A DNA stretch of 64,000 nucleotides. It comes from Paraspadella gotoi. Lineage: Eukaryota; Animalia; Chaetognatha. The position numbers were made by a program, and so were the translations under genes. The notes beneath the pieces are model-generated. The model had not been told where the DNA came from. It saw only the letters and a list, made by a program, of their open reading frames with translations, and did no database searches. The DNA lies in assembly GCA_051294375.1 (NCBI GenBank), contig CM119270.1, positions 21,440,456-21,504,455 of the forward strand, in the 5' to 3' direction. Every line of letters begins with the position of its first letter. Position 1 is the first letter of the stretch. This document shows positions 1 to 64,000 of this stretch, piece by piece.

Positions 1-40
1 AACCTTAAACTTTCCTTTCCCCAAAATCCTTACCCAACAG

Positions 41-1602
41 ATTCTTCGCGCGACAGGAAAACCTTACCATCCTTCTTGTTTCATCTGCGTCGTTTGTGGC
101 AAAAGTTTAGACGGAATTCCTTTCACGGTCGACGCCACAAATCAAATTCACTGCATCGAAGATTTTCACAACAAATTCGCGCCCAAGTAAAATCTCTTCC
201 GTTTAAACAATCGATCGGATAATTTTAAAAAGTTAATTTATTATATGAGATTTGTACAATATACAAAATTATCGATTCATTTTAATATTCAAGTTACCAA
301 TACGAAATCATTCATTTATTTAATAAATAAACAACCAATTCTTCTTACTGGACATTTATCATATGATTGAAAGCTTGCATGGACCTGCTATGACATTGTC
401 TTGTAGGAGTGATTGTGGCTTTAAACCACCAAAGCCTGTCCAAAGTCAGAGGCAATATAGCTTATTTATTAAATGAATGGATAATTTGTATATTAGTTGT
501 ATCAATTTCATGTTGGAAAGGAGGACCGCTCCCTTAAGGTTGTAAAAACCCAGGTTCCTCTTAAGATGAATCCGTTTCGCTTTCCCTTACCCCTTACTCT
601 TTACCCCTTACCCTTTCCCAGGTGTCACGTGTGCGGTGAAGGCATCGTACCCGAACCTGGAGAGACTGAAACTGTGAGAATCGTTGCACTCGATCGAAGT
701 TTTCATGTCGCTTGCTACAAGTGTGAGGTGAGAAGCAAAGAAGCAAGCGTTGATGTAAGCATTGTGTAGAGGAGATGCAAGCATTGAGTAGAGATGCAAG
801 CATTGAGTATCATTAGTGCCAAAAAAATGTTCTTGTCACGATAAAAATCTAAAACGAGCCTGAGAGAATTTTCAACCGAATGCAGCGTTTGTTAATGAAT
901 AAAATTAACATTTAAAATAAATTTAACTAAAGTAAATAGTAAACGTCCCGCATGACCTCCTGCTTTTATCTTTCGACGCTTTTCCCTTTTTTTTTGCTTC
1001 CACCAAAACAAAAAACAAAAACAACAAAAAAACAACAAAAAAACCAAAAAAATCCGCCCTTTTTTGTGAAATTTCAATTCAGTTTTAATTTCCCCCAGAG
1101 AGATTATGTGATAGAGTGAATCTTAAAAGTGACATCACGTGCTGTGACATTTTTTGCCGTCGATCCACTCATGTTGAGATAAATCACCCCTTTTTATTTG
1201 ATCACCCTGTACGATTGAAAGGATGTGAACTGAAATTATAAACTGCTCCCATCAATTACAAACATCTTCTGAGTTGAATGTTTATTTTTATTTTTTTTTT
1301 TTTGTGGATATTTTTCGCCTCTTTGTTATAAATACATACATATATATTTTTTGACACTTGATTGAATCGGTCAAAACGAATTTACTGAAAAAACCCGTTA
1401 TATCCTATTTGCTTCTTTTTTTTTTCATTTCGCTCATTTTAATTCTTATTTTCTCCGCCAGGATTGTGGCATGCTTTTAGGAACGGTCAACGGCGAACAA
1501 CGTCCCAACTACCCGCTAGATGGTCACATTCTGTGCCAACAGTGCAACGCCAACAGAATTCGCGCCATCACGGTCGCCGCCCCAAAAATTACCGATCTGT
1601 GA
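41..1602 (+). CDS. LPP: 3' end (LIM2-LIM3) of an LPP/zyxin/TRIP6-family LIM-domain protein; exons 41-186, 622-727, 1462-1602; 5' part lies outside the window
   Basis: GT-AG spliced translation with consistent phases: ILRATGKPYHPSCFICVVCGKSLDGIPFTVDATNQIHCIEDFHNKFAPK-CHVCGEGIVPEPGETETVRIVALDRSFHVACYKCE-DCGMLLG...YPLDGHILCQQCNANRIRAITVAAPKITDL*. This matches the LPP/TRIP6/zyxin LIM2-3 region, and the terminal -TDL resembles LPP -STDL. The exact paralogue assignment is uncertain. Confidence 0.93.
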
Positions 1603-2459
1603 TTATTTAGTTAATTGATTATTGATAAGAAATCAGAAATAATTCCGTGAAAGATAATAATAAATATTTTTTTTTTAAATATTAAAAATATTGTCTTCTG
1701 CTTCCATTATTTCGGGAGGAAAAACAACTTTTCGTAAAAAAAAAAAAGCTTGGGAAAACTTTAAAAGACAATACATTTACGCAATTAGCTTAGTCCAGTT
1801 TGTTTAGACGTTATGATTTAATTGATATAATTTTATAAAAATTCGAACCGAAAAAAAAAAAATCGTTCCAATTCCACCCAACTTGTTAACTTGTTACTGT
1901 GATCATTTTTTAAAAAATGTACAAGTAGGAAAATGAGCATTAATTAATTATCTTTTGACTTTTCTTTTTTCTCTCTTTGTGTTCGCCTTCTCTCTCTTCC
2001 GCTGTTTCAAATCGAAGAGGCGATGTATTCAAAACTACTGTGCCACTTTGCCACTGTGCCTTGATTGTTGCTGCCATCGCGATTGCTAATTTGGTGAACG
2101 GGAGTGTAAATAATAATAATAATAATATATCTGGCGAAAATAGAGCTAAATGTCTTTGTTTCGAATCAAATAAAACATTTAATTTTTATGAGTTTTATGA
2201 ATCAAGAGCATTAGTTCTGTTCAATTAGACAGTTTTATTACAGACAAAATTTTATTGATACATATGCAGTGCAAGATTCCTCTTTTTTTTGCATAATGAA
2301 ATTCACAATGAAATGAAATGAAAATGAAAATTCCAAATGAAAATTCATTCATTCATGAAATAAAAAGATGACGAACTCGTAAATTCAATAAATCGTTCAC
2401 AAACTCACAAAAAAAGTGAATAAAACAGTCAAATGTCTTTTGTTTCCCCCAGGCTTTTT

Positions 2460-5400
2460 CTACGCCGATCCAGGCGCCCCGAGCGTAAACATGGCGGTAG
2501 AGGGCGCGGCTCCGCTCTGCGCCATTAATTTCTGGCATTCCTGCAGATGTCCTTTGTCACCGAGGCGCTCGAACGTCGACGCTGCTGACGAGAGTAAGAT
2601 GGCGCGTCGTTCGTCGCTTGCGTTTAACACGAGCGCCGGTAGATGTTTGCAAGCCTGAGGGAGAGAAAAGAAAAGAACATCGAAATTAGGGATAAAATAT
2701 TAATTAAAAAAAAAAAATAAATAATTGTCAAAAAAGTAATGTGTGGCTTATTACGGATAAATTAGTCGAGTTTTAATAACTTAAAGATGTTGATAATTGA
2801 AGGAGATTATGCAGATAAAATCATTGTTTATATTTAATATTAATTTTTTACTTTTATTAAAAAGAAAAGGTTGTTTACAAAAAACGCAACGAAAAGAAAG
2901 TCTTAACAAAATGTCTCTAAATTATTATTTGATATCATCGAGTAATTTATAATATTAATTCTACCATGAGATAGCAAAGCGCCGACGTGGATTCGTTGAT
3001 AATCGAGACGCCATCTTCCTCCGCTTCCTGGTCGCCACGCCCCCTTCGCGTCGTCATCGGTCCGAAGAACGTCGCCGTAACGCCGGCGTCATCGGCGCCG
3101 CCGCCTCTGCAGCGACCCCGAAGCAGCAGGGCCTCCGTGCGGAGCGGCGAGGCGCCGCACATGAGGCGGTAGGCGGCTTCGTGGAGGAGGAGTTTGGGGA
3201 GGGCGGCGGAGCGGACGAGGGGGAAGGTGGAGATTTGGCGGAGGAAGCTGGGAGGGGGGGGAGATGGAAGAGAAGTAAAAATACTGTTAAATAAATACTA
3301 ATTTCTGTTTAATCAATACTAAGTCAAAATTTTTATAACGTAAATCCAGTTTATTGAATCCTAAATTTAGTTGAAAATAACCTAAATCGTGTTAAATAAA
3401 TCCTAATTCAAGTTTTATTAAATACCAAATCAAAAATAATACACACTAAATACAATTTGTTGAATCCTAAATTCAATTAATATAAATTAAATTTAGTCAA
3501 ATAAATCTTAAATCAAGTTAAACAAATCCCAAGTTCAGTTTAACAAATCCCGGATCCAGTTTAAAAATTCCTGAATCTAGTTTAACAAATCCTGAAACCA
3601 GTTAATACTGACCCCAATTCCTGTTGATAAACTCCAATGTCGTCGACTTCGAAATCTGAACCAGATTCCATTCCGTCTTCCCACAAGTTGGTCCTTTAAT
3701 CAAATTAATTTAATAAATATTAAATATGTAACATATTTTGTTTGTTGGTCGTTGATTAATTCGCTTCTCGGCTTTGTGTTCACCTCGCTTCACACTTCCT
3801 TTACTCACCTTGCAGTCAGAAGCCAATCAGCGGCCATCAACTTTACTCACCTTGCAGTCAGAACCCAATCAGCGGCCATCAACTGCAGAATCTCCACCAT
3901 GTTTCTTTCCTCTTCCTCATCATCTTTGGACCCGGATGCAAATTTGTCGTGGGACCGGATGTTCAGCGAAGAGCGGAGTCGAGATCCGGCGTCGTTGCAG
4001 GCGGCGATGACGGCGTCGGTTCGTCTGAGAATATTGTCATTTGAAAATAATAAAGAAAGAGAAAATGATAAAAAAAAGAAAAAATGAATAGAAAGAAAAA
4101 AAATAGATGAAGAGATAAAGAAAGAGAAATAGTGAGAGATAGAGAAAGAGAAATGGAGCGAAAGAAAAAGAAAGAAAAAAAGAAAGAATAAAAGAAATAA
4201 AGAAAGAAAGAAAGTAAGAAAAAAACAAAACAAAACAAAGGAAGGAAGGAAAGAAAAAAAGAGAGATAATGAGAGGGCAAATCCGGATTCCGGCGGATTC
4301 TACCAGAATCACGGATCCGATTCTATTTTCGGATCTGATTCCATCTGCGATGAGATGAAGAAATTTCTCTTTCAAAAGAGAAACGGAGCGGAAAAAATAG
4401 AGAAAGAAAGAGAGAAATAAAAGAAAAAGAAATAAAAAGAAAGAAAGAAAAATAGAGAAAGAGAAAGGGGGAGAAAAAAAAATTAAAGAATAAAAATTAA
4501 AGGAATAAAAAAAATAAATAAAAAAAAAAGAAAAGACGACTCCTCACCCATTCCTTCCTTCGGCCTTCAACTTCAAGGACAGGAAGTGTGCCCTGAAGGC
4601 GTGGAAAAGGGCGTGAGGGAGCGGATCGTCCGAATCCGCGAGATACTTTGGAAAGTTAAGAATCGCGGGGACGAAGGGTGAAGCATCTTCTTCGTTGCCG
4701 ACGGACAAATTGACGGAGGCCGCGATCAGAGAAGACCACCATCTGGGGGAGAAGGAAAATGTAATGTCAGTAATGAAACAATTTACAGTTTACAATGCGT
4801 CATATAACAATTTTGTTTTGAAAAAGAAACGGAGATTGTTTTTTTTGTTTGATACAACATTAAGCGATTAGTGAAAACGTATTGTAAGATATAGTAAGAG
4901 AGAGAGAGAGATAGAGACAGAGAATTAGAAAGAGAGAGACAAATGATGACCTGGCCAACTCGTCTCCTTGATCGCTCGACGTCAACTGCAGATCGTTGAA
5001 TGGCAAACGCGACATCTGAATCTTCGACATCTCCAGCACCAACTGCACCTTGGAGACGACTTCCGCCAGCACCCCCAACGCCTCGTCGCCGGCCGCGCCC
5101 ATCGCGCGTCGTCCGGCGCCACGAGAGGGCGTCACCAGTGCCCGAAGGCAGGATCGCAGCAGCGCCCGTTTGTAGTCGCGGGCGACGAAGCTGAGAGGAT
5201 TGGCGGCACTGGAAGCCGCGGAAAAAAGGGGCGCCGTTCGGTGACCGGCGCCGGCGACGCCGTCTGAGGTGGAACAATGGGTTGCGCTCCAGGCGCCGCC
5301 GAGGAGGAATCTGGTAGTGGGGGGGAGGAAATATTTGATATACACTCATGTGCAAAAAAAAAACGCCACTTAATAACTTTTAATTCCAGATGCTCCATAA

Positions 5401-8400
5401 CAATTTTTATAAAAATTATGTAAATAATTTTTTTTAAAAAATGTATCAATGTGTAAAAATTGTATAAAAATCGGTCAAGCGGTTCAAGAGATACAGTGTG
5501 TCCCAATCGTACTGTCTCTTTAGAAAAGCTTACTGCTCCTATACCAGATCAAAAAAACTTGAATTCATTATAATGACTATGTGCACAAGTATGGAACATT
5601 TTATAGGATTTATTGATATCAATACTTATTTTATACAAATTAAAATTTAAATAATTTTTATCTATTTAAAATATTTTTATAATAATATCCTTATGAAATA
5701 ATACATTTTCAAAATAACCTTTTTTTAAATTTTTATTCATAAAAAGTTAGATCGAAAATATAAAATATGTTATTAAAAATTGTAATCTCTTCAGCATCAA
5801 AAATAGAAAAAAAGGTAAAAATTCTCCACTTTTTTATGCTCTATAATAGAAACTATTATATGATGAAACGTTTTAGTCATTTTTCGCATATTTAACCTAA
5901 AAATATCATGATACATATTTTATATTTTACAAAAGTTTTTCCGTTTTTTCCGGCGAATCCGAAACTATTCTTAAAATTAAAAAAAATATGATTTTGAAAT
6001 TTTATGATTTTATAAATTTATTACTTTAAGGAAACGAATAATTTAATTGCAACAACAACAATTTTTATTGTTAGACGAACATGTTTCGGCTCACAGTTTG
6101 AGCCTTCATCAGCGTCTAACAATATAAATTGTTGTTGTTGCAATTAAATTATTCGTCTCCTTAAACCAAAACACAACAAAAAAGAAAGGATTTACACACA
6201 AATTTATTACTATAAAGAAAATTCCATTAATGAAACTGCTATGCAAAATTCCATTTGAAAAAGGGCTTAATTATTTTATATTACATATACAAAGGCAGCG
6301 TCGCCGAATCTTTTCATCACTCCACCCTAATGAGCGTCCTAATCAAGCCACCTGTGTCCTTCCCTCGTGCAGAGCAACTGATGCAGGTGCGGTGTGAGTG
6401 GACTCCGCGCTCGGTTGGCGAAACGTCGAGCTTTTGACAGAAGGTAGCGACCGAGGGAGGAAAACCAGCGAGGAGTCAAAGCCTGATCGAGACAGAGAGA
6501 GAGAGATGGAGAGGGATATTCAGTGAGAAATATACAGAAAGATAATACTGTAAGATCTCCATTCCCTCAGTTGCCTTTCCACTTTCAATCTTACAGTACC
6601 GATTACAAGGTGTCTAAAATCAATTTATTCTATCTAGGCAAGATGGCTAAATTTTTGTTTAAATGGATGACTTTGTACAATTGATTGTATTAATTTAATA
6701 CATTTTTACCCATGTGACATGACATAACATTGTATATTTTTTACCTTGACCCTCACTGCCGCCAACAAGTAAATTTCCACCATCACTTCAGTGTCCATCG
6801 CGTGACTCGCGGCTTCGCCCATGTTGACGGCGGAGAGGGCGAGATTGAGCGCCGCCATCTTGGATCGCGAGGGGGCGTGACCGGTTAGTTGGAGCTGATG
6901 GAGTTGGTGATAAGCGTAGGCGCCATCTCTGGGGGAACGAAGAGAGAATGGAAATCAGTAAAATGATCATTTATATTCCAGTATTATCACTTCCAACCCC
7001 AATCACTTCTATCATTTATATTACAGTTTTATCACTTCTAACCTAATCATTTCTATCATTTATATTCTAGTATTATCACTTCCCACCCAATCACTTCTAT
7101 CATTTATATTCTAGTATTATCACTTCCAATCCAACCACTTCTATCATTTATATTCCAGTATTATCACTTTCAACCCAATCACTTCCATCTATTCCAGTAT
7201 TATCACTTCAAACCCAATCACTTCTATCACTCCCAAAAATCACCTGAAGCAACTCCTGGCATCTGGATCGCGCAGGTGCGTCCTTCCCGTCAGCCACCTG
7301 CCGACGTAGACGCGATGCAGCAGTTGGCGGAAGGCCTGCCACAGCAGAGACAGGAAAAGATCTAGGCTGGAGACGGGCAGCGGACGCCCCAGCGAGGAGA
7401 GGCAGCCCGACAGCTGAGCCCAGGCTTCCGTGTATCGACCTTCGGACCAATGAGCGTCCGCTTGTTTTCTGTTTTGTTTTTTTTTTAAATCGCGGGGAGA
7501 AAGAAATACTTAATTGCGATATTCAATAATTTATTCTATTCAGTGCCAAAATGCCATTTAGCCCTGCTCATTAGGTATTTCAAAAAACAAAACAGGACTA
7601 CTATCAATTAAGTATTTAGAAGGCAGGACTAATTGAATAAACTATGGCGGCCCTTACCATTAAGACTCATTCCTTACCCGCTCGCCCCCCCTCACTGAGA
7701 TCTCCCTCACCTGTGCCTCCAGTATTGAACCTTCGACTCCGATTTCGCGTTGGTGATTGGTTCTCCGTAAACAAGCAGCTTGGTCAGACACAGCACCACC
7801 ACCACAGTGTTGAAGGCCCACAACAGGAAGCGTTCGTTAAAGCCCCAAATGGTGCCGCTGTTGTCGCCGTTGCTGCTGCCGCCGCTGCGGCTTTCTCCCG
7901 CTAACCACAGCATCATCCTTCCTCCAGCGTGAAGATTCCCGTAGTCGTTGGCGTCGACGCCGGAGGTGGACTGTAATGAGGGGGGATGTGGAAAAAATGG
8001 AGGGGAAGTGGAAAAGTTGAAAAGGAAATGGAAAATGAAAATGGAGTCATCAAAATGGAAAATGGCCAAATGAAAAAGGAAAATAAAAAAAAATGAAAAA
8101 GGAATAAATGGAGGGAATGAGAAAAAGAAAAATAAAAAGAGAGAAATTAAAAATAGAAAAATCATCTTTCTTTCTCTTTCTTTCTCACCCCAGCGCCTCC
8201 ATTCTTCGCCAGAGACAAGAAACTCCCGAAAGGATTAAAAGCGATGACGGCGAACATGAAGATACAGAGGGCGACACGTGATCGATCCGGCATTCCGGCC
8301 GGATTCCTCGTCGGCAAGTTGTTGTTGTTGTTATGATGGAAAGCGAGGTGTGATTTGGCGGCGCCGAGAGTCTCAACTCCGTCTTCGTTGCCAGGAGACG

Positions 8401-11016
8401 AGGGAGCAGAGCTTGAGGAAGTGGGGCTGCTCGGCTGAGAGTCGTCAGAGGAAATGACATGGCAGCTGAAGAGTCAAATATATTAAATAAAAATAGATAA
8501 ACTTAATATTTCAAAATATTATTACTTACTTCACACTCGTTTCGGCTTAAGTTAGTAAATATATCCTTAACAGAGACAAACATTTTACTCACAAATTCGA
8601 CTTATTAAAAATAGACTCTTACTTCCCATCAACTAGTGCCACCAATCCCCGCTCTCCACTAGCCACACCTATCTCTCCACTACCCCCCTCTCTCCTCTAC
8701 CCCCCTCTTTCCTCTACCCCTCTCTCTCCACTACCCCCCTCTCTCCTCTACCCCCTCTCTCTCCACCCACCCACCCACTCACCTACGACGACTCTCCATG
8801 AGGTCCAACACTCCGTCATCCTCCACTACGGTGTGAATCTTTCCGAAAAGATGCGCGATGCCGTTCTCGTTGACGACCTGTTTGTAGGCGTGGTTCTCGG
8901 CTCGAAGTTTTCCGTTCTCTCGTTGCAGATGACGAATGTAGTCGACGGCCTTGCGGAGGACGGCCGACTTGTTGGTCTTGGCTTCGTCGACGGCGACGAG
9001 GTTCTTCAGTTCCACGATTTTGTCGTTGATGGAGCATCTGATGGATAGAGAGATGAGTTTTGATGGAGAAATTGATGAGGAAAGATGAACGATTAATTGG
9101 ACCAATCAATTTTCATCGAAAGTCAATGTCAATAAAAAATTAGAATCTGACAAAAAAAAATTACATAATAACTGACATAAATTGACGCAACATGACTTAA
9201 TTGACATAAAACAATTTTCGAGAGCGAGGTACATGACATTGAGGTATCCACCTCAAGTCGGGAGAAATTTCGTCAGTTTATTGAATCAATGAATAATTAG
9301 TTGCGCAGGGATTACTCGAGGAGCAAATCAATAAGTCGGTCGGTACATCTCACGTTAAAAATACTCATAACTTGGGTAATACTTAATTTAGTTTATACTT
9401 TTTGTTCGTCCACAGTACCATATAAAACCTTTAATGTGCATATCCGTGAATGATTCTTGTGCATATCACGTGACCACACAGAACTACGATCAGGTGATTA
9501 CAAAATAAATGAGGCATATTTCATATAATATTTGGTTATAGTTAAAACATATATTGGTTGTACCAATTTCATAATAATGTATTCATGTAATTATGTAATT
9601 ATGATCTCTCAAAAATACACATGAAAATAAAGTCATTGCGGCGAAACACACTGAAAGAACCAAACATGAGCAGTAATCTTTCCATTTCAATATCAATTGA
9701 GGTAGGAGTAACGAATACGTACAAATTCCAAAAAAGACAACAACGACAAGGACAACTACCTGTATCTCTTTTCGATGGCGTTGTGAGAATATCTCTTCCC
9801 TCCTTTTCCTTTCGACTGAAGTCTCTCGATCGCCACTTTTTCTCCGCCGTCGACGACAACGCCGCAGGGCGCCGCCGCGGAGCTGGGCGAGGCGGCCTGC
9901 AGCTGCGCGGCCAACGTGGGGGCGCTGGCCACGATGGGGGAGAGGGGCAGGCAGGAGGGCGGCGACGACGACGACGAAGACGACGACGAAGACGGCGAGG
10001 CTGCGGCGGCGACCGCTGCGACGGCGGACGGAGACGGCGTCACCAGGATCGGATGCATCGTCGCGACTCGCTGCGGAGACGAGTGAGCGGCGCGAACGAC
10101 TTGCTCTTGAGTCAGAATGCGTTGCGGCAGAGTCTGCAGCGCGGGTTGCGGCAGGAATTGTTGCTGCAGGGGAGCGACGTTTTGCTGCGGAGTTGAGGAA
10201 AATTGCGACGACGACGACGACACTGTCAGTAATTGTTGGATCCGGCGATTCGAAGCGACGGGGGATTGGGTCGGTAAAGGTGCCGACGCGACGCCTGATT
10301 GGGTCTGCAAAGGATTGGACATCGGCGCCTCTTGATTCAGCTGTGCCTGTGAATTCAGCTGTGCCTGTGGATTCAGCAGTGCCTGTGGATTCAGCTGTGC
10401 CTGTGGATTCAGCTGTGCCTGTGGATTCAGCTGCGCCTGATTATTCAGCTGGGTCTGTGGATTCAGCTGTGGCACTGCGGTCAGCAAGTGCTTGAGAAGG
10501 TTCTGGCTCTGCTGATATTCGCGCTGCTGCCGGTCCTGCTGATCCTGGATTTGCTTTAAAAGATTTTGCAGATTTTCCATTTGGTTGGAGGGAATTGGAG
10601 GTTGAGACGGAGGAGGAGCGGCTGAGGGGGAGATTAAGTTTATTAAGTTAATGAAGAGAAAGTAATTATTGTTATGTGTTAGTGACAGAACCGTTCAATA
10701 TAAGCAGTCCCTGAGCTTCGGATCAGGCTGTAACACCATGTTACAGGCGGTTTAAGCGCCCCGTCCCTCTTAACTGCTAGGCGACCACCGGGCTAGAACC
10801 CCGGACCATTGGGTTGGGAGGAAAATGACTTGCCTCCGGCACCAATGGCCGCTGATGAACGGTTAGTGGATTTTAGTCCAACATATTAATTAATTTTATT
10901 AAGAATTAATCTAAATTAGACTTTATTATGATTTAATTAACCATGAAGGCTTTATGAGGCTGGACCAACAATCCAATTGTACACCAAGTTCATAAGTTGA
11001 TGGTCCCATTCTCCCT

Positions 11017-11061
<45 letters not shown>

Positions 11062-11830
11062 AAAAAAAACCCGGATTTCTTTCACATAAATCAACCATAG
11101 ACTGACCGACAATTCCTTCCTCTCCGACTCACCCGGCGCCTTTTTCTCACTCACCCGCTCCTTCGACTTCTTCCTTCTTCACCACGAACGGCGACACGGA
11201 CGCCATCGCCGGCGCCTTTCCCGTCCGCTGCTGCGGATGTTGCTGCAGAAGCTGCTGCTGAGACGTCGCTCCAGCGACGGCCTGCAGCTGCAGATGATGC
11301 TGCGACTGAGACCGGTGACGTCTATTGACCGGCGCAGGCACGGCGCCTGCCGGAACGGGAACGCCCAAACCCGGCGACATCTTGCCGACGACCAGAGCGG
11401 CGCTAACGGGTGGCCAAATTACATTCGGGGAGGAATCGTGATTCCAAACAACATCCGGGTGGGCGTGGCCAGATGTTGTAGGGGAGATCGGAATGGAACC
11501 TTGAAAAGGTTTGAATCTCGTCGCTGTTACCATGGTGATGTTATTGTTATTATTATTACTATTATTTTTGTTGTTTACCTTCGGCTTCCGTGATGATAAT
11601 TGATCGATCTTCATCCTGAGTCATTTGATGATCGAAAAGGCGATCGTCGAACAAATCTGTCGGGTTATAAATAATTTAATATCAACAATAAATTCTTAAT
11701 TAAATAATTAAATGTCATTTCTGTTTTACAAAGGCCGTCCGCCTTTACCGTGCATGAACTGGTCTCCTTCGCCGGTCCCGTGAGCGATGAAGCTAAGTAG
11801 TTCCTCGTCAAGATTCAGTTGTGGCTCCAT
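2460..11830 (-). CDS. SREBF: Sterol regulatory element-binding protein (SREBP), 16 coding exons: 11749-11830, 11579-11656, 11155-11499, 9760-10621, 8783-9037, 8189-8465, 7711-7970, 7244-7468, 6745-6928, 6352-6482, 4951-5310, 4548-4742, 3851-4024, 3613-3693, 2965-3247, 2460-2654
   Basis: Hand-spliced with consistent phases. Acidic N-terminus ([14 protein letters not shown]); bHLH with the SREBP-diagnostic Tyr ([24 protein letters not shown]...[16 protein letters not shown]); S2P motifs DRSR and NP in TM1 ([23 protein letters not shown]); luminal S1P-type RxxL (RMML); TM2 followed by YGEP; regulatory-domain motifs [48 protein letters not shown] and [16 protein letters not shown]; TAG at 2460-2462. 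Exons 1-3 are the least certain. Confidence 0.96.
3799..3882 (-). repeat. 42-bp tandem duplication of the SREBP exon 13 3' end plus splice donor
   Basis: ctttactcaccttgcagtcagaa(g/c)ccaatcagcggccatcaa occurs at 3799-3840 and 3841-3882 with one mismatch. Confidence 0.95.
6026..6199. mobile_element. Short hammerhead-bearing Penelope/retrozyme-like insertion (copy 1) with fold-back arms and 12-bp TSD
   Basis: TSD aaatttattact at 6014-6025 and 6200-6211; 53-bp inverted arms at 6025-6077 and 6113-6165 (2 mismatches); HHR core between the arms; tail acaacaaaaaagaaaggatttacaca shared with the copies at 13.3 kb and 46.5 kb. Confidence 0.85.
6067..6123 (-). ncRNA. Minimal type I hammerhead ribozyme
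   Basis: Minus strand reads attgttagacg-CTGATGA-a-ggctca-aactg-tgagcc-GAAA-catg-TT-cgtctaacaat: stem I, CUGAUGA core, 6-bp stem II, GAAA, short palindromic stem III and a GUU cleavage triplet. This is the layout known from Penelope-like-element HHRs. Confidence 0.85.
6968..7232. repeat. ~44-bp minisatellite (~6 copies) filling most of SREBP intron 8
   Basis: Unit catttatattc(c/t)agtattatcacttccaacccaatcacttctat starts at ~6968, 7013, 7057, 7101 and 7145, with a partial copy after that. Confidence 0.9.
10335..10470 (-). repeat. Coding 18-bp tandem repeat encoding (QAQLNP)n in SREBP exon 4
   Basis: + strand unit gtgcctgtggattcagct, ~7 copies; protein [47 protein letters not shown]. Confidence 0.92.
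10700..10853 (-). mobile_element. tRNA-derived SINE-like element in SREBP intron 3
   Basis: Minus strand has an A-box-like tggtgccggagg and a B-box ggttctagccc. The segment aacccaatggtccggggttctagccc recurs as aacccaagggtcccgggttctagtcc near 33315-33340. Confidence 0.55.
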
Positions 11831-11846
11831 GGCGGATTTAAGGGCG

Positions 11847-11925
11847 GATTTAAGGCCAGATTAAAGTCCAACGCCAGGCCGATTTAAGGCCAGATTAAAG
11901 TCCAACGCCAGGCCGATTCTAGGCC
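11847..11925. repeat. 34-bp tandem duplication in the SREBP 5' UTR
   Basis: gatttaaggccagattaaagtccaacgccaggcc at 11847-11880 and 11881-11914, plus a partial third copy. Confidence 0.85.
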
Positions 11926-12174
11926 GCCTTTGGCCGATGATCAACAGTAATTTTTTACACGTTTGAAAAACCGGGACGAAATTACGGTGTGAAAACAAGA
12001 ACAAATATTTATTTTTCGTTACGTTGTTTTCTGTAAATTAACAGGACGATACGTTAAAAGAATGAGTAAATGATGTCATTATGCGTCAAAATTCTCCACG
12101 TAACCAAAACACATTTCATTTTTCTTGCATCTTTTTTTTTTTGTTCTGCCTAAAAGTCAGATTTGTTCTCGTCT

Positions 12175-12240
12175 CTGATTGGTCGATTCGTGTTGTGGTT
12201 CGATATGACGTCATCTGGTTCGAGAATTTGGACCAATCAG
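12175..12240. promoter_or_regulatory. Putative SREBP promoter module: CCAAT box - CRE - CCAAT box
   Basis: ctgattggtc (12175-12184), palindrome ATGACGTCAT (12205-12214) and gaccaatcag (12231-12240), ~350-410 bp upstream of the SREBP ATG. Confidence 0.6.
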
Positions 12241-13276
12241 CGATCAGAGTTTCTCGGTGGCCTGATTATCTCCTCTTGGGCCGTCGAACTTGACTCAGGA
12301 AAAAAAAACCAGCGTTCCTACTATTTTCTGTTCCAACTTCAGACAAAAGGGTACAGTGCATTTTATATTGCTATAAAACTTAACCAACTATTTAACACAA
12401 AAATTTCCGTTATTGTATTTTAAAGCGAATAATGAAAGTATAAGTTTATTTATTCTATAAGCTTTTCATTATCAAACAAAACTCAGACCATAGTGTACGG
12501 AACGTCGGGTTTTTTCGATAGAAATAGGATAAGAACCCCAGTTCCTTCGCACTCAACTTCTGAATTGCAAAACAAATCTTCGCATCAAAAGTTTTTTTGC
12601 CTAATTCGATGAAAACTACAACTACAACTAGTATCAGCTTCGATTGCCTCACAGATGGTGCATTGTAGTTGCATTGCAAGTCACTAATGATACTCCTTGC
12701 AATGTTTCCGCAATGCAAGCATTGTAAGAGGATTTTGCAACAATCAAAAATGACTCGTCGTTTATAAAGACCAGTGTTTGTTGATAATAAAAGGAGAGAC
12801 TAAAGTAACGATATTTTGTTAGGAAAACAAAACAATTTTGAAGCCGACATTTATATTTAAACAGATTCCAGCGCATAAATAATAAGTAAACATCACGGAA
12901 AATTACGATAACTTACAACAATCACCTGAATGTCTATTGTGAAAATACTAACAAATGCACCCAAAGATAACGAAAACAGCAGGGTCGAAGATAGCATAGA
13001 CGACTAATTGATTAAAGTATGCAAGTCATTGTAAGACAATGTAATGAACTTTATACACGAGTTGTTAACATTTAGAAAATGTGATGTGAAAACGTGAGGG
13101 AGCCAAATGAATGAGAATTTGCATTTCGCGATCGTACCATTGATTTATTTCGTTTTAAATAAAATAACGTTTTAAGAGTTATAAACAATACAGAGAAAAA
13201 GAAAATTATTTTAAAGCTAATCTCGAGAATAGGCGAGATAAAAATTTAGAAATATTATGATTATAGAAACGGATTT

Positions 13277-13418
13277 TTAGCCGAAAATATTTGAGTTTTT
13301 AACAACGAATTTAATTAAGCCGAAACATGTCCGTTAATGAAATAAATTTAATTCGTTGTTTAAAACTCAAATCTTTTCCGCTAAACATTATTACAACGAA
13401 AACGAATGGATTACACAA
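13277..13418 (+). mobile_element. Hammerhead-bearing Penelope/retrozyme-like insertion (copy 3; 5' half of the HHR core deleted)
   Basis: TSD agaaacggattt (13265-13276) / agaaaaggattt (13419-13430); inverted arms tttagccgaaaatatttgagtttttaacaacgaatt / aattcgttgtttaaaactcaaatcttttccgctaaa; half-core gccGAAAcatgTC; AATAAA; tail acaacgaaaacgaatggattacaca. Confidence 0.7.
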
Positions 13419-14341
13419 AGAAAAGGATTTTAAAAAAATCTTTAGACTGCCGACATTATAACTCATGCGGTAAAGCTTAATAAACGACACTTTTATTTCT
13501 GATTTATGCCTTTCAACAGTCAATATATAAGTGAGGGAAAAAGGATTTTTGGTGTCGAGAAAGATAGAGAGAGAAAGAGAGGGATCAAGGGAGAAGAGAG
13601 AAAAAAAAAGAAAAAAAGAAAAAAAGAAAAAAAGGAAAGAAAGAAAAAAAGAAAAAAAGAAAAAAAGAAAAAAAGAAAAAAAGAAAGAAAAAAAGAAAGA
13701 AAAAAAGAAAGAAAGAAAGAAAGAAAGAGAGAAAGAAAGAAAGAAAGAAATAACAAAAAGTTAAAAAAGCAAGCGTTGCTTGCCAAACATGCTTGAGTGG
13801 ACGCAACAAGTTTCACAGTAAGAATGATTTATTCTTCAACAAGGTTATAAACGATAACAATAACAGGCTCAGATGCTAAGTCTACAACAATGGATATTTA
13901 CACTGTCAAAGTTGACCATAAAGAGAAATGAGGAAAAACAATTGAGGGTAAGATTGGTAAGTTCAGTTTTTGACCGAGGTTGCGTGTTGTTGTTGTTGTT
14001 GTTGCTCCACACTTGGTTCTTTCCTGGTTCTTGCTTGGTTCTCGGTGCTTCAGAACCGAGATTCCCCCTTCGTTTTAATTTTTTCAAAATTTCAAAAAAA
14101 AAAGTGGGTGAAATCTTTAAACCGATGATATTTATAATTAAATTTAACAAAGGATAAAAACTAATACAAGTTTCGAAATCTTTAAACCGATGATATTTAT
14201 AATCCAATTTAACTTTGGACAAGAGATTGAATTCAACCTTTGGAGTTGAACGTGAAAGTTTTGTTTCTCCAATCAATCAAACGAGTTTTGTCGTTCACCT
14301 CATTTCACAAGATGTTCACGTTTCTCACAACCCTTTTCATT

Positions 14342-14403
<62 letters not shown>

Positions 14404-16393
14404 CAATATTGATTCTTATCAAAACGTTTTTAGAATTTTCCTTTTCATTTAACGGTTAATGACCCAAAGACACGTGGAAGCAAGTGTAAGAGTTTCAGAG
14501 ATATAAAAATAGTTTTATTGAGGTATATAAGGAGAAGCATTGAAAAGTATACCGCCGACACAGATGAATATAAAGATGTATCGAATTTACTTAAAGATTT
14601 ATGTAATTTAGAAATATTTATATTGATTGCATTATTTTAGACGAAACGGAATACATTTATTACTATTTTTTATCTCTCGGCTTTAAATATTTTTCTTTCT
14701 ATACCGAAATGTTCCAATTTTAAAAAAAAATATTAATCTTTTGTTGAACTCTCTATTGAACTATTGAACTAATAAGTTAGAATGACTAATTACGATTTTT
14801 TTTTGAGTCGTCGCCACATAATTCCAAATTCCATTGACAGTTATTTAAATTTATAATTAAAATATTTCATTTAAACTTCACTAGTTCAATTAACATGAAG
14901 ATCGACGCAATTATTCTCTGCGTCGTCTTCGTGCGCCGCATTCAGTCAATCAGTTAATAAGTCTGTTAATCTATTAGTTAACAAATCTGTTCAACAATCG
15001 ATGGATCAGTCAGTCAGTCAATCAGTAAATCATTTTATCAATTAATGAGGCAGCCTTTCCTGCTATGTTTCGTTTTACACAAACAATCTCATCACTTAGT
15101 CACTTTATTAATTCCACGAAATATCGCGGTTCTGCGAGTAGAGGTTGAAAGTTTTGAGTCCAGACAACAAATTTGTTCTCCTCAAATAAAATTTAAAAAA
15201 TGATGAATTTGTTCTTTGGTGTCGCATCCGACAAAATGACATCTTTCCCTGGACCACTGGACCGAAAACCACTAACCGAGGAGACCACCCAACCACCATC
15301 CCACTCCACCTCCCAACAAAAAAGATTAATGCGACGGAAAAAAAAGGAATGACGTTGACAACGAAAACTGTGCAAACTGTGCAAACTGTGATAACCTGTG
15401 CAAACTAAAAAAAAAAACTGTTGAAAGCCGCGAAAAATTGTGAATTATTCAAATCTGAGGTCAAATTTGCTTTTGGATCCAAAAATGGCGAAGGTTGTGA
15501 TATCTAGTGATGAGGGGAAAAAACGAGTTCAGTTTGGAAAAAAAGTTGCAGTGGTATATGATAATAAAGACACTTTTCATGTACATTTTTATTGAACTTT
15601 TTCTGACGATAAGTGATCACAAGTTAAGTTACAAACCGGTTTATAAAAAAATAATATGCAAATGAGGACGGAAGTGAGGCTTATAGAAAACAAATGATCG
15701 GAAGTTATTACTTCTAACAACGGGAAAAACACTTGTTAATATTTGCTACAACACTTGAATAATATTTAAACGAGCCTTATAAAAGCGCTTTTTCGAATGC
15801 AACATGGTTGATTCGGTACAATCATCAATAACATACAAAACACAAAACACAAAACACTTTTCTTTCACTTAAAATTTTTTTTCGTCAGAACGTTAGGAGT
15901 CAACTCTCTCTTTCTCCTCTCTTCCTCATTCATTATTAATTTTTCTTTCCTTTCCTTTCATTTATTTAATTTTTTCAAAATGTATCTATATTTTTTTTCA
16001 GCATTTTTCTCCTTATCTTCTGCAGAAATTAAGGAATCGCTCCCCAAGCGAAGAACCGATTGTCCTTTATGCATTTGTCGTCGTCGTCGTCGTTGTTTTG
16101 AGTTCCGGTTATGCGTTCAAACTCTGGAATCATCAAATCGAATTTTATTGAAAAATCCGTTTTGCTCCAGAATGCTGACGGCAAAATGCAGAGACTGGGA
16201 GAGAGAGATAGAGAGCAAGTGGGTTAAGTCATCCATCAGAGTTACGGCATCCGAACAATATCTAAAGAACCTCATCTGATCGACAGCATTTAGTATATAC
16301 GGCATTCGCTTTTATGCCGAATGTAGAGCAAAATGAAAAATTCCGAGGGAAAAAAAAGATTAATTAATATTAGTTGTTAATTAATCCTAACTT

Positions 16394-16497
16394 TCTCAGC
16401 ATACCTTACTTTACCTTACCTTACTTTACTTACTCAGCATACCTTACTTTACCTTACCTTAATATACCATACCTTACTTTACTTACTCAGCATACTT
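16394..16497. repeat. Short tandem repeat (ctcagcataccttactttaccttac)
   Basis: Three imperfect copies just before the N-gap at 16532. Confidence 0.8.
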
Positions 16498-16556
16498 GAC
16501 TTTTTCTCATCCCTTTTCTCTTTCTCTCTTTNNNNNNNNNNNNNNNNNNNNNNNNN

Positions 16557-19500
16557 CGAGCACACGGCAAGTGTTCGTACAGTAAAAGGCAGAATTTAGT
16601 CTCCTCTGGCCTAAGCATCTATTCATTGTGAAAAGAGAGATGTAGAGTCATTGACCATATTTAGAATACAGAAGTTGAGATAGAAATTTGTATTTGAGTA
16701 TAATTTTCATACGTATAATATTAAACCTATTTTCTCCCTTTTTTGCATGGTCTTGCCACGATGGCAATCGCCCGACTACGGGCCGCTCAGAATGAAGCAG
16801 ATGGAATCGGTCCAGACAGTGCCGAACAGCTCGAATGTCTCCGGCACACATTTCAGGCCTTTTCAACAGGGCCGTTGAGACGGAACGTCAGCGGATCGTA
16901 CGTCTGCAACAGTATTGAGAGAGGCGCTGCGAAATTAAGAGGCAAGAGGCGATGCTTCTCGCGGCGAGAACATAGGCTTGAGAAATACGCATGTGTTATC
17001 CACGAGGAATTGATCGGGTAAGAGACGCTTTGCGCGAAAATCCAAAAATTTCCGCCGCATTTGGCGGTTTCGAACGATGATACTATTATTGCTGGATCCT
17101 GCCTCCGGCCCTAGCTCTCGGGCTGGATCCCCGTATCTCCTCCCCCCCGACCCTACAATGCCGGTCGTAGGGAGAGGAAGGAAGCAGGTGGACGCTCGAC
17201 GATGACCGTGGGAGGGCGGCGAACGACGTCGACGGATGATCAGGTTCCGATTGCCGTCGCTTGAGGCCCGGTACGGCACCTCCCCTATCCAGACTGCCTT
17301 CATGACTCCTCCCACGTCCGATCTAATTGAAGCGGTCGCCGCGACGCGGGACCATATACGAGCGCTTTTGCGCCGGTCCCTGCCCATGAACCCAACTTCC
17401 GGGGCGAACGACCGCACCGATGGTGAGAACGATGGCTACTAGTGCGACGGCGACCGATTCTGGTCACTCCAACATAACACCTCGCACAAACCGACCACTT
17501 CTACCTCCGTCCAGCTTTGCTGACGAGCAGCAACGCGTTGCTTGAAGAGGCAGTGCAGAGGGCAGTTAACGATAAAACTAGAGCCGGCACGCACCGAAGA
17601 AGAATTCTAGAGAGAGAAAATGATGATGTTGCAGGAGGAAAAATGATCGATTGCGACCAAGCTGCCGAGAGGCAGTCAGCTCGAACGACGTGCTTCGCAG
17701 CCTGCCAGGAAACTGTCAGCTGATCGATTAGCGGAGAGACACGTTTACGACGAGTTCCGAACGTTCACATGCGCCGGCGGTCATCTCTGCGGACGGCGCC
17801 GAACCTTTCCCTGTGTGCCGGCGCCCTATCTCGATTTCCGCTGAGGTTGCTGCATGCGAACGCCGCGTTCTCGGCCGAGAGGTACTGCGTCGAAACTAGC
17901 AACGGGTTTGAGCGCTTTGCCTGCGGAGGGAGCCGGACCTTCAGCTGATAACAGCCCATCGGCGGCGAATCTGACGACTTTGACGAGAGATTATCTGCGA
18001 TAGAGAAATCGTCGCTCAACAACAAGTCGCAGTCATGAGATTCGAACGAGAGCAGTTGGAGACGTCGAAAGGGAGAATCTTCAGAGGAACTTCGAGGCCA
18101 CGGTGATTGAGAATGGTTACGATGATTTCTGGGTTCGCCCAGGCGTGAGAACGCACCCCCACGGATACAAACGCCGCCTTCGCCACCCCGGGCACCGCTC
18201 CCTCGGACTCCTTCTCATCAGCCCCGCGCTTCGCCTCTCCACGATCCTTACCTCAAAGAAACAATTCTCAGAGAGATCCAGCGATCGACGCACAACAAGC
18301 GCCAAATAGCTCAACTTTCAGAACAATGCGACAGTTACAGGAGAGTGTGAGCGCCTTTCAGCACACGAGAAACGGTGGGGGCGGCTTCCGGGAGGCGGCC
18401 CCGCCTCCTGAGGCTCCCCCACGCCGGAGAAACGATCGATTACAACAGTATTTACACTCCCAATCGATAGAGTCGACGATCCGCATGCTCAAAGACTTAC
18501 GCCCTGAAGAAATGTTTAGAAACGAAGGTGCGAAAAAACAAAGTAGTCTTCGAAATTCACATTGAGACAATGGGAGGCGGCGATGACTCAACCTGTGTTC
18601 ACCGCCCAAATGCGTCATCAGGAACTACGCCACTGGTTCGGTGGTCTTGCGCGGGTTGAAACTCCAAAAGTATTTTCATCGGACTGATTATTCGGCGGCG
18701 TAGATGAAGCCGTCGCAATGCTTCATCAGGAATTTGGACGACCCGACGCCTCGCCTCACGAAATGCTAAAAGATTGTTTAGCCGGTGGTAAGGCAACGGA
18801 AGCGACGAGATCGATGAGACGATTACGCATCTAGAGAATATCGCCGCATCGCGGAGGCAAAGGGCCGAATCGCGCGATTTGAACCGGACACGGTTATCTC
18901 AGAGATTCTCGACGCAAAGTTTCCTCAATGGAAAGACAAATTGCAGAGGAAAATTCGCAATCGGGTCTTTAGAAATGGACGAAAACTTACGCTTTACGAA
19001 TTTATTGAATTTTTGAAAATTCACCTTGTTGCGGTGAAATCGGTCTATGGCAAAAGGAAAAAAGATAGCGACGACGGGCTGCGGTGGCGGCGGTTGCGGC
19101 AAACGGCTGGCACGCTGCCCCGTCGACAAACGTGGGGGCATCGAGGATCAGCAAAGGGAAACGAGTGCCACAGACTCGTTCGATTCGTCTGACGCAGCCG
19201 ATTCCCGCCCAACCGGAGTTGCAAAAGAAAAAGAAAAAGAAGCGAAGAAAGACGAGCATAACTGAAGCGAAGCCCACGCTCCTCTCCCAGAAGCCGATTG
19301 TGCTTACATAAAAGCCCAATGGCCGACTTATCCGGCCATTCCAGCCGGTGCAGCCGCCGATTCAACAGGCGGCGGCTACACCTGCTCCCCAGATCCAGAT
19401 GGTGACGAATACGCAGGAGTCCGATGTATACCTCGACGCCGACTCGCCCATCAACTCCGCATTGCTACTTTTGTGGACAAGACCATATGATCTGGGAGTG

Positions 19501-22131
19501 TACAGGCTATCAGGCCACTCGGCGTCCAGGCGAGAGCCGACTTAGCGGCAGGCCGACGATTATGTTTTAAATGTTTAACTCCTAACCATTTAGCAATTAG
19601 ATGTAGATCTAGTGTACCATGTAATCAGTGCAGGGGAAATCATCATCCCATGCTTGCACGGCGCGGCGCCGGTGCCCCGACAGATGCCGGTTAATCAGGT
19701 GGCACAATATCAGCCACAACTGGTCTATGTTCAAACTCCTGCTCCCGCCCATGCCTACACCCACCTTTTTTCAATCCACTCCCTCCTCCTATGCTGTTTT
19801 TTCTCCTTCCCAGCCCCTTCAGGACCCTGGGACGGCGAACGCTGCGGCGACGCGCAGGGAGGACTGGCTGATTCAGATCAAACGAGACCAACGACGACGG
19901 TTCCCGTGGCTCCGGCAGCAGCAGCGACCACCAGCAGCGATGCCCACTCCGCAAGCCGGGAACAATCAAACAGTTGACTAGCAGTTGCGTCCGCTCCTGG
20001 CCGAGGCGACCTTTCGTCCTTCGTGCCAGTCGTCGTCGAGATGAACGGACGCAAACGCACGACTTATGCAATGATGATAGCGGCTGTAATCGCGCTGCGT
20101 ATGAAAGAAAACATTGCCAACGATCTAAGTATAACTTGCAATGATGTAAAAATGAGAATCGAACTTTAGATAGTGATGTTATTGTAGACAAGAAAGTTGC
20201 TGATTTTAATATTGAACCACTTAATGGAACTTTTTCTCTTTCTATTAGGAAAGCGATTGTGGGACATTTGCTTACATCGAGGACGATCTCCCCCGTGCGA
20301 TGCAGATGTGGGTCGACAAGCCTCATCTCAAGGGGGTAACGTTCCCCAACCTCCCTGACAAGGAGGTTGGCGTGCTCCTCCCGGCAAACTACGCCTACAC
20401 TTGGATTGATGGAGAGGTTCGACGAGGTTCGCGAGACCAGCCGTAGCCATCAATACAATGTTCGGCTGGACTTTGATCGGACCCAGAGATGGGAAATGCG
20501 GCGATGAGTGGATTGCGCACGCATGACCGCCGAGTTTGTTGAGATTTACCAATTGTATATAAATATATCGTTGACTTACTCGACTTTCGTTTAGTACAGT
20601 CGATGCAAAAGATAGTGAAAGATTATCGGTTTGCGACTTCCGTTAAAACGAAAAATAGTGAAATGTTGCAAGTCTCAAACAACATGCGCAACAGCTTTGT
20701 CGACAACTCTGGCGCCAACCGACGACAAATCCTTTCTTTGGTCACCGAAACCCTTGCCTCAGCTCCTTCCTTCCCCTCGATGCCGGAGATCATTCCGGCG
20801 GGGGATAACCATTTTCAGCAAAGATGAGAACCAACCCACGATCTCGAGGGAGACGAGGCGCCGAAGTCGCGCCCCCGCCGACTTACGGCGGGCCAGACGC
20901 GGCTTGGCGCTCGTCAGAAAGAACATTGAAGCGATTCTGTCGCGACATCGCAGCCAAAAACCGGAAATTATCCATGGACGCTATCACATTATAGACTCGT
21001 TTTTAAAGTTTTATCCTTTCTCGCTTTTATCTATTAGCTTGTCGTTACCATCACTTTTGGTCTTTGTCAGATCACACAAACGTTCGATTTTACCATTTTT
21101 TTTTATTTGCTCAACTGATCGTTCTGTTAAGAAATTCGACGCGCACGCTCAAAAGAAAATTTTATTTCGACGATCTCGTGACATGGTTAAATTTCATTGT
21201 GTAATTCATGCGAAAAAAAGAATAATTTATTTACTTTGATATTGTGACATTCAAACGTTAGAGAATTCAATCACATAAAATTAAAAGAAAAGCGGTTTTC
21301 TGACAGGCCATAAATTGACAATAATGAAAAATATTTTCTTCCTTTTCCCTTTCTTATTTTGTTTTCATTTATTTCGACACTTTATTTATTTTTCTTCTTC
21401 CCTTGATCTTATTCCTCTTCTTTCCATCTATCTTGATCCTTTCTCTTCTTCTTTCCTGATCTTTTCTCTTCCTCTTAGGCCATGGACTTTGCACTGCCCT
21501 TCCAGAATCAGAGTGGTTTTCGTTGGAGTTTTTCCACGCTCTGATGGAGAAGCGCTGGAGGTGGGGGTGTAAGATATGTACCCCCTTTTCCCCCATTTAT
21601 TTTGTTTACCTTTGTTATTCACCGTTTCTGCCGATAGATGTCTTTTTCCTCTTTCTTTAAGGAGATTACACTCCTCTTTCCTTTCTTACCAGATATTCTA
21701 GCCTTAGACACTTAGGACTTTTCCGCCCGTCACCAAACTGCCTTTTACGAGGGCTTTAGACCTTCACGTCACGTCAAGTCACCCTTTTGTACCGCTTCAC
21801 AGACAGAGTCATTGTGCCATAGAGCCACTGCCTGAGGACCCACATTCGAGGACTTGTGGACGCGTTCGGTTGGTTCAGACTTTCACCCGTCATAGACTCG
21901 TGACGACTTGTAGGTCCCCACCCTCGACCACGCTTGGTGACGACAAACCTCGCCGATTTAACCCATCCCGGCGAGCCGACGTTTCTGGCGCAGCGCAACG
22001 GCGCCAGACGCGACCACGCCCTCTTTCGGAGCGTCAGCGGGGGACGTGGAGGACGACGGATCCTCCGTAGCGGCCGCGACGGCGGAAGAAAGCAGAGGCG
22101 GCTACACGAGCACACGGCAAGTGTTCGTACA
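16557..22131 (+). mobile_element. BEL/Pao LTR retrotransposon, frameshifted and apparently lacking RT/RNaseH/integrase
   Basis: The end of the 5' LTR (cgagcacacggcaagtgttcgtaca, 16557-16581; rest in the N-gap) is identical to the end of the 3' LTR (22107-22131). Internal Gag-like segments (AMLHQEFGRP, LTLYEFIEFL), the BEL/Pao triple zinc knuckle CYFCGQDHMIWEC / CFKCLTPNHLAIRC / CNQCRGNHHPML (19463-19660), and a protease C-terminal part (PHLKGVTFPNLPDKEVGVLL...AINTMFGWTLIGP, ~20310-20485). PPT ggaggtggggg precedes the 3' LTR. Confidence 0.9.
21568..22131 (+). repeat. 3' LTR of the BEL/Pao element (564 bp, TGTAAG...CGTACA)
   Basis: Starts with TGT right after the purine tract and ends with ACA. 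Terminal 6-bp inverted repeat matches 5/6. The last 25 bp are identical to 16557-16581. Confidence 0.85.
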
Positions 22132-22337
22132 GTTATAGTGTAGTATAGTTAAATAAAAAGTATTAAACAAAGTTTCCAGATGACCAGTAATAAACTTTAA
22201 AACAGAGTTGAGAGAACGAGAAAACTAAGGTGAACATCACAGCCTGTGAGACACAAGTGGATGGAGACTCGAATTGTGAAAGGTGAAACTTTCGGAACGA
22301 AATTTTATGTCCTCATCAAACTAGACACGTTTAATTT

Positions 22338-22389
<52 letters not shown>

Positions 22390-22424
22390 CATCTTTTCAT
22401 TAGTTCATTAATTATTTTATTCAG

Positions 22425-22860
22425 CCATTGTTTCATCATTAGATTCATTGATTCATTCCTTCATTCATTCCTTCAAACATTAATTCATTAATTCAATGTA
22501 TCACTCATTCATTCATTTATTTAATCATACATTTTTTATTCAACCATTCTTACGTTCATTCATTCATTTTTTGTTTCTTTAATCATTTATGCATGCATTC
22601 ATTTATTCATTTAATAATTTATTTCTTCATTGCTTTATTCATTCATTCTTTCATTTATTCATTCGTTAATTCATTTATTTATTCATTTATATTCATTCTT
22701 CCATTCATTTATTTCCTCATTATTTCATTGATAAAATCATTTAGTAATTTTTCATTAATTACTTTATTTATGGATTAATTCTTTCCTTCTTGAATTCATT
22801 CATCCATCCTTTCATTCATTTATTCATTCCTTCATTCATTAATTCATTCATTCATTTATT
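22425..22860. repeat. Degenerate (TCAT)n/(TTCA)n microsatellite
   Basis: Long run of cattcattcattt-type units. Confidence 0.85.
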
Positions 22861-23330
22861 TTCTCTCCCAGCCACGCATTCCTCGACATGTTAAATACTT
22901 CGTACGCACGAAATTCGTCCGGACATTTCGGACGTCGGATCGATTTACGCGGACACATTCACGTCCGGGCATTTCCGCCATTAATCAGACTTGGAGTCGT
23001 GAAACGTTGGCCGTGAATGAGAAGGAAAATCGATCAACGATGACGCGAATCACAAAGTTGTGGAGCAGTGAATTGTGCGATGCGTGAATTACTGGGAAAC
23101 GTGTGAAGTGAAGTGAAGTGAAGTGAAGTGAAGTGTCACAGATGGGGTCATTGAAAAGCGTCAAGTCCAGTGAAAGATGCTGCTCTTGTGATCATCCTCT
23201 TCTGTTGACATTTCTTTCTTTTTTTTTTTTTGCCCAAAAAATTCGCGACCAAAGTCATCCGTTAAGTTCAGTTGCGGAACAGTGGGGAAAGTGAAAGGAG
23301 GCGAGAGAGAGAGAGAGAAGACGAGATGAA

Positions 23331-23361
<31 letters not shown>

Positions 23362-23667
23362 TTTTTGGAGATCAGTCTGTGAAATGACGCGTGAACAGGA
23401 AAACTCCAATTATTCATCAATTGGAAGAAAACAAAAGAGTGAAAAAAAAAGAAAAGAAAGAAATAAAACAAAAAAAAAAATATCACAAAAATTAATTGAG
23501 AATTTCTCAACATCTCCGTTCGACCCCCAGTCACCCCCTTAAACAGTGACCGCGAAATATTCACGCCCAGTGAACGATGATCCTCGAGTAAAAATTCACT
23601 GTGAAAACTCGTAGTAGGGAAAAACCCAGAACGTCGAAGCAAAAGTCTCCAGTGTGATTAGATTATT

Positions 23668-23708
<41 letters not shown>

Positions 23709-23868
23709 GATCAATGTCAACTCCTCGCTGGCCTCGGGATCCTGGACTTTGCTCGTCGGCGGTGGCGACAACGTCTATAATGGCAAATGCCAGCGTCGAT
23801 GGTGGCGTTGGTATCTTTTGAAATACCGTTCCTGATATTGTTATTGTTATTGCCGTCCCTGACGCCGC

Positions 23869-23900
<32 letters not shown>

Positions 23901-25834
23901 CTGCCGCTGCCACCGCCGCCCCCCCTCCCTTCTCTTCCCCCTCTTTATTTTTACGCGCGGAAACGACAGACATTTTTCGGAACATTTTCCGCCATCGTTG
24001 AGTCGGAGCGGGAGAGGGGGAGAGGGAGGGAGANNNNNNNNNNNNNNNNNNNNNNNNNNNNNNNNNNNNNNNNNNNNNNNNNNNNNNNNNNNNNNNNNNN
24101 NNNNNNNNNNNNNNNNNNNNNNNNNNNNNNNNNNNNNNNNNNNNNNNNNNNNNNNNNNNNNNNNNNNNNNNNNNNNNNNNNNNNNNNNNNNNNNNNNNNN
24201 NNNNNNNNNNNNNNNNNNNNNNNNNNNNNNNNNNNNNNNNNNNNNNNNNNNNAGGAGGAGGAGGAGGAGGAGGAGGAAGGGGGTGAAGGAGATTGGCAGT
24301 GAACTCACAGTGCGGGTGAAAGACTGAAAGGGAGATTCGGGTAGAGAAAAGGGAAAGCGAGAATCGTAATCTTTACGCGCGGTTTATACAATTTTATAAT
24401 TTATAGTTACATACATTATACTTTATTGCAGTTTTAATTTAGTGTTACTTCTGTCTCGAAATCGGCCAGTTGATTTGGACAACAACAACAACAATTAGTC
24501 TGCGATCATCGTCGCTGTTGATCTCGACTCTGTGTCATTTGGAAACGCAAAATGGCGGATAGATTATTTGCGATTTAAAAATGCGGAGAAAATCTCAATA
24601 CTTTTTAGTNNNNNNNNNNAAAATAAAATAAGGAAAGCATAAAGTCAAACATTGATCCGACAATTGTCGGTGAAAGTCGAAAAAAAGCCGTCGTTTGTCT
24701 TTTGTTTCCGGTGAAAATTTTTTAGATTTTTTTTATTTTTGCGACTAAAAATAATTTTTTCGGGATTCGAGCAAAAAATATTTTCCTCTTCCTCATTTTT
24801 TTTTAGTCTTCTTCCTTTTTTCCTTCTCTCCTCCCTTTTCTTTCCCCCACCTTCATCTATTTCCATTTCCTCCAACTTCCCACTCCTTTCCTTCTTCCTC
24901 CCTTTTCTTTCCCCTACCTTCATCTCTTTTCCTTTCCTCCCTCCTTCAACTCCTTTCCTTCTTCCTCCCTTTTCATCCCCCATCTTCATCTCTTTTCATT
25001 TCCTCCCTCCTTCCACTCCTTTCCTTCTTCTTTCCTTTTCTTTCCCCCACCTTCATCTCTTTCCTTTTCCTCCCTCCTCCCACTCCTTTTCTTCTTACTA
25101 TCTTTTCTTTCTTCTCCTTTTTCTTTTTCCTTTTCCTCCCACCTCCAACTCCTTTCCTTCTTCCTCCCTTTTCTTTCTTCTCCTTCATCTCTTTCCTTTA
25201 CCTCCCTCCTCCCACTTATTAGCTCCTTCCTCCCTTTTCTTTCTTCCCCTTCATCTCTTTCCTTTCCTTCTTCCTCCCTTTCCTTCTTCCTCCTTTTTCT
25301 TTTCTCCACCTTCTTTCCTTTCCTTTCCTTCTTCCTCCCTTTCCTCCACCTTCCTCTCTTTCCTTTCCTTTCCTTCTTNNNNNNNNNNNNNNNNNNNNNN
25401 NNNNNNNNNNNNNNNNNNNNNNNNNNNNNNNNNNNNNNNNNNNNNNNNNNNNNNNNNNNNNNNNNNNNNNNNNNNNNNNNNNNNNNNNNNNNNNNNNNNN
25501 NNNNNNNNNNNNNNNNNNNNNNNNNNNNNNNNNNNNNNNNNNNNNNNNNNNNNNNNNNNNNNNNNNNNNNNNNNNNNNNNNNNNNNNNNNNNNNNNNNNN
25601 NNNNNNNNNNNNNNNNNNNNNNCCTTCTTTTCCTCTTCCTTCTTTCCTTTACTTTCCTCCTTCCTCCCTTTCCTCCACCTTTCTCCCTTTCCTTTCCTCC
25701 CTCCATCTTCCCTGACCGTAGTTATACGGAGAGAGAGGAGAGAGAGAAGAGGAGGAGAGGGAGTAGAGGGGTTCGGACACGCCATAATCCGGAGGGGTGA
25801 AAAGAGAAGAAGAGGAAGACTAGGAGGGCGGGCG

Positions 25835-27275
25835 TGCTGTCCAAAGGGTCTTGCTGGCCGTTAGATACGTCGACCAACTAGCTGCTTGGCTGCCACCTCG
25901 AATCTTCCCTGAAGGTCAATCCGGATCTGGCATCCTCCGAGATCTTCGGAAATCCGGATCCAGTGGGCCTGCTCTTCGCCATCTGCTCGAAGTCGACTTC
26001 GTAGCTGGTGAGCGAGTGCAATGACCGCTTGAGCTACTTCTAAATCGATCTGGTTTATATTCCCGCTCCAAGTGGGTCGTCGCTCGCGTTTATCAACGGC
26101 GCTGTCGTTGAAGTTTTACCTTCCCTCGGTCGATTTGCGGGCGTTGTTGCTGCAGATGAACAGAATGTTTGGGGCGAAGACAGGGCGTCGCTACGAGCGT
26201 TAGCTTTACGCCTTTAGGTATCTAATGTCAGTTGTGAACTCTGCAATTTACGGATAACTTGGTACGATTGCCCTCAATTGTTTTGTGGTTCCGTTTTTTT
26301 GCGAATTGCTTGTCATAGACTCCTGGTGGTCTGTGTACAGTGGTGAAAGATCGACCTTCTACCGTACGAAAATGCCTCACTTGCTCTAAAGGCTCCGAAA
26401 AGTTCTCTGTCAACACGGTGGCCACAGTTTTCTGGTTCTTAGGCAAGCTTTGCCGAGAAAAAGGCAGTGGCTTCCCAGCCCCTTTGGCCCTCGGCTGCCT
26501 ATCGCAGAACTGCACCGGTACGGCGTGGTCGGACGCATCTGTAGTAATACAGAGTTTGGGCTCCGGTTGCGAGGGTGGTGAGTAGGCGTCCGCTGAAAGA
26601 TCAAGGCCCCTTCCTTGATCGTATTCGAAAGCATTCTCGCAGTTCGCTCGTATACCACTCTAATGTCTTTGGCTTTCCCACTGAGCGCCTCATAGAGGGG
26701 AGCACAATCGGTGGGCGACCTTGGTATGAATCTCCAGGTAGTTAATTTATCATACGCGCAAGAATCGTTGGAGCTTCCTTGATGGATGTAGTCGTGTGGT
26801 TTGCTTTCAGGGTTTGAACTCGGCCTGGTAGGGACGAACGCCGTTCCTGTCCACGATGAAAATCCAAGGAACTCTATTGACTTCCTGTCCCCAGCAGGAC
26901 ATTTTGGTATTTACAAACCAAATCCGTTCGCCATCGAGTGCCTTGAAACGGCTTCTCTCAGATCCCTCTGAGATGCTCCTCAGGGGAGGATGAATGCACG
27001 AAGTATTATCGTCCATAGACGAAAGTATGGGGAAATATCCCCAAGATATTTCGTATCCATTAAACGCTGAAAGTCTGCCGGCGTTTTTCAAGGCCAAATG
27101 GGCATCGAGGAAAACATACAAGCCAAAGCGGTGTGATTACCGCGCGTCTTCTTGACGTCAGTTGGGGTCCACCGGAATCTGGGGTAACCCTTAAAAGATC
27201 TATTCTTGGAAAATATTGTTTTTCCTCCAGCTGGGCATTGAGTCTGTTAGCAGTTTCAGCCTGGGTACTTGTCAT
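25835..27275 (-). mobile_element. Ty3/Gypsy pol fragment (RT - RNase H - start of integrase linker), probably CsRN1-like, heavily frameshifted
   Basis: Piecing frames together by eye gives approximately YF(S)xIDLLRGYxQIP, K(T)AVITPxGLY, CPFGLKNAGQTFQRLMD, FVY(M)DDIL, IEFLGF, LQRFLGMINYY, ITTDASDHAVGAVL, PLAFFS, DRELFGAFRAVRHF, YTDHQ, IAEFTTDIRYLKG...ADALS, and LLVDVSNGPARPF. The 5' end runs into an N-gap; no LTRs are visible. Confidence 0.9.
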
Positions 27276-27747
27276 NNNNNNNNNNNNNNNNNNNNNNNNN
27301 CTCTCTCGCTCTCTCCATGTCGACTCTATCACTTCAGTCGTTCGTTCCATTCACGGTCGGGACTCTCTCTCTCTCTGTCTGTATCTCTCTCTCTGTCGTC
27401 CACTAAAAAAAAAGCGAATTCGAATAAATTATCAAAAAAAAACTCTTCTTCTTTTACTTCAAAAGCTTTGGATGTTTTAGGCTTTTGGAGGAAAAAAAAA
27501 CCACCGCGAATGTCGTTTTGTTTTTTAATTATTATTTCGCTTTCGTTGTCTACGTCCAAATAAAAAAAAACAAAAAGACAAAACAAAACAACAAAGGAAA
27601 AACAAAAACCTCAAGATTGACTCTGTCTCCCTCTGCCTTTTCCCCCCTTTTTAACTTCCCTCTGGAGATTCTGTGGCGAGGAGCGAGGAAGAGAGAGATA
27701 GAGACGCTAAGCGGAAGCGTCGTGGCGCCTTTGACTAAAAAGTCTCA

Positions 27748-27773
27748 TATAAAAAGAGGGCGTGGCCGGAAGT
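27748..27773 (+). promoter_or_regulatory. Putative Pol II core promoter (TATA + GC box + ETS)
   Basis: TATAAAAAG at 27748, gggcgtggcc at 27758-27767 and ccggaagt at 27766-27773, followed by a candidate non-coding exon ending at the donor aa|gtgagt (28192/28193). Confidence 0.45.
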
Positions 27774-30700
27774 GAAATTAAAAACAAAAGACTCGAATCG
27801 CGAAGATCGAAGATCGAAAGTCTGGATTCGTCGTCGATTTAAAGAAGAAGAGGAATAAATTAACGAGACAGAGACGCTTGGAACCGACGTCGTGGGGAGA
27901 GAAGAAAAAAGGAGAACGACAGAGAGAGAGAGAGAGTGAAAACGAAAAAAAACGGGAGGGAGAGAGAGTCAAAGCGGGAGGGAGGGACAAAGAAAAAAGA
28001 AACACAAACTCCTTTTTTTTTTGTTTCGATTTTCAACGAATCAAAATTGATTTATTTTCCTCATTTCGTTCCGGAATAATTAAAAAAAAATAATAAAAAA
28101 TAATAAAAAGCAAAACAAAGAATAAAGAAGAAAAAAGAAGAAAAAAGAAATAAAAAAAAGAAAAGAAGAAAAAAGGAAACAACGACTAACAAGTGAGTAA
28201 AAAAAAATGTTACGTTAGTTAAAACTTGTCATTATATATTACGGAAAAATGGATTGACTTTTAAATTTTAATTTAGGTAGTTTTGTAGCATTTTACTTTT
28301 GACTGTTTTTGAAAGATAGATGGGCATGCTTTTAAATATGTTTCATATTTTTATTATTAAAAAAAATCAAGAAAACTTTTAAAATGTTGTATTGTAATCC
28401 GAAGTAATGTATTTTATTGTATCATAATTTAACAATTAAAAATATCATTATCTTTCGAGAGGGAGGCTTCCAAGAAACATAGCCTTTAAGCAGACGTCCG
28501 AAAAAATCATAAAGAAACAATTTTACTTTTTTTCAAGATCTCATTCGCAATTTAAACTCCTTCAACTTAACAGGTTAATAAAATTAACCTGTTTAATTGT
28601 CACCAGGATTTATTTTCCCAGAAAAACGACAATCGTTCTCAAAAGTGTAATTTTTTTCGGTTGAACTATTTTTTTTCCGTTAGTATTAACCGATGCTAAA
28701 TTGTTTTTGAGTAGACTAAAGTTTAACTCGTAAAGTGCTTATAATCTCATTTTTATATATAAAGCTAAATACTTCGTTCAGCAAGGACTCACCAAAAAAC
28801 GAACCAACAAAGACATTTTTTTTAAACTTTAGAACTTTAGAAAAAAAGCTAAAAAAGAAAGTTAATATTCCCGTTACTATCCCTTAAAACGTTATTTCTC
28901 TTGTTCAAAATTCTGGAATTTCCCATAATTTTTATGGACCACCCCTTAAAAAGCGCTCCCTTACCGGCTTACCCGTTGGATTCAGGGTCGTCGCACGGCG
29001 GTCTCGCGTTCGACTCCCAACGGGCTTCTAATTTTTCTCATTTGTGAATTAAAATCAGCGGGAATGCGCGTTTGTTTAATTTACTAAAAGGTTCAAGTTT
29101 TATCACAAACTTTTTCACTTCTTCACGCGTCGGTTAATGTTTAAAATGCAATTCGCAATTTTCTGACAAAAAAAATGTTTAACTGAAGAGAAACTGATCC
29201 TATTTTCGCACATATTTGGTTTTGAAATATTTTTCCTAAAAACAGATTAACAGTATTTATAATCTAATCGCGTCAGGTTACGTTAAACTAAGTACAAGTA
29301 ATTAACTGAAATTGTGATGCTCGTGGAATTTTTTAATTTTTTCAATTTTTTTAAAATTGTTAATTTAATTTAATTTCTTTGATTTGCAAGAACAACTAAT
29401 AGGAATTCTTGTTTCAATATATCAACTCGACCTTGACACAATCTTTATGTGACCACGTTGCAATCCGGGCCCCAAAGCAGTGCCGTCGCAACATAAATCC
29501 GTTTACAATATTATAATCCAACCCAGGATATTTCCATCTAAATATAATTTTATCTCAGCTTAAATTCAATTGTCTCTTGGTCTGTCCAGTGTCCAGTTTA
29601 CAGTGTCCACATCCCTGTTCGAATCAAGCGTAATTAAAGAATGTGCTATGTGAAACCAATCTTAGTTTAAGCTTAGTACATTCTAGCTCTGACACAGATT
29701 GGTCATAGCTTTAACTTGCCAAAAGCATTGCTTGACCCAGGTTTCAACCCGAATCAACTCTAGGCTTTTTGCCATTTCCACCCTGACAAGATCTTGGCTG
29801 AATCATGGCAAAACTTTATAATGTTCAGTTAAGGTGATGTTTATAAAAATTGTTCTATTCCAGGCTAACCTTGGATACATTATGATACATGTCAGGCCCC
29901 CATTGCAATCCCTACCAATGCAATCCATTACAATCCGTACCATTGCAATTCATTGCAATCCGTACCATTGCAATCCATTGCAATCCCCAGGCTCTCCTAA
30001 AAGCCTAGCTCATACCACCCCTGTACAATTAATTTAACCAAAATAAGGTTTGGGTGCTTTTTAAAATCACTCAGTTATCACATAATTTATGTTTGTAATT
30101 GAAGATTTCCTACTGGTACAAAAATATTTTACGAAATTGAAAGCTATGATTTCTCTTATATTTTTTTCATATACATGTATTTCTAGTCAATTGAGTTTTT
30201 CCCGCCCTTTCCCTCCCCTTAAGAACCCTGGCCTCTTTGCTTTTTTAAACGCCCCCGTCCGCCGGACCCGACCCTCGCGTGACCTTCCTTCAAGGTCATC
30301 CCGACTTCCCCCTCTCTCTCTCTCGACGGTATCGTTCAACCTGGACTCAGGTCGGGACATCTGAATCTGAACCTGAAAGTGAACCTGGATCTGAATCTGA
30401 ATCTGTAGCCGGTTTTAACCTTTCGATCTCTCGCGACGAAATTCGATTAGACGACAAACGAGGAACGACGACGACGACGACGACGACCATATGTACTTTT
30501 CAAATTATTTTTTAATGTTTTTCTTATTCGTTTTTTATATCTGTATTAAAATAAAAGAGAGAGAAAAAAAGAGCCTCCCCCTTCCATCCCCCCACACTCG
30601 CTCCCTCTTCCATACCCCCAGCGGCCGAAGATTCGTAAAAACTATTCGTCGATGTTTTCTTGCACTCGTAATTAGTTGTTCCCTCTTCAATATTCCCCCC

Positions 30701-30912
30701 TTGAGTTCCCCCCCCCCAAGGACTTCCACCCCAGGTCTTCCTTCCCATCAGAGTCCCCCCAAAAAGGTCTTCCCCCTCAGAGTCTTCTCCCCTGTCTTTC
30801 TCACTCCCTTCTTTCAGAAAAAAAAAGTAAGAAGAAGAAGAATAAAAGGAGAAATTCAAATGTTTTTTAAAAACGCGTTTAATTCGTTGCTGAGGAGAGG
30901 AGAGAGATGAGG

Positions 30913-30956
<44 letters not shown>

Positions 30957-32012
30957 GAGGAAGAAGAGGAGGAGAGAGAGAGAGAGAAAGACAAAGATCG
31001 TTAATCTTGCTTCGTCTTCAGAGATGGGTACCGCTTTGGGCATTGAGATACAGTGGGATCCTCGGAGATAAGAATGGTTTCGAACATAGATAATTTTGCA
31101 ATAAGTAAATCTAAAAAAACATGTAATCAGCTATTCACTGAATCTAATGGATAAAGTAGGTGATGTTCTTTTTTAAAAATCTTCCCGTGAGTCTATGAAA
31201 AGATCACAGCCTCTCACTGATGAAGAGAATCTGTGAATAAATGAAAAGTGACAAGAGACGTGGGGCAATGGCCCAATTAATTTCTATCCTTTTTGTTAAT
31301 ATTTGACGCATTTGACAAGTGAAACACTCGTTACTAAATTGTTCATCTTTGTAATCCCTCACCATTTTTGTTTAAAATAATAATTTCAGAATATTTAAAA
31401 CTATATAATGAATTTTAAAACGTAATTTTGAGTAGTTTTATAAATAATCATAGGAGTGTTAGTAAAACAATTACCTTCTCACGAAGGATCAAATTGTAAA
31501 TTTAAATTTCAAGAACGCCCCAGATGGAGAACCCGCATTTGAGAGAGAGACAACTGTAAAATGTAAATTCAAATTCGAATCAATTATATTTAATCTTGGA
31601 AAATTACGAGGCCATAAACTTAACGCAATTAGATCTCTTTCCCATGTTAGCTAAAAAATCTTCTTAATTAAAAACAATGTTTTTTTCCCTTTCTTAAGGA
31701 AAAGATAAAAGGAGCAGAATGTATCTTCCTTATTTTTTAAAAACTGTCGCGAATATAATTCAATTTGGATATCGAAGCTTCTTTTCTTTTCGTCTCTCGA
31801 AGCCACAGACGTTTAACAATTAATTTCCAATTTTTACTTAAAAAAAAAAAAAAAATTATTCCTGACCTGATGCCCGGAGATACGAAACGGTACCTCAGTT
31901 TTAAAACTGAAATAAAGAAAGAAAAAAAAACTCCGTAAAGTTTTTTTTTTCTTTTTACCTTTTTACTTCCAGTATTAAAAAAACGAGGGGAAAAACAATA
32001 AATATATATATT

Positions 32013-32407
32013 GGCTCTCTTTTCCGAGAGTGCCCCATTTCTGTTCCTTTATATCTTTTCTAAGAATACTTTATTTCTATTGATTAATCCTATAATTTAA
32101 TTTTAACCATAATAATTAACCCAAATATATGTATAAACTTTTTAACCTTAATACCTAACCTATTCTTAAAAACTTATCATTAATTTTTAAATATTAATTT
32201 TAATACCAGACCCTAACCTAAATCCCTAACCGAAATCCCTAACCTTAATTGCAAACTCGTCCCTCACAAGCTAACCTTAGTCCTTAACCTAATATCAAAC
32301 TTTTAACTTAATATTTGTATTAAAAACTAATTTAATTCCAAATTTAAAATAAAATGAAGCATTCTGGAAAAATAAGATAAAATGGGGCATTCTGGGAAAA
32401 TAAGGCC
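32013..32407. mobile_element. MITE-like element with ~28-bp imperfect TIRs and internal (CCTAAC)-like repeats
   Basis: Left end ggctctcttttccgagagtgccccattt versus reverse complement of right end ggccttattttcccagaatgccccattt. A related copy lies at 40375-40709. Confidence 0.6.
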
Positions 32408-32929
32408 TCAAACCACTTAAATTGTTTTTTTTTTTCTTTCCCTCCCATTTTTGTTGCGCCACTCGTTATATATATCGCCCCTCTGCCCCTACTACTCCCC
32501 CCCGCTCTCCCAACCCGCCCCTCCAGGAAACGCGGCCCCGGCCGTGTGTTAATGCCATTCTCTTCGTCTCCAAAAACCAAAAGCGGGAAAAGGATCAATG
32601 GCCGCCGCCGCCGCCGCCGCCGCAGCCGCTCCGCTAACCGCCGCATTATCCTCGCTATTCTCGTCGCTTCTCGCGTACGCAACGTTCGGCCACGATTACG
32701 ATTATCCCTTCGTTCACGAGTGGAAACAATTTGCGTGAAAGAAAAACGAAAAAAAAAAATTATATATATCACGAAATTCGTAGGCGAAGTGACGCTTTTT
32801 AATTTTGTTTGGCCTTACTAATCGTTACTAAAAAAAACGTTACTAAAAAAAACGTTACTAATACGAGGTGGAAAAGTAAATCTACGAAAGACGTCGAAAC
32901 ATCCTGGATTTGTAGCAAAATTGTACGTC

Positions 32930-33012
32930 ATCGTACGACATATTCCGACATTTTCCGACATTGTCCGATATTATTCGACATTGTACGACATATTCCGACA
33001 TTGTACGACATT
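32930..33012. repeat. 10-bp tandem repeat (cgacatattc/cgacattgta) just upstream of the DEG/ENaC ATG
   Basis: About 8 imperfect units. Confidence 0.8.
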
Positions 33013-33068
33013 TCACGAACATTGTGCGTCGTATTACGACGTTAAAATCTTTCTTCCTCCGATAAACA

Positions 33069-34007
33069 ATGGGAGGCGAAGACGACGATGCCGGTAGTGA
33101 TTACGTTCACAGGAGTTGGGGTGACTCCTGGGAAGACTTCACACAGAACACGACCATGCACGGGTTCAGATACATCTTTGACCCAACCCCATTTAAGATC
33201 AGAAGGTAAGTATTGAGTAGGCTAAGACTTAAGAGGGTAAGGTTATTAAAGAATGTTATTAGCTGGAACTAGGATTATCAGTGAGGTAATATCGATGACA
33301 AAAGTTTTCTTCTAAACCCAAGGGTCCCGGGTTCTAGTCCTGAGTAACCTTACGGTTGCCTTGCCGCCGGATCCAATTATCCGTAATGCTATATCGGCCG
33401 CGAGGGGATAAATTTCTCTGAATATACTACATTGGAAATCCTCTCAACATTACTGTTTAAAAAAACTAAACTAAGTTAAAAGATTAATTCATAAAAATGT
33501 TTGTCAGTGGCTTTGGTTTAGGTCCAGATAAATTTCCCTGACCAATGAATTAAAATCGCCTATCCAAAGTCACGAGACGGATAGCTTGAATGTCTAATTT
33601 TCTATTTCTTATACAAATTTCATAAATAAATTTGTCGGTTTTCAAGAATTTTAAAAAGTTACGATGAGGTAATCGAAAATGCTTCTTCGATTGAATGAAT
33701 TATTCATTGTTGGTGATCGACATTTACTGCTTGCCAGTAAAGTTCAAGCATTTACTGCTTGCCAGCAAAGTTCAAGCGTCGGAAAGGTTGACAAGATGTG
33801 ATCGTTCACAGTGTGATGTGCTGATTCACCACTTGTGATTTTATTCTTTAATTATATCGACCTACTTGTGATAGAACAAACAGTTGGGAATTAAATTAAA
33901 ATAAAGAAAATAAAAAAGTGTTAAGAGATCCTTATGTGATAAAGAAGTTGAGTATTTACTTTTCATTTGATAATTTTTATGTTCTCATGCTGACAGAGAG
34001 ATAATGA

Positions 34008-34043
<36 letters not shown>

Positions 34044-35001
34044 ATTTATTTGAAAATTTGTTGTAATGATTGATGTCATCATTATTATAATTATCACTAT
34101 TACATCAACATTATCATTAATATTATATAATTTGTAAAAAAATGAATGAATATGTTATAAAACATCTACACGAAGGAATAATATTTTGTAAACATTATAC
34201 GTACTACCATGATAGAAAAAAACTTGTCATGGTTTGTAAAAATTATTACATTTCATTCTCAAATACTTTTTTTGGAAGATATCGTGATCTCCAAAAAATA
34301 GTTTGGATGTTGTCTTCACGACATTAAATACCATTCGATATTCATTTGACAATAAATTGTAAGGCTGCATATTTTCCTATACACAACTATCTAGGATATT
34401 ATTGTTTTCAGATTATTATGGATTCTTGTGGTGATCGGTTGTTTCATGGCCGCAACGAGCCAAATCATTATGCAAGTGATGTATCTCCTGTCGGACCCTG
34501 AGGCGGCGAACATCAAGGTGGTCTACAAAGACATGCTCCCTTTCCCGGCCATCACCATCTGCAATCAAAATCAGTTCAGGTACATCGGACCTTTGAGGAT
34601 TAACGGCTCGAGTACGCGCTGGTGGTTACGATGTTTCCCTCTACAAAAATTACAATACTTCGAAACGGTACTTTAAGAAAACGGCCCATCTCAGCTTTTT
34701 TTTTTTTCGCCATGCCGTGCCATGCTGTTCAGGATTGTGTTGGAAAAATTCAAAGCTCCTATTTCATACTGACTTCATAGTATAGTCATAGTCATAGTAG
34801 TAAATAAACATAGAATTGGGGGTTGGAGTGGGAGAGACGCGAAAGAAAAACGAAAAGATTTGAAGAGAAAAAAAGACTAGGAATTTTTTAAATTTTAGAT
34901 TTCTGGCATTGCATCGGGACTTGCCTGTTCCATAGCATCAGCAGAAGCGTCCATCTTGACAATGGATTTAAGAAAGAAACTTCTTTTACGCAAGACTGTC
35001 C

Positions 35002-35038
<37 letters not shown>

Positions 35039-35093
35039 TCCTCTCGTTTCTCTCTCTCTCTCTCTCTCTTCTTTCTCTCTCTCTCTTTCTCCT

Positions 35094-35154
<61 letters not shown>

Positions 35155-38100
35155 TTCAAAGCCAAAATCTTTCCGTCAGCAATTCTGTGTTTTTATTGTC
35201 GACAAAAAAATCAAAAACGAAAGAAAAGTAGAAAAATAGTAAAAAGTCCCGGCTTCTCAATTGCGTTAGAAAAACATCAATGAATTAAGCTTTCAACTGC
35301 AATCGCGAACTGTGGACTTGATGCTGACATCTGCGGTATTCTTTAAGAACCACCTTTTATGTTTCTCGATCCGTAATTTATTAAAAGGAGTTTCACTGGT
35401 AAAGGGCCATTAATAGTGTATCTCATTTGCTGTTTATCGTAAAAATGAGATCTGTATTTTGTTTGAAAGCTAAAAAGCTTTTGTTTATGGTGCAAGAATA
35501 ATCAGGACTTTCTTCTTGTGCTTTTACATCGTTTTGGGTAATTTTTTTTGCGGCAAAAAAATTTTTAAATTATATTAAAAGAGAAACTAATTTTTTTATT
35601 TAAATATATATTAATATTAATAATAATAATATGATTTGTTTGTTTCAGAGTTTCGGCGACGGGAGCAACGCCCCTACCGGGAAATCCCAACATGACCTAC
35701 TACGATTTGATTAACATCATTTACGGGGAGAAATACCCGGAGGCAGAGCAGCTCGAAGAGTGGGGTGTAGCCGACAAAACGTTTCACGATCTTTACGAAG
35801 TCGGAAATCACCTCAAGGACAACATGTTGATTACGTGAGTCGGGGCATTCTTGTCAACATTGGCCGGTGAACGATGAGTACGAATCATTTTCTTGGTTGA
35901 GGTCAGATTGAAAAAAAAAAACGTGAAATAATAAACTGTTGTGTCTGAGAAATACATTTTTTCATTTGGGCCAATCGTTGTGGTTCACGCGGTACCATGT
36001 ATTCTTTTTTGCCCTGTTGAATTATAAAAATTATTTGTAGAATTCGCCACTTAAACCTCGCATCTTTTCGTTTTTCACTAAAAAAAAGCGAAATAAAAAA
36101 AAGGAACAATTTTTATGAAAGCCTCAACGTTTTTCTTTTCTGTTTTCGATGACCTTTCCCAGAAAAGAGACTTTTTCTTTTTTTTCTTTTGCTTTTTCTG
36201 CTTTTTCTTTTTCTGTTTTTGCTCTTCTTTTTCTGTTTTTGCTATTTCCTATTGTGTGATTCTGCGTGCGCGCGTGTGAGCGTGCGTGCGTGCATGTGTG
36301 TTTTCCTTCTTCAGTATGAAAGTTATCACTCGGGAATCTCTCTCTCTCTCTCTCNNNNNNNNNNNNNNNNNNNNNNNNNNNNNNNNNNNNNNNNNNNNNN
36401 NNNNNNNNNNNNNNNNNNNNNNNNNNNNNNNNNNNNNNNNNNNNNNNNNNNNNNNNNNNNNNNNNNNNNNNNNNNNNNNNNNNNNNNNNNNNNNNNNNNN
36501 NNNNNNNNNNNNNNNNNNNNNNNNNNNNNNNNNNNNNNNNNNNNNNNNNNNNNNNNNNNNNNNNNNNNNNNCCAGATGCAAAATGGGGCGAAAGGTTTGC
36601 TCCATCGCCAACTTCACTCGGATAATCACAGATCACGGGGTTTGTTTCACATTCAACACGATGCTTGACGAGGGCGGGAACAAGATCGAAGACGCGGAGT
36701 TAATACCGATTNNNNNNNNNNNNNNNNNNNNNNNNNNNNNNNNNNNNNNNNNNNNNNNNNNNNNNNNNNNNNNNNNNNNNNNNNNNNNNNNNNNNNNNNN
36801 NNNNNNNNNNNNNNNNNNNNNNNNNNNNNNNNNNNNNNNNNNNNNNNNNNNNNNNNNNNNNNNNNNNNNNNNNNNNNNNNNNNNNNNNNNNNNNNNNNNN
36901 NNNNNNNNNNNNNNNNNNNNNNNNNNNNNNNNNNNNNNNNNNNNNNNNNNNNNNNNNNNNNNNNNNNNNNNNNNNNNNNNNNNNNNNNNNNNNNNNNNNN
37001 NNNNNNNNNNNNNNNNNNNNNNNNNNNNNNNNNNNNNNNNNNNNNNNNNNNNNNNNNNNNNNNNNNNNNAATGAATGAATGAATGAATGAATGAATGAAT
37101 GAATGCTTGTTAGAATTGGTGTTCTTTTTAGAAATTGAGTCCCCTAAAGATTTAATGAGCGTATGAATATTCTCATCAGGACTCGACATTGGACAATGCA
37201 CTTGAGTTAATTTCAATGTGAATCATATTTTCTTATTTAATTAATTAAAATTAATGTTCCCAAGACGCCGCAGCGGCGGCTAAAAAAGAGCGGCTCGCTG
37301 CTCACTTTTCCGACGCTTTTCCCTCGAGAGGAAAAGTTTTCAGTCACGAAACGGGTAACGAAAAAAAACTGTGTAATCGATGGGCCTTTTTAGCGGGTCC
37401 AAAATCTTGGCTCAATTTTATCATTTACGTCAAACTCATTCGGTTCTTTTTTAATTTTGGTGGGAGGGCAAAAGGTCCGCTAGTTTTTGGAACTGTACAA
37501 TTTTTAATATCGACAAAAGAGATATTGGTACAGCTTTTTATTAGTACAGGGAGCTTATAAAAAACATTTCTCATCCTTTTTCTTTGCTTTTGGGTTTTTG
37601 CACAAGAAAGGACAGTGGACACACAATTTGGGGCAAAACAAACGTGGGATTTTAATTTAACTTCTCACTCATTTTCTTCCCTTTTCCCTCCACCCATCCA
37701 CAACCCACCCACCTACCCATCCACCACCCCTTCCCCTATCCCTCTATTCTCCTTAACCCCCTTTTCTCCAACCAACAGGAATCGCAGAGGGTTTAAAGCT
37801 TCAGATTAACGTAGAGCAATATGAGTACATGCGAGGTCCACACGACTCCGCTGGACTCAAGATTCTCATTCACGATCCCTACGAATTTCCCCAAGTCGGC
37901 GACCTGGGCGAAGCCGTGGCGCCTGAGACCGTCACGCTGGTCGGGCTGAGACTTTTGGAGGTCAGTAGCTGGGCTGGCGCAGAAGCTGTGGTGCCTGAGA
38001 CCAGTACACGCTGGCATCGGGCGGAGAACACTTTGGAGGTCCAGGTAGCTGGGCTGGGCTAAGCCGAGGCACCTGAGACCATCACGCTAGTTGGTATCAC

Positions 38101-41100
38101 GATAGTTGGGCCCTAGTTCATGATCTGTGTTGCTCACACTGTTTTGTCTGAGACATTTGTTGACCTGTGCTTTGGCTGGAAAACCTGTAGGGACTTAGAC
38201 CGTAACACTGGTCAGGCTGAGGTCAGTAGTCGGGCGAAGACTTTTGGATGTCAGTGGTCAGGAGACTGGTAGGTTAGCAGACTGGAGGTCAGGTTAAGCA
38301 AAGCTATTGGTCAGTATGTTCATTTTTTTATGTTTAATACTAAATTATACTTCTAAATTCTTTATTTTCTTTGCCTTTTTTCAGATGTGGGCCCGAGATT
38401 CCAAATGCCAGCGAAACGGGCAGCTCGACTATTTCGATCATTACACCAAAGTGAGTCCAACGCATTTCTTAGAAATTCTTACCTTTGATTTCTTTAACAC
38501 CCTTGTCTTTTAAGTTGATTTTCAAAATCGATGGTTTTATGTTGATTTGTGTTACAAAATCTTTTAATTTGACTTAAACGTTTAAGATTTCTATGTCAGA
38601 AAAGTGACTTTTTATTGCTCTTGCTTCTTATTCTTTTCCCCTCCAGGTGACTTGCAAATTGGATTGCAAGACGCAATTCCTGGTCCGGAGATGTGGCTGC
38701 AAGGAAGCCCACGTTCCGGGCCTCAGACTGAACGCAACGACATACAACGCTTCCTTTGTGTCTTACTCCACTAACATCGGCAGCACACACGGTGATTGAA
38801 GTGAAACTCAGTTTTTTTAATATTATGTTTGTTAAGTTTGTTTAATCTTATATCGTTTCCTTTACAAGGCAAATAATTATTTATTTATTGCTATTGTAGA
38901 GTGTAGATAAATCTTAAGTCCGTTTTTGTTTGTGAATTTAATTTGTGAATACAATTTCAATATTTAAGCTGGACAAAATTTCCTCAAAATTTGTGAGAAA
39001 TTTTTGAAGATAATCAAAGATAATTAATTAAATATTGTTTTTTTTAATTTTATTGCAGAAAATTCCTCAATTTTCGAGGACGTCCCTTATTGTAACCTGA
39101 GCGCCCAATTGCATTGTATCCCAAAGGCTTCGGGTAAGTCTTTCCGATGGGTTGAGTCGTTTTAAGTTTTTGAAAAACATATTTGCGTATTGCGGTAGTA
39201 TAAGTTTTTAATTTCATTTTTTGTTGCTTTAATTCAACAAATAATTCCTGTATTTATAAATTATAATAATGCTTAGGTAACTTGGCGCTATCATTTTTCA
39301 ACTTAAATTATTTCCCGTTCAAGAGAAAAAAAATTAAAAAGCAAACCGCAAAAAGAAACTCAGAAATTCGATTTTGAGAACATAAACCTGAAATTAGGCG
39401 TTTAATAAAAATGTTCGTTCAATGAATGAATGAACAAAAAGCTTAATGACAGCTGTTCATAGAAACAATATTGTTATTAAATAAGTTGTTTTTACTTGTA
39501 TTTCATGTCAACTTTTTAGACGAATTTCAACTCTGGAAAACGAACGAAACTCATCAAGAGGAATGTGAGAAACGCTACGTCCAGATCAAAGACGGGTCAG
39601 GATTTAATATTATCCTTAGTTTATTTGGACCTTGTATTATTTTGTTATATTTTTAGATGTAGGTATATCTTATTCGTGTATCTTTTATCTCATTTATCTT
39701 TAACTTTAATCTTTTTTCCAATCCTTTGTTTTCTTTATTTCCTTTTCATCCATTCTTCCTTTATTTCTTCACTACTTCTTTTCCCTTTTCCTTACCCTGT
39801 CCTCTGCCTTCCCTTCTTCCCATCTCCCCCCTCCCCCTCTCTCCCATCTCCTCTTCCACTCCCTCCCCTCTCTCCCATCTCCTCCCTTCCACTCCCCTTC
39901 CGCCTCTACTCCCTTCTCCCCCCTTCCCCTCTCTCCCTTCTCCCCCCTTCCCCTCTCTCCCATCTCCCCCTTCCACTCCCCTTCCCTTTCTCTCCCATCT
40001 CCTCCTTCCACTCCCCTCCCCCTCTCTCCCATCTCCTCCTTCCACTCCCTCCCCTCTCTCCCATCCCTCCCTTCCACTGCCCTTCCCCTCCCCTACTTTT
40101 CTCCTTATCCCACTCTCCCTCCCCCCTGAACCTCCACCCCCCCAAAGTTAAACGAGGTGGAGCCTTCTCCCGGAAAGGGGAGACTTTTTTGCTTCTGTCC
40201 TGGACCGCTGCAAGACAAAGAACTTCTGTAGTCCGCGGGTCATATCGCTATTCAGATACTTCCAACTTCAACCTTGAGCGGACTTCTTAAATGAAGATAA
40301 GTTCAAAACAATTGCAGGTCCGTGTTGGGTCCAAGGGCGAGAGGGAGGGGGGAAATATTATTTTCAGAGATGTTGGCGATATTTTTCGGGAAAACTCCTC
40401 TATTTCTGTTCCTTTATCCATGAAATTGACTAATTTTGACTTTTAACCACTTAACCTATTTTCTTTTTAGCTCCTTTTTTCTTGAGATCCCTAGACGTAT
40501 TTTGCGAGAGATTTAATACATTTTTACTTTATATTTCAACCTAAATATATTTTTCAGTTTATAAAATAATCTTTAACCCTAATCTTTAACCATGACCCTT
40601 AACCCTAACCTAATCCGGACCCTTAACTCTAAACCCTTATCCTTAAACACTAACCTAAAATTTAATTCAGAATTTAAGGTAAAATTGGGCATTCTGGGTA
40701 AATAAGGCCAATATTTTACCATATGCCTAACCCAACCCTTGAACCTAAACCCTAACCTTATTGCCTCATCTATTCCTTTTAACTAATCCCAGACTCTCTT
40801 TCTTAAACTTATTTTTAGTTTTGCTTAAAGTATTTATTTACTTTTCATAACGAACCATAAGTAGGATCATCACTAAGCCACCAATCTTTGCAAACCATTT
40901 TTTTTCAAATTTTAATTTTTTTATTAATTACGCCTATCAAATTTATCGTTAGAGCTTTTTTTGCTATTTTCCCCCCGGAGTGTAATTTCTTTGTCTTTTG
41001 TTTTTTTTTTTAACAGGCCACCCCCGAATTGTAGAACTTCTAGCGCGAAAGAAAAGAATTAAGAGCGACAAAATAAAAACAAAAAACATATTTTTTTCTT

Positions 41101-42597
41101 TTTGAAAAAAAATTCAGAAATTGAGATCATTTAGTAAGATCATTTAATTTAATAAGATCATTTAATTTATTCTCCAGTACGAACTAACGAAAGCTCGGGA
41201 AAGCAAAGACTCCACGGACGTAGATACGAAGGAGAGGGATACAAATGCTTTTAGGAATCTGTACCTCGTATTGGAGTACATTCTGTCGGTAAGAATCTGT
41301 ACCTCGTATTGGAGTACATTCTGTCGGTAGGAAACAATAAAAAGAAAGGGGAATGACTAGAAAAGTTGAGAGAGAATGATATTAAAAATAGGTTAAAAAC
41401 ATCAAAAGAAAAAGAATCCACGAATTAAATGTTAAAATAGCTACATCGACGTGTTTCAGGTTCTCCACAGAATCGATGGCGAATTGCAAGAGTTGATGGA
41501 ATACTTTCTGCAACGCAAAGAGGAGATGGAATCGTTGCACGAAGTTCAGATGAAAGGAATTCGTGATATGAGAAGAAGATTCAAGTCTCAATTTTTTAAA
41601 GGTGAAAAAAAAAAGTCGATTGTGCTTAACGAGTTCATGAATAAACAAACAAAAAATAGTTTATCTTATTAGTCAACAAAATATAACCGATTCCGTGTAT
41701 CGCACTCTCTAGAAACAATGAAGCAGAATTTCAAGAATATTCCTGTTTCCCAATTTTTTCATTAACAAACTTTTATCACTTATTTTATAACTAATCCACT
41801 CCCGACTAACTTTTCAGATTTTTTTTTACTTTCTCTTCTTTACAATATTTTAAACTGCACAATATTTCTCTTCCTCCCTTTCTCCTCTCCCTTCGCCTTC
41901 TCTCCCCTGTCTCTCCTCTCTCTCCTCTCCACTTCTCTCTCCCTCCCTTTCTCTCTCCTTCTACCTCTCTCTCCCTCCCCTCTCTCCCTCCCTTCTCCCC
42001 TCCTCCTCCCTTCTCTCCTCTTCCTCTCACCTCCTCTCTCTCCCTCCCGTTCTCTCCCTTCTCTCTCCCTCTCCTCCCCTCCCTCCCTCTCTCCCTCCCC
42101 TTACTCCCCTCTCTCTCCCTCCCGTCCCCTCTCAGGTGTTGAGCTGTTCCACGAGAGGCACTTTTCGTCCTTAACGTGGGGATATAGAGAAATGCTCGAA
42201 TCGCTAGAAAATCAAAGAAAAGAATTAGTCAATTTTGACCAAATCAACGAGACGTTTAAACGTACAATATTCACCCTGGCCAGGTGATATATATTTCTAA
42301 TATAATCTTTAATAGATGAGTAATTTATCCGTGTTGAAAAGTAGTTTATAGTTTATTTTATTATAATAAACTTAAAATCGAAAAATATACAATCTTAAGT
42401 CAAATACAGAAAAAAAAATCTGAATTTGTGAAGAAAACTTAACTTTGTCATCATTTTTCTAAATTTAATTTTAAAAAAACCTAACAAAAAATCCAAATAT
42501 CTATAACAACCCGCTTCTTTGTGGCGTTGCTAAGCGACGAGAAATGAGAAGAGCAAAACGCGGAAAAAGAACGAAAAGAATTAAAGATCATTTTTTG

Positions 42598-42656
<59 letters not shown>

Positions 42657-45600
42657 AAAAGCCGAGGATTTTCCTTCAATCGCCTTTTCTCGATTTTCTT
42701 CGTCGCCGTCGGCGCGAATCAAAGCCGCGGATTTTCGCCGAAATTTTCGGTCGATTTTCCATTTTAATTTGTGAAGATTTCCTCTTAAAGTTGGTTGTGA
42801 ATTGAGTTTATTGGTTCTAAATATATGAAAAAAGTTGAGTTTTCTGAAAAGAAAAGTCAACAATACGTATTTTTAAATAAGCTTTTTAAAATCCCAGCTT
42901 AATAGAAAACTATTTTTAATAATAATAAAAATATTGAGGGAGAATTTTTAATGAAAATCGGGGTCATTTTTTCTTATTGACCACATTTTAATCGTTTCTC
43001 TAAAATAATTTTGACAAATAATAAAAATTCGACTTTTACTAACCGTTTGCGATAAAGAAGAAAAACTATTAAACCGTTGTCTTTGGTAACAAAGATTTGT
43101 CATGTTGATCTGACCAATTGTGGGACGAAAGTCGTGATGGGCAAACGATATGGGTTCACGTTTTGACACAAATGATTTACTAAATATAAGCAAATCCCCA
43201 GAAAGATTTTCCTTCATTACCTTAGCATACAAATGAGTGGTCCATGCACAGAACTAATCAACCGTGATCAATGACCAATCGCTTATACTCACTCATTAAT
43301 GGATGAGCTCCATTAGTAATCCTTATATCTACTCCAAATTTTGACATTTTTAAATTTAAAATAAAATTTTTAAAAATATTCCAAGCTTAAAAAAAATAAA
43401 TTAAAAAACTTAATTTTTAATTAGCGTCCCTTTTTTACGTTATTACAAGAATAGTTTTAATATTTCGCGATTAAAGAATTTTATATTCATCTTTTAAAAT
43501 TGACTTCACAAATTCAAGGTTTTTTAATTATCAGAAAATGAAATTAAATCTTTAAAGTTTAAAAAGCTCTAAAAAAAGTTTTGATTTTTTTTGGTTTTTT
43601 TATTAAAGAACTATTGCACTGATGAAGAACAAAACAATGATTGAAACATGTCTGCTAATAAATAAATAAATTCGTTGTGAAAAATCAAAATTTGTTTTCT
43701 AAAACTTTTTTGTTTCAAAAATAGTTTATATTTTACCTTTATTCTGCATTCATTATATTTATTTTACATTTATAACTTAATAATCCGGTGCAAACTGTAC
43801 TTCGATTTTAAAAACGATAATCTTAAAAATGATAATATTAAATAATTAAAATTGTCTTATTTTGTCCCCGTCATCCATATCCAAATACAAAAACAGTTCT
43901 TACTACGAGTAAATACATTAGACAGTTATCAGAGGTTGCATGTCTAATTGGGCTGCACGAAAATTAATCATATAACAGCTAAATTTGGTTAATATTTGGG
44001 TTTTATATAAAGATTGCATTAAAATATATGGTGGTTTACCCTTCCTGGGTCATTGTATTTAATCGCGTTGCACTTTAATTATTCTCTGATGGTCAACCAG
44101 TTTAACCAGTACAATAATTAGTAAAATGTTCATTCGTATTTTTTCATTTTTCAGAATAACATTACAGGGGAGAGTAGACGTTTATCATAGGGTCATGGTC
44201 AAACTGGAGGAATGCTTCAACCATTACAAGTAAGTCGCGTTACTTCGAATTCGATTTTAATATCGTTTAGATTGTTAGTATTTTCCCTGATAGGAATCTA
44301 TCTAATTTTCTAGTATGTAATACTGTCACATATTTTTAAGGTTTATTTAGTTTTGTATTGCATTCAATATAAGCCGTAAAAATTCCATTCAGTTCTAAAA
44401 TAGATTCACTTATCAAATCAGACTTAATTAACTAATTTTCCTAGCACGCTAAAAAATGCAAATGAGTTTTCGAAACTAAACAACTGTGGTGAATCCTAAA
44501 TTCGCCTCCCGTATAGCTTGGTAAAAATCAGCTCGTCCCCTGGGCTTGGTCAGTTAAGTATTCTTTCACCAACCGTGAGTTCCGCGTTTAATCCCCTCAC
44601 GGTCACGCTGGTTTAGTGTGATTGTGTTGGCAAAACACGGTAGTGATGTAGGGTGGTCACTGCAGGTCCAAAGCCCTGAGCTCCATCTGTCGGTAGATGC
44701 TTCCCACCNNNNNNNNNNNNNNNNNNNNNNNNNNNNNNNNNNNNNNNNNNNNNNNNNNNNNNNNNNNNNNNNNNNNNNNNNNNNNNNNNNNNNNNNNNNN
44801 NNNNNNNNNNNNNNNNNNNNNNNTCGTGCAAATTACACATGGTTTTCACCTATTTCATATGATCTTCTTTTTCGCTCTTTTCTTGATCTTTTATTTTTTT
44901 ATTTCTCCGCCATATCTTCTTTATCTTCCCCCCTTTTATTCATGTCCTATTCTTTCTTCTCACCTTCCCAAACATTATCTATCTAATCATATTATCTTAT
45001 CTATCTATCTATTTTATCTATGTTTTGTCTCCCATTCCAGCCGAAACGACGACATGTTCAGCGAACTTAATGATCACCCTAGAGATGGGACATGTTGTTG
45101 CTTAACTAATCTATCTATCTATTATCTATCTTATCTATCTATCTATCTATCTATCCTTCATCCAATTCCAGCGAAACGACGCCATTCAGCGAACTTGATG
45201 ATCCCCGAGAGAGGGGCATGCCGTTGCCTGTGACTTACATCAAAGCCGCCGCCGACAGGGAAGAACTTACAAGGAGATCAAACGCTACTTGAAAGAAGTA
45301 CAGGAGAGGAATCGAAGGTGACTGAGCGGACCGAATGTGACCCGTTGTGACCCTTAGCCTTACCCACATGTGAAGAAAAAATAAGATGTTAATGTCTCAT
45401 GGAAAAAAAAAATTCTCTGGAAACAAAAGTTTGTTTTATTATTTAGGATTATATAATTTTTTGATATATTAGATATTACTGTTATTACGATTATTATTAT
45501 TATATTATTATTATTAATATATTATTATATTATCTATTATTATTATTCATTATTACTTATTATTATTATTATCATATTATTATTATTATTATTATTATAT

Positions 45601-48600
45601 TATTATTAATTATTATTAAATATATTATCATAATTCCCCTCAAATAAATTGACAATTTAAACAAAATGTTACTTCATAGAACATATTTTTTGTTTGCTTA
45701 AATCTCTCTCTGTTACGACTATCGAGTTTATAAAATATTTGAGGAGTATCTTTGCTCGGCCGGCAGAGCCGGACCATCGCCGGAACGAATGCCACGAGCC
45801 AACTCGTCGTCTCAATCTCATTTGCATATTGAAGCGTTGACAAGAAAGTTGCAAAAGCCAAAGTTTACAACTATAAAACACCCTAAAATTCTATTTTATG
45901 GAAGGCAATATAAAAATATTTATTTAAAATGTTTACAAATGATATTTATTTTATTTTTTGACATAACATAATGTATATTTTCATTCAGTGTTAACTATAT
46001 TTTCCTTACCAGGTTTCAAAAAATACTTCTCCCAGCTCTTCAAGGATCAAATAATGGATCAGGAATATTTGACCAACCGAGAACGCCTCAAGGATGCGTG
46101 CGAAAATCTCGAGCGCCTCATGGCCGAGATGGAAGAAATATATAGACAAGTGAGAAACTAAAACAAAATTAAATATATAATTTGTTTATAATATAAAAAA
46201 TAATATATTGTAAACAATGATTAATGAATTGTTGAAAAAAAATAGGTTTGAATTATAAATGAGGAGAGACCTAGTTTACAAATGAATTTCAAATTCACTA
46301 TTGGCTATAAAGTAAAATTATGGAAAATTATGTAATTGATATTTAGTTAATGAAACATGAAAAATTCTTAAATTGTTGATTTCTATTTTTAAAGCTAAAG
46401 TTTAGAGTAAACAAAGTGTTTTTGAATTTATGACAACGATTTATTTTAATAGACGGACATGTCTCGACTCTTTGGGTTCGAGTCTTCATCAGCATTTATT
46501 AAAATTAATCGCTATCACAAATTCAAAAGCACTTTGTTTTCTCTAAATATTAAATAACAACGAAAAGAAAGGATTATCACATGTAACAAAGCTAAAGTTA
46601 AATTAGATAATTTAAAAGAAAAAAATATTTCTGTGGTTTCTTTTTGCCTCCTCTCTCTCCNNNNNNNNNNNNNNNNNNNNNNNNNNNNNNNNNNNNNNNN
46701 NNNNNNNNNNNNNNNNNNNNNNNNNNNNNNNNNNNNNNNNNNNNNNNNNNNNNNNNNNNNNNNNNNNNNNNNNNNNNNNNNNNNNNNNNNNNNNNNNNNN
46801 NNNNNNNNNNNNNNNNNNNNNNNNNNNNNNNNNNNNNNNNNNNNNNNNNNNNNNNNNNNNNNNNNNNNNNNNNNNNNNNNNNNNNNNNNNNNNNNNNNNN
46901 NNNNNNNNNNNNNNNNNNNNNNNNNNNNNNNNNNNNNNNNNNNNNNNNNNNNNNNNNNNNNNNNNNNNNNNNNNNNNNNNNNNNNNNNNNNNNNNNNNNN
47001 NNNNNNNNNNNNNNNNNNNNNNNNNNNNNNNNNNNNNNNNNNNNNNNNNNNNNNNNNNNNNNNNNNNNNNNNNNNNNNNNNNNNNNNNNNNNNNNNNNNN
47101 NNNNNNNNNNNNNNNNNNNNNNNNNNNNNNNNNNNNNNNNNNNNNNNNNNNNNNNNNNNNNNNNNNNNNNNNNNNNNNNNNNNNNNNNNNNNNNNNNNNN
47201 NNNNNNNNNNNNNNNNNNNNNNNNNNNNNNNNNNNNNNNNNNNNNNNNNNNNNNNNNNNNNNNNNNNNNNNNNNNNNNNNNNNNNNNNNNNNNNNNNNNN
47301 NNNNNNNNNNNNNNNNNNNNNNNNNNNNNNNNNNNNNNNNNNNNNNNNNNNNNNNNNNNNNNNNNNNNNNNNNNNNNNNNNNNNNNNNNNNNNNNNNNNN
47401 NNNNNNNNNNNNNNNNNNNNNNNNNNNNNNNNNNNNNNNNNNNNNNNNNNNNNNNNNNNNNNNNNNNNNNCTCTCTCTCTCTCTCGCTCTCTCCAGCCGG
47501 AAGAAAAACTGACCAAAGACGAGATCGAACTGGAGCGCGTCTTCCAAGAGTCCAAGGAATCATTTGAGAGAATTGAGGAAGACATCGATTCTCTCGTAGA
47601 CAGATTGCGGCATATCCCTCAGAGGGTAAGTCAGGCTCTTTGCGGCAGATTGCGGCATATTCCTCAGAGGTTAAGTTGGGCTCTTTACAGCAGATTGCAG
47701 CATATCCCGCCGAGGGTAGGTTGGGCTTTTTACGACAGATTGTGGCTTATCCCTCAGAGGGTAGGTTGGGCTCTTTGCAACAGATTGCGGCATATCCCTC
47801 AGAGGGTAGGTTGGGCTCTTTGTGACAGTTTGAGGCATATCCCTCAGAGGGTAAGTCGGGATCATTGTGGAGGATTGCGGCAAATCCTTCAGAGAATAGG
47901 TTGGGCTCTTTACGGCAGATTGCGGCACATCCCTCAGAGAATAGGTTGGGCTCTTTACGGCAGATTGTGGCTTATCCCTGAGAAGGTAGGTGGGGTACTT
48001 TACAGCAGATTGCAGCATATTCCTCAGAGGGTAGGTTGGGCTCTTTATGGTAGATAGTGGGACATTCCTCAGAGGGTAGGTGGGAACCTTTGCTGCAGAT
48101 TGCAACATATTCCTCAGAGGGTAGGTTGGGTTTTTTTCAGCACATTGTAGCATATTCCTCAGAGGGTATGTTGGGCTCTCTGCGCAAATTGTAGCATATC
48201 CTTTAAAGAGTAGGTTAAGCTCTTTACAGCAGATTGCCACAAATTCTTCAGAGGGTAAGTGAGGTAAGTGAGCATATCCCTCAGAGGGTAGGTTGTGCTC
48301 TTAGTGTTAGATTGTGGCACATCCCTCTGAGGGTAGGTGGGAATCTTTGCGGCAGATTGCAGCATATCCCTTAACAAAAAAATAAATTAAAAAAAAATAA
48401 ATAAATAAAACTTTATTTTGAGCTGAACTTCTTTCCCAGGAAATGGAATATGCAATGAACGTAGCGCGTCTATTCTTGAACCAAACGAAAACAAAGTCCG
48501 ACTTGAGCGAAATCATCATTGGAGACGATATGAGGAACGCGTTAGAATCGCTCAAGGTATTAATATTAGTATTATTATTATTATTATTAGACTTTGTATT

Positions 48601-51600
48601 AATATTAAAGTAAAATTATTTTAGAATTTTTAAAGGTTTGAATGAATCAAACTTCTATGTATAATTTTTTTTATTTTTAAAACACGTTTCCCAAAATCCA
48701 GTATAATTTTGTAAGTAATTTTGATTGTTTTGTTTAAAATTTTACTGTATGTAAGGTGAACAAATGTCTTTTTTGTTTGTGGTGATAGCACTGGCTTATT
48801 TGGAGTGTCACATTCATTTTTGTTATTTACAATGACAACCTACCATTTCTCATTGTTTTTTATCTCACTTGGAAATTTTCAATTTTGTTTAAAATTTTTA
48901 AACATTCATTTGGGAATCACTTTTCTCACTACTAAATTGACTTCACAAAACATTATTGTCTCATTGGTATATTTATGTATTGTAAAACCTTTTTTTTAAA
49001 TTCTCAATTCTTATATTTCCTTGCCGTCAGGAATACCTGAACGACATGGAGATTTCCTCAAAAAAACTGCTGATAAACTTCGAAGTCCTGCAGAGAGGAA
49101 TGCAGGAATTTTGGAAGGCCATTTCTGCCAACGAGGATTACAGAAAGTGAGGACTGGGGCTGTTAGTGTTTGGTGCTTGTGAATGATTGCTTTGTTACTA
49201 TTTGCCATTCTTTAATTTAGTTTTTTTTATTTTAGGACACTCTTAATACTTGGCGAATATGTTGATAAAATTTAGGTTTAATAATAAAAAAATCGAGTTT
49301 GGTAAATTTTTGTGCAAATAAAGGTGATTATTCAGACTGAGGTCCTATGGGATGAATTTAGATCAGATTAGGTTATATAAAATTGGTTATATAAAATTGG
49401 TAATAAGTTGAAAGTAGTATTTTTCACAATTTTCCTTAAAAACCTTATCTTTACGCTGTCCCCTAATCTTGCCTGGCTCGACTCGGCTAAAAAATTGGCA
49501 AGCTAAAAATATTCCGACATATATTATCTTTGTATCATTGTTACACTATGCCTCCCCTCTTACAGGCTCCACTCGGCCGACAAATCGGCAAGTCTTAGAG
49601 CCTTCACCGAATTCAAGCAGAGGCTGGCCGCGTTGTCGGCTATGAGGAAAGAGTTGGGTCCATCCAAAGTTGTCATCGAACCACATCGATATTCAGACGA
49701 TAGCGGAGGGGTCATTGAAAACATCCATGTCAGATTAGGGGATATGACGGAGGAGTTACAAGGTATGAACTGTCTCTCTCTCTATCTCTCTCTTTTTCTT
49801 GCTCTCTCTTTCATCCATGTCAGTTTAGGAGACATGACAGAGGAGTTACAAGGTATGAACTGTCTCTCTCTCTCTCTTGCTCTTGCTCTCTCTTTCATCC
49901 ATGTTAGATTAGGAGACATGATGAAGGAGTTAAAAGGTTTGAACTGTCTCTCTCTGTCTCTTGCTCTCACTCTCTCTTTCATCCATGTCAGATTAGGGGA
50001 TCTGACGGAGGAGTTAAAAGGTTTGAACTGTCTCTCTCTCTCTCTCTCTCCCACTCTCCCACTCTCCCACTCTCTCACTCTCTCTCTCTCCCACTCTCTC
50101 TCCCCCCCTCAACAGGATACGAAGGAGATTCGGAAAGTAATTCGTCAGCGATTGACGTCTTTGCATCGGTTTTAGAAACCGGAAGAAAAATCATGGATAA
50201 ATTCGTTTCTGGCAACCAAATCACGACGTCATTTTTAAAGTTAGTAAATGACTATTTTGATATTATTATAATTTATTATTATTGTCGTTTATTAGCTTCT
50301 TTGTTTCGTCTGTCTGTCCGTCTGTTAGTCTTTCCGTGAACATTACGTTTTAAATAAATAAGGATTCTAAAGCAAAATTCGTTACGGAAAAAGGTGCTAT
50401 GGTCTAAATCACGTGTTTTCGGAGATCCAATGAAAAAATGTTTTGTGCGTAACCAATGAGGAAGAGGCAAAGATGAGGAGGAGGAAGAGGAGGAGAAAGA
50501 GGAGAAGGAAGAGGAGAAGGAGGGCATTTAATATCATCGAAGTATTGTGTATAGATTTTTTAAAAAAGAAAAGTTAAAAGCGTATATGAAATAAAGGGAG
50601 TATGGCAACGGGAGGATAGCCTGTGATACCCGGGGCGCGGGGTATCTCACCAACTGGCGTAGGGGCTGCGGACCCTCAGTGACCGCCTCCTGTCACTGGC
50701 ATGTTTATACCGGCACCGTCACATTTAAGCCAGAACCGGGATACCCAGGGATTGAACCCGGGACGCACGGATGGAATGAGATGATTTAGCCTGCTCAGCC
50801 ATTGAGACGAGGCTGAGGACGGACAGCAGTGAGGCAGCTTTAAGTCTTGCTGCCACAGGAGGGTATTTTTGAAAAATAATTCAATACAAATTAATAACAA
50901 ATTAATGACATTGGTGTTCAGTCCAAAATTAAAAGCTTTAATCGAAATTGTTAACCCCTACCCCAAGTTGATAAACGTTATCAAAAGAAGCAAAATAATT
51001 TTAAAACCAAAAATTAATATATGCAATTAACACATTGTAATCATTCTAAATAGTATTTTCTTATTTTTATTTCAGAGACAACTTTCTCAGCATTTACTTT
51101 TTCTACCGTGAATTGAATTACCAAATCATCGAATCGCAAGGAGCCTACGGGTTAAAAGATCTAGCTTGTAAGTGGAATTGTAGTATTTGTTAGTTAATTT
51201 TTATTATGAATAATAGATTCGTATTAAAATTATTTTTTTAGTTGCGCAACTCTATAAGTCACTTTTTGGTAGGTCGGTCGGTCGGTAAGTCTATCCGTCG
51301 GTCTGTCCATTTATGTTAAAAATGCATATAATTTTCCTATAGTTGATCACTCATTTGTTAAGACAAGAAAAAACCTCAAATCTAGGGGACTCCTAGCGCC
51401 GCCTTAAGCAAATCCTAAAACTATAAAGGGGCGAAGAAAGTCTTTTAGTCATGTCATATCATGTAATGTCATATCATGTGATCAAAGGGAAATACACGTG
51501 AAAATAAAATCACTGGGGCGCAACACATTGAAATTACCGTTCTTGTTTTTCCTAATTTTGACTGTCCCTAAGTTAGCCTAACCTTCCCCAGCCCGGTCTT

Positions 51601-54600
51601 TCCTAATCAAGCTTTGATCTGACCCGTTCTGTCCTTTGTCCTTTGTCTAATGATCTCCCATGTCCTTAAAACCGATCACTATAATTTTTGAAGAGGTCAA
51701 GATTCGGATACAAGCCCGAGTTTCACTCACCTCTATTTACCTCCCTCAATTCCAGCAAACTCTTTTCTCCTCAGCCATCCTAATNNNNNNNNNNNNNNNN
51801 NNNNNNNNNGTGACCACAATTGTACACAGGACTATGACCCAAATACTTGCGATCGCAGCTCCAAATTAACTCATCCATAATCACGACTGACCTGATCTGC
51901 ATTGAACCGACCACAACCCAGTCCCTTCTACCTTCACAACTGACCCGCCCCCGCCCCTAATGTAGCCATGGATCCCCTGGCCTCACAACTGAGCCTGACC
52001 CAACCCTTCCTTAAACATCTACCCTCCAGACCCACTCTGACCTCAACTGACCCTATCCGCCTTAAACCATTACCCGTTCTGACCTCTTCGTGACCTAAAC
52101 TGACCCTACCCCATATCCTTAAAGCTTACCCTACGTGACCCCCCCTTGACCTAAAACTGACCCCTTACCCATTTCAAGATCTATACCCTTCCTGATTCCA
52201 CAAACTGAGCCTTATCCTGGTCTTTAAACTTTCTTTCCTGACCCTTGTACCCAAAGACCCATACCCTCTTAATATATACCACCAAAACCTCCTCTGCTGA
52301 CCACAAATGACTACCTACCTCGTCCATATAAGACTACCCCTCATTGATATCTCCTCTGACCTCAGACTGACCCTACCCACCTAAACTTCGACTCTCCTGA
52401 CTCTCATACTGTACTTCCTTAAACGTACCTGCTGAACCCCTACCTTAAGACTATGCTAACACCTCTCCTGTAACCCCACTGCTACCTCAACCTTACCGCT
52501 CACCTGCAGTTAAACTTTACCCTTCCTGGATCCCCCTACCTCATACTGACTCTAGCCTCTTCAAAACTTGATACCCTTCACTGACCCCTGACCATCATAT
52601 CACCTAACGCCCTTAAATGATCTACCCTTCTTGACCCCCTCTGATGACTCAATACTCCTACCCGTCTGTACTTATAACTTTACCCTTCCGACCCCTCTGA
52701 CCCGAAAAATCAACCTAGACTGCCTTAAACTTAACCTTCTTGACTCCCCTCTGAACCTTCAACTGACCTTACCCGCCTTAAACTTACCCTTATCTCTCTC
52801 TTTTTTGATTGAAAGGGGGATGAATGGTAAGGTGATTGGTAGTTGATTGGTCTTTTTGTTTGAAAGGGGGATGATTGGTGAGGTGATTGGTAGCTGATCG
52901 GTCTTTTTGATTGAAAAGGGGATGATTGTTATTTTATCAATCAATGATTTTTGCCTTGATTTGTCACAGATTTGTCACAGATTTGTCACAGATTGGTCTT
53001 TCATTTTGATTTTGATGGTTTGCTGATTGGTTCTTGATAGGTTATTCATAGCACCACGGACCTCGGTTTCCCTTNNNNNNNNNNNNNNNNNNNNNNNNNN
53101 NNNNNNNNNNNNNNNNNNNNNNNNNNNNNNNNNNNNNNNNNNNNNNNNNNNNNNNNNNNNNNNNNNNNNNNNNNNNNNNNNNNNNNNNNNTGTTGGCCTC
53201 TGATTGCTACTTAATTTTGGGGGTGATTGGACTCTGATTGAAGGCTCAGTTTGGTTTCTGATTATTTTTCTTCAAATTGATTTTCTTATGTATCTAAAAT
53301 ATCAAACGTTGCGCCTTTTCTTTCCCCCCGAAACCTATTTTTCTCTTTCAACAAACGCGACAATAAAACTCGAACCTTCTACAAAATTAACAACAACAAC
53401 AACAATTAACAACACTGACCAACACCGCCCAACCCTCAGAGCAAAAGGCGGGAAGAGAGAAAGGCCAAAAAGGCCTTAGCTTCCGCCCCCGAAGATTTGG
53501 AGGGAGACGAAGGAGAGAGAAAATCTTCGTTCCCTAATCTCTACTCTGCCGATTCCCCCGACGCTCCCCCCCCGAGCAACCACGCCAACAGTCACGCCAA
53601 CAGTCACGCCAACAACGCCCCGGCGCTCGACGCCCCCCCGGCGCCCAACGATTCCGAAACGGCGCCGCTCAAGCACACGCCGCGTTACTATAGCAACCAC
53701 AATTTCGATGACAGCAACGAGGCGATTCCCATGTGAGTTTAATTAATTAATATTAATAATAAAATGAATTAAATATTATTATTATTAATAATGGTCGTTG
53801 ATAATGTTTTATTTTATCTTATTTCTTTCATGAAAATAATTATTACCTAAAAACCTATTTAATACTTTTACATAATTAATTATTAAAATATTAAAATTCT
53901 TCTGTTGAGTTCTATTAAATTTAAATTAACTTATATAAAATTAACTTTTATTAAATTAACTTCTATTAAATACAAACAAAAAAACCTCATAATTCTTATT
54001 CTTCTTTTTAACTGTAGGGAACGCGTAGTGTAAAATTGTAGGCAACAAATGAATTTTTAGCCAAGGTGGGTCGCTTAAATTTACAAATAATTGGTACAAG
54101 TACAAATAATACTCTCATATTCCATTTACAAGCAATAAACAATGTAAATTATACAACTAATATATTCAAAATTAAAATAAACTTGTTTTACAAAATAATA
54201 ACTAATAAATCACGGCACACTACTTAATATGGGTCACTCGTCTTTTAACAGTTAATTGGGTACTTATTTATTTTTTATTCATTAATTACTGCTTATTTTT
54301 CTTATTATTGGCAGAAATGTTCGATAATATAATCGGGATTATTCTAATGTGATTGACTTTAATAATATATAAATAATATTTCCCTTTTCTTTTCTTTATC
54401 CTAGACTTTTTAACTTAAATCTGTTGATGATTCTCTTACTCTTCCTTTCTTCTGCTTTTTAGCCTTATCTTTTGATACCTCTCTCTTAACTATCCCTTTC
54501 TTATACTTTTCTTATGATGCCACTTTCCTTCTTATTCTTCTTTCCTATCTTAATTCTTCTTTCTCTTTTCTCACCTTTCTTTCCACATTAAATCTTCAAC

Positions 54601-55026
54601 CTGACTTTCTTTTCTCCCCTTCTTCAACTATTCTATCTTCTTGCCGTTGCTCGCTCCCATTCCTCCACTCTCCTCCCTCCTCCCCTCTTCTTTCCCGTTC
54701 TTTCTCTTCCAATTTCTCTCCTGCCGGTCACTCTCCCCGCTCCTCTCCCTCCTCTCACTGCTTTCCCTTCCCCTTTTTCCCTCTCGTCTCCCTTCCTCTT
54801 ACTTCGTTCTGCTATCTCTCTCTCTTGCTTCCCTGTGCCCTTCTCTCTCTAGCCCATTCATCTCTCTTCTTTCCCCTCATACTTCTCTTCCTCCTCCTCC
54901 TCCCTACCCTCCTTTCCCTTCCTCCCGCTTATTCTCCTTCCGTCTTCCTCCGCTCGGACTCTCCTCCCTCCCCCCCGCAGGTACGGCGTCCCGTGCGACG
55001 ACGGCCGTCCCCATCGGCGTGTTTAG
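33069..55026 (+). CDS. DEG/ENaC (ASIC-like) channel subunit with a giant extracellular insertion; exons 33069-33205, 34412-34579, 35649-35834, 36576-36711+ (runs into gap), 37779-37960, 38385-38450, 38647-38791, 39059-39133, 39520-39595, ~40149-40317, 41178-41288, 41460-41601, 42136-42283, 44155-44229, 45172-45317, 46013-46149, 47497-47625, 48440-48556, 49031-49146, 49566-49762, 50116-50239, 51076-51167, [TM2 exon not seen], 53440-53732, 54981-55026
   Basis: N-terminal FTQNTTMHGFRYIF (HG motif); TM1 RLLWILVVIGCFMAA; LPFPAITICNQNQFR; TDHGVCFTFN; GLKLQINVEQYEYMRGPHDSAGLKILIHDP; thumb cysteines CKLDCKTQFLVRRCGC and CFCPDRC; pre-TM2 DNFLSIYFFYRELNYQIIESQGAYGLKDLA. Splice phases are consistent. 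Exon 10 has indel noise, exon 15 has an in-frame TGA, and the TM2/GAS exon is probably in a gap. The last exon is uncertain. Confidence 0.9.
33290..33345 (+). mobile_element. tRNA-derived SINE head remnant (same family as 10700-10853)
   Basis: aacccaagggtcccgggttctagtcc (B-box region) resembles the intronic SINE in SREBP. Confidence 0.45.
37907..38262 (+). repeat. Degenerate ~70-bp tandem copies of the DEG/ENaC exon 5 end plus donor
   Basis: gcgaagccgtggcgcctgagaccgtcacgctggtcgggctgagacttttggag|gtcagtagct is followed by two or more decaying copies (gcctgagacc...acgct...tttggaggtc...gtagctgggctgg). Confidence 0.8.
39820..40080. repeat. Pyrimidine-rich ~33-bp minisatellite (ctctctcccatctcctccttccactccctcccc)
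   Basis: Multiple imperfect copies in DEG/ENaC intron 9. Confidence 0.75.
40375..40709. mobile_element. Second copy of the MITE-like element
   Basis: Left end ggcgatatttttcgggaaaactcctctatttctgttcctttat; right end ttgggcattctgggtaaataaggcc; internal aaccctaacc repeats; shares atttctgttcctttat with the 32013 copy. Confidence 0.55.
41255..41330 (+). repeat. 38-bp tandem duplication of the DEG/ENaC exon 11 end plus donor
   Basis: gaatctgtacctcgtattggagtacattctgtcggta starts at 41255 and again at 41293, identical over 37 bp. Confidence 0.95.
43612..43705 (+). ncRNA. Degenerate hammerhead ribozyme motif (copy 4 of the HHR element family)
   Basis: tattgca-CTGATGA-agaac aaaacaat gatt-GAAA-catg-TC-tgctaata, followed by aataaataaattcgttgtgaaaaatcaaa, which resembles the right arm of the 13.3 kb copy. 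Stem II is weakened. Confidence 0.6.
44545..44708 (+). mobile_element. SINE-like remnant related to 50600-50810
   Basis: Body motif ggtggtcactgcaggtccaaagccc resembles ggcggtcactgagggtccgcagccc in the 50.7 kb copy; degenerate A/B boxes; truncated by an N-gap. Confidence 0.4.
46403..46587. mobile_element. Hammerhead-bearing Penelope/retrozyme-like insertion (copy 2) with fold-back arms and 12-bp TSD
   Basis: TSD aaagctaaagtt at 46391-46402 and 46588-46599; 55-bp inverted arms at 46401-46455 and 46493-46547 (8 mismatches); minus-strand core CTGATGA-a-gactc-gaacccaaa-gagtc-GAGA-catg-TC; tail acaacgaaaagaaaggattatcaca. Confidence 0.82.
47601..48370 (+). repeat. 45-bp minisatellite (~17 copies) derived from the DEG/ENaC exon 17 end plus donor
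   Basis: Unit cagattgcggcatatccctcagagg|gtaggttgggctctttacgg starts at 47601, 47646, 47691, 47736 and so on. The first unit overlaps the exon. Confidence 0.95.
49722..50040 (+). repeat. Four tandem copies (periods 90/84/84 bp) of the DEG/ENaC exon 20 end plus donor and (CT)n
   Basis: catccatgtcagattaggggatatgacggaggagttacaag|gtatgaactgtctctctc starts at 49722, 49812, 49896 and 49980. Confidence 0.93.
50600..50810 (-). mobile_element. tRNA-derived SINE-like element
   Basis: Minus strand has A-box tggctgagcagg and B-box ggttcaatccc with tRNA-like spacing, followed by a GC-rich body in an AT-rich intron. Confidence 0.6.
51850..52790. repeat. Degenerate C-rich minisatellite (ctgacctcaactgaccctaccc...cttaaac...tacccttc)
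   Basis: Recurring actgaccct, ccttaaa and acccttc motifs at roughly 50-55 bp spacing across ~900 bp. Confidence 0.65.
52800..52930. repeat. ~52-bp tandem repeat (tttttgattgaaagggggatgattggtgaggtgattggtag)
   Basis: About 2.5 copies. Confidence 0.8.
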
Positions 55027-57028
55027 AAACAACGTGGCCAATTCTTTCATGAGACAAAATTCCAGCATCGACGTCGGAATTTGAGAGAAAGATAGAGAGG
55101 GGGGGGTGTTGAGAGAGAGTGAGGTGAGAGAAAGATAGAGACAGAGATGATTTGAGATGAAAATAAAAGAAGGGCGCGAGAAACGGGATTAGCAAAGAGA
55201 CTCGGCGACCAAAAACGATAATATAAAGTGGTAATAAATATTAATATTAATGAATATCATTTTCTTTTTTTTTTTCTTTAGACTTAGTATGCCAGTTTAA
55301 TTTAAGCGCGTATAATCGGTTAATTAGCAATTTATTTTTAACTAGTTTTTTTTTTTGCCCCTAAATTTAATTCAACCCTTTCCCATCCTTTCACCGGGTA
55401 CCGGGTGGTTTAAACGAAAAATAATAAACCCCGGAGGTCGAGCTTTTTCGAATTTCGGCTTTTAAGGTTCTTTTTTTTTGGGTGAATCACCCGGTAATAT
55501 TCACCCTTTCTCTTTCCTCCCTTCTTATCTTTCTCCCCACACCCTTTGCCTTACGCCGTGAAATTTCTTTGTACTTTAGACTTAGTGTATTACATAATAC
55601 ATTGCATAGTAATACATATTTGACGTAGTGTGTGAGCTCGCGATCAAAGATTATTAAGTGGCCTTTTCCTCCTGCAACCAAAACAAAAAAAGAAATTAGT
55701 TGTTTATTTCTACTACATGGTGCCTCTGTTTTTTTGTGACGAATTTTTTGAAGCACAAACTACGAAAAAAAAAATATTTGCCTTTTCAAAAAAAAAAAAA
55801 ATAAAACCGGAGCAATAATAAAAACTGTGAATACAATAAACTTTTATTAGTAAAAAAAAAAAGTTTCAAAAGCGGAAGCATCTTTCGAGTTTCCAGGAAA
55901 ATGACGGCTTCAGTGTAGTTATTAAAATTATTATTACAGAATAAAAATTACTGAGCTTACATATCATATTATACATATTATTTTAATTTATATTACCTAG
56001 TTTTAATAATCTTTTAATTTAATTAATAATTTATTTATTAATAATTATCTTCCTTTACTTTTTATTCAATTTTACGAAGCCGCTAATCCTTTCCTGGACA
56101 CCGACAGATGCTCGTTATACCTTTAAACATATTGTTTATAATTTGCAGTTTGCGACGTTTAGTTTCGATGATTCTACTTCACAATATCAGGTTAAGGAAA
56201 AGAAAATGCTGATTTTTTTAATATTATTGTAGTATATTATATACTATATTATATAGAATATTATTGTTGTAGACAAATTTGGTACCGACTGAGTTTTTTC
56301 ATAATACTAACCCAAATTCAAGACGTCAAAAAAAGGATGTAAGAAGACAATTAGCAAATTTAAGAGAATTTATTGTATCCTTACATTGTGATCGAGAATA
56401 CTAATACATTTTTTTTCTTTTTCGTTCGTTTTTTTTTCTGTTCCACAGAATTGTTGTAATTATTCCGCCTCTATTTTGCATGCCAATCAGTTGTCAATGT
56501 TTATTGTCGTTGAAACGGAATCTCTTGACATTCGATATCATATCGTGAGAAAAAAAAACATTTATTATAGCTGATCGTTAATACCAAAAAAAATGTTGTG
56601 CCATTAATCGTCATCCCCACTAACCGCTTAATGAAATTAAATAATAGTAATCCATTACTATTGACGAGTAATTAAATGTCTCCGTTCATTATTTTCGTTT
56701 TTATTCCTTTCGTGAAGTGAGATGTAGTGAGGTTTTTCTTGATTTTTCTGTGAAGTCGCGTTTCTAATTGTTAAAAGTTTAAGATTAACGATACCAAAGT
56801 TTGTTTGATTCTTTATGAATAACTCGAACACTCCTGCAACATTTTCGGTTTTATCTTCTCACGAATAGTATTCAAAATCTACATTAACAATACAATAACA
56901 AATATAATAACAATGACAAACATCTCATTCTTTATACGAATTAAAATCCATTCAAAAAATCCCGCGATTTTCTCAATCCACCCCGACACCATCACCTCCT
57001 CTCACCATCGCCTAAACTGCGCCGGATC

Positions 57029-57086
<58 letters not shown>

Positions 57087-57299
57087 CCGCCTCGACGCGG
57101 TATTTTTTCCCGTTTCTCTCCTCAGCGACGTCAGCCCGTAGCAACGGAGCGGCGAACCTTAGCTGCTGCCCTTTCTCTCTCTCTCTCCCGCTGTTGCTAA
57201 CGTCATTCTCTCTCTGTGTGTTTCAGTCTCTCGCTCTCTCTCTCTCTTTCTGTGTCCGTCTCTCTCTCCTCTCTTCCCCTATCGCTCTCTCGCTAGAGC

Positions 57300-57476
57300 G
57301 CAGCAGCCTTCAATTTATTCAAGGATCCCGCTTCTACATAGAGGACGCTCTTTTCTATTATCGCCATCCGCCATTTTGGATTATCTATGTCGAATTCTCG
57401 TCTGGATTTTACGCAATTTTTACGGATTTACGTCGAATTCCGGGGATTTTTGGATCATACACGTCTACGCTTCAAG
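57300..57476 (+). other. Probable non-coding first exon of a downstream gene
   Basis: CpG-rich stretch after (CT)n blocks, a YY1-like ccgccatttt, and a consensus donor caag|gtaagt at 57476/57477. A further candidate exon at 62281-62355 (ttttcag|...tag|gtgagc). No coding product can be identified. Confidence 0.4.
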
Positions 57477-58251
57477 GTAAGTGCGGTCCCGTCATCCACT
57501 GGTCACTTTCTGGCTTTCGATTTAAGCCTTTTTCCTATTTTTTCGGCCTAAAATTGTAAAATCTGGATCTTGCGCTGCGCCTGGCTAATCAGCTGATTCC
57601 AAACTAGAAATTCGGACGGGTTTTCGTACGAATTTCGGTCTGAAAGCATTTTTAACCCAAAGCTGACCGGATTATGCGGACGTTTTCGTTTAGTATATCT
57701 CTTATTCCTGCGTAGAATTACCGGAACGCGTAAAAAACAGAAAATAAGCTATCTGCCTCCGCAGAGCAGCGGCGGAGCAGCGGCGAAGGCTTCGCTTTCT
57801 ACGCCGCAGCCTCTTTTACTTCTTTACTCGATGTTTGGAAGATAAATGAGCAAAATACGACTTTAACTTGGATGTATGACCAGTTATCTAGACTACCCCT
57901 TTTATAAAACTAACCATTTTCTAAACAAAACTAGCTTTTTCTACTCTTAAACTACCTTTTTTCCACTTTTCACTTCCAAAGGAACATTTTGGTGATTTAG
58001 GCTATAAGCCAACTGGGGGTGAAAAGGGGGAGATGTATTGAAATTAAATTGAATATTTGCCAGTTTATTTATTTTTTTCTTTTTATCAAAACAAATTTTG
58101 AGAAACCACCCGCTAACATATTATCATTCATCTACGCTTAGTATCGTTTCTCTCTGTTCGCCTCTGTTATCATTCGAACTCTCTCTCTCTCTTTCTCTCT
58201 CTCTCATTTCCCCACACACATTCTCGATTCGCTTCTAAGTCCTAACGAGCT

Positions 58252-58292
<41 letters not shown>

Positions 58293-60689
58293 CGAAGAGC
58301 GAGAGCGAGAGCGAGAGGAAAAAAAAAACCTACGTCATTTTCTATTCTCCCCATTCTCTTCTTCCTTCTCTCCACGTCATTTTCCTTCAAAAGACTCTCG
58401 TCCAATGACGTCGCGAGTCGAAAATCCCCGTTCTCCGATTGGTCGAAAAATCCCGTCTTTGATCCGGACGAATCGCTCGACAGAGATTTCTGCCGTTCGA
58501 TCCGAGGTCACCGTCTCGAACACTCTCTGGCCCCTTAAGGACTCGGGGTTTGAGACTGCGTGCATCGTCGTCGTCGTTTTCGTCGTCGTCGTCGTATAAT
58601 GGATGAGAAGTCGCATTGTGTGATGGAGAGAAAGGGGAGAGTTTAGTGGGGGGGGGGCTGGGGGTTAGATAAGGGGGTGAGTTAACCAAAGGGTTTATGC
58701 ATATTGGCGTTGTGGGTAAAGGAGCGGGGCGGGTAGGGGGCCGGAGGGGGAGTCTCGTTGAGTTCGAGATTTATGCATTAAATGTGGGATTTATGCGATG
58801 GAGGGATGCGTTTCTAAGATGAGCTAATTTTAATTATAATTTTAATAGTAATTATTTGTATTTTTATTGAATTTGTCCTATACTTTTTTACTTAAAGCAT
58901 TTTTTACATGAGGTAGTTCATAAAGTAAATGAACAGCAAGTTAATATTTTGTAAGTTAAGTTAATTTAATATTTTTACTAATAAACATCTATGGGTTTTT
59001 CTTTTATCATAAATATTTGGTACCCATAGCGTGACGGAAAAAAATAGCTAAAGGCGTTGAAGTTAAAACATTGATTTTTCATTGCGCAAAAAAATTTCGT
59101 TCGTCGCGAGGATAAAGACGACGACGATGACGACGACGAAAAAGACGACGATGACGACGAAGAGTAAACAAGTGGTTGTCATGGAGAGACGACGGGCTCG
59201 GAGGAGGGGAGGGAGAGAGAGAGAGAGACAGAGACAGAGAGAGAGAGAGAGATGGATGGGGAAAGTCGTTTAAGTTCATTAGTTACTCAAACATTTTGTG
59301 GGTTTCTGCGTTGTGCGTTCGTGTCTTTTTACGAAGGGAAAGTTTCATTCAGAGTTTTTTAGGTCAGGACAAGGAAAAGTATAATCAAGATGTCATATAA
59401 GTATTTTTATTTGAGTTTTATCATTTTTTTAAGGTTCCCATTACTATTCCATTACTATTCCATTACTATTCCATTACTTTTCCATCCCATATTTTCTTTT
59501 TTTTTCTTTTTCCAAGACTCAGATAAATCTTCTTCCTTATCTTTCCATTTTATTCCAGTCATGCGTGAGATTCTCTTTCTCTTTTTCCAATCATCAATCT
59601 TCACCCATTTCGTCCCTTTTCTTCATCTCCTTCTGCCGCGCCATTCTCTCCATTGCATCTCATGTCATCGTCTTGGGTCTTGCATCTCAATGAAGGGATT
59701 AAACGATTCTTCTATGGGTTAGAGCGTCGAGGGTTTTCCTCCCATTCAATCCTTATAACTTTTACTACGCAATGACCCGACGTTTATGACCATCGCCGAT
59801 GAAAAAAAACAAGGGTCAGAAAAGGTTCCGCCCACGACGTTTTAAACAGGCTCGATAAAAAGGTCCTTACCGGGTTTAAATTGAGTTCCTTCACGCCGTG
59901 GGGTTCGAACCGCTCTTCCATATCGGGTTTTAACTGCGCCCAATCCGAGGGCTCGAGGGGCTCTCCCTCGCGGATGTTTTATGCACCCTCGGAGGTGTGA
60001 ACCGCCGGTTGAAGGATAACGAGGCGGTTGCCACCTCCGAGCCTCTTTGCCTCTCTCTCTTCCACACTCGGAAGAAGAAGCAAAAACAGAGAGAGACTCA
60101 ACTCCTCCTCTTCCGCCCTTTTCCTCGCTCTTCCGGGGATTTGCTCTTCCTTCTCTCTATAGATTAGCACACCCTCTCGCTCTTCTTCTCCATCCCTCTT
60201 CTTTCTCCTAATGCTTAGCACAGTGCTCATCCTCCTCATTTCTGTTCTCGATTTTTCCCATTCATCTTGACTTCGCCATCGATTGTTTCTGCTCTGCGGA
60301 GCTAGCGCGGTTGCTGCAGCGTCTCTCTCTCTCTCTCTACCTCAGTCTCTCCCTCCTCTCGTCTCTCTCTCTTCTCTTTCTCTCTGACGGTAATGGGATA
60401 TTCCCTTCTCCTGCATTCTTTTATTTTCTCATTCTCCGCAGTTACGTTCGCTATGTCATTCATTCTTGTATCATTCTCTTTTACATACTTGATAATTTCT
60501 TAACTACATATCTTTGCCTCTCTTTCGCAAGACCCACGAAAACCCTCCGTTTAGTTTTTCTTTAAATCATTATTCTTTTCTTTTTATCTTCTTTCCATCT
60601 TCTTTCTGCTGCTGATTTTACATCTAAAAATTGCGCTGCGTCTCATTATGGCCGCAGGAAATCTCTGGGGGCTTTCTCCGGGGAGGTGC

Positions 60690-60745
<56 letters not shown>

Positions 60746-61644
60746 TGGGCGGCTCGTTCTCCTGGGATGTGTCCAAAAGTCATTTCGCGCTCGAAAAGAG
60801 AGAATATGAGTTCGGATGAGAAAAGATGAGAAAAGAAAAAAGGAAATAAAGAATAAAAGTCAGAGAAATATGAATAGAAATAGGAAAAAAGGAATAAATA
60901 GGAATATAAAAATTAAAGAGAAATTAATTTATTAATTGAATCAGAATACTCACCAAAAGGAATAGAAAGATAAAATGTACTAAATAAAATATTCTGATAA
61001 AAGTGTAAAAAATAAGGAATGTATAGGAACTAAATATGTGTAATTGTCGTTATAACTTTTTCCTGCATTCTTTTTCTTTGTCGTTGTTCGGGACAGAATC
61101 TTTTAAATTTTTATCTGATCTTATTTAAATATCATTTTTCTGCTGGTTCGTAACATAATTTTAGACGTCTTGTGATTAAAGAGATAGTTTTTGTTTACAA
61201 AATTTTGATAGTGGATATGACATTTCGATTGTTTCATAATTTTAATTTAGTATATTTTCATGAAGATATGTCCAAAATGGCTTGCAATTTTACTGATAAA
61301 ACAAAATCATGTATGTTTGTATCAAGGACCTGATATCACCCAAACTTAAATTTAAGGTTTCTCTTAAACCGATCTACAGTTCAAATGATTTTAATACAAT
61401 ATATTTAAATCGTCAATTAGCTAAATATTATTTCCGAAAGTTTTTTTCGGACCAGAAAAGGAAAAGAAAGAAATCGGGATTTTCTTTTCTTCTTCTTTTT
61501 TTCTAAAATTCCGTCGACGAAATTGAGAGATCAACTCAGCAAATATCGAAGATGGAGAGCGAGTCATGGACGAGGGAAGGGATTATGGTGAGAGAGAGAG
61601 AGAGAGAGAAGAGAGGAGAGAGAGAGAGAGGAGAGAGAGAGAGA

Positions 61645-61680
<36 letters not shown>

Positions 61681-61974
61681 GAGAGAAGAAGGAATAGATT
61701 TGGATTAAGGAGACGAATTTGAATTCGAATTACGAAACAAAAAAAATGGGAACCAATTTGATTATTGGAAGAAAAAAGTTGAAAGACGAAGATGACGACA
61801 AAACGGTCGATGATTATGATAATGATTTTGAAGAACACGATGATGACGATGATGATAATAATGACATCGTAACTTGTATTCTTGATGTAAACGACACATT
61901 TAAAGATTATAATTATAAAGTTAATCATCATGTTAAGAACTCTGATTACTCAAAGTAGAGAACAATACGTCATA

Positions 61975-62105
61975 ACAATAAATAATGTATCATCTACAGT
62001 AAATGATATATCATCAAGAATAAATGATATATCATCTACAATAAATGATATATCATAAACAATAAATGATATATCATCTACAGTAAATGATATATCATCT
62101 ACAGT
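61975..62105. repeat. ~21-bp tandem repeat (aaatgatatatcatctacagt)
   Basis: About 6 copies, each containing the palindrome atgatatatcat. Confidence 0.85.
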
Positions 62106-62125
62106 TTCGTCTCTTCATTTTTTCT

Positions 62126-62192
62126 CCAAAAACCCGGATGTCGATCGAAGGAACAAAAAAACCCGGATGTCGATCGAAGGAACAAAAAAACC
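62126..62192. repeat. 30-bp tandem duplication (aaaaacccggatgtcgatcgaaggaacaaa)
   Basis: Two identical copies. Confidence 0.9.
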
Positions 62193-62833
62193 GATTCGAG
62201 GTCAAATCAAGTTTTCCGGTTTTGTTCTCGAGTTTCGTTTCTTTTTTTTTGTTTTTTGTTTCTTTTTTTTTTTTTTTCAGGTGTAGAGTTTAGCTTCGGA
62301 ATTTCTTATGAAAACTGGGTTAAGGGGCTGATAGACACTGTTGAAAAAAAATGTAGGTGAGCAAAAAATAGAGAAAAGAGAAAGATAAATTAAGTCGTTT
62401 TTTGTAAAAATGCGACTTTATTAAGCTTAATATTTAATATTTTTCTATTTTCGTTCCTACTTTTCACAGTCTTTGATTTCTCGTATTATATTTATAAAGA
62501 AAAGCGCTATTTTTTCCTTCCTTTCTACTATAAATGGACATGTATATCTCATATGGCATGTTAAGTTTATTTGCTTTGCCTTTTCCAATTGATCCGCGTA
62601 GTTAGAAATTATTTAGTCTGAGTCATGAGAATTCTAAATTTCAAACTGTCTCACATTCACCATCCAACCCCGAATTCCATCCCATCCCATTTCACAAATT
62701 GACACTTCCAATCACGCCTGACGCCTCCCATCTCATCAGTGAAGATTCACAACTTGACACTTCACCTTTCTTTTCTCCCACCTTCACGTCAACTTCCGTG
62801 ACGCGACTCATCAGCTGTTTATTCACGCGCGCG

Positions 62834-62865
<32 letters not shown>

Positions 62866-64000
62866 CTTGATTGAATGCGCGTGGTCCCCCGCGCTTTCCA
62901 GCGTCAAAACTTGTTTTCTCGCGCGGGTTGAACGCGTCGTCATGGAAACCAAATAATCGGTCCCCGATCGAGAATTTGTTTGAGCTTGTGAGCGTTTTTC
63001 TGGTTTTTATGGATTCGAAACTATTAGTGTTGTAAATATTCACATTATGAAATAGGAAAAAGCAATAAAGGAAGTGTTTAGTTATTCAATTAATTTCTGT
63101 TTCTATTTATCAAATCACAGAGAGCTTGAGGTTGACATAAAGAAAGTAGTACAAAACATTTTTCAAACCATTTTAGCTTAAGTTTATATCATTTGTTTGT
63201 TTTCTGAAAAAAAAAAAAATCCCGTATTTCGACTCGCTGCGTTCGCGATTTAAAGTCACTCTTCTCGTTCTCGTTTCCATGACGACCATTAGACGCGCCC
63301 GTAAATTTCCATTAAAGAAACGGTTACGATTATGTGTCCGCATTAAAAAAGGTCAGGAGGCTGATGCAGCCGCCCCCTCGCTTTTATGTTTGGCAAAAGA
63401 AGAGTTTGGGTTTTAAACGTCTTAAATATTCGGTTAATATGTTAATCTGCATTAAAAAGTAGATTTTTCTATGAAATCAGTACAACTGATATAAAAGACA
63501 CGCGTTTGAGGATCTGAGATCGTAAGGATGCGCGGATGCACGGACATAAGGGCGTAACGGATGACGGACATAAGGACGTATGATTATGGATGTCATCAAA
63601 TTCATCGTGAAAAAGGTTTTCAATATTCCTCAAGATTTTAAATGTTGTTTAATGTTTATGTCATCATATCTTATTTTTGTATCATTTCAAGATACTTTTG
63701 TCTGTAATCTTTTATAAAAAGTTTTTTTTTTTTTTACAGAATATCAATTATTGTTAAATTCACTTCGAAGTTTTTGTTAACTTAATTCGTAAATAGTTTA
63801 AGGATTTTGTTTCGGAATTTTAACGATGATTTATAAATTTAATAAATTCGCAAATAAAAATACATAATTTATAAAGGATGTCAAAAAAGTAGCTGACATG
63901 TTTGAAAACAATTTGGTAGATCTCTAACTTTTATTTTTTTTAAACACTAGTAGTTTTGTTTTTTGTTTATATCAAAAAAAATTATAGCCGAATAAAATAT

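Follow-up and report, generated by a model that had tools for sequence, protein, structure and literature searches.

The window analysed here, a stretch of 64,000 nucleotides from the chaetognath Paraspadella gotoi (contig CM119270.1), contains an LTR retrotransposon without the TGG of a tRNA primer-binding site behind its 5' LTR, which raises the question of how such an element could start its minus-strand DNA. The 5' LTR is hidden almost wholly by an assembly gap of 25 N (16532..16556, no strand assigned); all further features are on the + strand. What can be seen of the 5' LTR is its 3' end (25 nt, 16557..16581), which is identical to 22107-22131 by sequence comparison. The 3' LTR (21568..22131) is 564 bp long, has the termini TGTA..TACA and is preceded by a polypurine tract recognised in the sequence (21557..21567). 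In run X2 the summed contig depth, 17,014 before, dropped to 896 with the bin past 22125, which backs the LTR end independently. A longer LTR extending to an AATAAA-like motif past 22131 was ruled out by this drop in depth and by the end of the similarity. AATAAA is absent from the LTR of the window element, unlike in its relatives.

Between the LTRs, a broken Gag-like region with approximate limits drawn by eye (18149..19190) gave a weak protein match at 18583-18786 (E 4e-5 to 7e-4) and no match when its pieces were compared with Pfam. A triple zinc-knuckle nucleocapsid region of the BEL/Pao type, spread over two frames (19430..19660), matched the BEL/Pao polyprotein profile with an iE of 4.9e-12, and colinear with this profile is a broken protease-like region (19984..20502), the pieces of which are singly weak (iE 0.12-0.84; tblastn E 0.003-0.008). 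The segment 20503..21556, present in high-depth family contigs, stands where RT, RNase H and integrase would be expected; no homology was found for it, and the profile detected none of the three enzymes anywhere in the window, a lack that the preliminary description had missed.

The BEL/Pao identity proposed in that description was borne out by the zinc knuckles. The knuckle query retrieved 86 proteins, and DUF1759 or Peptidase_A17 was present in 18 of the 25 that were scanned. The multiple zinc knuckles followed by a protease, as well as the TG..CA LTRs with a polypurine tract (read from the 3' LTR, the 5' LTR being visible for 25 nt only), are as in BEL/Pao, while the RT-RNase H-integrase part, by which the RT could be grouped within BEL/Pao, is missing from this copy. 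Ancestry in the Ty3/gypsy chromoviruses (Tf1/sushi group) was not found, the nearest proteins being BEL/Pao polyproteins. Clade-specific Gag-protease profiles scored 26.6, 22.9 and 23.8 bits on the window, which was placed in neither of the two clades of relatives described below. Pfam returned nothing over the cut-off for 21 reading-frame pieces of the element, a search for homologs by words, with the knuckle piece as query, confirmed 0 of 195 candidates, the ESM Atlas gave no usable match for the protease piece and the post-protease frame, and no viral contig was confirmed against the polyprotein alignment. The window element is a non-autonomous, many-copy BEL/Pao derivative.

Directly after the LTR end ...TTCGTACA (16581) the position of the primer-binding site is taken by GTAAAAGGCAG (16582..16592). 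Re-checking of the sequence confirmed that no TGG follows the 5' LTR and that these 11 nt have an exact reverse complement, the candidate self-primer, at 21738..21748, beginning at position 171 of the 3' LTR. Because the 5' LTR is visible for 25 nt only, the 5' LTR copy of this complement was inferred from the 3' LTR. Complementarity of the primer site to part of the element's own LTR is the arrangement of the Tf1 type. The ungapped match between the two sites ends at 11 nt, and none of 90 other leader positions matched the LTR at this length. In dinucleotide shuffles of the LTR an 11-nt match with a 0-nt spacer was obtained in 8 of 20,000 cases, and in 21 of 20,000 when spacers of 0-5 nt were allowed; the chance is thus 4e-4 to 1e-3 and not about 1e-4 as originally estimated. 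An intron splitting or extending the 11-mer of the window was also sought: none was found with GT-AG signals, and a 13-nt match with CT-AC control signals was taken as chance.

The match in this copy might nevertheless be due to chance or to noisy assembly beside the gap, in which case the true primer site of the family would be different. The junction lies 25 nt from the gap, the copy shows many indels compared with public contigs of its own family (e.g. 40 gaps in one 726-nt contig), and in one family contig (record 9) the 45 letters before 16594 do not align to the window; the junction of the window copy may differ from that of its own family. In addition, many windows were scanned, so events with p of about 1e-3 do arise, and the window departs from its relatives in spacer, next base and distance. 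However, noise tends to break an exact 11-bp match and not to make one, and no other duplex in the LTR is as stable as the 11-mer pairing (-17.9 kcal/mol vs -12.5 kcal/mol for the next one). Moreover, the primer site begins with GTAAAA and its complement ends with TTTTAC, as in the relatives L006 and L018. We give this explanation a small probability. Since the window copy is defective and noisy, it serves as a pointer rather than as the best model.

Metagenome contigs supplied the comparison set, in which 22 BEL/Pao families were readable. Upstream DNA was available for 53 loci, 13 of which gave no resolution, among them L007, L014, L016 and L022, which fall outside both clades. The LTR ends were fixed by the divergence of two copies in 9 of the 22 families; in the other 13 they rest on the terminal repeat and motif and were partly found via the complement itself. 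When complements were sought without restriction behind every CA or TA, the result was unspecific (best off-target matches 8-22 nt) and was not used as proof.

The preliminary description had proposed a self-pairing BEL/Pao lineage, in which the site behind the LTR should co-vary with a complement inside it, and this part of the proposal stood. A complement of 11-15 nt was present in the family's own LTR in 18 of the 22 families, and in 8 of the 9 with LTR ends set by two-copy divergence. When sites and LTRs were swapped among families, the mean match was 11.1 nt to the own LTR vs 6.2 nt to other LTRs. Cross-matches of at least 11 nt occurred in 32 of 506 combinations, all between families with a common site, and the site of the window reached at most 9 nt in the LTRs of other families. 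Pairing fell short of 11 nt in four families (L052 with 4 nt in the 3' LTR and 10 nt in the 5' LTR, L061 with 6, L001 with 9 and L026 with 10 nt), and the copy L079 carries a change in the pairing without compensation.

These data bear on the possibility that a host tRNA fragment (half-molecule) serves as primer, the LTR complement being incidental or a captured copy. The end of the LTR 11-mer, CTTTTAC, is what we take to be a loose likeness of the Lys(UUU) anticodon loop, and half-tRNA primers are known in Ty1/copia lineages according to the excerpt of PMC6317226. No tRNA gene was found in the window. Nevertheless, there are about 14 distinct site sequences, each following its own LTR, which one tRNA cannot explain, in one clade an intron divides the complement, and an Rfam scan of the element (16400-22300) gave no match. 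Priming by a tRNA fragment is in our view very improbable. In the window and in all 22 relative families TGG was absent at a distance of 0-5 nt from the LTR end, where an 18-nt tRNA-Arg or tRNA-Gly site would be expected from the ICTV description of the group.

Two clades could be distinguished among the relatives. In the first (support 0.979; 9 families, 9-15 nt) the complement is contiguous and the sites have GT[A/C]A starts like that of the window. In the second (support 0.944) the contiguous match is 6-8 nt, and the complement was found only across GT[A/G]AG..[C/T]AG junctions; antisense or non-splice control signals gave 0-9 nt. With the complement of this clade confined to a GT-AG intron junction, the pairing would act on processed RNA. 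The formation of the complement by splicing had escaped the earlier description, and this form is the most surprising part of the results.

The abutting geometry seen in the window is not the rule. The spacer between LTR end and site is 2-5 nt in 20 of 20 relatives with a complement of at least 9 nt, and the site is flush in the window only. The next base is C in 19 of these 20 vs G in the window, and the distance from complement to LTR end is 393 nt in the window vs 76-289 nt in relatives. The paired site of the relatives lies at most 5 nt from the LTR end, is 9-15 nt long and has a conserved ...AC end. For the window element, co-folding predicted the duplex at P 0.90-1.00 with an RNA start at most 10 nt from the 11-mer, and the cis duplex was lost when the 5' end was at least 30 nt upstream. 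Among five folded contiguous relatives it was predicted in two, partial in one and absent in two. A weak initiator-like motif (21733..21739), one of six such matches in the LTR, occurs 3 nt before the complement, and a pyrimidine-purine step, noted post hoc, is present in 7 of 9 contiguous relatives. The folding model favours a transcription start no more than about 10 nt from the LTR 11-mer; this and the pyrimidine-purine step are hints.

The pairing might work at the RNA level without a primer being cut in cis: the primer could come in trans from a short RNA of LTR origin (a small RNA, or a transcript of a solo LTR or of the 3' LTR), or the duplex could be a packaging or translation switch, with another primer in use. 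The loss or absence of the cis duplex in the above foldings and the 2-5 nt spacer, unlike a flush primer site, would fit with this, as would the first-exon share of the complement in the second clade, 4-8 nt only, which is awkward for a cap-proximal exon. But the site never lies more than 5 nt from the LTR end, the place at which a primer has to bind, and the primer length of 9-15 nt, the conserved ...AC end and the missing tRNA site also speak against it. We consider it rather unlikely.

From the sequence evidence, it is likely that the window element primes its minus-strand DNA with a piece of its own RNA in a Tf1-like manner. The transcript would begin with the LTR 11-mer or a few bases ahead of it, and by folding back it would bring the 11-mer into pairing with the primer site (-15.1 kcal/mol). 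An autonomous partner would supply RNase H in trans, which would cleave behind the ...AC end, and the 3' end released in this way would be elongated by RT into U5-R. For the relatives one would expect removal of the 2-5 nt spacer before integration, and in the second clade splicing would assemble the primer first. We lean slightly towards the broader view that self-priming is the normal mode in a large aquatic-animal branch of BEL/Pao and arose independently of Tf1. It would have two forms, a ready-made 5'-end primer (the window element and the clade resembling it) and a primer put together when the host splices out an LTR intron; non-autonomous families, like that of the window element, would retain a primer of their own and use borrowed enzymes.

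If true, this would mean a tRNA-free route in a third LTR superfamily, against the textbook view of host-tRNA priming, and gypsy, copia and BEL/Pao would all have acquired or kept self-priming. It would explain why PBS finders would fail on such elements, and a splice-built primer would put reverse transcription under splicing control. It would also bear on the proposal, contained in the excerpt of PMC3601003, that hairpin priming is older than tRNA priming.

A literature search for self-priming in BEL/Pao gave no report, although some of the query wording was probably unable to match 'BEL/Pao'. The ICTV describes the Belpaoviridae (Semotivirus) as tRNA-primed from an 18-nt tRNA-Arg or tRNA-Gly site, with replication poorly understood (PMC8742986). 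The window element shares with them the TG..CA LTRs (0.2-1.2 kb in the family), the polypurine tract and the multi-zinc-knuckle Gag followed by protease, and differs in having no TGG and, in this copy, no RT, RNase H and integrase. For the plant elements Tcn1 (gypsy) and TAR/Houba/Osr-1 (copia), self-priming was likewise predicted by sequence complementarity alone; these belong to other superfamilies, and the survey, as excerpted, omits BEL/Pao (PMC6317226). A parallel in arrangement is found in Tf1/Tf2 of Schizosaccharomyces pombe, Tj1 of S. japonicus and the Tf1/sushi group of Ty3/gypsy, which in the excerpted sources likewise have no tRNA site and about 11 nt past the 5' LTR that pair with the LTR. 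The window element, with its predicted start and cleavage sites, differs from this group in its superfamily (BEL/Pao Gag) and its non-autonomy. Its relatives differ from Tf1 in the 2-5 nt spacer and, in one clade, in the intron-spanning complement, undescribed for Tf1 in these excerpts. In Tf1 the RNA's initial 11 bases anneal to the site, and RNase H cleaves between bases 11 and 12 (excerpts of PMC7175516 and PMC4600332), and the pairing in the window equals these 11 nt in both length and position (PMC7175516, as excerpted).

In the window copy of the BEL/Pao element the 5' LTR ends at 16581 and is followed directly by GTAAAAGGCAG (16582-16592). The preliminary description had stated that the exact reverse complement of this 11-mer lies inside the LTR, and this was borne out: it was found at 21738-21748, at position 171 of the 3' LTR (21568-22131), and the ungapped match is exactly 11 nt, not longer. 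Since the 5' LTR lies mostly behind a 25-N gap, with just 25 nt visible after it, we infer the complement in this LTR copy, and the target-site duplication is unreadable. The match arose in 8 of 20,000 dinucleotide shuffles of the LTR with a flush site, in 21 of 20,000 when spacers of 0-5 nt were permitted, and at none of 90 other leader positions. The predicted duplex of site and complement (-15.1 kcal/mol) is the strongest anywhere in the LTR. The post-LTR pairing is a real feature of the window copy, and chance or an assembly artefact is considered a very unlikely source of it. One family contig, in which 45 letters before 16594 do not align with the window copy, gives a warning about the junction. 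The window copy also departs from its relatives, and these departures may be traits of its lineage or errors of the assembly: it has no spacer between LTR end and site (2-5 nt in 20 of 20 relatives), its complement is followed by G where 19 of 20 relatives have C, the complement lies 393 nt from the LTR end, and AATAAA was not found in this copy. Short degenerate tandem repeats, absent from the 3' LTR sequence, occupy 16395-16500 shortly before the gap.

The relatives (loci numbered with an L) were the best 80 of 477 confirmed loci obtained from metagenome contigs with a BEL/Pao profile; no placement of the window copy was obtained among them. At least 900 nt of upstream DNA was present in 53 of the 80, comprising 22 family representatives, 16 further copies of those, two scan-only loci (L008, L027) and 13 unresolved ones. 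The LTR end was set by the divergence of the two LTR copies, before the complement search, in 9 of the 22 families and by terminal repeat and motif in the other 13. Among the 22, which include no tRNA-primed BEL/Pao family as negative control, 18 carry an 11-15 nt complement of the site in their own LTR (8 of 9 divergence-fixed families, 3 of 4 further members of the same clade and 7 of 9 second-clade families), with nulls of 0-1 of 90 leader positions and 0-6 of 200 shuffles. Pairing falls short in four of the 22; the remaining two second-clade families have complements of 9 and 10 nt, and the null for the 9-nt complement of L001 was 14 of 200 shuffles. In a swap matrix the sites matched their own LTRs over a mean of 11.1 nt and those of other families over 6.2 nt, and all of the 32 cross-matches (of 506) reaching at least 11 nt joined families with a common site. 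The co-variation between site and LTR for which the preliminary description proposed a test is seen, and is family-specific. Since seven families have one common site, about 14 sites are independent. In the individual copies L052, L061 and L079 the pairing is disrupted by single G-to-A changes at the CG, either in the shared site or in its complement, without compensation in L079; these changes look like CpG decay after insertion. No convincing complement was found in L007, L014, L016 and L022, which fall outside both clades and whose LTR ends were not located. Judged by sequence, the pairing is present and conserved in the relatives.

A tree of RT-RNase H (57 loci and 9 proteins; 23 loci with too short coverage were omitted) gave two clades, with supports of 0.944 and 0.979. 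In the first, the complement is formed only over a GT[A/G]AG..[C/T]AG junction: introns of 77-372 nt in the LTR, when removed, leave an 11-14 nt complement in L028, L034, L035, L040, L041, L044, L049, L050, L056, L058 and L072. Contiguous matches there are just 6-8 nt, and control splice signals yield 0-9 nt, which argues that the pairing acts on processed RNA. L008 and L027 have the same appearance in the scan. In L027 a primer-site-like word recurs several times in the leader (1066-1150), just past the likely LTR end; in L049 a stretch of 1,353 bp that holds the LTR end, the leader and the beginning of gag occurs twice without a difference (1-1353 and 6722-8074), which is either a tandem element or an assembly artefact. 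Members of the second clade have an uninterrupted complement, located 204-289 nt from the LTR end; their sites begin GT[A/C]A, in L006 and L018 GTAAAA as in the window copy. Seven loci of this clade were evaluated with 60-90 candidate LTR ends each: the chosen end gave a better complement than any other candidate in six and tied for the best in one, and in L021 and L070 no other candidate has as good a terminal repeat. In 7 of 9 cases a pyrimidine-purine step coincides with the start of the complement or follows it by one base (a post hoc observation; background 0.22-0.27 per position); in the window copy this step is at position -3.

The zinc-knuckle piece of the window copy matched 86 proteins, and 18 of 25 scanned contained DUF1759 or Peptidase_A17; the full-length proteins related to the best match are polyproteins of BEL/Pao elements, with molluscs, amphioxus, fishes and other aquatic animals as named hosts. 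A 28-sequence BEL/Pao profile gave colinear matches in the window, knuckles then protease, and no RT, RNase H or integrase. Parts of the stretch are present in 9 of 11 sequencing runs listed; contigs of four runs covered 30 of 30 bins, dropped sharply in depth beyond the 3' LTR end and were separated from the window copy by many indels. These results together indicate that the element is a BEL/Pao derivative that lacks the enzymes and exists in many copies, and that the assembly is noisy here. Since the segment in place of the enzymes (20503-21556) has a family-contig depth similar to gag, and one family contig crosses into it from the protease region (20371-20788), the lack of enzymes seems to characterise a many-copy family and not to result from a single deletion. 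A 206-aa frame in this segment (20619-21239) had no match. Elsewhere in the window, an AT-rich 45-bp tandem array that is open in several frames (46500-48400) adjoins an 810-N gap, an 18-bp repeat within long open frames on both strands (10302-10499) is possibly a coding repeat, and minisatellites of 21, 44 and 21 bp lie at 3287-3603, 6998-7217 and 61954-62121.

By analogy with Tf1, from which the transcription start, the cleavage, the priming step and the partner are all inferred, the window copy is probably primed by its own RNA: the transcript would begin at the LTR 11-mer or slightly upstream of it, its 5' part would fold back to pair with the site that follows U5, an autonomous partner would supply in trans the RNase H that cuts after ...AC, and the freed RNA end would prime minus-strand DNA. 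In folding predictions the duplex had a probability of 1.00, 1.00 and 0.90 with the RNA start 0, 3 and 10 nt away and 0.00 at 30 or 60 nt, so it would be favoured only with a start within about 10 nt. Contiguous relatives were predicted to form the duplex in two of five cases, partially in one and not in two. That the pairing serves an RNA delivered in trans, or has a structural role, is rather unlikely. A tRNA fragment as primer receives the least credence of all. TGG occurs within 5 nt of the LTR end in none of the 22 relative families (from the best 80 of 477 loci). The ICTV profile of BEL/Pao describes an 18-nt site for tRNA-Arg or tRNA-Gly (PMC8742986), and the window copy is a BEL/Pao derivative that departs from this criterion.

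In the open literature, as far as its text was accessible, no report of self-priming in BEL/Pao was found; subscription papers, supplements or repeat-database notes may hold an earlier mention. Term searches of the Sinbad paper (PMC554778) and a metazoan BEL/Pao survey (PMC3118150) gave no PBS, tRNA or priming, and those of PMC6238403 no PBS or tRNA; the portions seen of PMC5443660 and PMC8220671 mention self-priming in connection with Tf1 alone, or speak of the PBS just in general terms. According to the excerpts available, self-priming occurs in Tf1/sushi, Tcn1 and TAR (PMC6317226), fungal cases are listed in PMC6934838, and hairpin priming has been proposed as possibly ancestral (PMC3601003). 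Tf1 is described as using an 11-base self-primer released by an RNase H cut (PMC7175516, PMC4600332). By its sequence logic the window copy would operate like Tf1; it is a BEL/Pao derivative and no member of the Tf1/sushi group.

Follow-up and report, generated by a model that had tools for sequence, protein, structure and literature searches.

A predicted helical tower at the knuckle of an ASIC-related channel gene in the chaetognath Paraspadella gotoi

Can a DEG/ENaC channel carry a helical domain of nearly 500 residues at its knuckle, and what might such a domain do? In DEG/ENaC channels the known stimuli have their sites of action in the finger, the thumb and the acidic pocket, and the knuckle is viewed as a small static cap. 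The question is raised by a locus of Paraspadella gotoi, which we analyzed in a window of 64,000 nucleotides (contig CM119270.1). A preliminary description, made from the letters alone, had proposed eleven extra exons between the thumb and TM2 of a channel gene.

Gene model and transcript evidence

Judged by its sequence, the gene belongs to the DEG/ENaC superfamily and is related to the ASICs. The profile PF00858 matches exons 2, 4, 5 and 7 in profile order (profile 23-323); exon 22 gives a weak match (profile 403-430, E 0.048) and 0 of the 11 insert exons are matched, so that the domain halves flank exons 11-21 in the split match that had been anticipated (Table 1). The HG motif before TM1, TM1 itself and the Cys-rich thumb are present in the translations of exons 1, 2 and 6-10. 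Eleven AG..GT-bounded exons at 41178-50239 sum exactly to the 1442 nt originally counted. Their 483-residue model is Cys-poor and rich in E, K, R and L, as first described (2 Cys, 13% E, 10% L, 8.5% R and 7% K), and contains all four sequons reported for it (NET, NET, NQT and NSS).

Table 1. Exons and related intervals of the channel gene, in window positions.
Feature	Position	Strand	Content	Evidence
Exon 1	33069..33205	+	start codon, cytoplasmic N-terminus, HG motif	tblastn to P0001, E 1e-4
Exon 2	34412..34579	+	TM1, first palm strands	PF00858, E 1.3e-10
Exon 3	35649..35834	+	finger	open frame with AG/GT; no Pfam match
Exon 4	36576..36711	+	beta-ball; N gap cuts 3' end	PF00858, E 3.4e-5
Exons 5-9	37779..39595	+	palm, Cys-rich thumb	one open frame; PF00858 on exons 5, 7
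Exons 5, 6, 7	37779-37960, 38385-38450, 38647-38791	+
Exons 8, 9	39059-39133, 39520-39595	+		end of exon 9 continues into exon 10 in contig 1
Exon 10	40148..40317	+	thumb end, beta10, knuckle start	several assembly indel errors
Exon 11	41178..41288	+	insert base helix	contig, 0 differences; profile positions 2-25
Exon 12	41460..41601	+	long rising helix	contig, GT..AG joint, 0 differences
Exon 13	42136..42283	+	conserved waist motif, first distal-bundle helix	profile 87-127, 13.7 bits; first 30 nt present as loose end of contig 1
Exon 14	44155..44229	+	distal bundle helix	profile 134-156, weak alone
Exon 15	45172..45317	+	conserved waist loop, next helix	whole-insert profile alignment
Exons 16-19	46013..49146	+	descending long helix, proximal bundle	colinear in whole-insert profile match
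Exons 16, 17, 18, 19	46013-46149, 47497-47625, 48440-48556, 49031-49146	+		exons 17, 18, 19 each alone at profile 262-300, 311-347, 352-378
Exon 20	49566..49762	+		3' end is loose end of contig
Exon 21	50116..50239	+	last insert helix, back to knuckle	contig, 0 differences; GT..AG joint 50239/51076
Exon 22	51076..51167	+	beta11-beta12, pre-TM2	contig; PF00858 403-430; P0001 870-903, 50%
Interval expected to hold ~101-nt TM2 exon	51168..53439	+		N gaps 51785-51809, 53075-53190
Cytoplasmic tail exon	53440..53732	+		contig, 0 differences
Candidate last coding exon	54981..55026	+	in frame to stop	past contig end

Transcript support comes from one run, X1, whose RNA status was guessed. Its contig 1 (2637 nt, depth 142.8) leads from exon 9 through exons 10, 11 and 12 into the start of exon 13, and again from the end of exon 20 through exons 21 and 22 to the tail exon; exons 11, 12, 21, 22 and the tail exon show 0 differences from it. 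Because one contig joins both insert ends to channel exons, the insert belongs to the channel transcript, and a separate nested or antisense gene was ruled out by these joints. Contig 1 bears out the exon chain for 9-13 and for 20-22-tail. The stretch of exons 11-21 measures 1451 nt there, exceeding the 1442-nt model by 9 nt, and no convincing alternative splice site was found to account for the difference. Exons 14-19 rest on a length match (1074 vs 1065 nt) and colinear homology, not on contig joints. As to direct splicing of exon 10 to exon 22, among the joints listed 50239 alone leads into 51076; since contigs drop rare forms, a minor skipped isoform may also exist. Minus-strand ORFs in the insert interval are repeat-derived or antisense to exons.

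The assembly itself carries faults in this gene. Exon 10 differs from contig 1 by 13 gap letters and 4 substitutions, and the post-thumb motif CFCPDRC of the preliminary description does not lie within one frame in the window; with the contig letters substituted, the matched part of the exon reads open. The phase consistency claimed for exons 11-21 passes over a TGA that falls in frame in exon 15, at 45290. The alternative frame at this triplet resembles the relative P0001, so the TGA is probably another assembly error. The assembly lacks the TM2 exon: no TM2-like motif was found in the assembled bases of the three plus-strand frames of 51168..53439, and contig 1 holds 98 unplaced letters, a TM2-sized piece, between exon 22 and the tail exon with the frame kept. 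The exon 10 frameshifts, the exon 15 stop, the missing TM2 exon and the lack of direct contig coverage for exons 14-19 would all suit a decayed copy, a nested gene made of exons 11-21 or a fused prediction. We nevertheless consider such readings very improbable, since the contig mends exon 10, contains a piece of TM2 size that keeps the frame and connects the insert at both ends, and dozens of annotated relatives have an identical layout. The gene and its helical insert are almost certainly real.

The insert among relatives

In P0001, whose PF00858 match (305 bits) falls in 2 stretches, residues 376-385 of chicken ASIC1 are replaced by 472 residues, which places the insert at the knuckle as proposed. 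The window insert scored 95.1 bits against a profile of the relatives' inserts, colinear over positions 12-449 of 451, whereas the best of 200 shuffles reached 7.4 bits and the reversed sequence -4.2. A word-based search with the insert alone, as had been advised, matched only P0001, and no Pfam family rose above cut-off for the insert exons or the P0001 insert. Relatives with the insert are found in nemerteans, molluscs and annelids, which bears out the conserved, unstudied subfamily envisaged for the latter two phyla and adds the first. A literature search found no description of a knuckle insert, and the family motifs were absent from the PMC9949801 supplements, which may reflect file format. 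On these alignments, the knuckle insert is a conserved family trait.

The thumb-to-TM2 spacing, measurable in 66 of 150 matches, is 460-585 in 24, 229-353 in 6 and 64-88 in 36, compared with 547 in the window. Phylogeny agrees with a distinct subfamily: a core tree of 72 rows has a branch (SH-aLRT 98) with all 40 long forms on the same side, and the window core, with the insert removed, groups with long forms in a 59-row set containing 58 of them (support 97) and has support 96 in a 30-row long-only set, the 72-row and 30-row values coming from a quick IQ-TREE search and all trees being without FaNaC sequence. Among insert-bearing relatives, at least nine named loci are present in Lineus and 4 proteins in Tubulanus, and identity is 14.5% in the insert vs 34-46% in the core. 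Members from Capitella and Intoshia have large further extracellular regions, one being named CUB domain-containing by its source. A hemichordate/crinoid clade, separate from these, also carries ~180-220 additional residues at this knuckle site, with no detectable homology to the spiralian insert, which suggests that this site tolerates expansion.

Several relatives are named 'degenerin-like protein del-10' by NCBI. In C. elegans DEL-10 (NP_495302.3), as read by eye from the PMC9822975 supplement, 414 residues separate the last thumb Cys from the DIGG motif, against 64-88 in short forms. An insert of ~350 residues, helical-looking and with similar-looking ends, appears to lie at the same site and is ~130 residues shorter than that of the window. 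When DEL-10 homomers were screened for pH responses in oocytes, their currents did not exceed those of controls (PMC10424705), although a figure legend there includes DEL-10 among amiloride-blocked currents; a del-10 deletion strain appears in the strain table of PMC10374624. One published alignment trims the DEL-10 insert away, perhaps the reason that it has drawn no comment.

Predicted fold and possible roles

The AlphaFold model of P0001 (pLDDT 86.4 for the whole, 89.5 for the insert) predicts an all-helical insert, as first suggested. The helical or coiled-coil tower of that suggestion becomes two stacked intrachain four-helix bundles on long helices, predicted from a relative ~20% identical to the window in the insert. 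Its height, estimated from helix lengths at 1.5 A, would be roughly 14 nm. The distal bundle (P0001 ~480-680) matches four-helix sensor domains at Z 10.1-10.9 (rmsd 2.7-3.3), and the whole insert loosely matches McpZ, a sensor with two modules (Z 10.2, rmsd 13.4, 309 aligned). Designed proteins top the fold ranking (Z 13.6), and the sensors rank level with vinculin, talin, alpha-catenin and TIP47; for the model, all these matches are within the generic range for helical bundles. Foldseek returned 0 matches for the insert model at E<=0.001, a PDB sequence search with the insert gave generic helical proteins only and no solved homologue, and the ESM Atlas gave no usable feature match, with structure matches at TM<=0.35 by query.

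Conservation peaks at A412 in the base helix, at F488, R490, E497, R498, G567, Y573 and P588 in the waist between the two bundles, and at Y796 (0.46 and 0.39 at peaks vs 0.22-0.27); the stalk is not a peak. In the tip loops of the insert, conservation is among the lowest and indels are among the most frequent. Sequons are seen repeatedly across the family at the inferred tip (columns 525, 633 and 637) and also elsewhere, column 556 having one in 40 of 66 rows.

We propose, with a confidence just short of even for fold and mechanism jointly, that the tower acts as an antenna for a ligand or partner, is coupled to the knuckle and gates the pore. An extracellular ligand or protein partner would likely bind the tower, perhaps at the conserved waist. 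Movement could then be passed down the long helices to the knuckle and palm, with the base helices possibly coupling to the neighbour's finger and to strands beta10/beta11, and would open or close the pore. The many divergent paralogues, with an insert so much less conserved than the core, would fit a diversifying receptor set. Also in favour of the antenna are the apparent lack of the ASIC proton residues and the part played by the knuckle helix elsewhere, at the peptide pocket of FaNaC (PMC11026163) and at the neighbour's finger in ENaC (PMC6197857). Against the antenna, the conserved waist residues may be structural instead, the FaNaC knuckle is fairly static in gating (PMC11026163), and the pH screen found DEL-10 homomers silent.

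Rather unlikely, in our view, is a mechanical tether or lever whose glycosylated tip holds matrix or an opposing cell, so that pull or shear opens the channel. The recurrent sequons at the inferred tip would suit it, as would the large added regions of the Capitella and Intoshia members and a report that N-glycans of the alpha-ENaC knuckle and palm tether the channel for shear sensing (PMC6955349). Talin, vinculin and alpha-catenin bundles also match at Z 9-10, but these matches are generic, the tip loops are among the most variable parts, and many divergent paralogues per species would be less expected of a tether.

We judge it unlikely that the insert is structural or regulatory, serving as a cap or in autoinhibition, assembly, spacing or localisation, with gating from the usual finger/thumb sites or by cleavage. 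In ENaC the knuckle helix touches the neighbour's finger, and knuckle-finger contacts form an assembly collar (PMC6197857). The silent DEL-10 homomers, the low insert identity and the non-homologous hemichordate/crinoid expansion point the same way, but insert length and waist motifs are kept across three phyla, beyond a spacer's needs.

It is possible, though doubtful, that an ancient ASIC-type branch of protostomes, from DEL-10 to molluscs and annelids, is gated via a ~14-nm helical tower per subunit, extending to a ligand, to matrix or to an opposing cell at a distance of roughly 20 nm from the membrane. If so, the tower would be a gating module for which no DEG/ENaC precedent has been described. 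The domain at the knuckle cap is conserved, exceeds the whole normal extracellular domain in size and has many paralogues in marine invertebrates; it would point to an undescribed way of gating or anchoring these channels. It is a candidate for the long-sought built-in tether, or for a new ligand module, and gives a structural hypothesis for the orphan DEL-10.

Comparison with known channels and sensors

Bacterial sensors (PcaY, Vc1313, Adeh_2942, McpZ and TorS) share with the predicted insert the up-down four-helix bundle and two stacked modules on long helices; at 4-8% identity and Z 10-11, below designed bundles, they offer an analogy only. The C. elegans degenerins MEC-4, DEG-1 and UNC-8 also have large extracellular additions, for which a tether model exists (PMC10148893), but the additions are found in the finger region and are rich in Cys, and the knuckles of these channels are short. 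FaNaC/WaNaC are likewise spiralian DEG/ENaCs, of annelids and molluscs, but match the core more weakly than ASIC (E 2.7e-70 and 8.8e-50 vs 8e-117). In FaNaC, the knuckle helix lines the peptide pocket (PMC11026163), and the four Platynereis channels in the PMC9822975 set have short knuckles.

The best core matches are the solved ASIC1 and BASIC/ASIC5 (profile E 8e-117, Z 33.2), which have the palm, thumb and TM layout in common with the core. The relatives carry the G-A-S belt, the G-x-S of TM2 having G in 47 and S in 46 of 51 rows. Going by the aligned residues, the ASIC proton residues appear to be missing: His74 of chicken ASIC1 is Val in P0001, V in 28, I in 8 and T in 3 of the 51 rows and Glu in exon 2 of the window, and the equivalent of Lys212 is Lys in 4 of 51 relatives, the window residue falling at the N-gap end of exon 4. 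The knuckle, finally, spans ~25 residues in ASIC1/BASIC, compared with ~500 here.

Gene model and transcript evidence

The DEG/ENaC gene in the window was reconstructed via splice signals as 22 exons, followed by a tail exon. For exons 11-21, which encode an insert at the knuckle, the preliminary description had given 1442 nt, the exact sum in the rebuilt model, and its sequons NET, NET, NQT and NSS are all present in the modelled insert (483 residues, 2 Cys). A Pfam scan of 24 exon pieces matched PF00858 in five of them (exons 2, 4, 5 and 7 and, weakly, exon 22) and in none of exons 11-21. As assembled, exon 10 has no single open frame, exon 15 contains a TGA, and the stretch from exon 22 to the tail exon lacks a TM2-like motif.

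Transcript support comes from one run of one study (X1), which we guess to be RNA and which contained 14% of the words from 37100-44700, approximately the exon share. A 2637-nt X1 contig matched exon 10 with 13 gap letters and 4 substitutions and exons 11 and 12 with 0 differences. Another, equal to it in length and depth, matched exons 21, 22 and the tail with 0 differences, joining 50239 to 51076 at GT..AG; its 98 letters after exon 22 are absent from the assembly, keep the frame and have the size of a TM2 exon. Direct matches extend from the end of exon 9 to the start of exon 13 (the loose ends of the first match) and from the end of exon 20 (that of the second) to the tail. By contig coordinates, exons 13-20 measure 1074 nt (1065 nt in the model) and the whole insert 1451 nt. 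On this contig evidence, the exon 10 defects are assembly errors, and the exon 15 TGA is probably one as well. The contig joints rule out a separate nested gene for exons 11-21; the sole listed joint into 51076 is the one from 50239, so a direct splice from exon 10 is improbable other than as a rare form, which contigs drop.

Five tandem arrays are seeded at exon borders of the gene, and the first donor is the one used at exons 11 and 20 in the X1 contig.

Coordinates of the channel gene and of other features in the window
Feature	Position	Strand	Remark
DEG/ENaC gene	33069 to at least 53732	+	
Insert, exons 11-21	41178-50239	+	
Thumb additions, exons 7-9	38720-39595	+	about 60 residues and several N-glycosylation sequons added relative to P0001, a nemertean relative
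TGA in exon 15	45290	+	
Tandem array	37904-38088		exon 3' end and donor repeated, period 78
Tandem array	41255-41333		exon 3' end and donor repeated, period 38
Tandem array	44977-45227		exon 15 acceptor and start repeated, period 130
Tandem array	47601-48371		exon 3' end and donor repeated, period 45 x17
Tandem array	49722-50045		exon 3' end and donor repeated, period 84
Interspersed repeats, intronic	50593-50958; 51203-51568		many X1 contigs, depths hundreds to thousands
ORF end	1366-1599	+	resembles a LIM-protein C-terminus; no Pfam match
ORF end	9759-10694	-	resembles an SREBP-type bHLH basic region; no Pfam match
Fragmented ORFs	about 16900-20900		resemble a decayed retroelement; no Pfam match in four pieces

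A family of channels with long inserts

The exon 5 search found P0001 (949 residues, PF00858 in two stretches), whose insert aligned to that of the window with a score of 119, against 40.8 +/- 6.4 (maximum 74) for 500 shuffles. Of 1.84 billion representatives searched, 5474 matched; thumb-to-TM2 spacing was measurable in 66 of the best 150 (24 long, 6 intermediate, 36 short), and it is 547 in the window. Scored against a profile built from 51 relatives' inserts, with the window left out, the window insert reached 95.1 bits over positions 12-449 of 451 (200 shuffles, at most 7.4). In the minority of the best 150 matches that was looked up (30 look-ups and 38 rows), all long forms bearing a name were spiralian: Tubulanus, Lineus, gastropods, bivalves, cephalopods, Owenia, Capitella, Helobdella, Dimorphilus and Intoshia. 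With the insert removed, FastTree (142 rows, after removal of 18 fragments and tandem forms) placed the window inside a set of 59 rows that includes 58 long forms (support 97), two long proteins falling outside the wider long group. In the IQ-TREE result (72 rows, a further 70 thinned out), a branch with SH-aLRT 98 has all 40 long forms on the same side. Both trees are unrooted, their short rows being matches to a long-form query and FaNaC and ENaC being left out, and the window forms a long branch (core identity to its nearest relative, 40%). Insert profile, named spiralian members and core trees bear out the earlier suggestion of a conserved mollusc/annelid subfamily, and the window channel is a real, conserved variant within a known channel family that has apparently not been described before.

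Three members, P0079 (Capitella), P0106 (Intoshia) and P0138, are giants of 1369-2120 residues in which the finger, besides the knuckle, has gained large extracellular regions; CUB domain-containing is the source name of one of them.

Predicted fold and possible role

AlphaFold gave a pLDDT of 86.4 for whole P0001 and of 89.5 (pTM 0.78) for its insert alone, nearly all helix (421-498, 507-523, 529-566, 600-633, 638-667, 669-729, 745-787, 790-827 and 840-860). Structure alignment revealed two four-helix bundles in the insert model, distal (~480-680) and proximal (~425-860). These helix ranges suggest an up-down path of ~100 rising and ~92 descending residues; since a helix rises 1.5 Å per residue, the residue counts, rather than coordinates, would make the tower about 14-15 nm high. 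Chicken ASIC1 aligned with P0001 through residue 375 and again from 386, a break that places the insert at the knuckle. No solved homologue of the insert was apparent in structure alignment: designed bundles matched best (Z 13.6), ahead of a tie at Z 9-11 among bacterial sensor domains, TIP47, talin and vinculin, and Foldseek returned 0 matches at E<=0.001. Conservation peaks in the base helix, in the putative waist (480-498 and 567-599) and at Tyr796; the stalk is least conserved, and most insertions among relatives fall in the tip loop at 523.

The insert may act as a sensor, a tentative reading of somewhat less than even probability, the fold being predicted and the mechanism conjectural. 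A ligand or partner would bind the waist or distal bundle, and the base helices would then carry the signal to the neighbour's finger and to beta10/beta11. Such a route is plausible because the knuckle is located at the ligand pocket in FaNaC (PMC11026163, in part) and, in ENaC, contacts the finger of the neighbouring subunit (PMC6197857, in part); the relative stillness of the FaNaC knuckle during gating, described in the same portion of PMC11026163, counts against it. That the tower might be a tether, by analogy with the knuckle and palm N-glycans that tether alpha-ENaC in shear sensing (abstract of PMC6955349) and with the degenerin tether model (excerpts of PMC10148893), seems rather unlikely, and a putative structural cap is unlikely. 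The sensor is favoured over both because paralogues have expanded with a fast-evolving insert and the ASIC wrist histidine is lost.

Knuckle expansions in other channels

Our full-text searches turned up no description of a helical knuckle insert, although subscription papers and bioRxiv supplements, outside that scope, could hold one. The portions covered of PMC10507113, PMC9234716, PMC9949801, PMC12919962, PMC13685373, PMC7933985 and PMC10374624 do not mention it; Platynereis, Octopus and Aplysia members appear as uncharacterised in the searched supplements of PMC10507113 (all but files 6 and 13-15).

At the same knuckle position, hemichordate and crinoid channels have inserts too, though shorter ones; these channels form a separate tree group and score <4 bits on the insert profile. 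This clade (P0094, P0098, P0120 from Ptychodera, P0131 from Antedon, P0100, P0127 and P0146) has ~180-220 extra residues there, with no homology to the long insert detectable by the profile, and is possibly a second, independent knuckle expansion in deuterostomes.

In C. elegans, Del-10 is placed near ASIC and BASIC and its stimulus called unknown (PMC9822975, in part); selected passages of PMC10424705 report no significant DEL-10 current in a pH screen and, in one figure legend, include DEL-10 among amiloride-blocked currents. Counted by eye in the PMC9822975 supplement, DEL-10 has 414 residues from the last thumb Cys to DIGG, unlike DEL-9, MEC-4 and others, which are short at that site; it is likely orthologous to the long forms.
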